A DNA stretch of 64,000 bases, taken from positions 1,550,001-1,614,000 of the forward strand of contig JAYWIR010000025.1 in assembly GCA_036172245.1 (NCBI GenBank), read 5' to 3'. The translations under genes were made by a program, and so were the position numbers. Position 1 is the stretch's first letter; every line of letters begins with the position of its first letter. The notes below the pieces were generated by a model. That model saw nothing but the letters and a program-made list of their open reading frames with translations, searched no databases and was not told the origin of the DNA. Shown one piece after another: positions 1-64,000 of the stretch. The stretch is from Raillietiella orientalis (taxonomy: Eukaryota).

Positions 1-338
1 ATCAAGCCTTACATCACGTAGTGATCATTTGGAGGTTAAATTCTCAAAAGAGTCACCGGACCTTCAGAGGCAGTACGGAGCGCCCAGAAACTCAGTTCTC
101 TTCTTTGTTCGATGCATTTACAAGTGGCGCATGTCTTTTCAACATGGGGACGATGGGTATTCGGAGTCTCTCTCGGATCCTGTTTATTCTGGAGTGAACT
201 GGCGCTGGATGCCAGTTTCGAATTTCGAGTGAATTCGTAATGATTTCGCAGACGCCCATGTCAGGAAGCGACGAGCTCGAGTGCCCAAATTCATCGCTAA
301 GGAAGGAGCGAAAAAATCACACACACGAGTCTCCAATA

Positions 339-692
339 CGGTGAACACCTCGGTACTCGACGGTGTCGGGACTCTGCAAACTCGGTACTCGTCGCATTTT
401 GAAGAGAAAAAAAATGTTTCGACACTCGGCATGCTCGAAACTCGGACATCCTACTCTCAAGATGAAACAAGTGAACGCTTTCGTCTCATGGTAGCTCGCG
501 AACTGTGCCAAAAACACTTCCATGGAGGAAAGTCCCAAATCGTTGCCTTTTTGTGTGTGCTTTCTGTGCATCTTAAGCGTTAATCCTGGATCCTAAAATG
601 CTTTAAAATGATACCACGAAGCCTAGAAAAGAAGTCGTTCGGTACTCGTCGGTTTCGGATCGAATTACCGTCGAGTACCGAGGGTTCCCCTG
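339..692. mobile_element. MITE of Tc1/mariner superfamily (pogo/Tigger-like TIRs)
   Basis: Left end cggtgaacacctcggtactcgacggt follows TA; the right-end reverse complement is caggggaaccctcggtactcgacggt (17-bp perfect core). Internal extra ctcggtactcg-like motifs. Same TIR family as 16820-16901. Confidence 0.75.
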
Positions 693-2723
693 TTCTCATA
701 CAACGACGAATGTGGGAAATTTTGACGAGACATCCAAAAAGCGTGACCAGGAAACTTTGTGAAGATGTTGCAGGTTTTCGAGCGATGGCAGTTTTTACAT
801 TTCTTCCGTGTTTTGCGGCGTCCTTACGAGCGTAGTGCGCGCGTGTTCAGTGGCACAAACTCGCCGTCGGGTAGAAGGGGAGAACGGTCACTGTCACGAA
901 TTGACAGCTGCACGAGGAATCGCATCAAAGAGTTTTCAGCGAGTCACAAGATGGACTAAGAGGACAGATGCATTCTAGATCCTGTCGAAAATTTCGACAT
1001 GCCGGTAGGCTCTGATCAGATTAAGTCTCTGGAGGAAGTTTACCCTAGTTCCGGGATGTGTGCAGCCAAACTTTAATCTCCGCTAAGGCCTGATTTTCTT
1101 GGAAAGTCCTTGCGAGTGTCCTCAGCAGTGCTGAGAATAATGAAGCGCCCCGTGAGGCGGAAGCGAGTGGCACTTGAAAAAGTCTCCTACCAAAAGATTT
1201 CGTCAGGACGAAAGATCACCGCATTTTTTTTTTCCTTCGAAGGTTGGCTTCTCCTTGCGTCCAGATGAATCTCGTGCTTCGTACAGCGCCTGCTGCAACC
1301 GTGGGGTAGTTGAGCTTTTGGGGAATGATCTTTGAGAAGAGGGTTTCCTTAAAAGGAAAGGGGTGCGCGTTTTGGGTCACGTGCGGCTCACTCCGAAAAA
1401 AAGAAAGACGAGACTAGGGAGCACTGCCTCTTTTCCCCCTCTGCAGGTGGATTTCGATCATTTCTTGCTGGCAGTCCACTTGACCTTGGAATACTGACGA
1501 TAGAGATGCCAACTCGGTTCCTCGAGTTGGTATCTCTATCGAGCGTCGGTTCCGCTGCCTTCCCATCGATAACGTTCGAACGAGAATCTTTGCTTCCGTG
1601 GTGTTCAAAATTTTAAGCACCGCCTACACCGCCAGCAGAGGCTCTAGAAGGCTACTAGAAGAAAGGCTGCTCATGGGACCGTCCTGCAAAACGGAGGTCT
1701 GGAAAGGAACACCCTCCTGGAAGGCCGGGTGGTTTCAAATTTTCTATCCATTGCTGCTGAAGATGGTTGGTTGGTTCTCTTGTGATGCTTCTCTGTCCTG
1801 ATTATTAGTTCTTGTGGCATCTCGCTGTTTGTCTGTTACAGTGATACCGCCGAAGAAGCAGTTGCGTGCTTTTGTCACAAAAATCCCGTTTTATTTTTTT
1901 TTTCTGGAATGTTTGCCTGTGAATGTTGCCGATTGCTCCACGTGTTTTTTTGCGTTCTATTGATCTCGATGTGCATTTGGTTCAGGAAACTTCTTTGAAC
2001 GCCACACCTCAAAAGGTTTCGGTTTTTTATGGGATGTTTGCGGGCACTCGGATTTCACCCACGAGCACGCGGATGCTCATTACAGGGCGTCTTCAGAGAT
2101 AACCGTGCTTTCCTTTCCCGTGGGCAGGCCTGAGGTGTACCACCAGCCGAAGAAGCGTAATCTGAGCGTTTCACGATTCTTCCACGCAATTTCTGCGCAA
2201 GAACAAAAATCACACTTGGGTATGCGTTTGTTATCACGTGCAAAAAAGCGTTCGCCTGGGATCGTGGTGCATGCTGCCGAACGGCTCCAGCGTGCGATGC
2301 AGCGCTAAGAACGTGGGCGTGGTTCCAAGCACTGCTTCCGGATGCGATGCTGGTCACATCTCATCTTACGTGCACCAGGCTGGCGTTTACGGATCTCTCT
2401 GCCATGTCAACGTACGGGCGAATGAAATCGGATTTTTGCCTTTTTTTTTTTTTTTCGTCACCCGAGAGAGCTCATTAGAGAGAGTCTTCGTGGAAAACGT
2501 TGGCTCAGTAAAAACTTTGGGAAATCGGTGCCTACAGGTAGGTGGAAGTTCACAGCAGGAGTGGAGGTCTGCATGCATTGAAATTTGTACAGGAATAAGC
2601 CGGAAACCTTGAGCGTTCTGGAAACGGTTCTCCGTGGTACGTGCCTTCAAGCATCCGCGACGTTTGTTCACGGATGCCAGGCAGATTTTTGAGGGTGGCA
2701 CCATGAGATATCGGTTGCGTATT

Positions 2724-3340
2724 TCACGAGCACTCCTTGCATGGATGCGTGGGCCCTAGAAAGTTCCGGAAATCTCCCACGTGGAGGATCGACGCCGAGA
2801 AACGCGGTGCGTTGTGGGTTCCGAGTCCCCTCCGCAGGACGGCGCTTGTTGGCCTGCAGGCTTCGCATGTGACACCGGAAACCGGATGTCCCCGTTGACT
2901 AGTCAAAATTGGAAGTTTACGGGGTCCTTACAGAAATCGAGTAGCGCCGGATTCCTTCGGGGTTCCCTCCCGGTTGTGAAAACGGAAGCCAAAACCATCG
3001 TGTACCATGGAGATGGTTGATGCCCCCTTCGGGAAAGGGGACGCCTCTCCGGAGTGTGAGAAGAATTGCGCTGCTCCCCTTCAGAAGAAAAATTTGGAAG
3101 CACCACTTCCGGGTTCTCTTCAGAGGAGGAAACGAGGAGCGTTTCCCTTCTGGTTTCCCTCCCGAGCATAAGAGGAAAGGACTTGTTCCTCCGGAGAGTT
3201 CCTGGATTCATCGAGCGGTCCTTCCTAATCTGAAGAGTCACACGCACCCTTGGATGGCGCAAGACAGTGTGTTTTAAAGAGTTTTGTGAGCCCCCCTAAG
3301 GAGACGAACGGTTCTTGCGCATCGAACCAAAAAAAGATTA
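2724..3340 (-). mobile_element. Degenerate Tx1/L1-like non-LTR retrotransposon 3' fragment
   Basis: Shares tgaatccaggaa, a GGL-type motif and an HMRSLQAN segment with the copies at 11640, 23400-24720 and 29500-31420; frameshifted. Confidence 0.5.
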
Positions 3341-4001
3341 AGTTCTGAACGCAGAAGATGTGTGTGATGTGCATTACGGATGCGTTTGAGACTGTAGGTC
3401 GTGAAGATACGTGGACCAGTTCTCCAATACTCTACCGCTTTCTGGGTCAGTACTCCCCACCGGGGGGAACTTTAGTTAAGGGGGGTGTAAGGCGGGTAGA
3501 AAATCGCGGAAAACCGGCTTAAGGTCAAGGGTTTTTTCCATTTCTTCCACAAGTAATTTTGATTGGTACAGGGGCTTCAAAGAATCCACATTCTATTGTG
3601 AATTCAAGGAAACACTTCCAAGAGGTGGACTACGCAGCTTCCGTCGCTGTGGTGCAATGTGCACGGATTGCCGCAACGGTAGGCTTCGTTGTACCGCAAT
3701 TGTCCCAGCATCTGTCTCAGCCAGGATTTCACCGTATTTACCATGAGGTCACTTTCGCTATCGATACATTACTGCTAACTAATGTTCATTCGCTTTAGCC
3801 CTTGGGACTCCAATCAATAAAAGCGTGATTCTCTAAATTGCTTACTTCATTACTTGCGGCGAAGTGAAGCAGCAAAGGATGTAAACAAATCGGGTGATCC
3901 TGTTGGGATTGAGATCTGCGATTTTTGGAGCATGTAAGGAAGATGGTGCGGTTTCATGACACCAGTTCTGTGATCAGCAAGCAGACGTCTCTCCATAATT
4001 T

Positions 4002-4002
<1 letters not shown>

Positions 4003-4026
<24 letters not shown>
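4003..4026. repeat. (CT)12 microsatellite
   Basis: Direct read of sequence. Confidence 0.95.
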
Positions 4027-4033
<7 letters not shown>

Positions 4034-4245
4034 CCTTTTCGCCGCGTTCGCACCTGCTCCAAATTTCCCATCCGTTCCCATGGGAACCCGTGAAAAGGAA
4101 ACCGAGAGTTGCGAGAAGTCAGAGCGAAAACGGCTCGCTGTACTTTTTATCTCTCCCATCGACGACCGCTTCTACCGCCAAATGGAATGAGGACAGAAAT
4201 GAAACCCAAAGCTCATACGAAAGCAAATCGAAATGTCCTTTCCAG

Positions 4246-7200
4246 GACGTCATTGAGAACGATGAAGTCGTCGAGGAAATCATTCTTGGCATGGCGTCGC
4301 AGATATCTGAACGTGAGGACACCGTCCTTTGCTCCGACCTGAGAAACAAACTGTTTGGCCCCATGGAATTCTCGAGGCAAGATCTGGGAGCTCTGAACAT
4401 CATGAGGGGGCGAGACAACGGGTTGCCTGGTTACAACGCCGCCAGGAAACTGTTTAAGCTTCCCGCCGTGAAGAGCTTCGAGGAAATAAATCCCATACTG
4501 AACAAGGAGAACCCGGAAATAGTCGAGAAGGTGAAATCCTTATACAAAGGTGAGGGAGTTTTTCGGGAATAACATGCTAGAAAGAAGTTTTTCAGGAAAC
4601 ATCGAAAAGGTCGACCTTTATGTCGGAGGGCTAATGGAAACTGTGGATGGACCTGGTCCATTGTTCAAAGCGATCATCAAAGATCAGTTTCAAAGACTAA
4701 GGGATGCAGACAGATTCTGGTTTGAAAACGTAGATAATGGGTTCGTATCTGTGCCAGTCGTTGAATCACAGGATGAAAAACTGCAGTTCGCACTGAAAGA
4801 GAAAGGAGCTTATGTGATCACAAAAAAAGCGATGCAGAAATGCCTCCTCTCTCTCTCTTATTTCTGTCGCGGCGCGCGCTCCTTATTGCGCGACTTCCCG
4901 TCCAAACCCCAAAATGCACTCCTAAAATGATTCCGAATTTCCAGAATATTCACCCAGGCTGAAATCGAGTACATGCGAAACATCACTCTTTGGGATGTCA
5001 TTGTGAACTCCACAGACATCGAACCGGAGCAGATCCAGAAAAACGTGTTCTTTTGGGTCGACGGAGACCCGTGTCCCCAGCCTGCACAGCTGAACGCAAG
5101 CAACATGGAACCCTGTCGATTTCTTCGGGGATTCGACTACTTCAAGGTGAGCAGCTCCTGGAATTCGCGCCATTCATGGATGATTCCGCAGGGAAGCGAG
5201 GTGTCTTACATTCTATCGTGCATCCTCTTGGTAGCTGTCCCTCTTCTGGTAGCAAGCGCCGGCTACGCCGTCGTAAAACTGCAGAATTCTCGTAGAAGAA
5301 GGCTCAAAACTCTGCAGGAAGAGAACAAAAAAGGAAAGTCCATCGATAAGATGGTTGTGAAAGAGTGGCTGCACCAAAACCACAAGCGTTTGGTCAAAGT
5401 GAAGTTTGGTCCAGATCAAGCCTTCTATACCGTCACTCGCAAAGGCGACAAGCTGAGAAAGATTGACTTCACCGCAGTGGATAAGATTATTATCGAGTCC
5501 TCTGACGACTCAAGGAAAAAACCCATGATTCTAATCCGTGTGCCAAAAGATTATGATCTGGTTCTGGAATTCGATTCTTCGGGAAGCAGGAAAAAATTTC
5601 TCATCAAGCTGGAAAGTTTCCTGTCGGCTTTCAACAAATCTATCGGCATCATCAACAACAACAGGGATAATATGCTTAATAATGCTGAAACGAAAGAAAG
5701 GAGGCAAAAACGCCTGGAGCACTTCTTCAGAGAAGCGTACTCTCTTACATTCGGACTAAAACCTGGAGAGAAGAGGAAGCTGGAGGATGTGACCTCTGAC
5801 ATTATCATGGTAATGCGCACATCTCTGTCAAAGAGCGAATTCGCCAATGCTCTTGGCATGAAACCCGATTCCGTATTTGTTAAGAAGATGTTTAACATTG
5901 TCGACAAAGATGGAGATGGCCGAATTTCGTTCCAAGAATTCCTCGATAATGTCGTTTTGTTTTCTCGCGGAAAGACCGAAGACAAACTGAGGATCATTTT
6001 CGACATGTGCGACGATGACAAAAACAATGTCATCGATAAGAAGGAATTGTCGGAAATGCTAAAGTCTCTGGTGGAAATCGCTAAAACAGCGAAGATGGGT
6101 AACCAAGAAGTAGATGCACTTATAGAAGGCATGTTTAAGTCTGCCGGTCTTGAGCACAAAGAGTGCCTTAGCTACGAAGATTTCAAGCTGATGATGAAAG
6201 AATACAAAGGTGAGTTCGTGGCCATCGGACTGGACTGCAAAGGGGTGAAGCAAAATTTCCTGGACACATCCACGAACGTTGCCAGGTAAAAAACTGCCCA
6301 GCGGGAACGTGGTGATCCTAACCAACTCTTGTTACCTAGATCATCCTCTTTCTTCATATCCAATTTTAACGAAGGCGACAGTAACACCGCAAAGAAGTAC
6401 TGGTACTCGTTGAGCACATTTCTGGAAGAGAACAGGCAGAATATTTTCTATCTTTTGATTTATTACGTCATAACTATCGGGCTCTTCGTCGAGAGATTTC
6501 TGCGTAAAACTCAGCCCTTTTTTGGGGATCTTAAGCAGAATTCCTTATCTTTGTAGATTATGCAATAATGTCAGAACATACCGATCTGCGCCATATAATG
6601 GGTGTAGGCATAGCAATCACTCGAGGATCGGCTGCTTCTCTGTCGTTTTCTTACTCACTTCTGTTGCTAACAGTTTCCCGGAATCTTCTGACGAAGCTTA
6701 AAGAGCTTCCCATTAACCAGTTCATACCTCTGGACTCACACATACAGTTTCATAAAATTGTCGCCTGCACTGCCCTCTTTTTCTCGAGTAAGTTTATCCA
6801 TTTCTGTGATGTCGCTGGATCGGAGAATGATGGTAGCTTGTATCCACAGTGCTGCACACAGTCGGGCACGTAGTCAACTTCTACCACGTCTCTACTCAGT
6901 CCACCGATAATCTGCGCTGCATGACCAAAGAGATGAACTTCCCTTCGGATTTCAAGCCCACCTTCACTTATTGGTTGTACAGCACGCTTACTGGTAATGG
7001 AATGCTAAGCTTCGTGGCTCCTAGACTATCACTTGACCTCTTTCCAGGAGTCACTGGATTGCTGCTTTACATAATCATGTGCATCATTTTCATATTCGCT
7101 CATCCTGTTATCAGGAAGCGAGCGTACAAGTATTTTTGGAAAGCCCACAGCTTATACATCGTGTTCTTCATCCTTTGCAACCTCCACGGTCTAGGAAGGT

Positions 7201-8372
7201 TGACAGGCTCTCCGAGATTTTGGATGTTCTTCGTAGTGCCAGGGATTATATATACCTTGGACAAAGTCATCAGCTTGCGTACTCGTTACATGGAACTGGA
7301 CATTCTTGAATGCACTCTGCTGCCATCTGACGTGACGAAGATCAAATTCTACCGACCCCCAAATTTCAAATACCTTTCTGGACAGTGGATACGATTTGCA
7401 TGCACTGCCTTGCGTCCGATGGAATACCATTCAATCACTTTGACTTCCGCCCCGCATGAGAACTTCTTATCAGTGCACATAAAAGCACAGGGTCCGTGGA
7501 CGTGGAAACTGAGGAACTATTTCGATCCTTGCAATTTCAACGAAGAAAAGCTACCAAAGGTGGTAGTTTGTTACCGCCCTGTTACAACCCAAAATGGAGG
7601 ATTGCACTGCTTTTCTTGTAGGTTCGATTGGAGGGACCATTTGGAGGTGGCAATCAAGACTGGTACAAATTCGAAGTGGCTGTTATGGTAGGGGGTGGCA
7701 TCGGCGTAACTCCTTATGCTTCTATTTTGAATGATCTCGTGTTTGGTACCTCAACCAACAGATATTCTGGAGTCTCCTGTAAAAAAGTAAGAGCGAAAAG
7801 CTGAAAGTGACCACTGTGATAATCTTGCTAAACCCATCGATTTCTAAAGGTTTACTTCCTTTGGATCTGTTCTTCTCACAGGCACTTCGAATGGTTTATC
7901 GATGTGCTGAAAGACGTTGAAAAGAAAGACGTCACAAATGTTTTAGAAATGCACATCTTCATCACACAGTTTTTTCACAAGTTCGATTTAAGAACCACCA
8001 TGCTGGTAATTCGAATGTGTTGCCTCAGGCTTCCTAAGAGCTCATTTTTCTTTTAACTCTTTCCAGTACATTTGCGAAAACCACTTTCAAAAACTGTCTC
8101 AGAGGAGCTTGTTTACAGGCCTGAAAGCCATCAATCACTTCGGGCGTCCAGATCTAGCATCTTTTCTGAAATTCTTGCAAAGAAAACATGGCTATGTAAG
8201 ATGAAAGTCATCAGCTTCAGAGTGTAAAATTTCTGTTTGCGTGCAGGTCAGCAAAATTGGTGTCTTTAGCTGTGGTCCGCGATCACTGACCAAGTACATC
8301 ATGCAGGCATGTGATGAGGTAAACAAGAGCCGAAAGTTACCATATTTCATCCATCACTATGAAAATTTTTGA
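4246..8372 (+). CDS. Duox: Dual oxidase (NADPH oxidase with peroxidase-homology domain), 5'-partial, 12 exons
   Basis: Exons 4246-4549, 4596-4740, 4945-5146, 5192-6285, 6340-6503, 6557-6787, 6850-6993, 7048-7559, 7622-7786, 7850-8005, 8067-8195, 8247-8372. All introns are GT..AG with consistent phases; spliced length 3372 nt, ending HHYENF*. Motifs: peroxidase domain ([47 protein letters not shown]), TM1, EF-hands ([24 protein letters not shown]), ferric-reductase TM region ([25 protein letters not shown]), FAD-binding ([17 protein letters not shown]), NADPH-binding ([25 protein letters not shown]). The N-terminal part is not in the window. Confidence 0.97.
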
Positions 8373-8413
8373 TGAAGATCTGTGTGTTTCGTATGGAAGA
8401 AAAATACATAAAA

Positions 8414-8419
8414 AATAAA
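8414..8419 (+). promoter_or_regulatory. Putative Duox polyadenylation signal
   Basis: AATAAA ~40 nt after the TGA (8370-8372), followed by T/GT-rich sequence (gtatttttgtttcg). Confidence 0.6.
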
Positions 8420-8879
8420 AACGAGTATTTTTGTTTCGCCTTGTATTCAGGAGTGTTGATATTTATGGAGGAAATCAGTGAAATTTAGAAACGCCACCCA
8501 CTGTTAACAGCACGATGGGCAGTCGAAATTTCTTTCATGGCGCCTACCCTTTAAAACCCAGTTGGAAAAAATGGAGCGTCAAGATTTCATTTAGTTAAAA
8601 GTTTTTAACTTACCACGCAGATGGGAGTGCCATTCCATTGGAAAGAGAACTTTTGAGAAACTTTTTATTGAAGTTCTTATCAGCGACTCTCAGATCCTAA
8701 GCAATCCGTGACTTCATCTCTTATAAGACAGCACAGGGTTTCACAGCAATCATTTTTTCCCCAGTGTTTACGCAATCTTTGTAAAGTTTCTGGAAACCGG
8801 ATGTCACCTGTGATGCTGCACACCCCATGAATTTCATCATCCAATTATTCTAGTTGACCAGCAGATCGTAACAGAATAA

Positions 8880-9420
8880 GTCATTCTAACTGACTACAGA
8901 GGCAACGACTCAAAAGTCTTTTTTTTTCTTTGTTTGTTTTGCTTTTCAGAAAACTTTTCGGGATTCCTAAGCAAGTCCACAATTTACGAGTTCCTTGCTT
9001 CGTGCGACGGCAGCCATTACTCTGCAAGGCAATCACACCATGGAGCCTCATCATCAGACTGGTTTGCCAGCTCGTGCATACCAAGGGTGCATACCTCTTC
9101 TCGCTGGTCCGCGTTGTTCCCGTGAGCTGTGAAATCATTCCGGTCGAGAAAGAAACTGAAAAACTCTCTCAACAACTCAATGATCGGTGCTGTCAAAAGT
9201 GGATCGAAGAGTGAGGACGAACTCGTGGAAAGGGAACGAGACGACCCTCCACACGGGCAAATGCCGACAACCGTATTGGAAAAACAGCAAAGAAGAAAAC
9301 CTCCCGATGCCGCCAGTGGACGCTTCGAGAGCAGCGCCTTCAAAAAAGAGGAACATCATCCATCCCCCTGTAGCCGCTGGGATTGCTCTCATTGACTTTC
9401 GCATGCCATGTGAAGCCTTT
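8880..9420 (-). mobile_element. BEL/Pao pol (RNase H region) relic
   Basis: Degenerate echoes of WxDS, NPADxxSRG (ANQSDDEA/RLHGV) and LWWxGPxFL (KLWTCLGIPKSFL) in the expected order. Confidence 0.3.
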
Positions 9421-10779
9421 CCTTTTTTTGCATCTCAACTCCCCGAAAGGGGTGCGCAAGAAGTGTTGCCAGTACAGCTCTCCACGCGTGAGACATCTCT
9501 CCCATCACCACAGGTGAAAAGAGTGCTTGCGAATGAAGTACAGTATTAAAAACCAGGAATTTTTCTCAGCGTTGGAGGATTATAATATAAATTACTATTA
9601 TTGTTAAAAAAAGTAGCGTTTTCTATCATACGGATTGCTTCCCCCCCATACACACACACACATTCGCTTTTGCCTCCTGACGGAATCAATCATGAGGATG
9701 ACCGGATGCTCTTTCTAAGGGAAACCTAGCATTCCTTATTTTCCTTAGCAGATACGAAGATCTGCTCGATGAGCCAAGCATCTGATAAATGTACATTCAG
9801 ATATACATGCATCCATGTGTACGTTTGTTTTCTTCTGCAAGCTTCCGTCAGATGGGAATTGGGATTTAATGAAACTTTTTTTAATTGCACATGCAGCTCT
9901 CTTGAGTAGGATTTGATCCGCAAACTTCCTTCACGGTAAGGATGAAAAGGTAAGGAGGCGGACAGGATTCCACACCTGGAAAACAGGGAACCGATTCACT
10001 ACAGGCCATTCTGATGTCTAGATTGTTCGAGATCGTTTTCGCCAAGGCCAGATGTGCAAAGCAGTGGATCCTGACACTCGATATAAGTAACAAATGCCTA
10101 AGGATAAGCTCTTGTGGATGCGTAAACGTCGAAAGTGCGATCCAGATTTCATTCCTAACGTTTCGTCTCATGAAAAAAAAAAAAGGGGGGCGAAAAAAAA
10201 ATGCTGAAGCAAAAAGCGCGTGGGACCGCTGGTCGCTGGGTCAGACAAAGAGCGAAGCACATGGTCCAGCTTTTAGCACCTCCGCCCACGTCCCCCGGAC
10301 CGCATCGGTTCGCTTTGCGTGTGTTCCATGCTTTTGCAAGAAATCGCCTCCTTTTGTGGTAAACGCACTCCGACACTTCCGCTATTTTTTGCTCCTTCTC
10401 CTACAGCTTTATCACACAAAACTGTTAATGTAAATGGAATCCAGCGAATGGTTTGAAGTACAAAACTTCCGTTTGTTTCCTCCTCTTGCTGATTTCAGTA
10501 ATTTTATAAAATCAGCGCCCATTATCTCTTTAAGACTTCCTCCAAATTACAGAGTAGTATGCAGATGAATCCTGTCAACTGGTTTATCACCGATTTGAGG
10601 CACCTCGTAATTTTTCCTTCCAAGGTGCAATCGATTACAGGGATAAACATTCGCATTCAATTAATCCGGCACCAAGGGTACACGCGACAGATGAGGCCGT
10701 GCTTTTTGACAGCTGCATGCAATTACCCGTGTCAGTGCTCCACGCGGACGGAGCCAGCAGTCCAAGGAAGTTATCTCTG

Positions 10780-11620
10780 ATGCAAAGCCATGAAAGGAAA
10801 AAAATCACCGCGAGACTTTTTTCCTGAGTTCGGAAAGACCGGATGTTCTTGAAGGTGCTGAAATGGAAAACCGTGAAAACAAGTGGATGGCCACCCCGTG
10901 GTGAGACACGAAATTGTCAATCAGCGCTGAAACAAGCACCTCGAAGGCAAAAAGAAAGGTAACGCTCGTGTTTCTGATTAGAAGAACCCGCTCTTAGGAA
11001 CTGGCTGTTCAGTTGAAGGTCTGAGAGCAAAACTGTACATACTCTGATCCATCTTTGGAAGGAATCTTATGGGAGCCGAGGATCTACCTTCAGCTGATGA
11101 GGAAACATCTTAAACTTGTTTGCTTCCTGAAACTTATTTTAGGAGGAATGAAAGTATTCATTTCTCAGACGTGAATTCCAGCTCATCATCTCACTCGTAG
11201 TGATGAAGAACACCTCCCGGTGATGCTCTCACACCCGGTGAATCTCATCGTAGGACGAAAAAGCATGAAGAGGCCAAGTCTCTTGAAATAGAAGAGGAGC
11301 CAATCGCATTCCATACGTGATGATTATGAACTAAAGTACCTTTGTAGAAGTGGGTCCACACTGTCGAACGGCTGCTTGGAAGAATGGGCGCTCTCCGTTC
11401 TCCAGATGCACCACAGCAAGTACCCGTTAGAATTTTCAGATCTCATCACTTTATAAGGGCATGGAACAGAATAGAAATGGAAAAAGAATAAACCCCAAAT
11501 TTCCTTAGCTTGGAAACAGGCCAAAAAGTCCTTAGGGAAACCGCTCTTGATAAAAAGCCTTTGTGCAACAGAAGTATCATCACTATAACATGTCACTATT
11601 CGCTGTTCTCATCGAGTGTC
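10780..11620 (+). mobile_element. BEL/Pao integrase/C-terminal relic
   Basis: Degenerate NSRPL / LTPxHLIxG (HPVNLIVGRK) / WxxEYL-like segments; many stops. Confidence 0.35.
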
Positions 11621-11639
11621 AGTGCAATTCTTCAGGATA

Positions 11640-12460
11640 GGGGGACCCCGGGATAGGAAACCGCCCTATGAATCCAGGAAGGGCTCGGAGTCCGTTCCTC
11701 TCACGATTGGGGAGGGATCCCCTCCATCCGGGGGGGATCGCACCTCCCACCCTGGTTGTCTCTGAAGGGGAATCCCGAAGGGAACGTCCTTCCTCATTCT
11801 CTCCGGAGGGAAACCCCCTAATGGGGGTTAGTCCTCTCCATTTCAACTTCTCCGAAGGGAACCCGGAAAGGATTCGCTAGTAGGAATTTCTCCGGAGGTA
11901 ACCCGCAAGGGAACCGCTCCTGTTCACTCCTCTGAAGAGAACCCGAAGGGACGCTTCCGAAATTCAGAAGGGGCGCTGAGCTTCCCACAGGGAATCGCTC
12001 TCGCTTGCTTCCTTGCACTCCGTAAAGAGGTGACGACTCGTAGGGACCCCCCCAACAGGGGGGATACGCTCCTTTGAACAGCTGGAGAGGTGCCTGTGAA
12101 GGCTTCTGCTCCATCTTGAAACCGGAGGGGTTCCCCCGCTGAGAGGGGTCCGCTCTCCGCTGCACGAGAGGGGGGGGAACTCCCCACTCCTTCATTCCCG
12201 GGAGGACCCGAAGGTCGACTCCCATTGTTCCGGCCTTCATCGGGGGCCTCCGGCTTAATCCACCGCCGGTGCCACGCCCGAATGTCGCGGCCAACCAGCG
12301 CCATTGCAAGAGAAACTCGGAACCCAACGACGCAGTGGCGTCAGTTTCTGCCGCAGTATTCTAACCCGCAACGCATGGTACCAGACGTGGAAACCTTAAC
12401 CACAGGGCCTCCGACGCGGGCTTTGTGGTCGAGAGTCAGGCAACTATGTAGAAAATGGAA
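11640..12460 (+). mobile_element. Degenerate Tx1/L1-like element fragment with internal GGGAA/CCGGAG-rich low-complexity region
   Basis: ccctatgaatccaggaag...ggagtccgttcctct is nearly identical to 30183-30228; repeated gaagggaacc-type motifs. Confidence 0.55.
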
Positions 12461-13849
12461 AGCGCGATATAATGAAACGAAGGATGATTCCTGTGTGAAA
12501 GCATGCCCAATGACCGTGTTCCAAAGGTCTGTTTTGTGAGAGCATTTTGAAATCTGAAAAGAGTTAAGGACCTCTTGATAAAGTTTCTAATTCTGGAGTG
12601 CACCAAAGTTTGGAAGTACGTTCTGGAGTGCTTTCAAAGTGCCATCAGGAAGAGGAGAGGAAGGCACTGATTACTAACCTGATAATCGCTTCCTGAAATT
12701 AGAAAATGATCGCATGTAGACAGAGAGATGTACTTGCAGACCGATTGCAAAGGAACATTCGTCGATTTGGATTCCTGACTTGCGTGTCTTTGAGTGTTCG
12801 GCATTTCAAATAGTATGCGAACCAATCGCACTTGCCTTTCACCTCAAGATACAGCAAATGCAGATAGATAGCTTTGAACTTCCATTGCAAAAGAGTCCTT
12901 TGTTTATTAACGACAAATCAAGAACCTTTACAGATGCATTTTCTCAGAAAAATATTCTGCAGAATCATAAACGGCCTTTGCGGTTTACTTAATGACCTTC
13001 AAAAAATAAAATTGGAATATTCTCTTACAGCTTAATTTGCAACCACCTGGAAATTTCTGGATTAGTCACAAGCACTTGATTTAATCTTTTTCCTGATATT
13101 CATTTTCACATAATTTTGATTCTTCCTTTGGAAAAGGTCACGTGATATATCGATACGCTCCCGGGGTAAATGCCATTTAAGTAACTTTGCTGTGCATTTC
13201 CTGGTATTTTGACGGTCATCCAAATCGTTGCCTGCATGCTTTGAATGCCATTGCACTGATGGTCTTTTGACCATTTGTTTCAACAGTTGGAACAGCATGA
13301 ATTTGGATAAAACAGTACATTTGGCAAATAGGCCTCACTTCTCCCCTTCAAAAGTTCCGGATGGCCAACGCAGTCTGAGGCTGCGCATTACTGTACTGAA
13401 GGTACTGCCAACCTGATTTCAGAACCAACAGGAACTGAGAACTACCTGCGCATGCTATTCTCTGGCGCTCAGTAGACTGGCATGCCTGTTACCTCGCATC
13501 CGTGAGAAGACGAAGGAGACAGGATTTCCCCACTGGAACAGATGGCCTTTCGCTGAAGGTGCGCCAGTAAATTCCCTGCTGTTCGATGCATCACAGTTTC
13601 CATCTTCCCTAGAAGAGAGAAAAAAGGCAAGGCAATGGCAAATGTCGTTGCTTCACACTTCTCCTCATTTGACGGACACAGTGCACTCTTTCTTCACGGG
13701 GTCTTCCGTACAACGAACATCGCCACCGCTGAACGCAGCCTCTCCAAGTGGAATTATCTCTACGGATGTTTTTTGCCTTTCTTGACTAACAAGTAGGCTG
13801 GCAACGCCTAGCAGCAGACCCTTCGGAAGAAGTGGAGATCTCCTCGGTG

Positions 13850-14290
13850 TTCTTCGTCAGCTCCATGCTTCCTCTGAAGTGGCGGCACTCTTCTTTGCAG
13901 CTGCTGCATTGATCCATCCCGTGTAACGTCCGCCACTACCATTGGAACAGGAGGAGTGCGGTCGCGGAGTGTTACAGGTGTGGAGAATGAAAGGAAAACT
14001 AGACGCACCTGCTTTCGGAGTGTGCTGCCCTCCAGTCCCTGAACTTCCGGAAGACCACCCGAGGGCCTCATTAGGATGACTCTTTGCGAGTGGCGGGCAA
14101 TAGCCTGTCGCGACAACGATCGCATCACCTTCGTGGTGCGTCCGCGGAATCGTGGCCGCCGAAAGCCTCTTGACCACGGAAGCTGGAATAACCGAGAAGC
14201 CATTTCCTCCGTCTTCTTCGTTCATGAGGATCGCGGTGAGATCGCGGCTACATTTGAGGCACAACCAGGGGGAAGTTGCTGGCACCCTTG
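13850..14290 (-). mobile_element. Possible LINE APE-endonuclease relic
   Basis: Translation ...EDGGNG...IVVATGYCPP resembles the GGGV and YxPP motifs of APE endonucleases. Confidence 0.3.
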
Positions 14291-16819
14291 AGAGGATTCA
14301 GAGACCATCAGGAAACGATCTATGATCCCTTCCCTCCAAACACTTTAGAACTTTTTTTGTTTAATATGTATTGATATCTCGTTTGCGTTCCTCCTAATTT
14401 CTCTGCGTTGATCGCTTCCGGCGACTGCACCGAGCAGAAGATCCCCCGGAACATCCGGAAGTGGCGGCATTGTGCAGCCACTACAGAAAGTGTGAACGAT
14501 TTATGGACAAAATTTACATTTTTTTACAATAAACTCTCCGGCGTGATCAGGTGAAAATGCAGCAGACCTGCCACATCCAGAGACCATTACTGGAGATCTC
14601 TTCACTCAAGACGAGATTCAACGTGCCACCGTGGTGGCCACTGTGCCCATGACATCGTTTAGGTTCGCTGCTCGACACATGCTCCAGCAATCCCGATTAA
14701 TCCATCCACATCACTGCCTTCGCCCTGAAGAGGGATGCCACATGTCCCTATGGATAGCAATGCTGCCACCAGGATCCGAAGCCACCTACAACAGACTTGG
14801 TAAAGTAGACCAGTCTCCTTCCTCCTTCAACCTATTTGCCTTTCGTTTATTTACTTATTTTTATGATCTCCTTTCCTGTTTCTTTGCAGTCTCCGTCGCA
14901 GCCGACCTGCGAGCTGGCAAGTTCTCCCACCGAGAAATCCAAGACTCTGGTAGGAGCTGACCTTCAACTTGCGTACGTTTACCGATCTCGATAAACGTTC
15001 GAAGTTATTGGGTAGAGGACAAAGGACCAAAGGTGAAAAAATCTTGTGGAACATTTCTTGCGGAAGTGCTTCCCAACAGACTGTATCTAAGGGACAGTCT
15101 GTCCGCAAAAAATGAGCGCGATACCTTCATAACCAAAAAACTAAATTGGAGTCGGTACTCTGCCTTCAGGATACTGAGCACAAGAATTTTTCCATGATGA
15201 AGTGGTTCCTTGAGCACTTCGGCATTCTGCCTTGTTGTGCTTCCGAGCTCTGCTACAGGACAAACTTCATTTTCCAGAGATTATATGGGGAATTAAGGTG
15301 TGCGCGGTGGTGAAAGATCTGAGCAAAATTAACATTACAAGATACGGGAGTCTGCGGTACGAGTCTAGAGTGCATCTTTTCCTCTAAGACCCTTCAATCA
15401 GTATGACGCAGATTCACCGTTATGAAGCAAATCTTCCAGCATCTGAGTAGCGGAACTCTTAACAGCTAAGCAGTCAGATGTGCGTGAGATGACAACCATT
15501 TCATCGTCTCACAATGTTTTTGTTCCATCTCGAAGCAAAGCTACGCCACTTCGAGCACTCCCTCGAACACTGTGTGATGATGATGCCACACAGACAGGAC
15601 TCTGTAGTGCTCCCAAACACCTTTTATCCAGCTCTGGAAGTCTCCATTCACTACTTGTTCATCTCAACCTCGGGAGGTCAACTGGTTGAGACCATGTAAT
15701 GCCCAGGTACGCACACGTGATTTTCCCCTACAAACTCGCCCGGAGGCGTGAAAACCAATCGGCGCTCCTACAAGTGGATGGGCTGGCACTTCTTTTAGTG
15801 ATCCAGTTCGTCGCCTCACCCCCCGGACTGTGGCTGTTGTACAACTGCTGATTTCAGCGAATGATCCAAATTAAATTTTAGATAAAAAAAAAAAATGGAA
15901 ACAGCTAAGCTAAATTAAGAAGGCTGCAGGAGTATTATAATTAGGTGTCTCTAATTGTCATGAACACCACCCTGTCAAGGACATGACAAGGTAGCCTGTC
16001 TTGTAACTCGAAAAAAAATAATCTCATGAGGAACAAATAAAAAACGTGAAGATTTTTCAACACAATTGACCATGCCTCGCTTCTGGGTAATACATCAGAG
16101 CAGATGAGGCAATGAAAATGAGAATAAGATTGGAATAAAAAAAAGGAGCATAGGGAAGCGGATGAGAAGGGGAAACTTGTAACTCGTTCCTTGGATGGGA
16201 ATCGAAAGTTTCAAAGACATTTCGAGCATGGAAGACATGCTGCAAGCGTGGTTTGCTTCTTACGTGGGAGGCAGTGGTGCAGGCTCTTGCAAATATATAG
16301 GGAAGTAAACGGATCCTTGCTGTGCTGCCTAACTGAGAGGGAAATAAAGTAGTCGAAATAGCTCATTGTATTTACTCAAGGGAAAATTTTTTATGTTTAT
16401 GCTAACCAGAAATGCAATAACGATTAACGACAATACCACAGAGATTTTTTCGGTATCAGAATGTACTCCATTGCTATGAGACGAGGTTATAAACGTCTCA
16501 AGGCATGTCAGGTTTCCAGGAAAACAACGATGCACAGAAAAAAGTAGAAAGACAGCTCTCTGTCTATGCTCTAAATCTTCTAACAGTATAAAGAGCTTCC
16601 TGGAATGAATTGTACAGATTCATGACTTCTTCATTTTCGTTTTTCTATTTTTTTTATTTCTAATTACTGATTGTAGCAGCATGAAAAAAGCATTGAAACC
16701 AGAAAAAGCACTAATGTGGAATTAAGATGCTCCTTTCGTAGCCAGCTGAGAATATCACAGACCATGACAGAGCTGATTCTCAGCCACTTTACCAAAGTCA
16801 CTCATTTCCTTATAAGGTA

Positions 16820-16901
16820 CGGTGGTACCTCGGTACTCGTCGGTAAGTTGGTCCGGAAATCGTGACGAGTACCGAAACCGACGAGTACCGAGGTACCACT
16901 G
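16820..16901. mobile_element. 82-bp pogo/Tigger-type MITE with TA target-site duplication
   Basis: TA|cggtggtacctcggtactcgtcggt ... accgacgagtaccgaggtaccactg|TA: 25-bp TIRs with one mismatch and TA on both sides. Confidence 0.9.
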
Positions 16902-17279
16902 TACTACGTTTCCTCGATGGTGTGTTTTTTATCTTTTCCTTCTGTTGACGGATTGCATCCTTCATGTTGATGGAAAATTTCATAGAGTAAATTCGATGCC
17001 TCACTTCTCTCAAACCGATCTCATTTCATGGACTGATTTCATAGCTGACCGGTCTCATCTTGCTTTGTAATTCTCGATCAAATGTTTTCCTCATTTTTCA
17101 CAACAAAAAGTACCACTTCTTGCCCAAGTACAACTTTTTTAGTCCTCAGAGTATATGAATTCTTAGTCCTATAATGTTTCCATTAATTATCGTTCTTGGA
17201 AGTTTTTGTTAGAAACTTTCAGTGCCTAAGCTGAAGGTGCGTTCTGGACAGTTGCGGCTGTTCCTCAATTGCACAGCAG

Positions 17280-18260
17280 TTCTGCCCCAGCAGGCGATAC
17301 CAAGGGACAGACAGCAGATGAACAGTCACCATCTTTGGCATGAGGGCAGCACACAGAGAACACACTTGGCAATACCTGGTAAAAAAAAAAAAAAAAAGCA
17401 CCCAGATCAGGGAAGAGCCATGGCTCTTCTTCATCCTGACTTCATCTCTGCACTTCCGAAGTGTGTGGGTCTGCATCAGGTTTCCAGCTACTTTCTCACA
17501 GCCAAGGAATCGCTAAGGTTCCCAGACTACAGGTTCATTCGCGCGGCTCGACTGAATCTTCTTCCTGTCAGAGGAGTAGCCGGGAGGAAGGAAGTGGACC
17601 GCTCATGTCGGCGCTGCAAGGTGAGGGATGAGACGCTGCCGCACATCGTGAATCACTGCAAGAGGCATCTCGTCCGTTCACTGCGCAACATGATGCGATT
17701 CTGGCAAGTGTGGACCTGGGGAAGTGGACTCCGATTTTCATAAACGAAAAGGTGCCGTAGGTAGACTCTCCCCTAAGACCCTACTTGGTACTGCAGAATA
17801 GCAAGCGGATGGTGGTCCTGGACGTCTGCTGCCCGTTCGAGGATGGAGAGCCAGACGAAGCAAGCTTGAAAAGCACCGAGAAGTAGCCCTCCAGCTAACC
17901 AAGGACGGGAAGCATGTTATACTTGTTGCTTTATCGTCGGTCCATTAGGGATCTGGACCCTAAATAAAGAAAATGACGTGCTATACGATGTTGGAGTCCC
18001 TAGAGAATACTCGGAAAAGTGAGGCACCTTATGGTGGCCTCGTGTATCTGATACACTGGGGACACCTGCTGGACCCACGTCACAGGGAGAGGCTGAAGCT
18101 TCTTTGCAACCTGAAAAACACGAAAGACAGACGGAGAGAACGGGGTGCTGACAACGTACCGGAAGGGGAGCAGCGAGCTCCCCAGGCGGACGGAAAAGGA
18201 GATTCTGAAGGATAGGAGCAGACGCTCCCGTAACCCTATATCCCCAAACGAAATAAAAGT
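17280..18260 (+). mobile_element. 5'-truncated NeSL/Utopia-clade non-LTR retrotransposon (CCHC zinc knuckle + restriction-like endonuclease), pseudogenised
   Basis: HPDQG, LRFPDYRFIRAARLNLLPVRG, CRRCKVRDETLPHIVNHC, then after frameshifts QHDAIL, LRPYLV (RPD-like), LDVCCPFED, IVGPLG, VSDT and THVTG. AATAAA at 18252-18257. Confidence 0.85.
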
Positions 18261-18299
18261 ACTTCTCAACTGAACTTGGTGAGTCCATAACCCTGTCCC

Positions 18300-18950
18300 C
18301 GGGACGTTCAGACTTGATCATCATCAGTGTACCATGTGTAAATCTTCAACGGCAGCTGATCTGGAAACAGCCCATAGAACGACTGTCAGTTGACTGCGAA
18401 AGGAAAATTCAAGCAAGAAGTGAAAGAGCGGCCTACGTTTCAACTGGCTGACCATATGCACCCGCAGGCAGCGAGGCCTTGTTATCTCTATTGCCAGTGG
18501 TTGGAATCATTAGGAACGATGGTTATTCTCAAGTTCTATTCATTGATAAATCAGTTGCCGTAGTTCATCGTGCAGAAGAGTGGCAACGCACTTGTTAGAT
18601 CGACTGCTTAACAAAACTGCCATCCAATCTATCCTCGTGTTCCCTGGGATTCTGACGATCCCTACTGGCATCCTGTGCTTTCAGTACAGAGGAATCTGCT
18701 TCCGAGGGTTCTTGGATGGAAGTTCGCAGTCCATGGAGAATTTCTCTGAGCTCCATTAAGCTAAAGTACTACCTGATAGATCTCACGAATTTTTCCCCTT
18801 CTGGGGGAAAAACGCCGCATTCATTTCAGGAGTATCCAGGAAATCCTCCTTCTTTTTGAGGTGAAGTACACTCCTGAGAAGTGAACAAGTATTTGCGGAA
18901 GGCAAAGATGGCTTCATCAAAATCCAAGCTTTCCTTTGCGGCGTATCTCA
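18300..18950 (-). mobile_element. Possible BEL/Pao reverse-transcriptase relic
   Basis: Minus strand gives FTWYTDD (YVDD-like) preceded by weak RT-like segments; heavily decayed. Confidence 0.25.
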
Positions 18951-20739
18951 TCTAGTTTGTATTCTACACGACTGACCATGTCTTTATAGAATCTAACCAT
19001 TGATTTCTAAGAGTTTTTTTTCTTCCTGAAATATGAGGAATGTAGGAATTCGAAAGAAAACTTTCATTCAGTAACTGTCTGATATTTTTAATTGATGTGT
19101 ATTTGGAAAGTAATTACACTTGCTTTGCATGTGAGGCACACTTTGACTTGGCTGTAATGATCTAAGGAAGGAATCACAAGCGTATCTTTTTTTCCGTTTC
19201 CCATACTTAGCACTGAGGGTGAGATCATCATTTTAAGGAGAGATCTCCTGGAACATGACTGAGTTGGAAATAGCTGAAAATAAATGCAGGCTTACGGACC
19301 AAAATGGAAGAAGAGATGGGGCAAAAATCAGCTGCAAGTGAAAAAATGACCTGGTGACCTGTGGAAGACGTACACAAGTCTTCTTCGAGTCCTTAAAAAG
19401 GGTTCTCTATCAAGCATGATGATGTGTTCTTGGTTACGATTAAATGAGAACTGGAAGTCCGGCAAACACCTCGGGAATGTACTCAAAGCTCACGAAAGGA
19501 GAACCGACTTTACATCAGCTTTTTCTCTCTAGATGGAACCACGAACACGAGAAGTTTTTCTTTCCTAGTTTCTCCTTTCGTGCAAGATTAAGGATGACGC
19601 AGTTTCATGAGCTGGGAAAAAAGCAACACGTAACGGTGCGTATGGAGTTCTCGCAAACACGAATGACTTTGCAGACACTCAACAATCACTCAACAGTGTG
19701 GTTTTGGCCGCCAATGTGTTTCGTGGTCACGTCTGCATCAGATTGGGAAAAGGGGAGCAGCATACTCATCACCGGGCACTCAAAAGTGGAAGCTCAAATC
19801 TAAGCTTCGAAAATTCTCACCGTTTACATAATGTCGGACGCGAGCAGCTTCAAATTTGAAGTTTTCGTAAATGACTTTTAGAAGAGAATGAGCTCCAATC
19901 CACAGCAAGGTGCAGCGGGTATTTCACGTGTCATGGGTGTTTTTGAAACATGAACTGCCTTAGCTCGACCGTTGGCATCCGTTGTTCCAAACTAGGGAAG
20001 TACCTACTGATTCGACCTAGCTTTCAGAGAACCCCTCGTTTCTCTCCTCGCCTCCTTGCCGAAGCTGCTTACTCCAAAGTCTTCTTTGGTGTGAGGATGG
20101 TCAGCCATAATCACGTGATCAATTTGCTCCTTGTTTCATTTTTCCAAACTGCAGCTTGTACGTTTAGACGAACTGCTTATAGGTAAGCACCGTGGGACAC
20201 CCAGGCAGACTCCTCTAGCAGCACACAAAAGTGCAAATTCGTTGCCATCAGTCAGTGGTGGGGCTCTTGACCTCTCGAAAGTCAGCATTAAAACTTGCGG
20301 TTATCCAATGAAGCGCAATCACCTCTCGGTGAACCTTCTGGTTAAAATGCATTTGTAGGAATAGGTTTTCATGCTGCTCTAGGAACGAACTCGCACTGGT
20401 GGACTGCATGTTGGGAAGAATATTCTAGAAATAAAACCGATTCACGTGATCTTTGCATACTAAAGGTTTTGGACATTCACTAGATACCGTGTAGGTGTTT
20501 GAATTTCCTGTATGCCCCATCGTTAATCACAGCGCACTTAGTGAACGCCATGAAAAATACCAGAAAACCCACATGTCTGACACGAAATCATGTGCATTAT
20601 TCATCGTGAGGTGTCACATGTGAATTGCTAACCATTCCGTGGTGTTCGCTCTTCTTAGAAACCGAAATGATCACTCATTGCAGCCAGACCGAGAAAAGGA
20701 TTGAGATCTGTTTTGAAATAAATGAAAAACAGCTGAAAC

Positions 20740-23300
20740 CATGAATTTTAGTTTCCATGACTATGAGAAGCTGCGGAAGAGTAATACTCCGATGCGGAAG
20801 TGTGAACGCAAGTTGCACTCCGGACCTCGTGAGGGCCAGAACAGAATAATACAATTCGACAAGGATCCTCCTCTTGCTGCAGTGATGAAGAAACGAAACA
20901 GCTTTTCTGCTCACATCCCGATGCTAAAGTGGAATGCAGATTTGTTCGGCAGATCAATCATCTTGATCTTGGTGAGCTGTTACATACGACTAATCGCAGA
21001 TCATGTCTGCAATATCCATTACTTATCCTCATTTACAGTCTGTACATTCTGCTTTGATTCGCTAACCAATGAATTCATAGGAATGCTCATATAAAGATAA
21101 ATCAGATGATCTCACCAAACATTCCATTTTTTTTTTTTTTTTTCAATCTCGGGATTGCACTACCATATTCGATCACTAGCCTACCACGTATCGAAACACA
21201 TATGTGTATGTACGTATACGGATAGTAGTCGGTTGTGAGGGCATGACGTATGAGACCCTTGCGTTGCTAGGCCCATACATTCGTGGTTCTTTCTTCACAA
21301 TGAGAAAAACTACTGCGGCTGCATTCTACTTTTATTTTCTCAACGCAGACAGCAAAACCATTTCAAGCTGTCTTTCGAAGATCACTCTTCCGTGTGTGTG
21401 TTCTTAGATCCGCTAGTACAAGTATTTATGGGGCATTTCGAATCCCGGACATTGAGAAAGTCTCGGAAACGCAATTATTTCGGGATTCGTCCAAGAACAA
21501 GGAATAAAACACCAAGTAACAAGAAGCTGCAGTGTTCCGTAATTTCTCACGAGTCGTTGGAAGCAAAGCAACCCAATGAATTGACGGCCATTCTGTTGTT
21601 TTGCATGGTGACCAGCCATAAGACTGGGAAGCAAACAATTCCGAGACGCCCATCCTGTGAAAGAAAACCATAGCATGGCTCCTTTATGGCTGTTTTTGAA
21701 AATTAAATCATCAGTTGAAGAAAGCCCAGAGGAAGGAGTTAATAGAAAGCTTTTAATGAATGAACTGGCCTTCGTTCGGTATCCACGCCATGGCTAGCAG
21801 GGCTCAATCGGAAAACAACTGGGAATTCGCTTGCCAGAAGTTCCGTCCTGACGTTGGATGCCGTGCAAGATTCAATCCTTGGTCGAAGTGTCCAATTTCC
21901 ACTCCATGAAAAACTGAATGGCGAAACTTCTTTTAACTCGAGAGAGTTTTTGAATCGAGCCAGACTGGAGAACAGGCGGCAAACATCCTTCGCTTCCTTT
22001 GTTTCCTCCCAGAACGAAGCAAACAGGACTGGAAAGTTCGCAACTTGGCAACTCCGTTGACGTTTTTCCTCGTCTGCTGTTGGCGGGTCCGCAGGTGCGT
22101 CAAATCCGCCGTCTGAAGAATCTGAAGCCTGACTCTGGGGAAACGCATTCCAGGAGCATCTTGACTTAAGATGCCCGTGGCTCATCAGGGAGGGGACGAA
22201 CCCGAGTTAAGCAGCCCCATCGCAGTTTCCGAATTCTTTCCGAAGCACGAGCGTCCGTATTCTTCGAGCTTTTCCCAGGATCGGCCTTTCCTGATCTTTC
22301 CTGTGCATCTTTTCCTGGGGGAAGCGTGGCCCTTCCGAGAATCAGTCAGAAGCGCTGAGGATTTGAAGCCAGAGTTTCCAACTGGAGGGCGACATAGTAC
22401 GTACTGTTCGTTGGTTTCCGGGAGCGTAAGGTTTCGCTGCTGACAAACCTGGGAGAGCGTGTGATCAGACGACAAGCGGGTCAGGACTTTGGTTTTGGGG
22501 GGAAGCTGCTCTGAAAGACTCCAAAAGGAATTTCGTTCTGCTTTCGTTCTTCTCTTGTCTGCCTCTTGCCCCACGGCGCTCTTGCGGAAGAACCCTGCGC
22601 CCCCCAGTCCTCCTAGCAGAGCTTCTCCCACGCCCATTTCGCTTCCGTTGCTCCTGAGCGCACCCGACCCGACTGCTGGAAAGTGAAGTGGGAAAGGGCA
22701 CGCTGACCATCTTCTGCCTTGTGAGTCACCTTGTGCGTTGCTTGCAGATCGAGCAGATGCATATGAAAACATAGCGAACAGCCCGAATTGAGTGAATACA
22801 GCTGGCCGGGATGGAGGGAATGGCATGCCGATCGCGAGGAGTACTCTAAGAGTACCTTCCTCTTTCCTTCATGGGAGGAAGACCCTACGGTAAACAGAAA
22901 TCAACGGTTGCATTCGAAGCACACAGATGATGGTCGGTGGAATGACAGTGAAATCGGCAGATCTGCTGACATGAGAGAATGCCAAAGAAGATCATGGAAG
23001 GGAACCACGGGGACAGACTCAGATGAAGCGAATGAAACTGCCTCACAAATCCTGGAGTCGGACCTCAGCAGCTTCATCAGAGATGTGCTCCTTCAAAAGA
23101 AAATGCAGGAGCAGCTATCAGCTTTTCCAAACGTGCGAAAGGTCTGAGAATGACGCGAAAGCAGATCCCGAAAATGATTCTTGAAAATACTGGATAGAAC
23201 TGCGAAACCCGAAATTTCCATAAATGGAATCCGTCTTGATGTACATAAATCTTCCCTCGATGCACCAAATGTATACGAAACAAACAAACTTCTAGAATTT
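20740..23300 (+). mobile_element. Cluster of decayed retrotransposon fragments (BEL/Pao integrase-like pieces at ~20740-21050 and ~22790-23250)
   Basis: Weak similarity to the integrase zinc-binding region (H...H, RxxW, GxD); no intact ORF. Confidence 0.25.
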
Positions 23301-23399
23301 TGAAGGTTCACTCTCTGAATTGCTAAGACACTAAGTACATTCTTTGTTTCTATGAGAAAGGCGCTGAAACCAAAGCGAAATAGTTGAAGGCTGCATGGC

Positions 23400-24720
23400 T
23401 GCGCGCACCGCGCGTGGTGTGCCAAGCGTTGCGGGTGTGAAGGATCGACCCCGAAAAATGGAGAAGCGCGTCGTGGGTTTCCAGTCGCCTCACAGGATGA
23501 AGCTAATTGGCCTGAAGGCTTCGGGTGCGGCACTCGTTGGCACCCGGTGATGCCGGGGCGTTTATTTATAAAAAATAAGCGGCAGGAGGTTTGATCCTGC
23601 CACGTTACTTATGGATGCGAAGAGGAACCTGCCGGGATCTGGCACGCACGCCAGCGGGGATGGCCTCGGTAGCACAGGAGAAGGGGACACAAACTAAAAA
23701 AAAATGAAAAAAATAAAGTCGAAAGAATCGGGAGGGGGTTTGGGAAGAGATCCCTGTGTGCTGGAGGGTGTCCTCTGCATCCTTTGCAGGATGCCGGCAA
23801 GTTCCTGTTTTATGATTCCCAGATGGGTCCATCTTGACTCTGTTCTCATGAAGAGGACAGCAAAATAGATGCCGTTCCTCCCCCTCCCTCTCCTCTGGCG
23901 TTGCTCCACGCAGCCATGGTCCCGCCGCGTGGACAGCAGAGTGCTGCTGGGGATGAGGCCGGAGTGAGGGCGCCGCGCAGGAAGAAGCGCTTCGAAACGT
24001 CTCTGGGGCTGCCATCGGGGATCCACAGAGTCGCGGCAAAGCGTCCCCATAGAGGCCGGAGGGTAATACAGTCAACCAGGGGTATGGCACTGGTGGAAGC
24101 CGGAAACCGGATGCTCGCGTTGACCGGCCGGGATTGGCAACTGACCCTCCAGGTGTCCTTCTAGGAATCAAGGAGTGAATTCCCTTCGGGGTTCCCCTCT
24201 AGTTGTGAAAATGGAGCCTCCTCTCTCCCTCGGTGATGGACCTTCCATCGCGCACCATCGAGCTGGTTGATTGACACTTCTCCAGAGAGCGAAGAAGCTT
24301 ACCAGCTCCCTTCGGGTAGCAACCCTTCATAGAAAATTTGGGAGCGTCCCTTCGGGGTTCTCTCCAGGGGAGGAAACAAGGAACGGATCCTCTCAGGGGG
24401 ATCTCTCCGAAGAAGAAATGAGGAGCGCCGCCTTCCTCTGAGGGATTCCTCCGGAGAGAACGAAAAAGAGGTTGTCTTCGTGGTTTCCTTAGGTGACAAC
24501 CAAAGCAGAGGTTCCCTTTGAGATTTTCCCACCAGGAATAAGAGAAACGGACTCCTTCCCTCCGGAACCCTCCAGGATTCATAGGGCGGTGCCCTGACGG
24601 AATACCGCCTTTAGCTTGAAGAGCTACAAGCACCTTTGAGTGGCGTGGGCCGTGCCAAAGAGCCCCCCTAAGGTGGGCAAGCGGTTCTTGAGTACTTGGA
24701 GAACCAAAGTGGGAGACCGT
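23400..24720 (-). mobile_element. Tx1/L1-like 3' fragment followed by a second same-family fragment (inverted partner of 30060-31420)
   Basis: Reverse complement aligns with 30060-31420 along its length; 23477-24042 is near-identical to 30805-31370. Confidence 0.75.
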
Positions 24721-27700
24721 GTTGAGCTGAAGATTTATAAATGCAGCCACTTTTGTTTTCCAGTTTGTTTGGAACAGATGATGCGTTCTTCCAAACCTAA
24801 CAGACGTTGCCAGGAAGCGAGAGAGGTAGCAGCATTTTGCCGGGACCGGATGCCGCCGAAGCTCCTCGTCCCAAACGTGGGTTCTGGAACGCCTTCCCCA
24901 GTGCAGCAGCCACGGTGCGGAAGAGGCGGTTCGGTTGAATCGCGTGGCTCGGGAGGTGACATGTGGCCGGAGGTGTCTCGGCGGCAGCTGAGTACCATGG
25001 CGTCCGTGGGCTGGAAAAAGCGACGTTTCCGGGAATTCCTGGAAGCCATACAAAAAGGCACGCAATTGTGGCACCAAGAAATATGAGGATGCAGCGAGTG
25101 GGAACCTGGGAGATGAGGAATTTTTTTTTTTCCAGCGTTATCACGGAACATAAATAAAGCAAAGGAAAAGATTGTGACTCTCTGCACTTCCGAAAGTTCA
25201 GCGCAACCAAATTTAGTGGTCGTCTCTGACCATGTCAATAGGTGCTGCAGTTGCAAGAGCTGCTTATTGGAATTCCTTGACTTGGGTGAGTTCGGACGCA
25301 TTCGCTTGGTGAAGCAGACAATCTTTCAGTGATACATATCTTAATATAATAAATAACATGTGAGTCAACCATGCTGACAAACACTGGCAAACCTTCCTGA
25401 CATTGCGAATTATCTTTTGAGTCCATAAAGAAGATCCACCATTTTTTTTTCGTGCCAACTTCCTGTTTGATAGGCTGAAGGCCGCCGCACGATGCAGATT
25501 TCTGCATCGATACGCAACCTTTGTGCATTGGTCATTTCTAACTTGAGATCTCACTCGGATGGAACTGGTCCCTAACTTTATCTTAAACTGGTCACAACAA
25601 CTAGACATTTAAATCCAGATATTTCCTCCTCAGCATTCAACTGCAAAGGGAAAATCCTCTTGGAGAAAATGGAGAACAAAACCGCAATTGGGAAAAGCGA
25701 GTTTGAAACCTGATTTTCCAAGTCTGCTCCTGAAAATCCCAGCTTGGGAGTCCCTTGAACTGCAGTTCTCTGTGGGATAAAGTCGGCCGTCCAGTACCCG
25801 GGCTTGAATACAAAAGCAGGAAACGAGCTTTACCAAAGGTAAGTCAGATTTCTATGGGAAGACAATCCCTCACACTCTGATACCGATGGACCGGATTTGG
25901 AATGCATCTTATGGAGAAAGATATGAGCGTCAACCTGCTGGCTCCCCACGTGCGTCTGGTCCCTGAATCATGTAATGAAAGAACAAATAACGGTCATCAA
26001 AATCGACTCTGCGGTCTGTATGTTTGTTGGTAAGTGTCATAGAAAATCAAATACTGATTTAATCTTGAACAAGAAGGCAAGCTGAGCACTTCTACAGAAG
26101 ATACAGAAGTCCTTGGATGCGAGGACAGAACTCGAAGACTAGGTGAGGATCAGAGCGGTTGCTACCCAGTGAGACGGGCTGAGAAGGAATCTGCAAAGTC
26201 CTGCTTCATCAAGGTTTCGCCTTCCATGGTGATTTTAAGTGCATGCTTTTAAGAGCACATTCTTTCAGCTTCCGAAATTGTTTGTGGTCACAGGTGAGTC
26301 ATCCAGAACTGACGCCGAAAAGCACTGAGTCACCATAGCCTATCAGGATCATCAGCCGTCATTCATTCTTGTGCCAGTCAAAGAGGAACTAAGGAGTCCA
26401 GTGGCTGTCGTCATTTCTGCACTTTTCATGTGACTTCCTGATTTTAAATCACTCAACGCTTTCACCCGTGGTTGCTGCAGTGGTCGTTGTTGTTGCTGTT
26501 TCAGGAGGCCTCACCAACTGCCAGCAGGCTGCTCGTAAAAGTTTTCATTTAGGAAGATGAGAGAGCTAGGCAGCGCGAAACTACATCCATTAACTACCAA
26601 CTAACCTACGCCTAGCGCATAACTTATTGCGGCCATTTTCTTTATGGACACTTGGAACGAAAATTTATCGCAAAGAATTTGTGAGCAAAGCTGCGTGGCT
26701 TTGTACGCATTCTTCTGATTCCTCCATAATGGCTCTCAAAGATGGCGAGCAAGAATGGAACCATTCTTCACGCAACGGAGAAATCGGTCCCTATCACGGA
26801 CACGGTGCTTGTGGTGCGTACTCCTCCATCTTCTCCCAGCTCCACGTGCTCCATTTAAAGAATTCTTTCATCCGGCTGGACAAACGATGAGGTGAACACC
26901 GCCTGCTAAATATGCTGAAGAGGGGGAAACAAGAACTTCTGTTTAGTAAGAAATGAGGTGGTTACATAGCACAGATATCAATAGTAATGGATGGCCTTTA
27001 GTCAGGTCGGAAATGAAGTTCGTGAAAACGGTCACGAGTTCTGGATGCCCCTTGGCATTTCCACACCGCCTACAAAACCTTTCGTACAGAAACACAGCAA
27101 ATAATATTACACTGAGTCTAAAATATTCGTGTCATGGTTCGCCTGCAAAACACTTCTGCGGGAATTCTGGAGGTTCCTTGGAGTTTCGAGTCAAATCGCC
27201 TGCGTCCCGCATTCACAAAGATTTTCACACGATTCGGTGATTGCGGCGAGAGCTGAAAGCTAATCGTCTCCTGTGGAAAGTACATCCGAAGCCTTCCTTG
27301 TTCGTAACACTTAGAAGTCTTGACAAGACCACTCAAAGGACATCTCCATCTGGTATCGAACAATGAAGGGAAGCTGCTGTTTTACTCACCATCACCAAGG
27401 TGTCAGATAGGCGAATTAGATGTTCAGATCTTCGCAATGCATACCCTTGCAGTGAAGAAAATACCCTCCACCACGGTAGCTGTCTTTCTGCTTGTGGGAA
27501 AAAAAAAAAGAAATTGCCTTCAACCTGAGAAGACTCCATTATCTCTCCCGTGCACTAACTCGCAACGCGCTAATCGCTGTCTGCATTGCATGTCGTGGAA
27601 ACGTGATGATGCCCGGTAGATATTGTTTTCACTGCTGTGCAGCAGCAATCGACACCGCAAATGCTTAGGAAACCATCACCCCGGCATGCGTGGGTCCAGC

Positions 27701-29499
27701 AGCTGCAGACGCGCGCAGCTGGCCAAGATGGCAGGAAGTCCAGATTTACAGAGACCCTGCCTTCAGGTCGCCAGCTTCACACTGAAATTGGTCTCCGAGT
27801 TTCGAGTGGCAAATCATCTTCAAGAAATAGGCACGAATCGGTCGGTATGATTTAGCCTATCGCATCATGGGTCCGTAGCGAACAAGCTCACGCCATGTGG
27901 TGCTCTTATCCCACGCAAGTCTGCCCACCGCCGGCTGGACTGTTTCGTTCCTTCAATGTGGATGCTGCGTCCTTTGATGAAAGAAAAGCATAGACTGGCG
28001 GTATTCCTCAACTCAATGTTTGGAGAGTACTTTGGACAAGGTCGAATGGTGATCGGATTGTGCGTTTCTACGTGGCATTTGCAAAGCCTCAAACTTCAAG
28101 GGCGATTCAATCATAGAAAAGAGTGCGAAAGTTCATCTCGAAACTTCTTGGTTCTTGAAGTTTCCGACAGACTAGTCCTGATTTGATCGAAAAGGCTGGG
28201 TATATGGGGGCGGAGATTGACTGGTATTGCTGCTTATGCGAATCTTTAAGAACCTTATCCTGTTCTGGTAACTGATAATATGGACGTCAGTGTGCCTACT
28301 ATTAGTTGACCTATGAAGCTTCCGCATAGGGAACTGGCAATATGGATATTTCTCCCTCTAATTACCATCCTCCCCTGGAATTCTCACTAAGGATGTCAAG
28401 AACCATGCCTCCAAGTTCACTTTTTGAAAATTCTTACTTTTTGTGTTTCTCATTGATTGAATTTGCTGTGTCCTGGACACTTTCTCTCGTCCTAAAGAAG
28501 AATTCCTGAATTTTTCGCTGAAATCAGTTTTTTGCTTTCCTGAATGATACATGCACTCGCACGTCTTCATTGCTGGACCTCAATTTCAATTAACAGTGCC
28601 ATCTGAAATTGCTTGAAATCAACCTTCCAAGATATCCCATGAGCTCTTCAGGCCGAGGTCGTTGGCTGCGAGGCAGTTCGTTTCCGAAGCATTTACTTTG
28701 CAATTTATCAATATCAACTGAGACCTAAGATGATTGGATGCTCACGATTTCAAGAGCTTCCAAAGGAAAACCACCCATTCCATTTCTGTAAGCAGATGCA
28801 AATGTACAATTTGGTATCAAAGCATCGGTGCCTGGTTCACAGAGGTCCAGTCGAACTCATGTTAAACATCACACTTTAAGTCTGATGATGATGTAATATC
28901 TAATTATTTATATGATCTTATCTGCTAAAAGATGCCCTTATAAAGATTGTGTTGAAGCTGTCGTGCCGTGCATCTGGATTAGTATGGGTTTTGTATGCAA
29001 CAGAAATGAATGAGAATGCAGTTTGAAAGTTGGACTCAGTCCTCAACTAAAACCGAGTTGGCACTCCTGAGTCGTGTACATATATTCTCTGAGATGTCCC
29101 GTCAATGCAGTGAATGCTAAGTGAAAGTATCACGGTCTACGTACGCTTATGTATTTGTGGGTTGATACGTAGAGATTTGAACGTTTGGATGCCGTTTCGC
29201 TGTATTCCATTATTTACTCGCTGTACGTCTATTATACACTCTTGGACCTATCGTTTCCCGATGCTCCGGTACCAGCTGTTCGTGATTCTGACGCGTTCAC
29301 TCAGAAATACAACGTGCAGAAGGAATTTATAAGGAAGGTTCGGCCATCTGACTGACAAAGCTGGGCACTGATTCAGGTCTCGGTTTTATCCTGAAACAGT
29401 GAAAAGAAACAAACATCCGAAATCGATGCTTTCATAATTAATTAGTTTATAATTATAATTAGTAATTTTCATCCTCTTGATGCTTTGCTCCACCCTTCG

Positions 29500-31420
29500 C
29501 CTACAGCTTACCAGCGCAGATTAATGAAGCCACTCCGGAGAAACGGCTTCTTCTACTTGTGTCTCAGTTGCAGTCTTCGTTTCGTTCGAAAAATCTTCTT
29601 TGCCTTATGGCTGCGGCTCCATCTGCAGTTTCCAGGAACTCGACGTCGCTACTCGTTCGCAGTCAGTTATCAAGTTCTCCATCACTCATTGGTTGCTCAT
29701 AAATTCCGTTTAATGCCTTTCCATCCTCAGAGATGGATATTCAATTCAGGAGATGCTGCAACCGTCGTGGAGCCGAGCTGTGCGCTCCGAACCCTAAAGA
29801 TTGGCCTCTCCCCATCGCTGGGGACCTTGGAATCGGATGCGTACACTCAAACTCCTAGGAATGGCGCGGCAGCTTCGTGAACATCTAGCGAGTTTCTTCT
29901 CGACCACCGATATCACGGGAAAAGTCGCAGTGCTCATTCATCTTCCACCAGGAAGCCTCAGGGGCTTGCCAGTGGGAAGATCGTTTCTGTTGGTCCAGGA
30001 CGATGAAAAGCCTTTCTTCTGCCTTCGTCGCTTTTCTTCCAGACGTTTTTTCTTGGTGTGCAAAGAGTGCTGAAGAACCATTCTCTTCCTCAGGGTGGGC
30101 TCGCCAAGCTCTATGATGCTGTCCACCCCACCTGAAGATGGGCGCAACTCTTCAAGAGTTGGGGGCACCCGAGAGGGGACCACCCTATGAATCCAGGAAG
30201 GTTCCGGAGGGAAGGAGTCCGTTCCTCTTACGCTTTGTAGGGTAACCCCGAATGGAAGCCTCCGACTTAGCTGTACCCGAAGTGGATTTCTTCCTTATTC
30301 CCCTCCGGAGCTGCCATCCGATTTGTGGGGCCGCTCCTCGTTTCTTTTCCAAAGGGAACCCGCAAAGGACTATGTCCCTGTTGCCCCCTCCTCCAAAAAG
30401 AACCCCGGAGGGACGCTTCTGTATTTCCATGTAGGGTCACTCCCCAAAGGGAGCAGAGCGTTTCTCGACACTCTGAAGATGAAACTCTCAGCGGGGATAT
30501 CAACCAGCTGCATGGTACGAGATGGAAGGTCCTTTCCCGGAAGAAGAGGATGGCTCCATTTTCTCAAACGGAGGGATATCCTGAAGAGCTCCTTAATTCC
30601 TGGAATGACCCCAGGGAGTCAGCTTCTGATCCTGGTCAGTGAGCGGAAGTATCCTGTTTCCACCAGCTCCGCGCCCTCCCGTGCAACACCGGCCGTCATC
30701 ATTTGACACGGGTGTGTGTGGATCCAAACTGTGCAAGGTGCGGGAAACGTGAATCCCTCCAGCACCTCCTCGTTGACTGTGTTGCCCTCCGGCCTCTTTG
30801 GGCAGCTTTGCCGCGACTCTGTGGATCCCCGATGGCAGCCCCAGAGACGTTTCGAAGCGCTTCTTCCTGCGCGGCGCCCTCACTCCGGCCTCATCCCCAG
30901 CAGCACTCTGCTGTCCACGCGGCGGGACCATGGCTGCGTGGAGCAACGCCAGAGGAGAGGGAGGGGGAGGAACGGCATCTATTTTGCTGTCCTCTTCATG
31001 AGAACAGAGTCAAGATGGACCCATCTGGGAATCATAAAACAGGAACTTGCCGGCATCCTGCAAAGGATGCAGAGGACACCCTCCAGCACACAGGGATCTC
31101 TTCCCAAACCCCCTCCCGATTCTTTCGACTTTATTTTTTTCATTTTTTTTTAGTTCGTGTCCCCTTCTCCTGTGCTACCGAGGCCATCCCCGCTGGCGTG
31201 CGTGCCAGATCCCGGCAGGTTCCTCTTCGCATCCATAAGTAACGTGGCAGGATCAAACCTCCTGCCGCTTATTTTTTATAAATAAACGCCCCGGCATCAC
31301 CGGGTGCCAACGAGTGCCGCACCCGAAGCCTTCAGGCCAATTAGCTTCATCCTGTGAGGCGACTGGAAACTCACGACATCCCTTCTCCTCCCCCCCATTT
31401 TCGGCGTCGGTCCCTTTCGG
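29500..31420 (+). mobile_element. Tx1/L1-like non-LTR retrotransposon 3' portion (post-RT region, zf-RVT-like finger, 3' UTR) plus adjacent same-family fragment
   Basis: KLLG, DITGKVAVLIHL, LPQGGL and HQLRALPCN...CARCGKRESLQHLLVDC..LWAAL (CxxC..H..C). 3' hairpin ggcagga-tcaaacc-tcctgcc (31246-31266), then AATAAA 31281-31286. Confidence 0.75.
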
Positions 31421-31499
31421 GTATTCGCTTAGGAGTTTGCTTTTGAGATGCAGAAGCGAAAGCTCGCAGATGTAAAATCTTGAAAGCATCGTCCCATAA

Positions 31500-32700
31500 A
31501 GAGTCCCCAAGAGCAATGTAAGGAAAGAGGGGGAAACCAGTTAGGTGGTAGGAAAGCGCTCTTGCGAAGAGCAGACCCTCCTTCAAGATCCGAATGGCAG
31601 TTACAAGTAGGGATCGTGCTTGGTTGCTCGGCATCCTTGCCCGCGGTGAGATTCGGCCTTCCCCATTGCTGTTCCTCCGAGTTATCTGTATAGACCGGAG
31701 CAAGCTGATCACATGAACCGCTACAATCCCGAAAGGTTTCACGGATGCTGGACTTTCTCTTTCCCGAGCATGCTAATCGGAGGAGCAAGCTGCAAAAATC
31801 AACGAGCCCGAAAGGCGTGCCTCACGGACCAAAGAGACCTGCCCTCCACTACCGCTCGGACGAGAAGACAACATGATGGAGCGATGCCACAGTGAAGCGA
31901 TCTGCGCTGTTCTCCTGTTCCAATTCCCAGTCTCTTCAAGAGCAAACTGATTGGTAGTTCCTGCCTTCCATACCGATCAGTTTTTAGGGGAAAAGAACGC
32001 ACCTAGCAAAGGGCTTTCTACAAAATGTAGTGATAGCGACGCTCCCCTCCCCTCTCATCTTTTGGAAATTAAGGAACCGTTCACTACGTTGAATCCTCTC
32101 TGGAAAGCTCTGGAGTCGAACGGCGCACGCTCGTTCGAAATCAAAAAAGAAACAACACCGAGACAGACACCGAGTTGTGTTGAAAGGCTGCACTTGTGGA
32201 AGGGTGTCCAAAACATCAACAGATAAACAAGGATGACTCGGTAGCAAGCTTTCATCAAGTTCCCCGAATGCCCGATGTTTATCGGAGATTTGGGCTTTCG
32301 AGATACCAAGAAACGCGGGTTTGATCGAACTACGCAAGCACCTTCCTTTATCTACTTTTGCTGCAACGTACATCCCATATTTGCTCCTGACAGGGAGTTG
32401 TTTTCCCTGAGAAATGAATTGCGCATCTCTTCATCACAATAAACGTTGTAAACCATTCCGTTGTCTCTGCTTGCTTTGGCACCACGTGCCATTTCATTTC
32501 GAAAACAAAAATTAAAGCACGCTGCTGTTCTGACGCCCAAGGAGATGTTTCCTGAGGATGAGGATGAAAAATTCTTCGAAATCTATTATAGACTGTTACA
32601 GAAGCATTGCTCTTTGGGCTCGCGAATTTTTTTTTCTCCTTTGCTGTGATCAGACAGCAACTTTGGCTTTGTCGTAAGGAAAGAACGTGAGCTCGGTCGA
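31500..32700 (+). mobile_element. BEL/Pao integrase relic
   Basis: ALFSC.., VVPAFHTDQFL..SDSDA (DLxTDxFL..SDNA-like), a PxxP..GxW-like segment and VLTPKE (LTPxH-like), in order. Confidence 0.45.
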
Positions 32701-33569
32701 AAAACTTGGGCAAAACATCGGTTGATTAATCGTCATCATGAGGTAAAGTTGTTCCTAAGAAAAGGTCAAATTCATGGCGTCGTCATTATAATCCAATCAA
32801 TGACTTGCTGTGCACTTGGATAATGAGTTGTGTGCAGCCGCTTAGATGGATGATGAAATGAGTTGCGGTTCGGTGATCACCGTCTCCTGAAGGAACCCTA
32901 GGAACACGCCCTCCAAGAAATGTCCTTTAGAACAGAGTTTCAAGCCTTTCGTTTTTTTTTTTTTTTTTGCATTCATCAGTTAAAGGTTATGGTGATTATC
33001 GAGAACGTTTCTGGAAGTTTATCAAAACATCTCTGTACATTTTATGGAATGCTCAAGCTACAATGCATAGAGTCTAGTGAGCTTTACAGGATAGGAGACT
33101 TTTCCACTGATAGATCTAAAACTGGCAGTGGGGAAAATTTGCTCCCTAATCCATGTGTGAGCATCTTCAGGGAGCCAAGATTCGGGAACACATCTCTGCG
33201 CACGCAGACGATGACCTGCAAATCGTATGCTGCCCTGCATGGAAAATGCAGCAAACCCTCTTTAATGGCCAAGTTGCTGCCTTTTTTTTTTCTCAGCACG
33301 GACACCAACGATGGACTGGACGTTTGTCCTTCGCAGATCGTCCACTGTTCATGGCAAAGAGGCAGTCACTGAAGAACAGAAAATTTGAAAGAAAGGAAAG
33401 AAAAGCGAAGATCGTGCACCTTTGCCGGCTGCATGGCTTCTATTTTCTACCAGCCTGGATTACTCGAAGATGGCGCCCTGTTTCCAGGTCTTTGAAAATC
33501 GGATCAACTAGCGCTGCAGGAAACATTGGCATTTGTTGCCAGATGTGAATTTGCAATAGCAAAGGGTTC

Positions 33570-34100
33570 CACTAAGAATTCCACCATGGAGGATGCACAG
33601 ACCGTGTTGCGCCAAAAATCGACGCGAGCCTTTCCGTGCTCGCATTCCTAGGGCTTGCATCCGAAAATGGACCCGAGACTTGAGATTCCGTTTCTACAGG
33701 AAGATTCTTGTGACTCCTTCCTGGTGGAGCCGTTTGGCAACGGTTCTTCCAGGAAGGGAACGGTCCCCGGACGCTACTTGTCGATCGCATGGATCGCGAG
33801 CGAGTTTGCGACAGGCTCCAGGCAAATCTGCAAATTCTGCGAATCCCTGGAGAACTGCAGTGCAGTCTTTCGCAGGCCACCGGCACATCCTCCTCATCTC
33901 GTGATTGTCCGTTTCGAGAAATTCGCCCTTCTATCCAGCCTTGAGGTTCGGAAGCTGGTTGAATTCCTTTTACAACCGTGGTCATTCTAGAGGATCTCTG
34001 CTTAGCTCCGTAACCTGAGAACCACGTGCGATTGAGGAGTAAAAGTTTCCCCAGCTCATCCCTGGTGCTGCAAGTTTACAGTTTTCAAAGGGAAAGAAAA
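33570..34100 (-). mobile_element. BEL/Pao integrase relic
   Basis: TELSRD (LSELRQ-like), FADLPG (DFAGP-like) and RRFLAQHG (RRFxxRRG-like), in order. Confidence 0.4.
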
Positions 34101-35819
34101 GGATGATTTCCAGGTCAGTGGAACAAACCGACGGCAGGTACGGCTGCTTTCTTTTCGCTCCCGCTGTGGTGCTTCCAGTCAATATTGCTCATAAGCATGG
34201 CTGCCTGATGAGCTGACCACTTCACAGTGCAGTGAAAACGGATGCTTTGCTCTTTGTGGTTCAAAGGATTTCGGATCAGGTTTCTGGACTGGTGGTAAGT
34301 CCTCCTCACTGTGAGCAAATAACCCGTTGATGATCTTTAAGAATGCTTTTGAATTTTCTGCTTGGAGTTGTCCGTCATCGATGATGCGATGAGAGTTGAG
34401 GTCGCTCTTTAGAAGTTCAGATGGCAGCTCTTCACTTTTTTTTTTTTCCGCGAAACCTCAAGAGCTCGGCAGCTTCGGCACTGATGAATGCGCTTACGGG
34501 TGCATCCAATGTTACGTTGCATCCTCGTCTTGTCCTTTAAGTTCTGTGTTTTTCTCTCACTTCAGCATCTGACACAGTTTATCTCGCAAATTGCACTCGC
34601 ATCCTGGGATTCGTTGAATGCTCGCGTAAAAGAGGATGCTATGAGGTTCAGTTCTTTGGCCATTTTGATCCACGCTGACGACGTGAGCAGTGGGCACACG
34701 TCTTCCTATACCGTGGAGGGAATGCGGCATTTTGGCTGCCAGCTTGAGCAGCTTTCATTTTTCTGTAAAAATTCCCTGAAAAAGAGCACTTCACGAGATG
34801 GCTAAACCTGGTCCATTCGTTAACTTCCTTGTCGGATGCTTGTCTAGCTGACTGAATTCAGTTCCACCCATTTACATCGCCTTCGCTTACTCGTGTTCCG
34901 AAACTCCAGTTTCCCCAGTCCGACATGAGATAGGGTGAATTCGTTTAAATGACGATGTTGCAAAACGAGACGAACGTGCCACTAGCGCGCGCACTTTGTC
35001 TCCACTAAAATTCCTTTCCATAGTTCGCACACTGCTGTTGGTTGGTTCTGGGTCAAATTCTCAGTTCACATCCTCCTAGAGCTGATCTTACAATCCCTGC
35101 AAGACATAGCAATCGAAACTCCTCCATCCAGACGGGAAAAAAAGTGTGCTTGCGGTGTTGCGAGCCACCCCCTTTACCTATGGCTGGATGTGATATTAAT
35201 ACGGAGAGATTTTTCTCTCTCCCTCTCTCTATCTCCAAAGTTTCCTCAGGATTCCGTTTTGCATAATTTCCCATTCTCTGCGTTGTCCTCGGGGTGCGAA
35301 TGCGGACCTTAAAGGCTGCCTGAAAGTGACCACGTACAGCTAGCACCATCTATGTTCTGAGAAATGTAAGTACATTCTAGTTCCACGGAATCCTGAGCAG
35401 CGGTAGGGCATTGCATGTCCACGGTAAGCCCACGCAGCCCTACGCATAATTTGAGTTCTTCATGATCTTCCGTCAGACGCTGCTTCAAAATCCCGAACGA
35501 TGGAATGTGTTCCCATGGATTTCTCCTAGGTCTTTCTTTAAATAATTCTTAATGAATATATGTGAATAGTATGCATGCATATTAAAGCTATGTATATTAA
35601 AATAAATTTGTATATTAATATACGTTTATCTACAAGTGCAGTGCTGCAGCACTGAGAAGCGTTTCTGCAGCCTGCATCTTGTAGCAAAACTCCTCGATAC
35701 CAGCACGCAGATGCAGGTGGATACAACATGATCTTAGGCAGGCTGAGTATCCAGAACCGGAATTCGCTTTCCCGGTTACAATGTCGCATTTACCTCCCCC
35801 CCCCCCATCCCCTTCTCCC

Positions 35820-36400
35820 CATAATTTGATACCTTCCAAAGCCATGGTTTATGAAGAATATCCCAGCATTATAGAGTAGAGATGGGTGGCCCTCTCTATC
35901 GAGAATTCCATCGATGCATTCTATCGTTCGGTCGAATATTGAAAGGGAGAGAGGGAAAGAATAGCAAACTGATGATGGCAGCATTTTCAAGATATCTTTT
36001 ACCGAGTAGAACAGCTTTGCTCAGTTCAGACCATGCTCCTGCAGTTCCATCTTCCGCAGGAACCCTGTTGCTTAGTGGCAAGCAGTTTAAACAGCAGCGA
36101 TGGGAAAAGATTTGGTTTTTCTGGGATGGCTGGCTCTGCCAGCAGTGCGAAGAAAACTTCTTGGAAAGGCCATATCCTTCGTTTCTGCCGTAAGTCTTTT
36201 GCGGGGTCTTCCACTTGAAACGGAACAGTGGAACTGGCACACCGTAAAGAGCGTGCTTGCATTGCAGGGAGTTGAATTCAAGGAACAGACCCACCCTCGC
36301 CATTCTCCTTCTTTGAGTATCCTTGCCTTTCATGATATTTCTGGTATCGAAACAAGGGTATTTAGGGAGAGATCCAGGAATAAGGTTCCAGGAATACTCA
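35820..36400 (-). mobile_element. BEL/Pao RT relic
   Basis: LNCLP..., DILKML (DIxKMF-like), DR and NHGFG (VxFG-like) on the minus strand. Confidence 0.3.
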
Positions 36401-36719
36401 TGCAGTTCCTAAGTTAAGCTGGGGCTGGTGAATCGGCCTAGGATGGAGTCAGGTTCCATCTTACCAGTCCGAAAGACCCAAAATAGCCCACTGTTGACGA
36501 AAAATAAAGGTTCTTTTCGAGCTCTTGTCGACAAGGCGGGTGGAGGAAGGAAGGGGAATGAAGAGGGAAGGAAAAAGAGAGCAATTCTCATCGTAGGTCT
36601 GAGCAGGTGAACCCACCAGCTTACAAACAGTGCTCAGCAGATTTGGTCGCTTAGCAACGAACCAGTTGCAACGGAAGCTGTCGCATCCATTCTCGCTTTC
36701 AAGCAAACAGGGGCTTGTG

Positions 36720-37700
36720 TGCTGCAGGGGGGATGCAACGCGAAAATCCCATTGCCTATGACCAGGAGTGACGACCTTCCGAGATTTCTGCTAGATGCTT
36801 GGCATGGCATGGAAGACCTTGGATGTCTTCGCTGTCTTTTTCCTCACTCGATGCCGGCAATTCGAACTGTCCTTTTCGTCGAGTCACCCGCGTGTTTCCC
36901 ATTTTTCGTCCGGAAACAACAACAGGATCTTAGTAACCGTTCTGGTTCGTTCGACGGCATAGCTTCCAATACAACCTTAAAACAAGACACGAAATGGATG
37001 AACGCACACGATTTCCTCGAGTTGTCCTTCCACCGTCATCAAGGCCGAAGACCTGAGAAGAATGATTGCCGGCAGAACTGGATCCCCCGTCACTGGCCGT
37101 TGCCACGGAGCCAGGATGGCCGCGACATCTCTGATCCTCGTCTAGAGAGGAGATCAGGGTGTCCATGGGAGGCTTTCCGTGGCCTTTCGAACCGGCCGCA
37201 GAGGGGAAATTCGAGGGTGGACTTTCTCCAGATCCCACCTTGCTCCAGACCTGCGAAGGCGCGTCGTGAGGCACGCGCGCAGAGAGAAGCGATATCTCCT
37301 GAGTAACCTGCTGCGTGCTTTCTTCCGAAAGCCCATCATCCTCGTCAGGGCTCGAGAGCGGCACGAGGAAGTCGCGCTGTCTCAACTTTGGAGCTCGAGA
37401 GCAGCTCTTCGGTCTTTCCTTGAACACGGGTGGTCAACTTCACGAGAGCTTTCCTGTTCTCTCGCCGTAGGATCGCGTGGATTCCGGTCCGGGCGAACGC
37501 ATCTGAGACGAAGCACGGATGCAGAATAACAAAGTGTCTGCATTCATCAGCAGGCAGCGAATGGATCATCAGAGTTATCAGGTCTGGAAGTGGAAAAAAA
37601 CGGGTAAGGAGCTGCCAGATGGTCACGAAAACAACCAACAAACTTGAAAGTCTTGAAACCAACAAATGTGTGGTCCTACCACGTTCAGTTTGTCCGTGGA
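36720..37700 (+). mobile_element. BEL/Pao integrase C-terminus (DUF5641-like) relic
   Basis: WIIRVIRSGSGKKRVRSCQMVTKT..KCVVLP matches the WxLGRIxxxxPGxDGxVRxxxVKT..KLxxLP pattern; NWIP and SFLEHGW lie upstream. Confidence 0.55.
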
Positions 37701-37849
37701 CCTACTGGGTTACTGAAGAGGTTCACCACGATACAGCGGAAGGCAGAGGAGAAAACGAAAAGAAAAAAAACGAAAAGGAAAACACTGTGGAGGGTCGGGA
37801 AGGGGTCACAGTCCGCTGGAAGGAGTCCTCTGCATCTTTTCCAAAATTT

Positions 37850-38760
37850 CGGCTTGGTCCTTCTGGATAGCACCCAGGTGGGGCGCCATCCGCAGAAAGT
37901 GAAGCGCTCATTCTATGGCGTCCCTTTCGTTCGTTACTCCTTCAGCGTCGCTCCAGGCCACCACAATACCGCGGATGCAGCAAAGAGCTGCTGGGGCTGC
38001 AGCTAGCGGAAGGAGGAGTTTTACGAGTCCCCGTACGAAGAGTTTTACTACGTCCCCGGGGCTGCCAACTGGTATTCCGTAGTGCCACCCCAAAATGTCC
38101 CCATGAAGGCTGGAGGGCAACGCAGTCCAAAAGCAGGTACAGGATTGACTCTCCTTCCCCGCACCTGTGGCAGTCCTGCCCCCCCTGGTGCCCAGTGGTG
38201 TCGGCGGGAGTTGTAAGAAAGACTCCAGTGCAAAAGTAGAGCACCCACTCCTGCCGCTCCAGGAGGAGTGTGCCGCTGTCCGCGAACACTGGTGGAAGGG
38301 AAGAAGGGAGGAGGCAGAAGGAAGGAACTCCCTCCCTTCTCCCTTCCTCCTCCTCTTCCCTTCTTTCTTCCTTCCTTCCCTTCCTCCTCCTCCTCTGCAT
38401 GTCTTTAAAAACAACGAGGAGAAAAAGGGGTGCAGTCCGCCTCCCCTCTCCGGCTGCGTGACAACACCATCCGAGTGATTCCACGATGACTTCGAGTTCC
38501 GAAGAGACCAAAACGTGCATTCCGGCCTGCTGAGCTCCTGTCGCTGAGCAGAGAAGAGATCCGGCTGCCGATGTCAGTCGACGGCTTGATAAAGAAATCC
38601 GCGTGGAGATCAACTGTGCTCCTGCGGGGACGTCTTTCGTGCTGCGGAGGTAGAGATCCTTATCTGTCCCCTCCTCGAGCCGTATGCTTTTCCCGAAGCC
38701 TTCTCTCCTCAGGAGCAGCGCTGCATTCATTGCCGAAAATGACCTTTGCAGAGAGGTTCC
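37850..38760 (-). mobile_element. Tx1/L1-like 3' fragment (zf-RVT-like)
   Basis: CHRCGEGESILYLLLDCVALQPSW...SWQPR parallels CARCGKRESLQHLLVDCVALRPLW...RWQPQ at 30730-30845. Confidence 0.65.
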
Positions 38761-38999
38761 GACTTGTCACGAAGTGTATCCGCTGAATTTTTTTTTTTTT
38801 TTTTAACGGCCGGCCGGGAGCTCTTGCAGCTTCAGGCCGGTGAGAAGAGAAAAAGCGCCTACGTTGCGTGCGTGGTTCAGCACCCCATAAACAGCAACGA
38901 TGTCAATACCCCCGGCTTTATCTTTGCATCGTGGAATGGCAGATACAAATCTTCGGGAAAAAATCGGTGATCGCCTCGCAGGAGACTGGGGGTACGTGC

Positions 39000-40000
39000 C
39001 TTTTCGCTCAGGGATATGTTTCCAGCCCTCGGACACTCTTTTCTTTCGTCACTGAGGTCGGCAACCGGCTGGAGTCCCGACTTTGAGGGGTGACAGATGA
39101 GATGGCTGTTTTCTTTCGAAGCCGCGCTCCTGGGAAACCGCGCGAGCATCGTTCGAGTGCTCTTCTCCCGATCTTCGAGTGGATCGTCGGAGGTGGCGGA
39201 TTTTGCGGCGAAGCACCTTGACCGGCTGTCAGCTCTTGGAGACGCTTCCCTGCGACAAGGTGATCCATACACACCCCTCTTCTCCCTTCTTCCTGCTCGC
39301 GGGTTGATTGATTGTTTTCACCTGCCTCGGCTTGATTGAAGCGACACCCCTGACTTGTTCCTCGTTCGTTGCTCCTTCCACGCAGGGTGGACCTCTGTCA
39401 GGTTGCTCGAAGATGGGACTTCTTTCTTCTTTCCTCATTTTTTCTTTTTTTTTTTTGTCGCTGCTGCTTTTTGTCGACTCGGTTCCTGCGCGGGGGGGAA
39501 GCTGCGGCCTTCGTGTTCCTTCCGACATAAGGTGTTTGGGTGGCGGAGGCAATCAGGAATGCATTCGGAATTGCAGGTCTGGTGCGGTTCATTCGAGAGC
39601 GGTGGAGAATGGAGCGAACCCTCCTCCTAAATGTGGTGGGGGGCTGCTCGTTGGCTCGAGAGCTCTCGCGGAATCCCGCACGCGCAAAAAGAAAATGTCC
39701 TGAGTGGAAACGTTCCAGCCCACGTGGTGGCGCGGCGCGTCCGCAGGAACGGAGCGCCATCTTCCAAGATGAAGGTCAGGAAGAGAGCAACCCTTTCGCT
39801 CCACCGCGACGTGACACAACGTTCGATTGGGGGAAAACTGCCGATTCACTGCCGCTCAGGTGAATTCCCGAGACAGTCCACAGCTTTGGAGGGGGAAGGG
39901 TCCTCCCGTGTTTGCCTCCCGAAAGCACTCTGCGTTCCCAGAACGCAAAGCCGCTTGACTTCCACCTCCTAAGCCGCGGTTGAAATGCCTCCTCCCCTTT
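39000..40000 (+). mobile_element. BEL/Pao RNase H region relic
   Basis: RFIRER, NVPAHVVARR (NPADxxSRG-like) and FDWGK segments in order; degenerate. Confidence 0.3.
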
Positions 40001-40975
40001 TTCGGGATTCGAAATCGGTGACTTTTATTTGGAGAAAGGAAACTCATATTTTTTTTCTCATCGTGCTCGTAATGAGCCCATGCAAAGTGCCCCCGAAACC
40101 TCAAGAAACGAACGCGTCACGGATTGCTGCCAAGTCCGTACGTAAGGAGCAGACAAGCACGACACACGTACTTGCACACGTACTGTACCCCCACTCGCGA
40201 GCACACACGCATTCAATTATACTTTAGTTGCTCATGAAAACTCGCGCTTTTGTACTTGTACGGGTCTGGCTCAAAATCCCGAAGGATCGTAAGATAGAAA
40301 CGTGTGTGCTTATTCTACATGGATTCGATATGCAAATTTATGTTAATGCGCCCAGTTTTTCGTGTTTATTAATATGTATCAACATACATGACCCCAATTA
40401 ATACATCTGTTTCAACAATGTTACTGTGAATGCACATATGCATTAACATACATATTAATAAACACGAATGGCTGTGTGCATTATGGAAGCAAATGTATTC
40501 ATTATGGTTCAGTGGCATGCATTTTATGAATAATGTTGACAATTTGTTGACGATTGAAAAATAAATGATTATCCTTATTAGGTTCATATGCATATTTATG
40601 TAAAGACCCATGTATGGATGAATAATATGTGTTGAGTGCGGCTACATGTGCTACCTGCTTGCTCCTTGTACCTACGTGTTAAACTGCTACTGACTTTTTT
40701 ACAGGTTGCTGAAAATGCACACTCATCCCCACAGTAGGCTATATCACGAATATGCAGTTACTACTATGCGGTGAATATGCAGGTGAGGACTGCTTCTTCC
40801 ATGAAAGTGGCTGTACGGTTCTTCCCGAGCAATTTATGGTTCATAAAGATAACCATAATCCGATAATACCCGTTTGCGTTATTATTATTACCCTTTCATC
40901 CGTGATTTATATTGATACATATTTGTTTTTATCATTTTTCTGAGGCATTGAGGCTAGAGGGCCTTCAAGCTTTAT

Positions 40976-43030
40976 TTGCTGGAAAAAGTGCTGTGCCTCC
41001 GACTTGCTCCACACAACAGAAGATTTAGGACGCTGGTAACGTGCTCAGGAGAGCACCGGTCAATCAACTGCGCATCTTCTGGATCCGGGGACCAGCCTGC
41101 AAAGGCGCAGGATCAAGATGGGAAGGATAATAAGGTGAGATGGGTGAAGAGCCGCCTTGCGGATGTAAAGAAAGAGAATCCCGTCGCATTGCTTGCATAT
41201 CTGCCTCGAAGTTCACTCATCGCTCAGGTCCACTTAAACGAACGCTGGCGCAAGATGAGGAGGAATGTTCTCTGCGCAGTGCACCAATACGTTTTCCAAG
41301 AATGGCACCTCCATCAGATAAGATGATTCTCGGGTTTATAGTTTTGAGAATATTCTGAAGTTCAAAAGCATGACTCTTCGCTTTCATCATCGTGTAGAGG
41401 ATGTTGGGAATGGTTGCACCCATCCATGCAATTAGCGAGTTGTCTCCATGCCATCCGCGGAAGATTTGAAGCTCATCAACCATCCATGAATGAGCTCCGA
41501 GAAGCGTTCTTTTCCCGGACGATGAGAGAAAGAAAGAACGATTACCGAAAGCACACAACCATCGATACATAAATCGATCGATGATGTATCTTTCGAGGGA
41601 ACTCGAAGGAGATCTCGAAGGATGGAAAATCCATCATCTGCGTATGTCCGTTCGTGACACTCGTTATTTGCATGCATCGTGTACATGTTTTGGATATGTA
41701 CACCGACCTACGTGATAACAAATATGTTTCGCATAGTATTCTAACGAAATGTCGTCATGTAATCAGATGGACAGAGGCATTACGATGGGTTTCGACAGAA
41801 TCTCCTGCATCTTCGTTTCCACAAGCAGGAACCTTCGTGAATATGTCGAGACCACTTGTGGATCTTGTGAAATTATAACGCTTGCCCTTCCACGCGGCCC
41901 TTTAAGGAACACACAGGCTCGTACGGGACAGCTCAGCGTTTCATCTGCATATGAATACATGGAAACGTGCGAGTGCTTCCGAAATCCACGTGTTCGTGTG
42001 GACGAATCCATGTGCGCCGAAAATGGAGCCACAAGATTCACAGGTTAGATCCCATCACGATTGCCCGTGTGATTGCTGGAGAATGTTCTGGTTGATTCGA
42101 TACCCCGCTGAAGGTCGCGGTACCTTCGGGGAAACAAGAATTTGTCAAGAAGGTGGCAGAATGGAAGCAAACGCAACCCAGCACCGCAGCACTGGGACAC
42201 GGACTCCCAGGGAATTCTCTGGACAAACCGAATCTGCGGATCTCATGCAGATTTCTCTCTCAAATTCACTCCGGAAAAGCTTTCATGCTCCTAGGCATCA
42301 CTGGGATTTTTAAACATTCGTTTAAATACATAACAAGATAATCAACAACTTTTTAACTTTATTAATAAAATGTACGCCCCTGAATCTTAAAGCATTTATC
42401 TATTTCAATAATATCACTGTTGAAGAATATGCAGGTGACCATCTTCGGCAGAGAGGTTTTCAGGGATGCGTGGAGTGTTCACATATAAGGAGTGTGTGGT
42501 TGAATGTACACAGCATGTCCCATCTCGAGTAAGTCAAAGTAGTACATGGATCTATTCTAGAGTGCAACTACTGTTCCTATACAGTTCAAGCGGGTAGCTG
42601 AACAAGGTGGGCAAGCAGCAGTGCTTGGCTTTGCGGCCCACTACTGGAGGACGTGTCCTAAGAAAAAATCACGCACATTCGTCGTTTACTTATCGGTTCA
42701 CTTCATGGACGACAGCGGTCCCCACACGAACCGCAACATGGGGGCGCTACATAAAGTAATGTTTATTACGTATACTGCCTATCCACATGTAGCCCGTGAT
42801 TGCAATGTACCATCTATGCGACGCCGGCAGAACGATCGGCTCACCCGATATTTCCATGCATTTATGACGGGATTCAAGCAGCAGCGCTCCTACAAGAGAT
42901 TGCGACTCGAGTGCCCCTCTCGGTAGTGACGACTGCACATTCCAGTTTGCCAGTGACAGCTGAAACAGGGAGAGCGCAGATGCAAGACAACTCAGGCTCG
43001 CGGCCTGAAGAGCATCGCATGTGATCTGCG
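40976..43030 (+). mobile_element. BEL/Pao pol relic (RNase H to integrase core), interrupted
   Basis: VKSRLADVKK (KSRVAPLK-like), SDKMILGFI, HHRVEDV (NRVxEI-like), RMFWLI, GFAAH (DFAGP-like), FTSWTTAV (FTCxTTRAV-like), MRRR. Confidence 0.5.
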
Positions 43031-43107
43031 GACGCGGATTTTTGTTTTTCTCATTTTTTTTTTCTCTCCGGAGGGCAGCTCACGTGTTGCATGGACTACT
43101 TTGCGGA

Positions 43108-43467
43108 AGGTCCGACATACATCGTCTTATTTACTTTCAGTTTTTTACATAACATAAGGGGGGAGTACGCCAGCTCTCTCCATCTAGTGCCACGGTACCT
43201 CGAGCTCTCTTGACGCCGCGCCGTTTCCTCTAGGGGGGTCATCTGCGATCTTGTTGACGCAGGGACTCCCGTGGCCGAGGTGTGGTGCAACTCAGGCTAA
43301 CCTGCATCCGTTGGCCGGCCTTTCCAGAAGCTGCTGGCTGACTTTTCGAGGGGGGGGCGGCTGCGACGTGCAGAATCGCGATTCGTCCTTATCTCCTTGC
43401 TGCACCACCAAGCCGGGTTTTGCGCCAATTCGGGAGTCGATGCCCGCGACGTGCCGGCTGCAGAGCA
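43108..43467. repeat. Dispersed repeat, inverted copy of 63607-63943 (possible zf-RVT-like LINE relic)
   Basis: Colinear reverse-complement alignment over ~340-360 bp with substitutions and small indels; + strand reads PRCGATQANLHPL..SRSCW. Confidence 0.8.
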
Positions 43468-46400
43468 TCTCCAGCTCGTGCCGACGACAACCGGATCGTA
43501 AGAGAAGGGTGACGTCATGGGAAAGAGTGCTCAGCGAACGGAACCCGGTTCGAATGTTTTCGTCTTTCCTGGGTCTCCCCCTTTCACTGAGCGCTGCAGA
43601 CCTCAGTCGCAGAGCATGCGCCGAACTCAACGGGGTCCAGGTTTTTGACACATGCCGAAGTGCTCTTTCGGGTGCTGCCCATCTGGAGATTGTAAAATAA
43701 GCAAACAGACAAACGAACCGAAAAAGGAAAAAAATGAGCAGAGACTTGGTAAGAAAAGAATGGCAAACACGGGAGAAAGACAGGCGATGGAGGAGGGGTG
43801 CAGTTCGCAAGAAGCAAGGAGGTGCTCGACCACCTCTGGGCACTGAGGACCACAAAAAACGTTCGTGGAAAGCGAAGATGCTTTCGAGAGTGGGCAAAGC
43901 AGGTTTAGACAAGCTCCTGTGTTGACGGTTCGGAATGGCTCGGGACTCCTAGAGTCTCTTGCACACGGATGACCTTGGCCCGGGAGGGAAGCTGGAATGT
44001 AGACAGCCCTCAAGAATGAAAAGAGGGTTCCCGATCAAGGAAGTGAGTGAAAGCCTCACAATTCGCAGAAAAGGGAAAGGACGGCGCAGGCAGCAGAAAC
44101 ACAAAGTCTGGAGACGGGCGGAACTCATGAAGTTCCGTTCGAAATCCTCCTGGGGCACGAGTCGTGACGGGAAGCGGAGGGAACTCGACACGAAGCGTCC
44201 ATCCAAGAGGCGCTCGGACTGAATTCATATTATTTCATCTCGCAGAGGAGCATACTCTTCTGCGAGATGAAAGGGGTCCGAAAAGATCAAGAACCAGGAA
44301 AGGATGGAAACTGCTACAAGCTGAGCTTTGCCATCACTGACAACTACAACTGCAGTGTGGCTAGTCGGCTTCTCCTTGCAGTTCCCCGTGAAGCGCAGAG
44401 AGTCCTGAATTTGAGGACCCTCCAAAAAGGCACGCAAGCGGCACTCAGCTTCAGTCCCCATTTGGGGGAACACTGACCATGACTTCAGAGCGCTCCTCCG
44501 ATATCATCGCTGCTGCCGCCCAGAATTCCGCGGGGCGTGGACTATTTCCTCCAAGAGAACGGAGCACAAGTCAGCCTCCCTTTCGCGGAAATCTCCCTCT
44601 TTCGTCATTGACCCGGAATGCTTGATGACAGCAGATGAAGTACTCGAGTGCGCGGACCTGTTGCTGGAGGGTGGAATCGATCCGTGAACCGATGAAGGAG
44701 AAAGCGAGTTCATGGTGGGAAAAGATGTGGCTCTTAGAAGGCGATTACTGACGCCACTGGCCGAGAGATCTGACCTCAGAGGAAACATGGAAGAAATGTT
44801 CTCTCTTAGTTCACCTCAGGAAATGGCCCAGCTAGATGACCGTAGACTTTCTGCCTACGGTCATCCCGCTGGAGCGCGCTTGGAGGGGGGGGGGACATTT
44901 CCATGGCAAATTCGTAAGAGAAGACCCTTAGGCAGCCATAGAAGAAGGGATGAATTGTGATCAAAGGGTGTTGCAAAAATCCATTTTTTTGTCTCCGACT
45001 GTCCTCTTTGAACATGATGGTCAAAGTTGTCACATCGAGTTGCTGTCTACGCGCACGCTTTGCAACGAACCGTTTTAAAGACAAACGGGCGAGGCAACGT
45101 GGACTGTCCCTGACCAGCTTATAAGTCTGCCCTGGGAAACAGGAAGGAGCACTGAGAGCGTGCTGGCGGTGGAAGGTGTAGAAATGCAAACCAATAGATG
45201 CATCGCAACAGCGGATAGATGTAGACGAGTAGATGTGACCATTCGCAACCTGCCCGTAAAGTGCAGAGATCTCCGTGGATGTCACCACTGCTGTTGCTCC
45301 AGCACGAGGAGATTGGAATTGGGCGATGTTGGCGGGCTGGACCATTCCTTCATTCCTGCGTACGTGATGCCGTGCGACGCAGAATCCGTAAACGCTCTGA
45401 GCTGAACATTTTTGATCTTCATTCTGCATGAAGTCCACCAGAAATTTTTTCCTTCCATCGGAGATCTTCTAAATATGTAAATTTGTTTATTAGTAACTAA
45501 TAATTATTTGTTGTATTCATGCATCTGCTGAGGAAGTATTTCAGAGTTGTGTATGTGTTGTGCTGCGTACGGTGTATTCCGCAAGGCAGTATACGAAATA
45601 TTTACTGTGGATTACTCTTTGGTGGTCGCTCCCATGCAGCATCGCAATCACTTGGAAGTATCTCTGCTGTCGTTTCATTCCTATGCAAGTAATCTTCTGC
45701 GTGTGGTTCCCGTAAGTGATTCGGCGAGCATCGGGGATCGGAGAGGGAGATCTCGTGAGATTCTCTGCATACCCCCACCGAGATGGGGTCGGTTCCGTCT
45801 GAGTTTGCCTGTGCCTTTGCTGAATTTTTCTTCCCATGTTTCGCTCGCTTGGTTGTTTGAAGAACGGTGCAAAAGCGCCAAAACTCGATCCCGAACGCTC
45901 GTGTGTGAGAATCCTGTTCCGGAAATGGGGTCCATGCAACCCGGAAACTTAACAAGAGCACACATGCCACGAATCAAATCACACATGTTGCAAGCAGCTT
46001 CGCCAGTGGCCGAGCACCCATGCTCTAGGAAATTTGGGTGCTCTGATTCTGGATTCTTTGTAGTCTAAACCGAGTTTAGGTTCTGCGGAACATTTCATTC
46101 AGTGTGTAGGCACGGGTCAATTTTCCAATAATCTTCACTTTTCGAGTCCGTGAAAGCATTGATTTTGGAATTTTCCACAAGTCAGAACTTCCATTCAGTG
46201 ACTTCATTCCTCTGAGCTTGTTTACCCAACTTTTCGTGGGGACCGCAAGCGGAGCGTCAAACTGTGCACACACTGCAAACAGTCATCAATATAAATGTTT
46301 TGTCCTAATCCCGATGAAAGACAGCATGCTTGTGTAATACTGGTTTCTAAGTGTTCATTAACTACGGTCTTTTTCTTTGACCTTCTGGGGAATGCAGTCA

Positions 46401-46660
46401 CTTTTACTTCAGTGCATTGAACTATTGTGTGCTTAATTGGTTTGATTATAGTGTCCACAAGAGCACATAACTTGGGTGAAGATTAGCATGTCTAGGTAGA
46501 CCGATACTCGGGAACGGGCCAGTTTTCTACCGAGGATGCTGAAAGGTTCCATTTTTCCCCATCCCTCATTTTTCTGGGCAGCTCTAGAGCTTGCTGCCTG
46601 TATCTACGAACAAGTTCATGAATTACACCCGTCTTCGAGGCAACTCTGTAGTTTTGTAGT

Positions 46661-46666
<6 letters not shown>

Positions 46667-46708
<42 letters not shown>
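46667..46708. repeat. (GT)21 microsatellite
   Basis: Direct read of sequence. Confidence 0.95.
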
Positions 46709-46711
<3 letters not shown>

Positions 46712-48399
46712 ATTGGCGTTTTTCGAAAGCGGGAATTTTCTGGAATCGTTTCTTGGTCTCTTTGTCTGCCTTCCTATGATAAGAGTTGCAAAATTTTAGG
46801 AACCTTGAATTAACATCAGTGACAGATTCACGGATGCCCGGTACACTGTGCTTTGCTTATCTGTAAAGTGCGTTTCCTCCTCTCACTGCTTAAACGATCA
46901 ACCATCTTCCGAGTACCCCAGTCAGTCAGATTCATATAAACTGACGCCTTTATGATCCAGAAAGCGGATCGACTGAGTTGGTTCATGGCTAAAAAAAACA
47001 CTCGAAGAGTCATGAACACCTCTGGCAGTCTGTTAGTAGGTGCTTTGTTTAAAGCAATCTGCATTAGTAGGTGAGTCTCCGAGAAAACGAATATGTAATG
47101 TTCCTTTGCTGCAGTTGCTTTTGCGAAGATAAATTGAAACACATGGTGGTCGCGCGAGGTCAGATCTTCTCCCGTATGCCCAAATCTACTTGTGCCATTC
47201 CATCTTCATGAGTGCATTCTGTTTTAGAAAGGTGGTCTTCGTTTCAATAAAATGGAATCGAACCTTGCAGCTATCACAGGATGCTGGGTCCACAAGAACC
47301 CGTGGGATCATAAGCTTATGGGTTTCCATAGGCAGCTCCTATAACTCATAAGGCTAAATGGGTTCACGAAAACACTGTGTTAATGACAATCGCTTTCACG
47401 GTGATCGGAATCTCGCAATCTGAGCAAGATAACGCGGACGTTGCGAAACCAGGAATGACCGTTAACACTTTACAAGTATACTAATCTGATGCACGGAATC
47501 TAAAAATATGCTCCATACGAAGGTTGAACTCAAACTGGACGTTGTTTTGATTAGTGTCATTAATTTTCAGGAATGACTGAACTCCGTACGTAGCCCTATC
47601 TGGGGTCCCTATGGAAACTTTCTGCCTGCGTGTTTAAAAATCAGTTTCGCCCTCCTGATCATGAACTATTTTTGGATGATAGTTTCCCCAAAATACTCAT
47701 GTGGATTCACCACCATTTTACAAACGACCGTCGGTTTTACATACGTCATTTTTCTCATTGATGCGGATGCTGTGATAATGCATTATTACCCTGTACTTTC
47801 ATCAGATTCGGCTGTGATAATGGAACACTCATGAAATCGTATTCTCGTGATGAATTTCTTTGTGATGACCTGCGTGATGGAGTAAGATACCTGTGACATG
47901 AAGTATTTTGAAAGCATCCCGGATGAGGAAACGAGATGTTACTCTTTTTCGGGGGGAGCTATTTCTCCGTGTTTTGCTTTCGTTTTTATTGCAGTCATTG
48001 CTGATTGCTGGACCAAAACAAAAACACAGTTGCGGGTTCGAAATACAATAAAGCAATCATCGCAATGGCCGTCGAGTACATAACGAAGTTCCCGTGGAAG
48101 GGAAAGGAATGATCCAAAAAAATAGGAAACTCGACATTTCACCACGGAACGCATGAAGGGTCATCTGGAGACGGTCATTCGGGGTCTCCTCAGATTCCCA
48201 GAGAACGATTTCTGGGAAAAATTCGAATTTTCTTGTCAGAGTCTTCATCCCGGGCAGGTGCTGCTGTTACCTGCATGAATCCGCATCCCCGAAAGGTTCT
48301 TGGAACGCGGATTTCTTGTGTCCACTGCTAGACCTTTGTCTTCGCATCCTCATCATCTGTCGGAGAGTTGACTGCCGGCAAGAATCTGCGCGATAAATC

Positions 48400-50000
48400 C
48401 AGGAAAGAGAAGGGGACGAGAAGTCCCCGAGTAGGCAGCTGGGAGCAGAGAGGGCGAAAAAGGCTGGGGCAATTCGGAAGTTTCGAGATTCTGAGCTGAT
48501 CCGTGGCCAGACTCCGAGACTTCGCGGACAGGCAGAGGGGTGGACCGCTGAGTAGAGTGAGACTCCGGAATTGGGAACACGGATCGAAAATGACCCAGAG
48601 GACTCAGCAGCACTCGCGCGTTTCTTTGATCTTCCAAGAATCGGAACTCGTTCTTCGGGACTGCTGCTCTCCGTGCAAGAGGTGCTCCGTCAAAAGAACG
48701 GGCGCAGTTGGGCACCGGAGGCAGAGGTCATCCTCGAACGCGGGAAAAGATGCCAAAAATAAATGCAGAAGAAGCGCCACAGACGAAGAGGACGCTGGCC
48801 GCTTGCTGGAGTCCCAGTATGCCGAACTGGAGCACTGCCGTTTGCCGGGAACCAGTGAACGAAAGACTGCCTGCTATTAAACGGGGTTTCGAAATCATCC
48901 CTCCCCTCCTTTTCGGACCACCCACAGGTTAAGTGTTGCTTCTCTGCTGTCTAATAAGGTCTTTTCCGAGGTTTTTTTCCGACCTCGTCTCGACTGATCG
49001 ATCCGAAAGTTAGGCTCCACCATCCCTCGTGCGCCTCTTTGGAAAAAAAAGCACGGGGGCATGGACGTCCTGGAAGCCGGCGAAGATGCACGTTCGATTT
49101 TTTACTTTCGTGCGCCACAAGGAACTCGTTCAGCAGACGCGAAGGCGCCACCGTATCGAAGCCGCCACCGAGTGGTGAAATGGAGCGGAAAAAGCGCGGA
49201 CAGTCCAGAAGCGAGTGGATCAGCACAGAGAAGGCTGCCATGGATGGGTTTTATGGTGCGCTTCGCGTGTCCTCCCAAGTGAACGGGAAGCACGCGCAAA
49301 AGACTGGAAGACAAATACGTCATCGGTCTGAGGGCGAATTCCAGAACGCAGCAACGGATTTGATGGAAGTTTCCAGAAAGGACGAATCCCGAGACAGGCG
49401 ATCGAAAAGCAGTGATTCACGAAGGCATGACTTGCGGGAGCTCCGGTCAGCAATCAGCAATTTCGAGGACGCTGAGGACTCCCCGGAGAGGTGGTTCCAG
49501 GAGAGCTCGGAGATTTTCCAGAATGAAAACGAGGTGCTCAGAGGGTGCGAGAGCAGGGCGGACCCAGACGCAAGACAAACGCTGGTCCGATTCTCGGGAA
49601 CGGCGCGCCAAAGAGGGATTCCCGTCCATCTTTTCGGGATGCCTCCACCTAGAGAAGCTCCCAACCAAGAACGGAGAAATTCAGGGACTGGTGCTCCATT
49701 GACTGCTCCGTGAGGAATTCGGGAGCCGAGAACTTGTCGAGACCAAACCGCATGGAAATGGCCGCTGTCAGTAGGACGAATGAGCGTCTGCTGGCAACGC
49801 AATTTATTTCACGAGTGACTTTGCGTCTGCTGACACGGAAAGTGCATTTCCGGAGCGGCCATTCCGTCTCCCAAAGCGGTCGAAGTACCACGCGAGCTCT
49901 CAGAAATCGTGTGGTCCATTCGACCAAGTCTTGGATGGACCGGTCGAGAGAGCACGGGCGGAGAAGTCGACTCTAGCGCAAGCGGCACCACCAGAGGGGG
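48400..50000 (+). mobile_element. Possible BEL/Pao gag relic
   Basis: HFRSGHSVSQSGRS...HST near 49850-49925 resembles a decayed CxxCLxxGHxxxxC..H knuckle; lies upstream of the pol relic. Confidence 0.3.
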
Positions 50001-50810
50001 GCAGCAGACTCGCTCAGGGGGGATGATGATGAATTTAGAAAGAACGGAAGACTCCGAACGCGCGCGGCCTCAGATGATTCGGGGAGGGGGAACGGGAGCT
50101 CTTCTCCTCGCGAGCGGTTCTCCGCGACGGGTGCCGCCTCGAGGTTGGGAAGTGTTTGGGTGAGTGTGCATCACGGCCGTGCCCTCTCGTTTGCTCACCT
50201 TGGGTTTTTTTGCTCGCGGGGCAGGAGGAGGAGGTGGCTCGTGGTTTCCTGTAGCCGCTGAAGTTCTCCTCGGCTTTTCCCTCTTCTCCCAAACCCTATG
50301 GCGCCAGTAATTCCCATGGATGCTGGGTGCTTTTGGGGGTCACCTCGCCTTGCTTGCCCCTCTCCCTCGAACCTTGCCCGGAGCTTTTGGCGCCCAGAGC
50401 TTTTCTGTCGATCCGAACTAGGAAGGCGATGCGGGCCGGCCGACTCGGTCAAGCCACGGCCGTGTTGAAATCTCTTCTTTTCCATTCTTTTTCCATTTCT
50501 CTTTCTTTTCTTTTTTTCCTGCCTTTTGCACAGGATTTGACGTTTCCCTGGCGTTGCCGCATTCCTCGCGAGGCTGCGAATTTCCCGTCACGGCGATGAT
50601 TACTCGCAGCCCAAGGTGCCTAATTATACGTCTCGGAGACGGGATGGATCCATCGCAGCAGCAGCACGAGAGCGTCGGGCGGACCCCGGCGACGTCCTGC
50701 TCGCCGCGCACGCGCTCTCCTTCCGTGCCTTCGCCGCCGACCACGCCGTCCCTCTCCCGCTCCCTACCGAAAGACGGCGGACGTCCCCAGCAGCAGTACT
50801 CAAAGATTCT

Positions 50811-51105
50811 AAGGAAATCTCTTGCTCTCAGCAAGAATTCACCAATTCTTTCGTGTCTTCTCCCCCCCTCCTCCCCTTCCCACCGTAGGAGCCTCCGTGG
50901 AGACAGATGAGCGCAAGAATCTTCAGATCGGCCGGTTTCGAAACTCAGATCCGTTGCGAAATGGACCGCTTCCTCTTCACACGCGCGCGCACGCACCACA
51001 CACGAAAAACAGAAAGGAAAAAAAAAATGAAGGGGGGAAGGGGGAGAGGGGGGGAGAAGACACGAAAGAATTGGTGAATTCTTGCTGAGAGCAAGAGATT
51101 TCCTT
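50811..51105. repeat. Foldback / MITE-like inverted repeat with 60-bp perfect arms
   Basis: 50811-50870 is the exact reverse complement of 51046-51105; 175-bp spacer; no TSD visible. Confidence 0.9.
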
Positions 51106-54100
51106 GTCCCTGTAAGCAACGCGAGTATCTCAAAGGTCAGTTGCTCCAATGACCCAGAGGGTAGGTAGACCATTTTGGAATTATATCCTTGCTCTTATTT
51201 CATTATCTCCTCTCGCTGCAGGCGTCTGCTCGACTCAGGCATCCCGAATCCGCCGCCGGGATGGTTCCGAGGCACGTTTTCAACCCGGCTGGGAAGAGAC
51301 AGCGGAGGAGGGATGGAAGACCGGTACCCCAAAGGGAAGGAGCGAGAATTTCGTCCTCACAGGGAGCAGAGCGGAGAGAGAGGAGTGGAATCCAAAAGAG
51401 CGGAAACCGCGTCATGGTCCGCCCGCGTGACATCACCGGGGATCGCGGCGCGACGGCAGTGGCGGCCAGGTCAGTTTCCCTCCCTCAAGGACACGCCATC
51501 CTCGACTTCCCGGTGGGAAGGCTAGGCGCGGCGCCCGACTCGAGAGCCACTCGGCGGCGGGAATAAAGAGCTCCCGAAGGACCTCCCGGGACGGCGTCGC
51601 GCAAGGGGGAGGTCGCAAATGACCGGCGGTAAACGCGCCGCCGCCGTGAACCACTTGGGACCAATCCCGTCGGGAGAGGCGGGGATACCGAGCTGCGTCG
51701 CTCTGCTGCGCTTCGCCGCCGCCACCAGAAGCGGCTTCCTCTCCAGGGAGGAAAAAGAAGAGGGATGTGAGAGAAGGGAGGAGGAGGCGGAGGAGGAAAG
51801 GAGGGGAGAGGAGGACGACGAAAGAGTGAGAGAACGCAGAAGGCGTTTTCATGGCAAGATCATCTTCCCGCTTCGCCTATCCCTTCCGTTCCTCCCGGAA
51901 GAGTGGACAGTAAATCCTGCGAGCTCCGGGAAAGGTTCGAGGGGAGAGAGGGAGATAAGCAAAACGAGGCAACCCCCAAGAGCGCCGTTTTCTGCGATCT
52001 TGCGAAGGGTGTCAGGAAGCGGCGTTCGCGGGGCAACTTGCCCCCAGGGGCGAGCCGGTCTTCTCAGCAGCGAACGCCGTCTCCGTAACCTCCGCCCGGA
52101 AACCACCCATCTGCTCTTCTCTTCGTTCGGACCTTCTCGCGAAGGCGCACCAGCACCTCACCAAAGGATGGTCTTCCGATGTCTCCCTGATTTCAATCCA
52201 GCTCACTTGGTTGGACCTTTTCGCTTGGATTGGACAGCGGAAATGCCCTTGCACTGAGCCACGTCGTCATGGTGAGAACTAGATGGTCGGATGCTGCGAC
52301 ACCGGATGGTGTGGATGAGAGCGGCAACCGGCCCTCTCAAGGTCGCGTCCCCTTTCAGGCCCCAGAGGCTCCCTTCTGCGGATGCTCGGGGGTTTGCTTT
52401 CGACGCAAGGGATGGTGTGTGCGTGCCTGCTTTCTTAAGATGACCGTCACCATGGACGCAGGGGCACGGAAGATGATCTTGAAAATTGGTCACCACCAAT
52501 CCACAGAGCCTTCTCAAAATGGGAGGTTGGCCGGTGCGCGCTGTGGAGGCCCAGTTGACGGACTGCTGCTTTCGGAACGCGGAACGTGTTAGCGACGCCG
52601 GCGACCGCGAGATGCAGCCGCACGAATCACTGATGCTGCTTTGCTCGCCGTTGATGGCTCCCTCTCATCGCTCCCATTCGAAGGCAGCCATCGAAATTCC
52701 GAATCCCGTAAGCCCACAAAGCGGGAAGGGTGATGACTTCCTTGCGGGTGGCGCTTGGAATGCCCCAAGGAGGTGAACTCACACCTCTTCCCGTGTGTTT
52801 CCTTTTTTTTTTTTCTGTATTTGTGTTTTTGTCTCCATCCCGGTCCACCGGTTTGAATGCATGGTATCTCTGCGGCGCTCCGAGTTCCTCAAATCTCCTC
52901 GAGGGACGCTTCGATAGCGAGAGAGAAGAACGGATTTCCCGGTTCGGAGGGAAAGTCGAAGGAGACCTCGCGACCAGGGCAAGGGCTGCCGCCATCTTGG
53001 AAATTCTTGCGCGTGCGCGGAGCCATCCAGCTAGGCAGGATCCCCTCCATCCCTACGGACATTCGGAAATTCGTGCAGACTGGCCCGTTTCGCAAGCAGC
53101 CCCGGCCACGAGGACGCGCCGAAAGCCAGAGGAGTGCCAAGAAAGCCAGCAGGTAGGTTGGCGTCTCCTGAGGTGTCCATGGCTCCCTTCGGCGCGTGGC
53201 GCACGCTGCCTCAACACGTGGAGATGAGCGGAAGTGCGATGGCGGGCTCGGCCACGCCTTCTTCGAGGAGCCTAGCTGCTCCCAGGCTCCGCGACGGCTG
53301 CTGCCTTCAGAGCGACCGCAGGGGGATTTTGTTTTTACCTCGCTGACCACCGTCCTCTTGTTTACCGTGGACGAACCGCCTCGGCCGTGAGACTTCCGGT
53401 TCTCTTGGCTTCCGTTCCCTGCTGAAACCCCTCGTGAGCCGCGGGGACGACGGACCGCCGCAAGGAAGAGGACCATCGTTTCACAGAGACACGCAAGCAC
53501 GGCACGACGCCAGGATACGCCGGGTGGACCGCGACCTCGACTCATCTGAAAGGCCCCCATCCGAGGGACGAGGCCGCCTGGGCTGGCGCGCGGCTCCCGG
53601 CGTGTCGGAGCTCTGTGCCTCTGGGGTTGTCGGTTTTCTATGCGGTGGCGACATGCCAGCCGCATCTCCAGCCCTATTCCCCAACATTGCCGCTTTCGCT
53701 GGCGATGGGAGGGGCCGCCATTTCCATTCCGACGCGCGTCACCCGATGGCGTTTCGACCGCTAGAGTCGGAAGAGGGAGGCGGCACTTCGTTCCGGGAAC
53801 CTTCGCCCCCCTTTCCCTCCTTGCGGACTCGCTGCCCGAGGTCCATCGGAGACAGAGCCCCGGGACGGAGCCTCTCCGCGAAGGAGGAGAGGCCAGCGGA
53901 GGACAAGCGTCGGACCCGCGCAGCAAGGCGAGTCATCGGCGAGACGCCAGGCGCGTGAAGGGAGACCCCTCTGGAGCGCTGGCGAACCGTGAGCAGTCCC
54001 TGCTGACTCCGGCTCCAGGGGCAAGAGGGAGGCACCACCAGACAAGGGTTTACCCGAGACGTGTTGAGTCGGTTCTCGGCCGGAGCTCGCGCGTACCCCG

Positions 54101-55135
54101 GTAGTCCATCTTCTGTGTGTCGCAAGGGAAGGCACTACATCCGTGCCCAGCGGAGGCGTCTCTCTCCAGTAATTCCTTCCTGACCTTGCTGAGTCACACC
54201 TGCGTGGCGGCGAGGATGGCGCTGGAAGCACGAAGAGGCGGAGGGAAAGCGGGAGGAGGCCAGGCTGCTGTCCCTGCGCTGCTTCGGGGAGGACCAGGGA
54301 CGACGGAGCTGATGTCGAGGCCCGTCCACGGATCGATGCTCGTCTTCGGCGTGGTAGCGCCAACAACTCTCGGCGAGCATGAGAAGTGGCTGCGGCTGAG
54401 AGGACGCACGAAAGCCGCGGCCTCTGCCATTCGAGATCGCTGCTTCGTAAACGGCAGGAAAGAGCTGTCAGCGGGCGAAGAAGCTGTATCCATGGAGAAC
54501 ACCAGCCTCAGGTCGATAACACCCGCACGCCCTCGCGGCCGCCAAAAATGGGGAAATGAAGAGAGGGAGGGAGAGAGAGAGAAGCGGGGGGGGGAGGAAA
54601 GAGCAAAAAGGAATCCGGTAGGAGAACGAGGGGATGAGTGTCCACTGCAGTCGACGCTCGAGATGAGGGGAGGGGGCGGAGGGAAAGATGACACGATGGT
54701 CAGCCTTTGTTCCGAAACAGATTCACTCCTTCGGAGAAAACGCAGCCGGAAAGTGAAAGGAATGCGAAACACGGGAGAAGGAAATTGTTGCGAATCTCCC
54801 CGCGAGATGTGAACACTGTCGCGCTCGCTCGCTCCGCCGCCTATGGGCTCCTCTGCCACCTCCCTCCCCAGCGCGCTTCGATTGGGCAGCTGACGACCCG
54901 AAGGGATGCGCGAAAAGGGCAACGCTCGCGTCCTCGGCCCCAGCATCGGACGAACGCGCTTCCGATGGGGCACGGCATTTCTCGGCCCACACCCCCTCGG
55001 CAGAGCAACCGAAAGGCAGACGAAAGGGCTGAAAAATGAAAATCTGAGCAAACTGAAAACAAAAAAAAGAACAAAAACACCAGTGGCTGCAGTGATGAGA
55101 AACTCTTCTGAAGATCTTGGACGGAACAAAGGCCC

Positions 55136-55295
55136 CCTTCCTTCTCCTCTTCCTTCCTTCCATTTCTTCCTTTTCCTCCTTCCCTCCTGCTCTCTTCTTT
55201 TCTCTTCCTTCCTCCCTCCTTCCTCACCCTTCTCCTCCTATGCTTTTTTCCTTCCTCCTCCCCCTTTCTCTTCCTCCTCTCTTCTCCTTCCCGTC
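55136..55295. repeat. Polypyrimidine (CT-rich) low-complexity tract
   Basis: ~160 nt almost exclusively C/T; similar tracts at 38329-38396 and 58317-58463, purine tracts at 51750-51840 and 56995-57045. Confidence 0.9.
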
Positions 55296-56265
55296 TCGTC
55301 TCAAGGAGTCCCTGAATTCCCGCCTATCACGAGCCGCACGGTTTCGTCCTTCCCTCTGCCCCGCTCCGCCTCCGAGCCCATCGCGAAAAAGAGACGCGCG
55401 CGCGCGCGGAAAAGCTTCGCACGCCCTTGGACTCGCACGCGCGCGCCGCGCCAGCAGCAGCTTCCAAGGCCGCCAAAACTCCTCGACCGGGGCGACTTCC
55501 GGTCGCAACATCTTCGGCAGAGACGCGGAAGTGGAGAACCTTCTCCCCCCCTCCCAGCCCTTTCCTCGAAGAAAGGGAGGGAGAGGGTAAAGGGGCTCGT
55601 CGCCGCTTCTTCTCGGGACGGGACGTCCGATCCCCGCGAGCGGTGGAGACGCCCAACCCCCTAAAGGTAAACCCTGGAGTCAGGACAGAAGCAAGACCAA
55701 GCGTTGTCTGAGGGGAGAAAGCGGGGAAGGTGGCACCACATCGGGTGAGGTCCTCTCCGCCGAGGAGGGAAGGGGAGAGGAGCGTCAAGCGGAACAGCCA
55801 CCTCCCACGAGGAAGCGGCGCGCCCCGTCCTTCCCCGGAGCGAGCGCCTTTCGGCTCCCTGGCTCCACGGAGGACCTCCTTCCACGACGTGGGACCGCCG
55901 CCGCACCAATGAGCGCCCGCCCACCCGCTCCCAAGGACGCTTTCAAGAGCGCTCCCCCCTCCCGGAAGCGGAGAGGGGGGGGAGGAGCGCCCCTCCGCAG
56001 CCCAAGGTAAAGGTCGCGGAGTTAATGGAGCGGATCGGGGAGGAGCGGGCGGTCTGCCGTGGGCGTCCCGGGAAGGAACCGGCGCGCGCGCCCCTCTCCG
56101 TACCCTTCCCTTTCAGAAACAAAGGGTAAAGGGAATGGGGATACGCCCCAGGACTGGCACGACCGACGGAGCCGTGCCCTGTCCATCGGGACGAGACTTT
56201 CGGAGAGAGGGGCAGCCGTAGATCCCCCTCTCCCCTTGACTATATCATCTAGGCCTTTCAAGTCA

Positions 56266-56334
56266 GATATTGGTAGTAGCATTGCTGATTCTGTTAAAAA
56301 GGTAGGAAAAGAAGGTGTGATCACTGTTGAAGAG
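56266..56334 (+). pseudogene. groEL: 69-bp fragment of a bacterial (Wolbachia-like) chaperonin groEL
   Basis: Translates to DIGSSIADSVKKVGKEGVITVEE, the conserved VGKEGVITVEE segment of GroEL/Cpn60. The IADSVKKVGKE variant matches my recollection of Wolbachia GroEL (DIGNSIADSVKKVGKEGVITVEE). AT-rich codons. Confidence 0.85.
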
Positions 56335-56394
56335 CTTCCATTCTACTACAACAAACTTTATGATATTTTATATTACAATGGCTTTTTTGTTTCT

Positions 56395-56457
56395 GCAGAA
56401 GTTGAAAACATTTTAAAATTTTCCGACGACTTTAAAGATGCAAAAACCGTCAAACTG
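56395..56457 (+). pseudogene. uvrD: 63-bp fragment of a bacterial UvrD/Rep/PcrA helicase gene
   Basis: Translates to AEVENILKFSDDFKDAKTVKL, the segment between motif III (YxWRGA) and motif IIIa (LExNYRS) of SF1A helicases; AT-rich like the adjacent groEL piece. Confidence 0.7.
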
Positions 56458-58316
56458 CCCCCTTTTTGCCCCTTTCCTCCCCGACAGGCATTTCGAAGGC
56501 ACGGTGGGCAGGTGGTTGAGGGAGGGAGGGGGAGAAGGCAGGGCGGACCGAGACTGCCGCTCGCCTCCTCCCGCCTTCTGAGGACGCCTTGGCAGCGGGA
56601 GAAGTGGGGATCGAGCTGTCGCAGCCTTCGAACCGCGGCAGCACCGCCGGCGCACACGACCTTGAAGCTTCTTTCTCCGTTTCCTTTGGGGAAGGGTGAG
56701 ATCCAGACACCCAGGGATGTATGAGAGGGATACCCCCCCTGCTGGACCTGGAAGCTTCTTGCATCTTTGGGAGATGAAGATGCACAGACTCTCCTCAACT
56801 TCGCAAGGAGACCAGAGGCTACCCTCAGTCGGTTGCCGCCGCCCTTCTGCACCCCAGTGGGTCCGAGCAGCGGCCGCCCGCCGGCAGAGACGCCACCTGT
56901 TAAGACGAGCCTCCGCTTCCTTCATCTTCTTTTCCTGGCACTCCCGACAAGCGCCGCCTTCTCCTTCAAGGAAACTCTCACCGAGTGGTGCATGAGAGGC
57001 GAAAGGGGAAGAGGAAGGGAGGAGGAGGAAGAGGGAGAGAGGAGGCCGCCTTCGGGCTACGACGACATCACCCAGTAAGACCAGTCTCCTCCTCCCCCCT
57101 TCCTCCTTTTCCTTTTCGTCTTTGCCTCTAGCGCGGCCACCCTTCGGTTACGGTTGCGCCCGCCCGAAGGGGCCGCCTCCAGCGGCCGTCGGAAGGTGTG
57201 AGCCGCCGCCGCAAGCTCGTCGAAGGTGGAGGCGTCATCTCGCATCCTCGGCCGTGGTCTCGACACAGCCTCCTTCCGTCGGTGGATTTCACTTGGGATT
57301 CGACGGTCACCTCGTCCCCCAGCGTCCGAGGTTGCGATGTCTTCCTCGCCTCCTCCGGGCTTGGTCTTTCCGCGCGGCTGCTACTTCTTTCCGAACGGGC
57401 CCGTGGTCCCTCGCTGCTGGCATTTCCCTCCCCAGGACCGGGAATCCCTTTGAAGAAGCCCTTGCTGTTCCGGTGTCCCTCGCGATCCTTCCTCCGCTTC
57501 CCGCGGGCAGCTGCCCTCTGGGTCGGCTGCGCGCCTTTTCGGCGTGGGCACGCCTCCAGCGGCACCGAGGGACATTCAACACGCGCGACTGGGGTGCGCA
57601 CACGCCTGTTGTTTTGTGGAATGCTTCTCCGAGATAAACCTCCGGGAAGGAGGGAAGTGAGGTCGCTTCACCGGAGGAAATAGCCGCGGAGATGCAAAGG
57701 CAGATGAAGTTCTACCGCTCTGCCATCTCCCGCGCCGAGATGAGGGCCTCCACGGTTTCGGATAACTTTCGAGCGCGGCGAGTGCCAGGAGGAGGGGCGC
57801 CGTGGCGAGGAAAGTCCCGGTGCCATCCCACTTCCTTCCATCTCTCACTAGCCTCCCGATCCGCAGGCGTCCGCTGCTCCGTAACGGACCGGGAAAGAGG
57901 TAGAGGGAAGGAGGAGCTGCCATAGGAGACCAAAGAAATCGCACCCACAAGGAGCTGATGCTCCTGCGGCCTCGACGATGGACTCCCACACCCGAGTGCG
58001 CAACGGGTCGTAGCTCGTGGGACTCCAAAGGTCAGCCGGAGGAGGAGAAGCGCACAGGCGCCGACGTTGCAGTTGCCAAGGCGGGAGAGCGCCACGCGCT
58101 CGCATGATGCATGTGTCCGGGACACGTGCAGTGGCGCGGGCGCGAACCGCTCCGCACAATATTCACTCGCCCTCGGGTAACCGGCTCCTTTCCTTCCCTC
58201 CAGCCTTGGATTTCAAAAGCCACGCTCCCAACAAGGGCTGGGGGCCACAGTTTCAAGCTCGCTCGCAACCTCGAACCGAGTCCGACCTCAAGCATACCAG
58301 ACGACGTTCGAAACTG

Positions 58317-58463
58317 CCCCTTCCTCTTCCTCACTTCTTTTCCCCTTCCTCCCCTCTTCCTCTTCCTTCCTTCTTCTCTTTCTCTCTCCTCCTCCCCTTC
58401 CACTTCCTCCTTTTCCTCTTCTTCCTCTTCCTCTTCCTCCCCTCTTCCTTCTTCTTCTTCCTC
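58317..58463. repeat. Polypyrimidine (CCT/CTT) tract
   Basis: Direct read of sequence. Confidence 0.9.
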
Positions 58464-58994
58464 CAAGGTCTCCTGTTTCGATCCAGTGTTTCATGCAACT
58501 CACAAACATCTCAGAATGCAGCATGCGGCATGCCAAGATGGGATGCTGTGTGCAGCAACTCCAAATGAAATGCACATGCGGGCATATCAAGATCAAACGT
58601 GGAAAATCAGGTACAGATCGTTCTCTGTGAAAGTCTGGATCTATTCAGGGAAACTGACATCATCAGAAGCAGCTGCTCGTGATGGGACCTTTCCCTCGCA
58701 TCAGAATGCAATCGAAGACAAAGAGCTCAGGATCCCAGCAGCCGAAACCATAAATTTTCCTCTTCGTTACATAACGTCCGCATCGGGGATGTGTTGCGAT
58801 TCCTACGAATGAAAGCATCCATCGCCACACCTTAGAGACGGTGACCAAGGCTCATGTTGCCCGTATCAACGGGGCAATACCAGTAGTACGGTAGTACGAA
58901 CCTTGAAACTCGAGCATCGGTTCAGTCATCTGTTCCTTCAATCAAGAAAACAAGCCAAGCGTCGTTTCTCTTTCGAAAAGCACGGGAATGAGGA

Positions 58995-59082
58995 AGTGTT
59001 CTCGAAACACGAGCTGCTGCGAGTAAGAGACAGTGGATAGTGTTCTCGAAACACGAGCTGCTGCGAGTAAGAGACAGTGGAT
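58995..59082. repeat. Perfect 44-bp tandem duplication
   Basis: agtgttctcgaaacacgagctgctgcgagtaagagacagtggat x2 (58995-59038, 59039-59082). Confidence 0.95.
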
Positions 59083-59899
59083 GATTTGAACTTTCGATCC
59101 ACCTAATGGACATTAAAAGGTCGAACGAGTGTGTGTGCCATTGTAGAAGAAGGAACCAAGGAGATTGTAGGCAAAGACAGCGAGCAATGCAATCTTCCCA
59201 AATGGTCACACTGTCGACTTAACCGTCCGACTGCCATCCACATTGGTCAAATCGTTTCGTAAGAGCATCAGTGGAGACGCATGGCACATGCAGATAAGCA
59301 CATGCCATTGGAGGAAAGCGTGCAGCGGTGGTAAACAAGTGGTTAACGAGCATAGAGTGAACCATCCGACCTGAATGCCAAAATATTGAATTCAGAGGGA
59401 GGAGGTCATTGTGTGTGATAATCACAGAGACGTGGTATCAAGGATAAGATTATAAGGAGAAACCCATGGCAACTTGGCAAACCATCTGTGGTTCAGGGCG
59501 CTAGGAGTCGCTTTTTGTTCGACTTGTAAGAGAAGTGTTTTCTTGCGTCTTCACCTTGGTCATCTTCAGCGAGGGAGAAGCATGTGTTCCCCTCTCTTCT
59601 AAGAAAGCCTTTGAAAGGAGAAATCTCCAGACAAACAGGAAATGAAGGCGAAATTTGAAAACACACACACTTCCTAGCAGGAGGAAGGAGACGTCAGCAT
59701 TCTAGAATTTTTAGTCTGGCGAGCTTAGAAGCCCCTGGGGCAATCGCCGTTTGCTGTTTCATGAAGTCCGAGGCTGTGGTAGCTGTTGCAGCTCGACGGC
59801 CATCCAGTGGGGGGTGAACGGTACTTCTGAAAATCAAAGGGAACATTTGTCCTCGTATTAATGCCTGACAACCGGGGTGTGTGAAGCGCACTTGTTCGT

Positions 59900-62400
59900 A
59901 TTCCTGAGAAGAGAAAGAGATGGCGGGAGGGAGGGGAGCATCTCTCACAAGGGAACGCGAGTGAAAGAGCCCACATTTCCCTGTGAAAGACGAAATCGGG
60001 TTAGAGGAAGTCGGGAAATAAGAGAGAATCAATCATTCGCTTCAGACGGCGAAAATAAAAGATCCTTCGTATGACCAGATGGGTGATTTTTCATCTGCTC
60101 TTCGTTCGGAGAGCAATGGAATGGTGTTGTCTCTTCGCACTCCCTCTTCATCAGAGTTGGTGAACGTCAAAGGGGAACTCTTTGGGATCATCCTTTTGGA
60201 ATGCCCAATTCTTGCGAAGGCGTCCCCGAAATGCAGTCTCTTGTAAACACGACTGCTTTCGGACGTCGCAGGTCCAAGGTCTTCCAGCACTATTCGGAAT
60301 CGCAAGAGAGGAATGCATGGATAGGTTGCTGCTCCCAGTTCACGGAAACTTCGAGCGAGGAGGGTGGGTCGAGACGACAGACAGTAGGCGCGGACTCTTC
60401 GCCCAGGAGCTCACAACATCTGGGGCTCAGGTTTCGTGCCAGTAATCTCAAGAGAGGGAGGAAAGATGAGGTTACGCTTCGACCGCAATGTCACGTTCTC
60501 TTTGGCTCTCACTACTAGCAGGGACCTGGGTTTGTTCCTCCGCTCAGGGTCCGAGAGAATGGGGAGCCTTACTTTTTCACGTTTTCATGGCGGGCGCGCA
60601 ACACCTCAGCGCATCCCATTGCAGTTTTCTCAAGACGGTCTCTGGAAATTCCAGGGCTGGGAGAGGTGAGAGGAAACTTCTGGCATTCGGAAAGGCTTGC
60701 ATAACTCGAGGTGACCAAGGAGGAAACACGTGGAATGGCATCCTTGCGAGAACGATCTTTCACAATCGGGTAGCAAACGGGATCTGAAACCAAACAGAAG
60801 ATAAATGCGGACAATTTACGTGGAGTGTTTGTTCGTGTCTTTTTTTCTTTTTTTCTTTTCTGTCCCACTCCTCCCCCCCTTTTTTTTCAGTAGTTAAAGG
60901 CAGCACATGAAGCAAGAAGTGCTCATGGTCATGGAAACGCAGCATGTCGAAATTAGTGCAGCTGTCCCTTGAAACGACTGCACAAATCAGTTGGCCACAA
61001 GAATAAGAGAGAGAAAAAACGAGAGACTGCAATCATGAGGAGGGAAAAAAAAAATGTTAAAGGCATTGATGAAGGATGTGGAATTTCGAGGTGCAGCTTT
61101 CAAGAGGGGATTTTCCAGCCAAACTGGAAAAATCCACCCTTCCTGCACGAGAATAGTGACGTCATGGAAGATATCTATCTAGCTTGTGACCACCTGGCCT
61201 AGCCGGGGTCCTGCATTCAGGGGAGGAATTCTCGTCGGAAAAGAGGGGAGGAATCCTTCCTTCCGGCGCGCCTTCCGACGGGCGCGTGAGGCGCATCAGG
61301 GAGACACATTTCCTGAGGGGCAAGACCCCTTTGCTAATCTCGAGGCAAACGACACACTTCCAGGGACGAGACTGCGTCACCCAATGCTACTAGATGCGTG
61401 CCAGATTGGAAACTGCAACCAGCGACGGGAAGAAGCAAAGCAAAAAGATAGAGGAGACCACCCGTAAGAAGGAAACACGAGAGTTTCTTTCCTTGGCTAC
61501 CCTCTGACATTCAGGCGAGCCCGATGGTCGAGTTTTCTTCACTTTCATCGACTCCTGTAATCGGATAACACCGACCGATTCGAATTCCCGTCCTCTGCCA
61601 CACTTCCCACTAAACAGCCGCTCACCGGAACCGAATAGGTGAGAAGAGGAGCAAAAGGCTATTCAGCCTACGACGTAAGAGTACGGGGGAGGTGCGAGGA
61701 ACGCCTGGAAAAAAGACGGGAGAAATGGGAAGGAAAGGAAAGGGTCGCGTAGGTGGCGCTTGGAAACGAGTCTTTCCAGACGACGGGAGCTCTCAGACAG
61801 CTGAAGAAGAACGGGGATATTTTCACGTGGGAATTTCCCCGTTCCTTGGTTCGTTTCGCTCTCCTGTTGTGGTGGAGCTCCGACAGGATTCCATCTTTGA
61901 TCCGCCTGGCCCTCGGACAGGATTCCTCCTACCCAAGGGCAGGTGGGTGCTGCGAATTCACGGGAGCAACCGCACAGTCTCGCGGTGTGGGGGTCTGTAG
62001 AGAACCTACCGCTTTTCTCATGAGAAGGCCAAGCCAGGCAGTTGGGCCCGGGATGTGCAACCGACAAGTGGTTCCCGAAAAAAGCATTTTCTTTCAGACG
62101 GTCCAGCTCGAGTGACTTACAACATCTCGTCTCTCGTTGACTATGACCTTGGACTCGTTACTAACAACCTCTAAGTGGCAATTTCTGCTCTTAGCAATTG
62201 ATGAAGACCTTTTCCCCCATGGCCAGGAGCCGCATAGTTCGGAGCTTCTCAGATGCTAGCACGCTACCCAGCACACCCATGAGATCCCCGTTGCCTTCTT
62301 TCACGCCTTCCTCATCCTCCGACCGGCAGAAATCAAAGAGATGCTGATTGGACCGGAATCCAGCTCTGATCCAGAGAGCGCACAAAAAAACCTCTCCATT
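59900..62400 (+). mobile_element. BEL/Pao pol relic (RT to RNase H), interrupted
   Basis: VFQHYSE, PVISREGGKMRLRFD (PVxRxxKxxxxRxVFD-like), LRSGS, HPIAV, WKRV and LLWWSS (LWWxGP-like), in order. Confidence 0.4.
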
Positions 62401-63606
62401 AACATGGAGTAGTACTTTTTTTCAAAGAAATGAGAAGGAGGGAGGGAGAGAGTTTGCCACGAGATAGAATCTCTTACTTCTCTGCTTTATGGCTTTGTTT
62501 CTTCCAGGGACCACTTTGCAAGGGATGCTTTCGTGCATCTTCAAAAACAGTTTTATCACGCCACAGATCTCCCTTACGAGCTGCTTTTCTTAAGGCTCGC
62601 AGAATCCCGTCCACTCTACTTCCACCTTACCCGTAGTGGGCATGCTCTTTACTGTACGATGATCCCCATTCTAAAGATTCGTTGCTGCTGCGTAGGACCC
62701 GACTAGCATCAGGATGCCACTGCTTCTCTGTCTCGTGCGAATCCAGATAGAAACTTTGCAACTTTTCCGCAATCTCGAGCAAATGCCTGCAGAGGCAACG
62801 ACTATTTCTTTGCATTCCCGCTGCTCTCATTTCATGAAAATTTGTCCTCCAGGATTCCTAATCCGGGAACCTTTCTAATAAATTTCCGGAATGCCTCTTG
62901 AGAATTCTCACAGGAGTGTCCTTTTTCGTGTTTGCATTGAAGGCAGAATGTATTCCCCTGGAGCGCTCCTGATTTTTGACCTACAAGGAATCAGGCCGCT
63001 GTGGTTTGAATCATCCCAAGATGCAGCATCGCCACTCGAGCGATCGTCGTCCTCAGCACCACACTTCCACTCGACGTTCCTTCGAAGTTCGGAAATAGAC
63101 CACTAAAGCTGTGCTGGAGTCCACTCAAAGCCATCACTCTTCTTTTTTTTCCATGCAGCCTTTTCCGAATCGAATCCTTGAAGTGGACCCTCTACCTGTC
63201 CCTCTTTTCAAAGTCAGTGCACAAGCTCTCTCTTTTCAAAGCTTGAGGGTGCTGTACAATCCGGAAAGACGGCGGAAAGAAAGCATGCAGAGTGCAGTAA
63301 CTTGGGAACGATCTGTCTTGCTCCCATTCTCAGTTGTCCTTTTGGTTTCCAGTACCTTCTGCTACATCTCAATGGCATCCGCTGCTAATTAGCGATGCTT
63401 CTCGGCTTGTGATCTCGCTCCAGCACCTAGAGAGCTGTTTTCTGGAAACATGAATTTTAACTTGAAATAAATAAAAATGGCCGTCATTGCATGGAATGAA
63501 AGGAACCCTGGTCATCATATCTTCAGTCAAGTCCTCATCTCAGTGATGCGAGACAAGATGGTGCCAAGCATTTCAAAAGCTGCTTAGAAGATCTAAGAGC
63601 TAGCGG

Positions 63607-63943
63607 TGCTATGCAGCCGGCACCGACTTCCGACTTGGTGCAAAACCCGACTTGGCGGTGCAGCAAGGACGAATCGCTATTCTGCACGTCATTGCCGGCC
63701 CTCCTCGAAAAGGCAGCCAGTGGCTCCTGGAAAGGCTGGCCAACGGATGCATGCCAGCCTGAGTTGCACCACACCTCGGCCACGGAAGTCCCTGAGTATC
63801 AACAAGGTCTCTGGTGACTCTCCGGAGGAAACGGCGTGGCGTAAAGAGAGCTCGAGGTATCGTGACACTAGAGAGAGCTGGTGTGCTCCCCCCTTATGTT
63901 ATGTAAAAACCTGAAAGTAAATTAGACGATGTATGGCGAACCT
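63607..63943. repeat. Dispersed repeat, inverted copy of 43108-43467
   Basis: Reverse-complement alignment, e.g. gagttgcaccacacctcggccacgg vs ccgtggccgaggtgtggtgcaactc. Confidence 0.8.
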
Positions 63944-64000
63944 AATCGTCGGCTCCTTGTGACCCCCTGGGGAAACCGATGTAGCGCCAAAAGACCTCGA

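Follow-up and report, generated by a model that had tools for sequence, protein, structure and literature searches.

Wolbachia DNA within host nuclear sequence has been described for Brugia malayi, whose nuclear Wolbachia transfers (nuwts) are treated in PMC3849323. That account places on record two adjacent nuwts from different regions of the Wolbachia genome, and it raises an RNA-mediated route of Wolbachia transfer. For insects such as Drosophila ananassae, PMC4299567 describes Wolbachia insertions that comprise large parts of the bacterial genome and are often duplicated. Related insertions are known for organelle DNA. In the complex numts and nupts of PMC6215612, several donor positions and orientations occur together at one site, and the hallmarks of non-homologous end joining (NHEJ) are given as blunt ends or microhomology of 1–7 bp; the authors conclude that concatenation precedes or accompanies the integration of the fragments at a double-strand break. 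The worked example in that paper contains four fragments and measures 3,573 bp. Single human numt insertions, with which the idea of cytoplasmic-genome DNA as end-joining filler is associated, are listed at 36–93 bp in a review (PMC3798261). Finally, short unlinked fragments are also stitched together within a single element during break repair in the filler-DNA capture by Helitrons described in PMC6544945.

Here we describe an island of 222 bp that is wholly made up of four abutting pieces of Wolbachia DNA. It was found at positions 56236–56457 of the window, by which we mean the whole stretch of 64,000 nucleotides that was analysed, and it appears to lie in an arthropod chromosome, in the arrangement given by one assembly. 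Like the Brugia malayi nuwts as described in PMC3849323, the island would be Wolbachia DNA within host nuclear sequence, but its pieces of 29–70 bp abut with an overlap of only 0–1 nt and its host is an arthropod. With the Drosophila ananassae insertions the island shares its donor genus and its direction of transfer; however, the large genome parts reported in PMC4299567 are replaced here by four unlinked scraps. The resemblance to the complex organelle insertions of PMC6215612 lies in the several donor positions and orientations at one site and in the blunt or nearly blunt inner junctions, whereas the donor is not an organelle but a bacterial endosymbiont with a genome of more than 1 Mb, and the pieces are much shorter than those of the worked example. 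The size scale is shared with the short human numts of PMC3798261, yet these are single mitochondrial fragments and the island is a four-part bacterial concatemer. In contrast to Helitron capture, which in PMC6544945 needs a transposon and has end junctions of 2–13 bp, the island carries no sign of a transposon and has junctions of 0–1 nt. The features of the locus, with positions counted in the window, are the following.

56216 to 56235, no strand: left junction; non-Wolbachia C-rich flank with the last bases ...CCCCCTCTCCCC at 56235; virB4 donor identity is lost to the left of 56236
56236 to 56264, minus strand (coding sense): piece 1, Wolbachia virB4 fragment of 29 nt, 27/29 identical
56265 to 56334, plus strand: piece 2, Wolbachia groEL fragment of 69–70 nt in sense orientation, GroEL residues ~160–182, 68/69 identical
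56335 to 56394, plus strand (pheT strand): piece 3, Wolbachia intergenic DNA just upstream of pheT, 60 nt, 24/26 and 29/30 identical
56395 to 56457, plus strand: piece 4, fragment of a Wolbachia UvrD/Rep-family helicase gene, 63–64 nt in sense orientation, 63/64 identical, with T56394 common to piece 3
56458 to 56477, no strand: right junction; non-Wolbachia C-rich flank opening with CCCCCTTTTTGCCCC at 56458; helicase donor identity is lost to the right of 56457

The GC content of the island is 0.329, compared with 0.692 in the 500 bp adjacent on the left, 0.632 in the 500 bp adjacent on the right, a range of 0.59–0.74 in the flanking 100-bp windows and a mean of 0.497 for the 64-kb window. 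The initial annotation, which was made from the sequence alone, had placed an AT-rich island of ~32% GC at exactly this position. Both position and composition were confirmed, and its hand count of 68/210 over 56241–56450 is exact. Relative to its figure of 67–73% GC for the flanks, the right flank is somewhat lower. Since 200-bp windows of less than 0.38 GC form 27 clusters across the window, low GC by itself is not a foreign mark here; inside the GC-rich block at ~50–58 kb, the island is the sole such cluster. The boundaries proposed for the four pieces proved correct to within 1 nt, as BLAST against Wolbachia loci delimited them at 56236–56264, 56265–56333/4, 56335–56394 and 56394/5–56457. 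Short-word BLAST and ungapped displays showed that donor identity has dropped to background by the first base beyond either end of a piece, and that the gap between neighbouring pieces is 0 bp.

The host context of the island was provided by an exon for Duox (452 aa, positions 4931–6286), which lies ~50 kb away. Its identity was 71% with the Duox of an ostracod, 69% with that of a second ostracod and 66–67% with decapod Duox. Because crustacean Duox is its closest match, the contig is assigned to an arthropod. Around the island, the sequence is GC-rich and of low complexity, with the same families of CT/GA-rich motifs on both sides, and this matching flank sequence fits one locus that would have been interrupted in place. 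Searches against the five closest Wolbachia genomes returned no match at E≤0.01 in 1–20000, 19901–39900 or 39800–56235. In 56458–64000, the sole match at this threshold was a gapped, CT-rich alignment of 25/26 at 56662–56687. It was found in G033 only, one genome of the five, and we judged this candidate for additional Wolbachia DNA to be a chance match. When 54–59 kb was compared with the window by self-BLAST, all matches were CT-rich and of low complexity, and the flanks had no further copy. Transposon domains were absent from all 19 long ORFs and all 97 stop-free segments (minimum 50 aa; 52.5–60 kb). The earlier view that the island is surrounded by a badly decayed transposable element was not upheld by these searches, and a non-autonomous element or an unrecognised repeat in the flanks is possible. 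The scan of the flanks for transposon domains also returned a single below-cutoff match, to an unrelated family. Rfam found no family in the window.

Piece 1 matched positions 2487–2515 of Wolbachia locus L098, as well as loci L093 and L094, with 27/29 identities, and locus L095 with 22/23 (BLAST against Wolbachia loci). Its source lies inside an ORF of 801 aa (L098, 2372–4777, minus strand) that matches PF03135 with E=2.3e-56, and the source protein is a VirB4/TrbE type IV secretion ATPase of the CagE/TrbE/VirB family. The minus-strand peptide that had been read from 56236–56265 represents the true coding sense and matches ...IDLKGLDDIVN... of this ATPase. Both mismatches are synonymous and fall in Leu codons.

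Piece 2 was identical at 68/69 positions to G033 (L096, 12767–12835) and G039 (L100), at 67/69 to G001/G002, and at 88–89% to G003/G004. The source ORF (L096, 12288–13949) matches PF00118. The proposal that this piece encodes a GroEL peptide was substantiated by an identity of 23/23 residues with GroEL of Wolbachia wCfeT, and by a PDB search in which the frame of the island aligned with GroEL at residues ~154–186 (best E=3.9e-4), the likeness ending directly after VITVEE. Mitochondrial Hsp60, which the initial annotation had named as a competing origin, gave a weaker match (E=0.012), and the piece fits the bacterial protein better. In a collection of 5.8 billion proteins, 25 of the 59 candidates for the GroEL peptide passed; all of these were GroEL, and most were named as Wolbachia. 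Base 56334 at the end of the piece is G, where all seven groEL loci compared have A, and the alignments of other genomes reach query position 119. It represents either a synonymous change (GAA>GAG) or a single base of filler.

Piece 3 aligned with its source in two collinear blocks, one with 24/26 identities (56335–56360) and one with 29/30 (56365–56394, to L089). Compared with the reference strains, the spacer between the two blocks is shorter by a net 6 nt, and the donor of this piece is a strain variant. In locus L097, the source occupies positions 3228–3287, between an ORF of 93 aa (2902–3183) and an ORF of 778 aa that starts at 3306 and carries the B3_4, B5, tRNA_bind and FDX-ACB domains of PheT. 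Rfam and tRNA scans of the source loci of piece 3 detected no Rfam family and no tRNA.

Piece 4 was identical at 63/64 positions to G033 (L096, 5102–5165) and G002 (L085), and at 62/63 to G004. Its source ORF (L096, 4245–6251) matches PF00580 at E=4e-88, and also PF13361. The peptide encoded by this piece, which had been read as UvrD, is indeed identical at 20/21 positions to residues 257–277 of P0006, a Wolbachia helicase of 638 aa with PF00580. A helicase match to the peptide was found only in the large protein database, where 14 of the 17 candidates passed; all of them carried PF00580, and the named ones were from Wolbachia. When the PDB was searched with the right half of the island, no helicase was present among the three matches at E≤10. 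Likewise, Pfam returned no relevant family for the 78-aa frame of the island and three short peptides, because such peptides are too short. The assignment of pieces 1 and 3 also settles the nature of the two stretches that had been left unassigned: both are symbiont DNA, one of them antisense virB4 and the other intergenic DNA upstream of pheT. The designation of the pieces as gene fragments is accurate for virB4, groEL and the helicase, but not for the intergenic piece 3.

The Wolbachia genomes were reached through a groEL-based scan of species-representative genomes, which yielded four Wolbachia-lineage loci, and the genomes were then searched. Within the genus, 59 of the 60 species genomes matched the island by BLAST. 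In the family beyond the genus, matches were obtained for 16 of 38 genomes, with at most 88% identity, and among the matches listed there only the groEL and helicase pieces occurred. The origin of the island is in Wolbachia rather than in other bacteria or in a host gene, with DNA identities of 93–99%. The whole-genome BLAST E-values were 7e-29 for the groEL piece, 5e-26 for the helicase piece, 1e-12 for piece 3 and 7e-6 for piece 1, and each match recurs at the same gene across many Wolbachia genomes. Chance similarity is excluded by these E-values and by this recurrence. Separate searches with the pieces led to four distinct, unlinked loci, as had been anticipated. Their positions in three of the genomes are listed here.

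G033: piece 1 at 833 kb, piece 2 at 168 kb, piece 3 at 599 kb, piece 4 at 160 kb
G014: piece 1 at 1002 kb, piece 2 at 700 kb, piece 3 at 402 kb, piece 4 at 771 kb
G004: piece 1 at 625 kb, piece 2 at 715 kb, piece 3 at 306 kb, piece 4 at 1084 kb

The sources are thus separated, in complete Wolbachia genomes, by distances from 7.7 kb up to hundreds of kb. The distance between the groEL and helicase sources alone amounts to 7.7 kb in G033, 71 kb in G014, 366 kb in G003 and 369 kb in G004. The joined four-piece arrangement was found in none of the 60 Wolbachia species genomes, and no alignment in these genomes spans junction 1|2 or junction 3|4. Some alignments of piece 3 extend 9 nt across junction 2|3, by way of an imperfect similarity (GTTGAAGAG vs GTAGAAGTCAC). 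To judge from these comparisons, the arrangement of the island is not part of any living bacterial chromosome examined. The central proposal of the initial annotation, namely that several unlinked Wolbachia fragments of 30–70 bp are present at one site in non-bacterial DNA, is supported by these four unlinked sources.

When microhomology was counted by the method of PMC6215612, the inner junctions showed 0, 0 and 1 nt. These values fit the end joining that had been suggested for the island, and they fall within the blunt or 1–7 bp inner junctions by which that paper characterises complex insertions. The island also shows the other mark of complex insertions, at least two adjacent donor fragments that differ in position or orientation: it has four pieces, of which one is antisense and one intergenic.

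Relative to the best references, the island carries eight substitutions. Five of these are in coding pieces, and three of the five are synonymous: two in Leu codons of virB4 and one in a Glu codon of groEL, the latter provided that base 56334 is counted as groEL. The nonsynonymous changes are Ala>Ser in GroEL, which is also present in strain wCfeT, and one helicase site that is variable between strains (Gly, Asn). All eight substitutions could be natural Wolbachia variation and not decay, and the donor appears to be an unsampled Wolbachia strain that is closest to G033 and G039. Since the substitutions look like variation among living strains, the age of the insertion is not measurable from the sequence. 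The insertion had been called recent on the grounds that the peptides lack stops. For stretches of 21–23 codons this is a weak argument, and the DNA identity of 93–99% is the better one, though it does not provide an age.

We consider the island to be most probably a functionless nuclear Wolbachia transfer that was built in the manner of a complex NUMT: classical end joining would have linked short double-stranded fragments into a chain and ligated them into a chromosome break. We assign this reading a probability of roughly 0.72. Lysed Wolbachia in the host germ line would have released DNA that broke down into double-stranded fragments some tens of bp long, and these would then have entered germ-line nuclei. 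Four pieces from unrelated bacterial loci would have been joined end to end by classical non-homologous end joining, and the concatenated pieces would have been joined to both ends of a broken host chromosome, serving as filler while the break was repaired. The resulting insert would be without function and would evolve neutrally. We infer lysis as the source of the fragments, their entry into the nucleus, the classical form of NHEJ, a break as the target, insertion in the germ line and the reality of the island outside this assembly. Two of the pieces lie in coding sense, one is antisense to its gene and one is non-coding. With piece 1 antisense and piece 3 non-coding, and with an open frame being common by chance, the island is not a fusion that was designed or selected.

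Conceivably, the island could be a technical chimera: as DNA from a Wolbachia-infected animal was amplified or made into a library, small pieces of bacterial DNA might have been placed between host fragments by ligation or template switching, and the assembler would have kept the product. The substitutions, which fit an unsampled living strain and give no sign of decay, would be expected in such a case. A 36-mer across the virB4|groEL junction had no match in metagenome contigs, no independent data set with this junction was found, and the closest Duox relatives are small crustaceans, for which low-input amplification is common. We nevertheless regard a chimera as unlikely. A chimera would usually bring together loci that are unrelated, but the island has the same unusual GC-rich, CT/GA-rich sequence to its left and to its right, and the 64-kb window holds no further Wolbachia DNA at E≤0.01, save one doubtful 25-mer. 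Ligation chimeras join library-sized fragments, and fragments of that size would be expected here instead of four pieces of 29–70 bp. Moreover, consensus assembly normally outvotes single chimeric reads. Still less probable is that the island forms part of a host coding exon, a reading that we find barely credible. One plus-strand frame is open through all four pieces and both flanks (232 codons, 56026–56721), the part in the island comprising 78 codons from 56230; the initial annotation had not mentioned it. However, when 200,000 mosaics of four random Wolbachia fragments with the lengths of the island pieces were simulated, 11.8% kept at least one of the six frames open and 2.1% a given frame, and in the flanks 35–39% of frames stay open across a stretch of 222 nt. 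No Pfam family was found for the 232-aa product, and the open frame reads piece 1 in antisense and piece 3 as non-coding DNA. With ~12% of the simulated mosaics open by chance, the open frame was rejected as a gene.

The orientation of the sources bears on two other explanations. In four of five complete genomes (G033, G014, G011 and G004, not G005), the four pieces all share one orientation on the donor chromosome; random ligation would produce this in 1 of 8 cases, and these four genomes do not count as independent observations. Co-orientation would be expected if a repair polymerase had copied four stretches from one strand of a single nuclear Wolbachia chromosome, by templated insertion of the polymerase-theta type or by replication-based template switching. 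Such copying would also suit the imperfect likeness of the last bases of the groEL piece to the sequence that precedes the piece 3 source. Templated-insertion and template-switching pathways normally prime on at least 2 nt, but the exact microhomology at the switch points is 0, 0 and 1 nt where at least 2 nt would be expected at each, and we hold copying of this kind to be improbable. The idea that a germ-line repair polymerase jumped four times along one Wolbachia strand, with the bacterial genome as its repair template, draws its sole hint from the donor strand shared in these four genomes; we hold it to be improbable as well. Co-orientation would likewise be expected if the island were the remnant of one large Wolbachia insertion whose interior was later lost by deletions, and G011 has the cyclic order of the island (1064, 440, 600 and 818 kb). 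Yet G011 is more distant (86%, 91–96%, 82% and 89% for the four pieces), and in the closest complete genomes, G033 and G014, the order is piece 1, piece 4, piece 2, piece 3. Three deletions of ~10^5 bp would have had to leave clean remnants of 29–70 bp, and no other Wolbachia remnants occur nearby (39800–64000, E≤0.01, the doubtful 25-mer aside), which makes a remnant of this kind very improbable. Short unlinked fragments are stitched together by the elements discussed in PMC6544945, and the flanks had at first been taken for a transposable element, as would suit a Helitron or Pack-type element that had captured filler DNA from older nuwts at other places in the host genome and had then transposed to the present site. 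However, none of the 19 ORFs and 97 segments carried a transposon domain, the window contains no second copy of the flanks, and the end junctions of 2–13 bp in the filler-DNA model (PMC6544945) differ from the 0–1 nt seen here. We therefore consider capture by a transposon highly improbable, and we retain end joining of short double-stranded Wolbachia fragments as the preferred explanation.

Both nuwts and complex insertions of organelle DNA are already known, and a four-part concatemer of Wolbachia pieces of 29–70 bp is new as far as our literature searches show. We found no description of a multi-fragment Wolbachia insertion with pieces of less than 100 bp, and supplementary nuwt tables may list such cases. 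Mosaics of endosymbiont fragments below 100 bp might even be a common class of transfer, an idea that we put forward tentatively and that would have been overlooked because the usual screens discard matches so short. The screen described in PMC4046930, for instance, retained only matches of more than 100 bases, and with a cut-off of ~100 bases each piece of the island, taken singly, would be missed. The route by which Wolbachia DNA enters host chromosomes is unsettled, and the large insertions in insects must be DNA-mediated. At the present locus, the base-sharp inner junctions between antisense, sense and intergenic pieces point to the ligation of short double-stranded DNA, as has been shown for complex insertions of organelle origin. 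If the island is real and not unique, degraded symbiont DNA would reach germ-line nuclei as pieces of tens of bp, and such transfers would be undercounted by screens with length cut-offs near 100 bases.

The window carries a dual oxidase (Duox) gene with large open exons on the plus strand at 4535-7688. Comparison of the 452-aa exon at 4931-6286 revealed 71% identity to one ostracod Duox and 66-67% identity to decapod Duox, and no protein in the collection searched was closer to this exon than the ostracod Duox (71%). Because of this similarity to ostracod and decapod Duox, the host of the window is placed within the arthropods and is probably a crustacean. Elsewhere in the window, the open frames at 23697-24071 (minus strand) and 30707-31150 (plus strand) encode almost the same long peptide (...LCRDSVDPRWQPQRRFEALLPARRPHS...) and run in opposite directions, which identifies a repeated element occupying both intervals. 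A Pfam scan of two frames overlapping this repeat returned no family.

The island of four abutting Wolbachia-derived pieces (56236-56457) is surrounded by a GC-rich block at about 50000-58300, with 58-66% GC versus ~47% in the genome region around. This block displays low-complexity CT/GA-rich runs and many overlapping open frames across all six frames; no Pfam family was found in it, and no further copy of it was found within the window. Inside the island, the groEL piece contains by eye a putative motif like a splice donor, AAG|GTAGGA (56300-56310), while the junction between the intergenic third piece and the fourth piece, from a UvrD-family helicase gene, creates TTTTTTGTTTCTGCAG| (56380-56398), which by eye resembles a splice acceptor and is located 95 nt downstream of the donor-like motif. 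Splicing between these putative sites would break the open frame of the island.

At 205 bp to the right of the island, a CT-rich stretch (56662-56687) showed a 25/26 gapped match to positions 1,003,776-1,003,800 of the Wolbachia genome G033. Since this match was present in only one of the five Wolbachia genomes searched (E=0.0096), it probably arose by chance; that it represents a fifth Wolbachia scrap is conceivable, albeit less likely.

In the G033 locus that is the source of the third piece (L097), a 93-aa ORF directly upstream of that source (2902-3183) weakly matched a phage minor tail protein family, below the cut-off (E=0.0048; 17.7 bits versus 39). The same genome has groEL and the helicase gene on the same strand, 7.7 kb apart (L096, G033:C1:155000-172000), whereas in G014 the two genes lie 71 kb from each other, and in G003 and G004 their distance is about 366-369 kb. 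As judged from this spacing in the genome sequences, the comparison shows that Wolbachia genomes are much rearranged across the genus.
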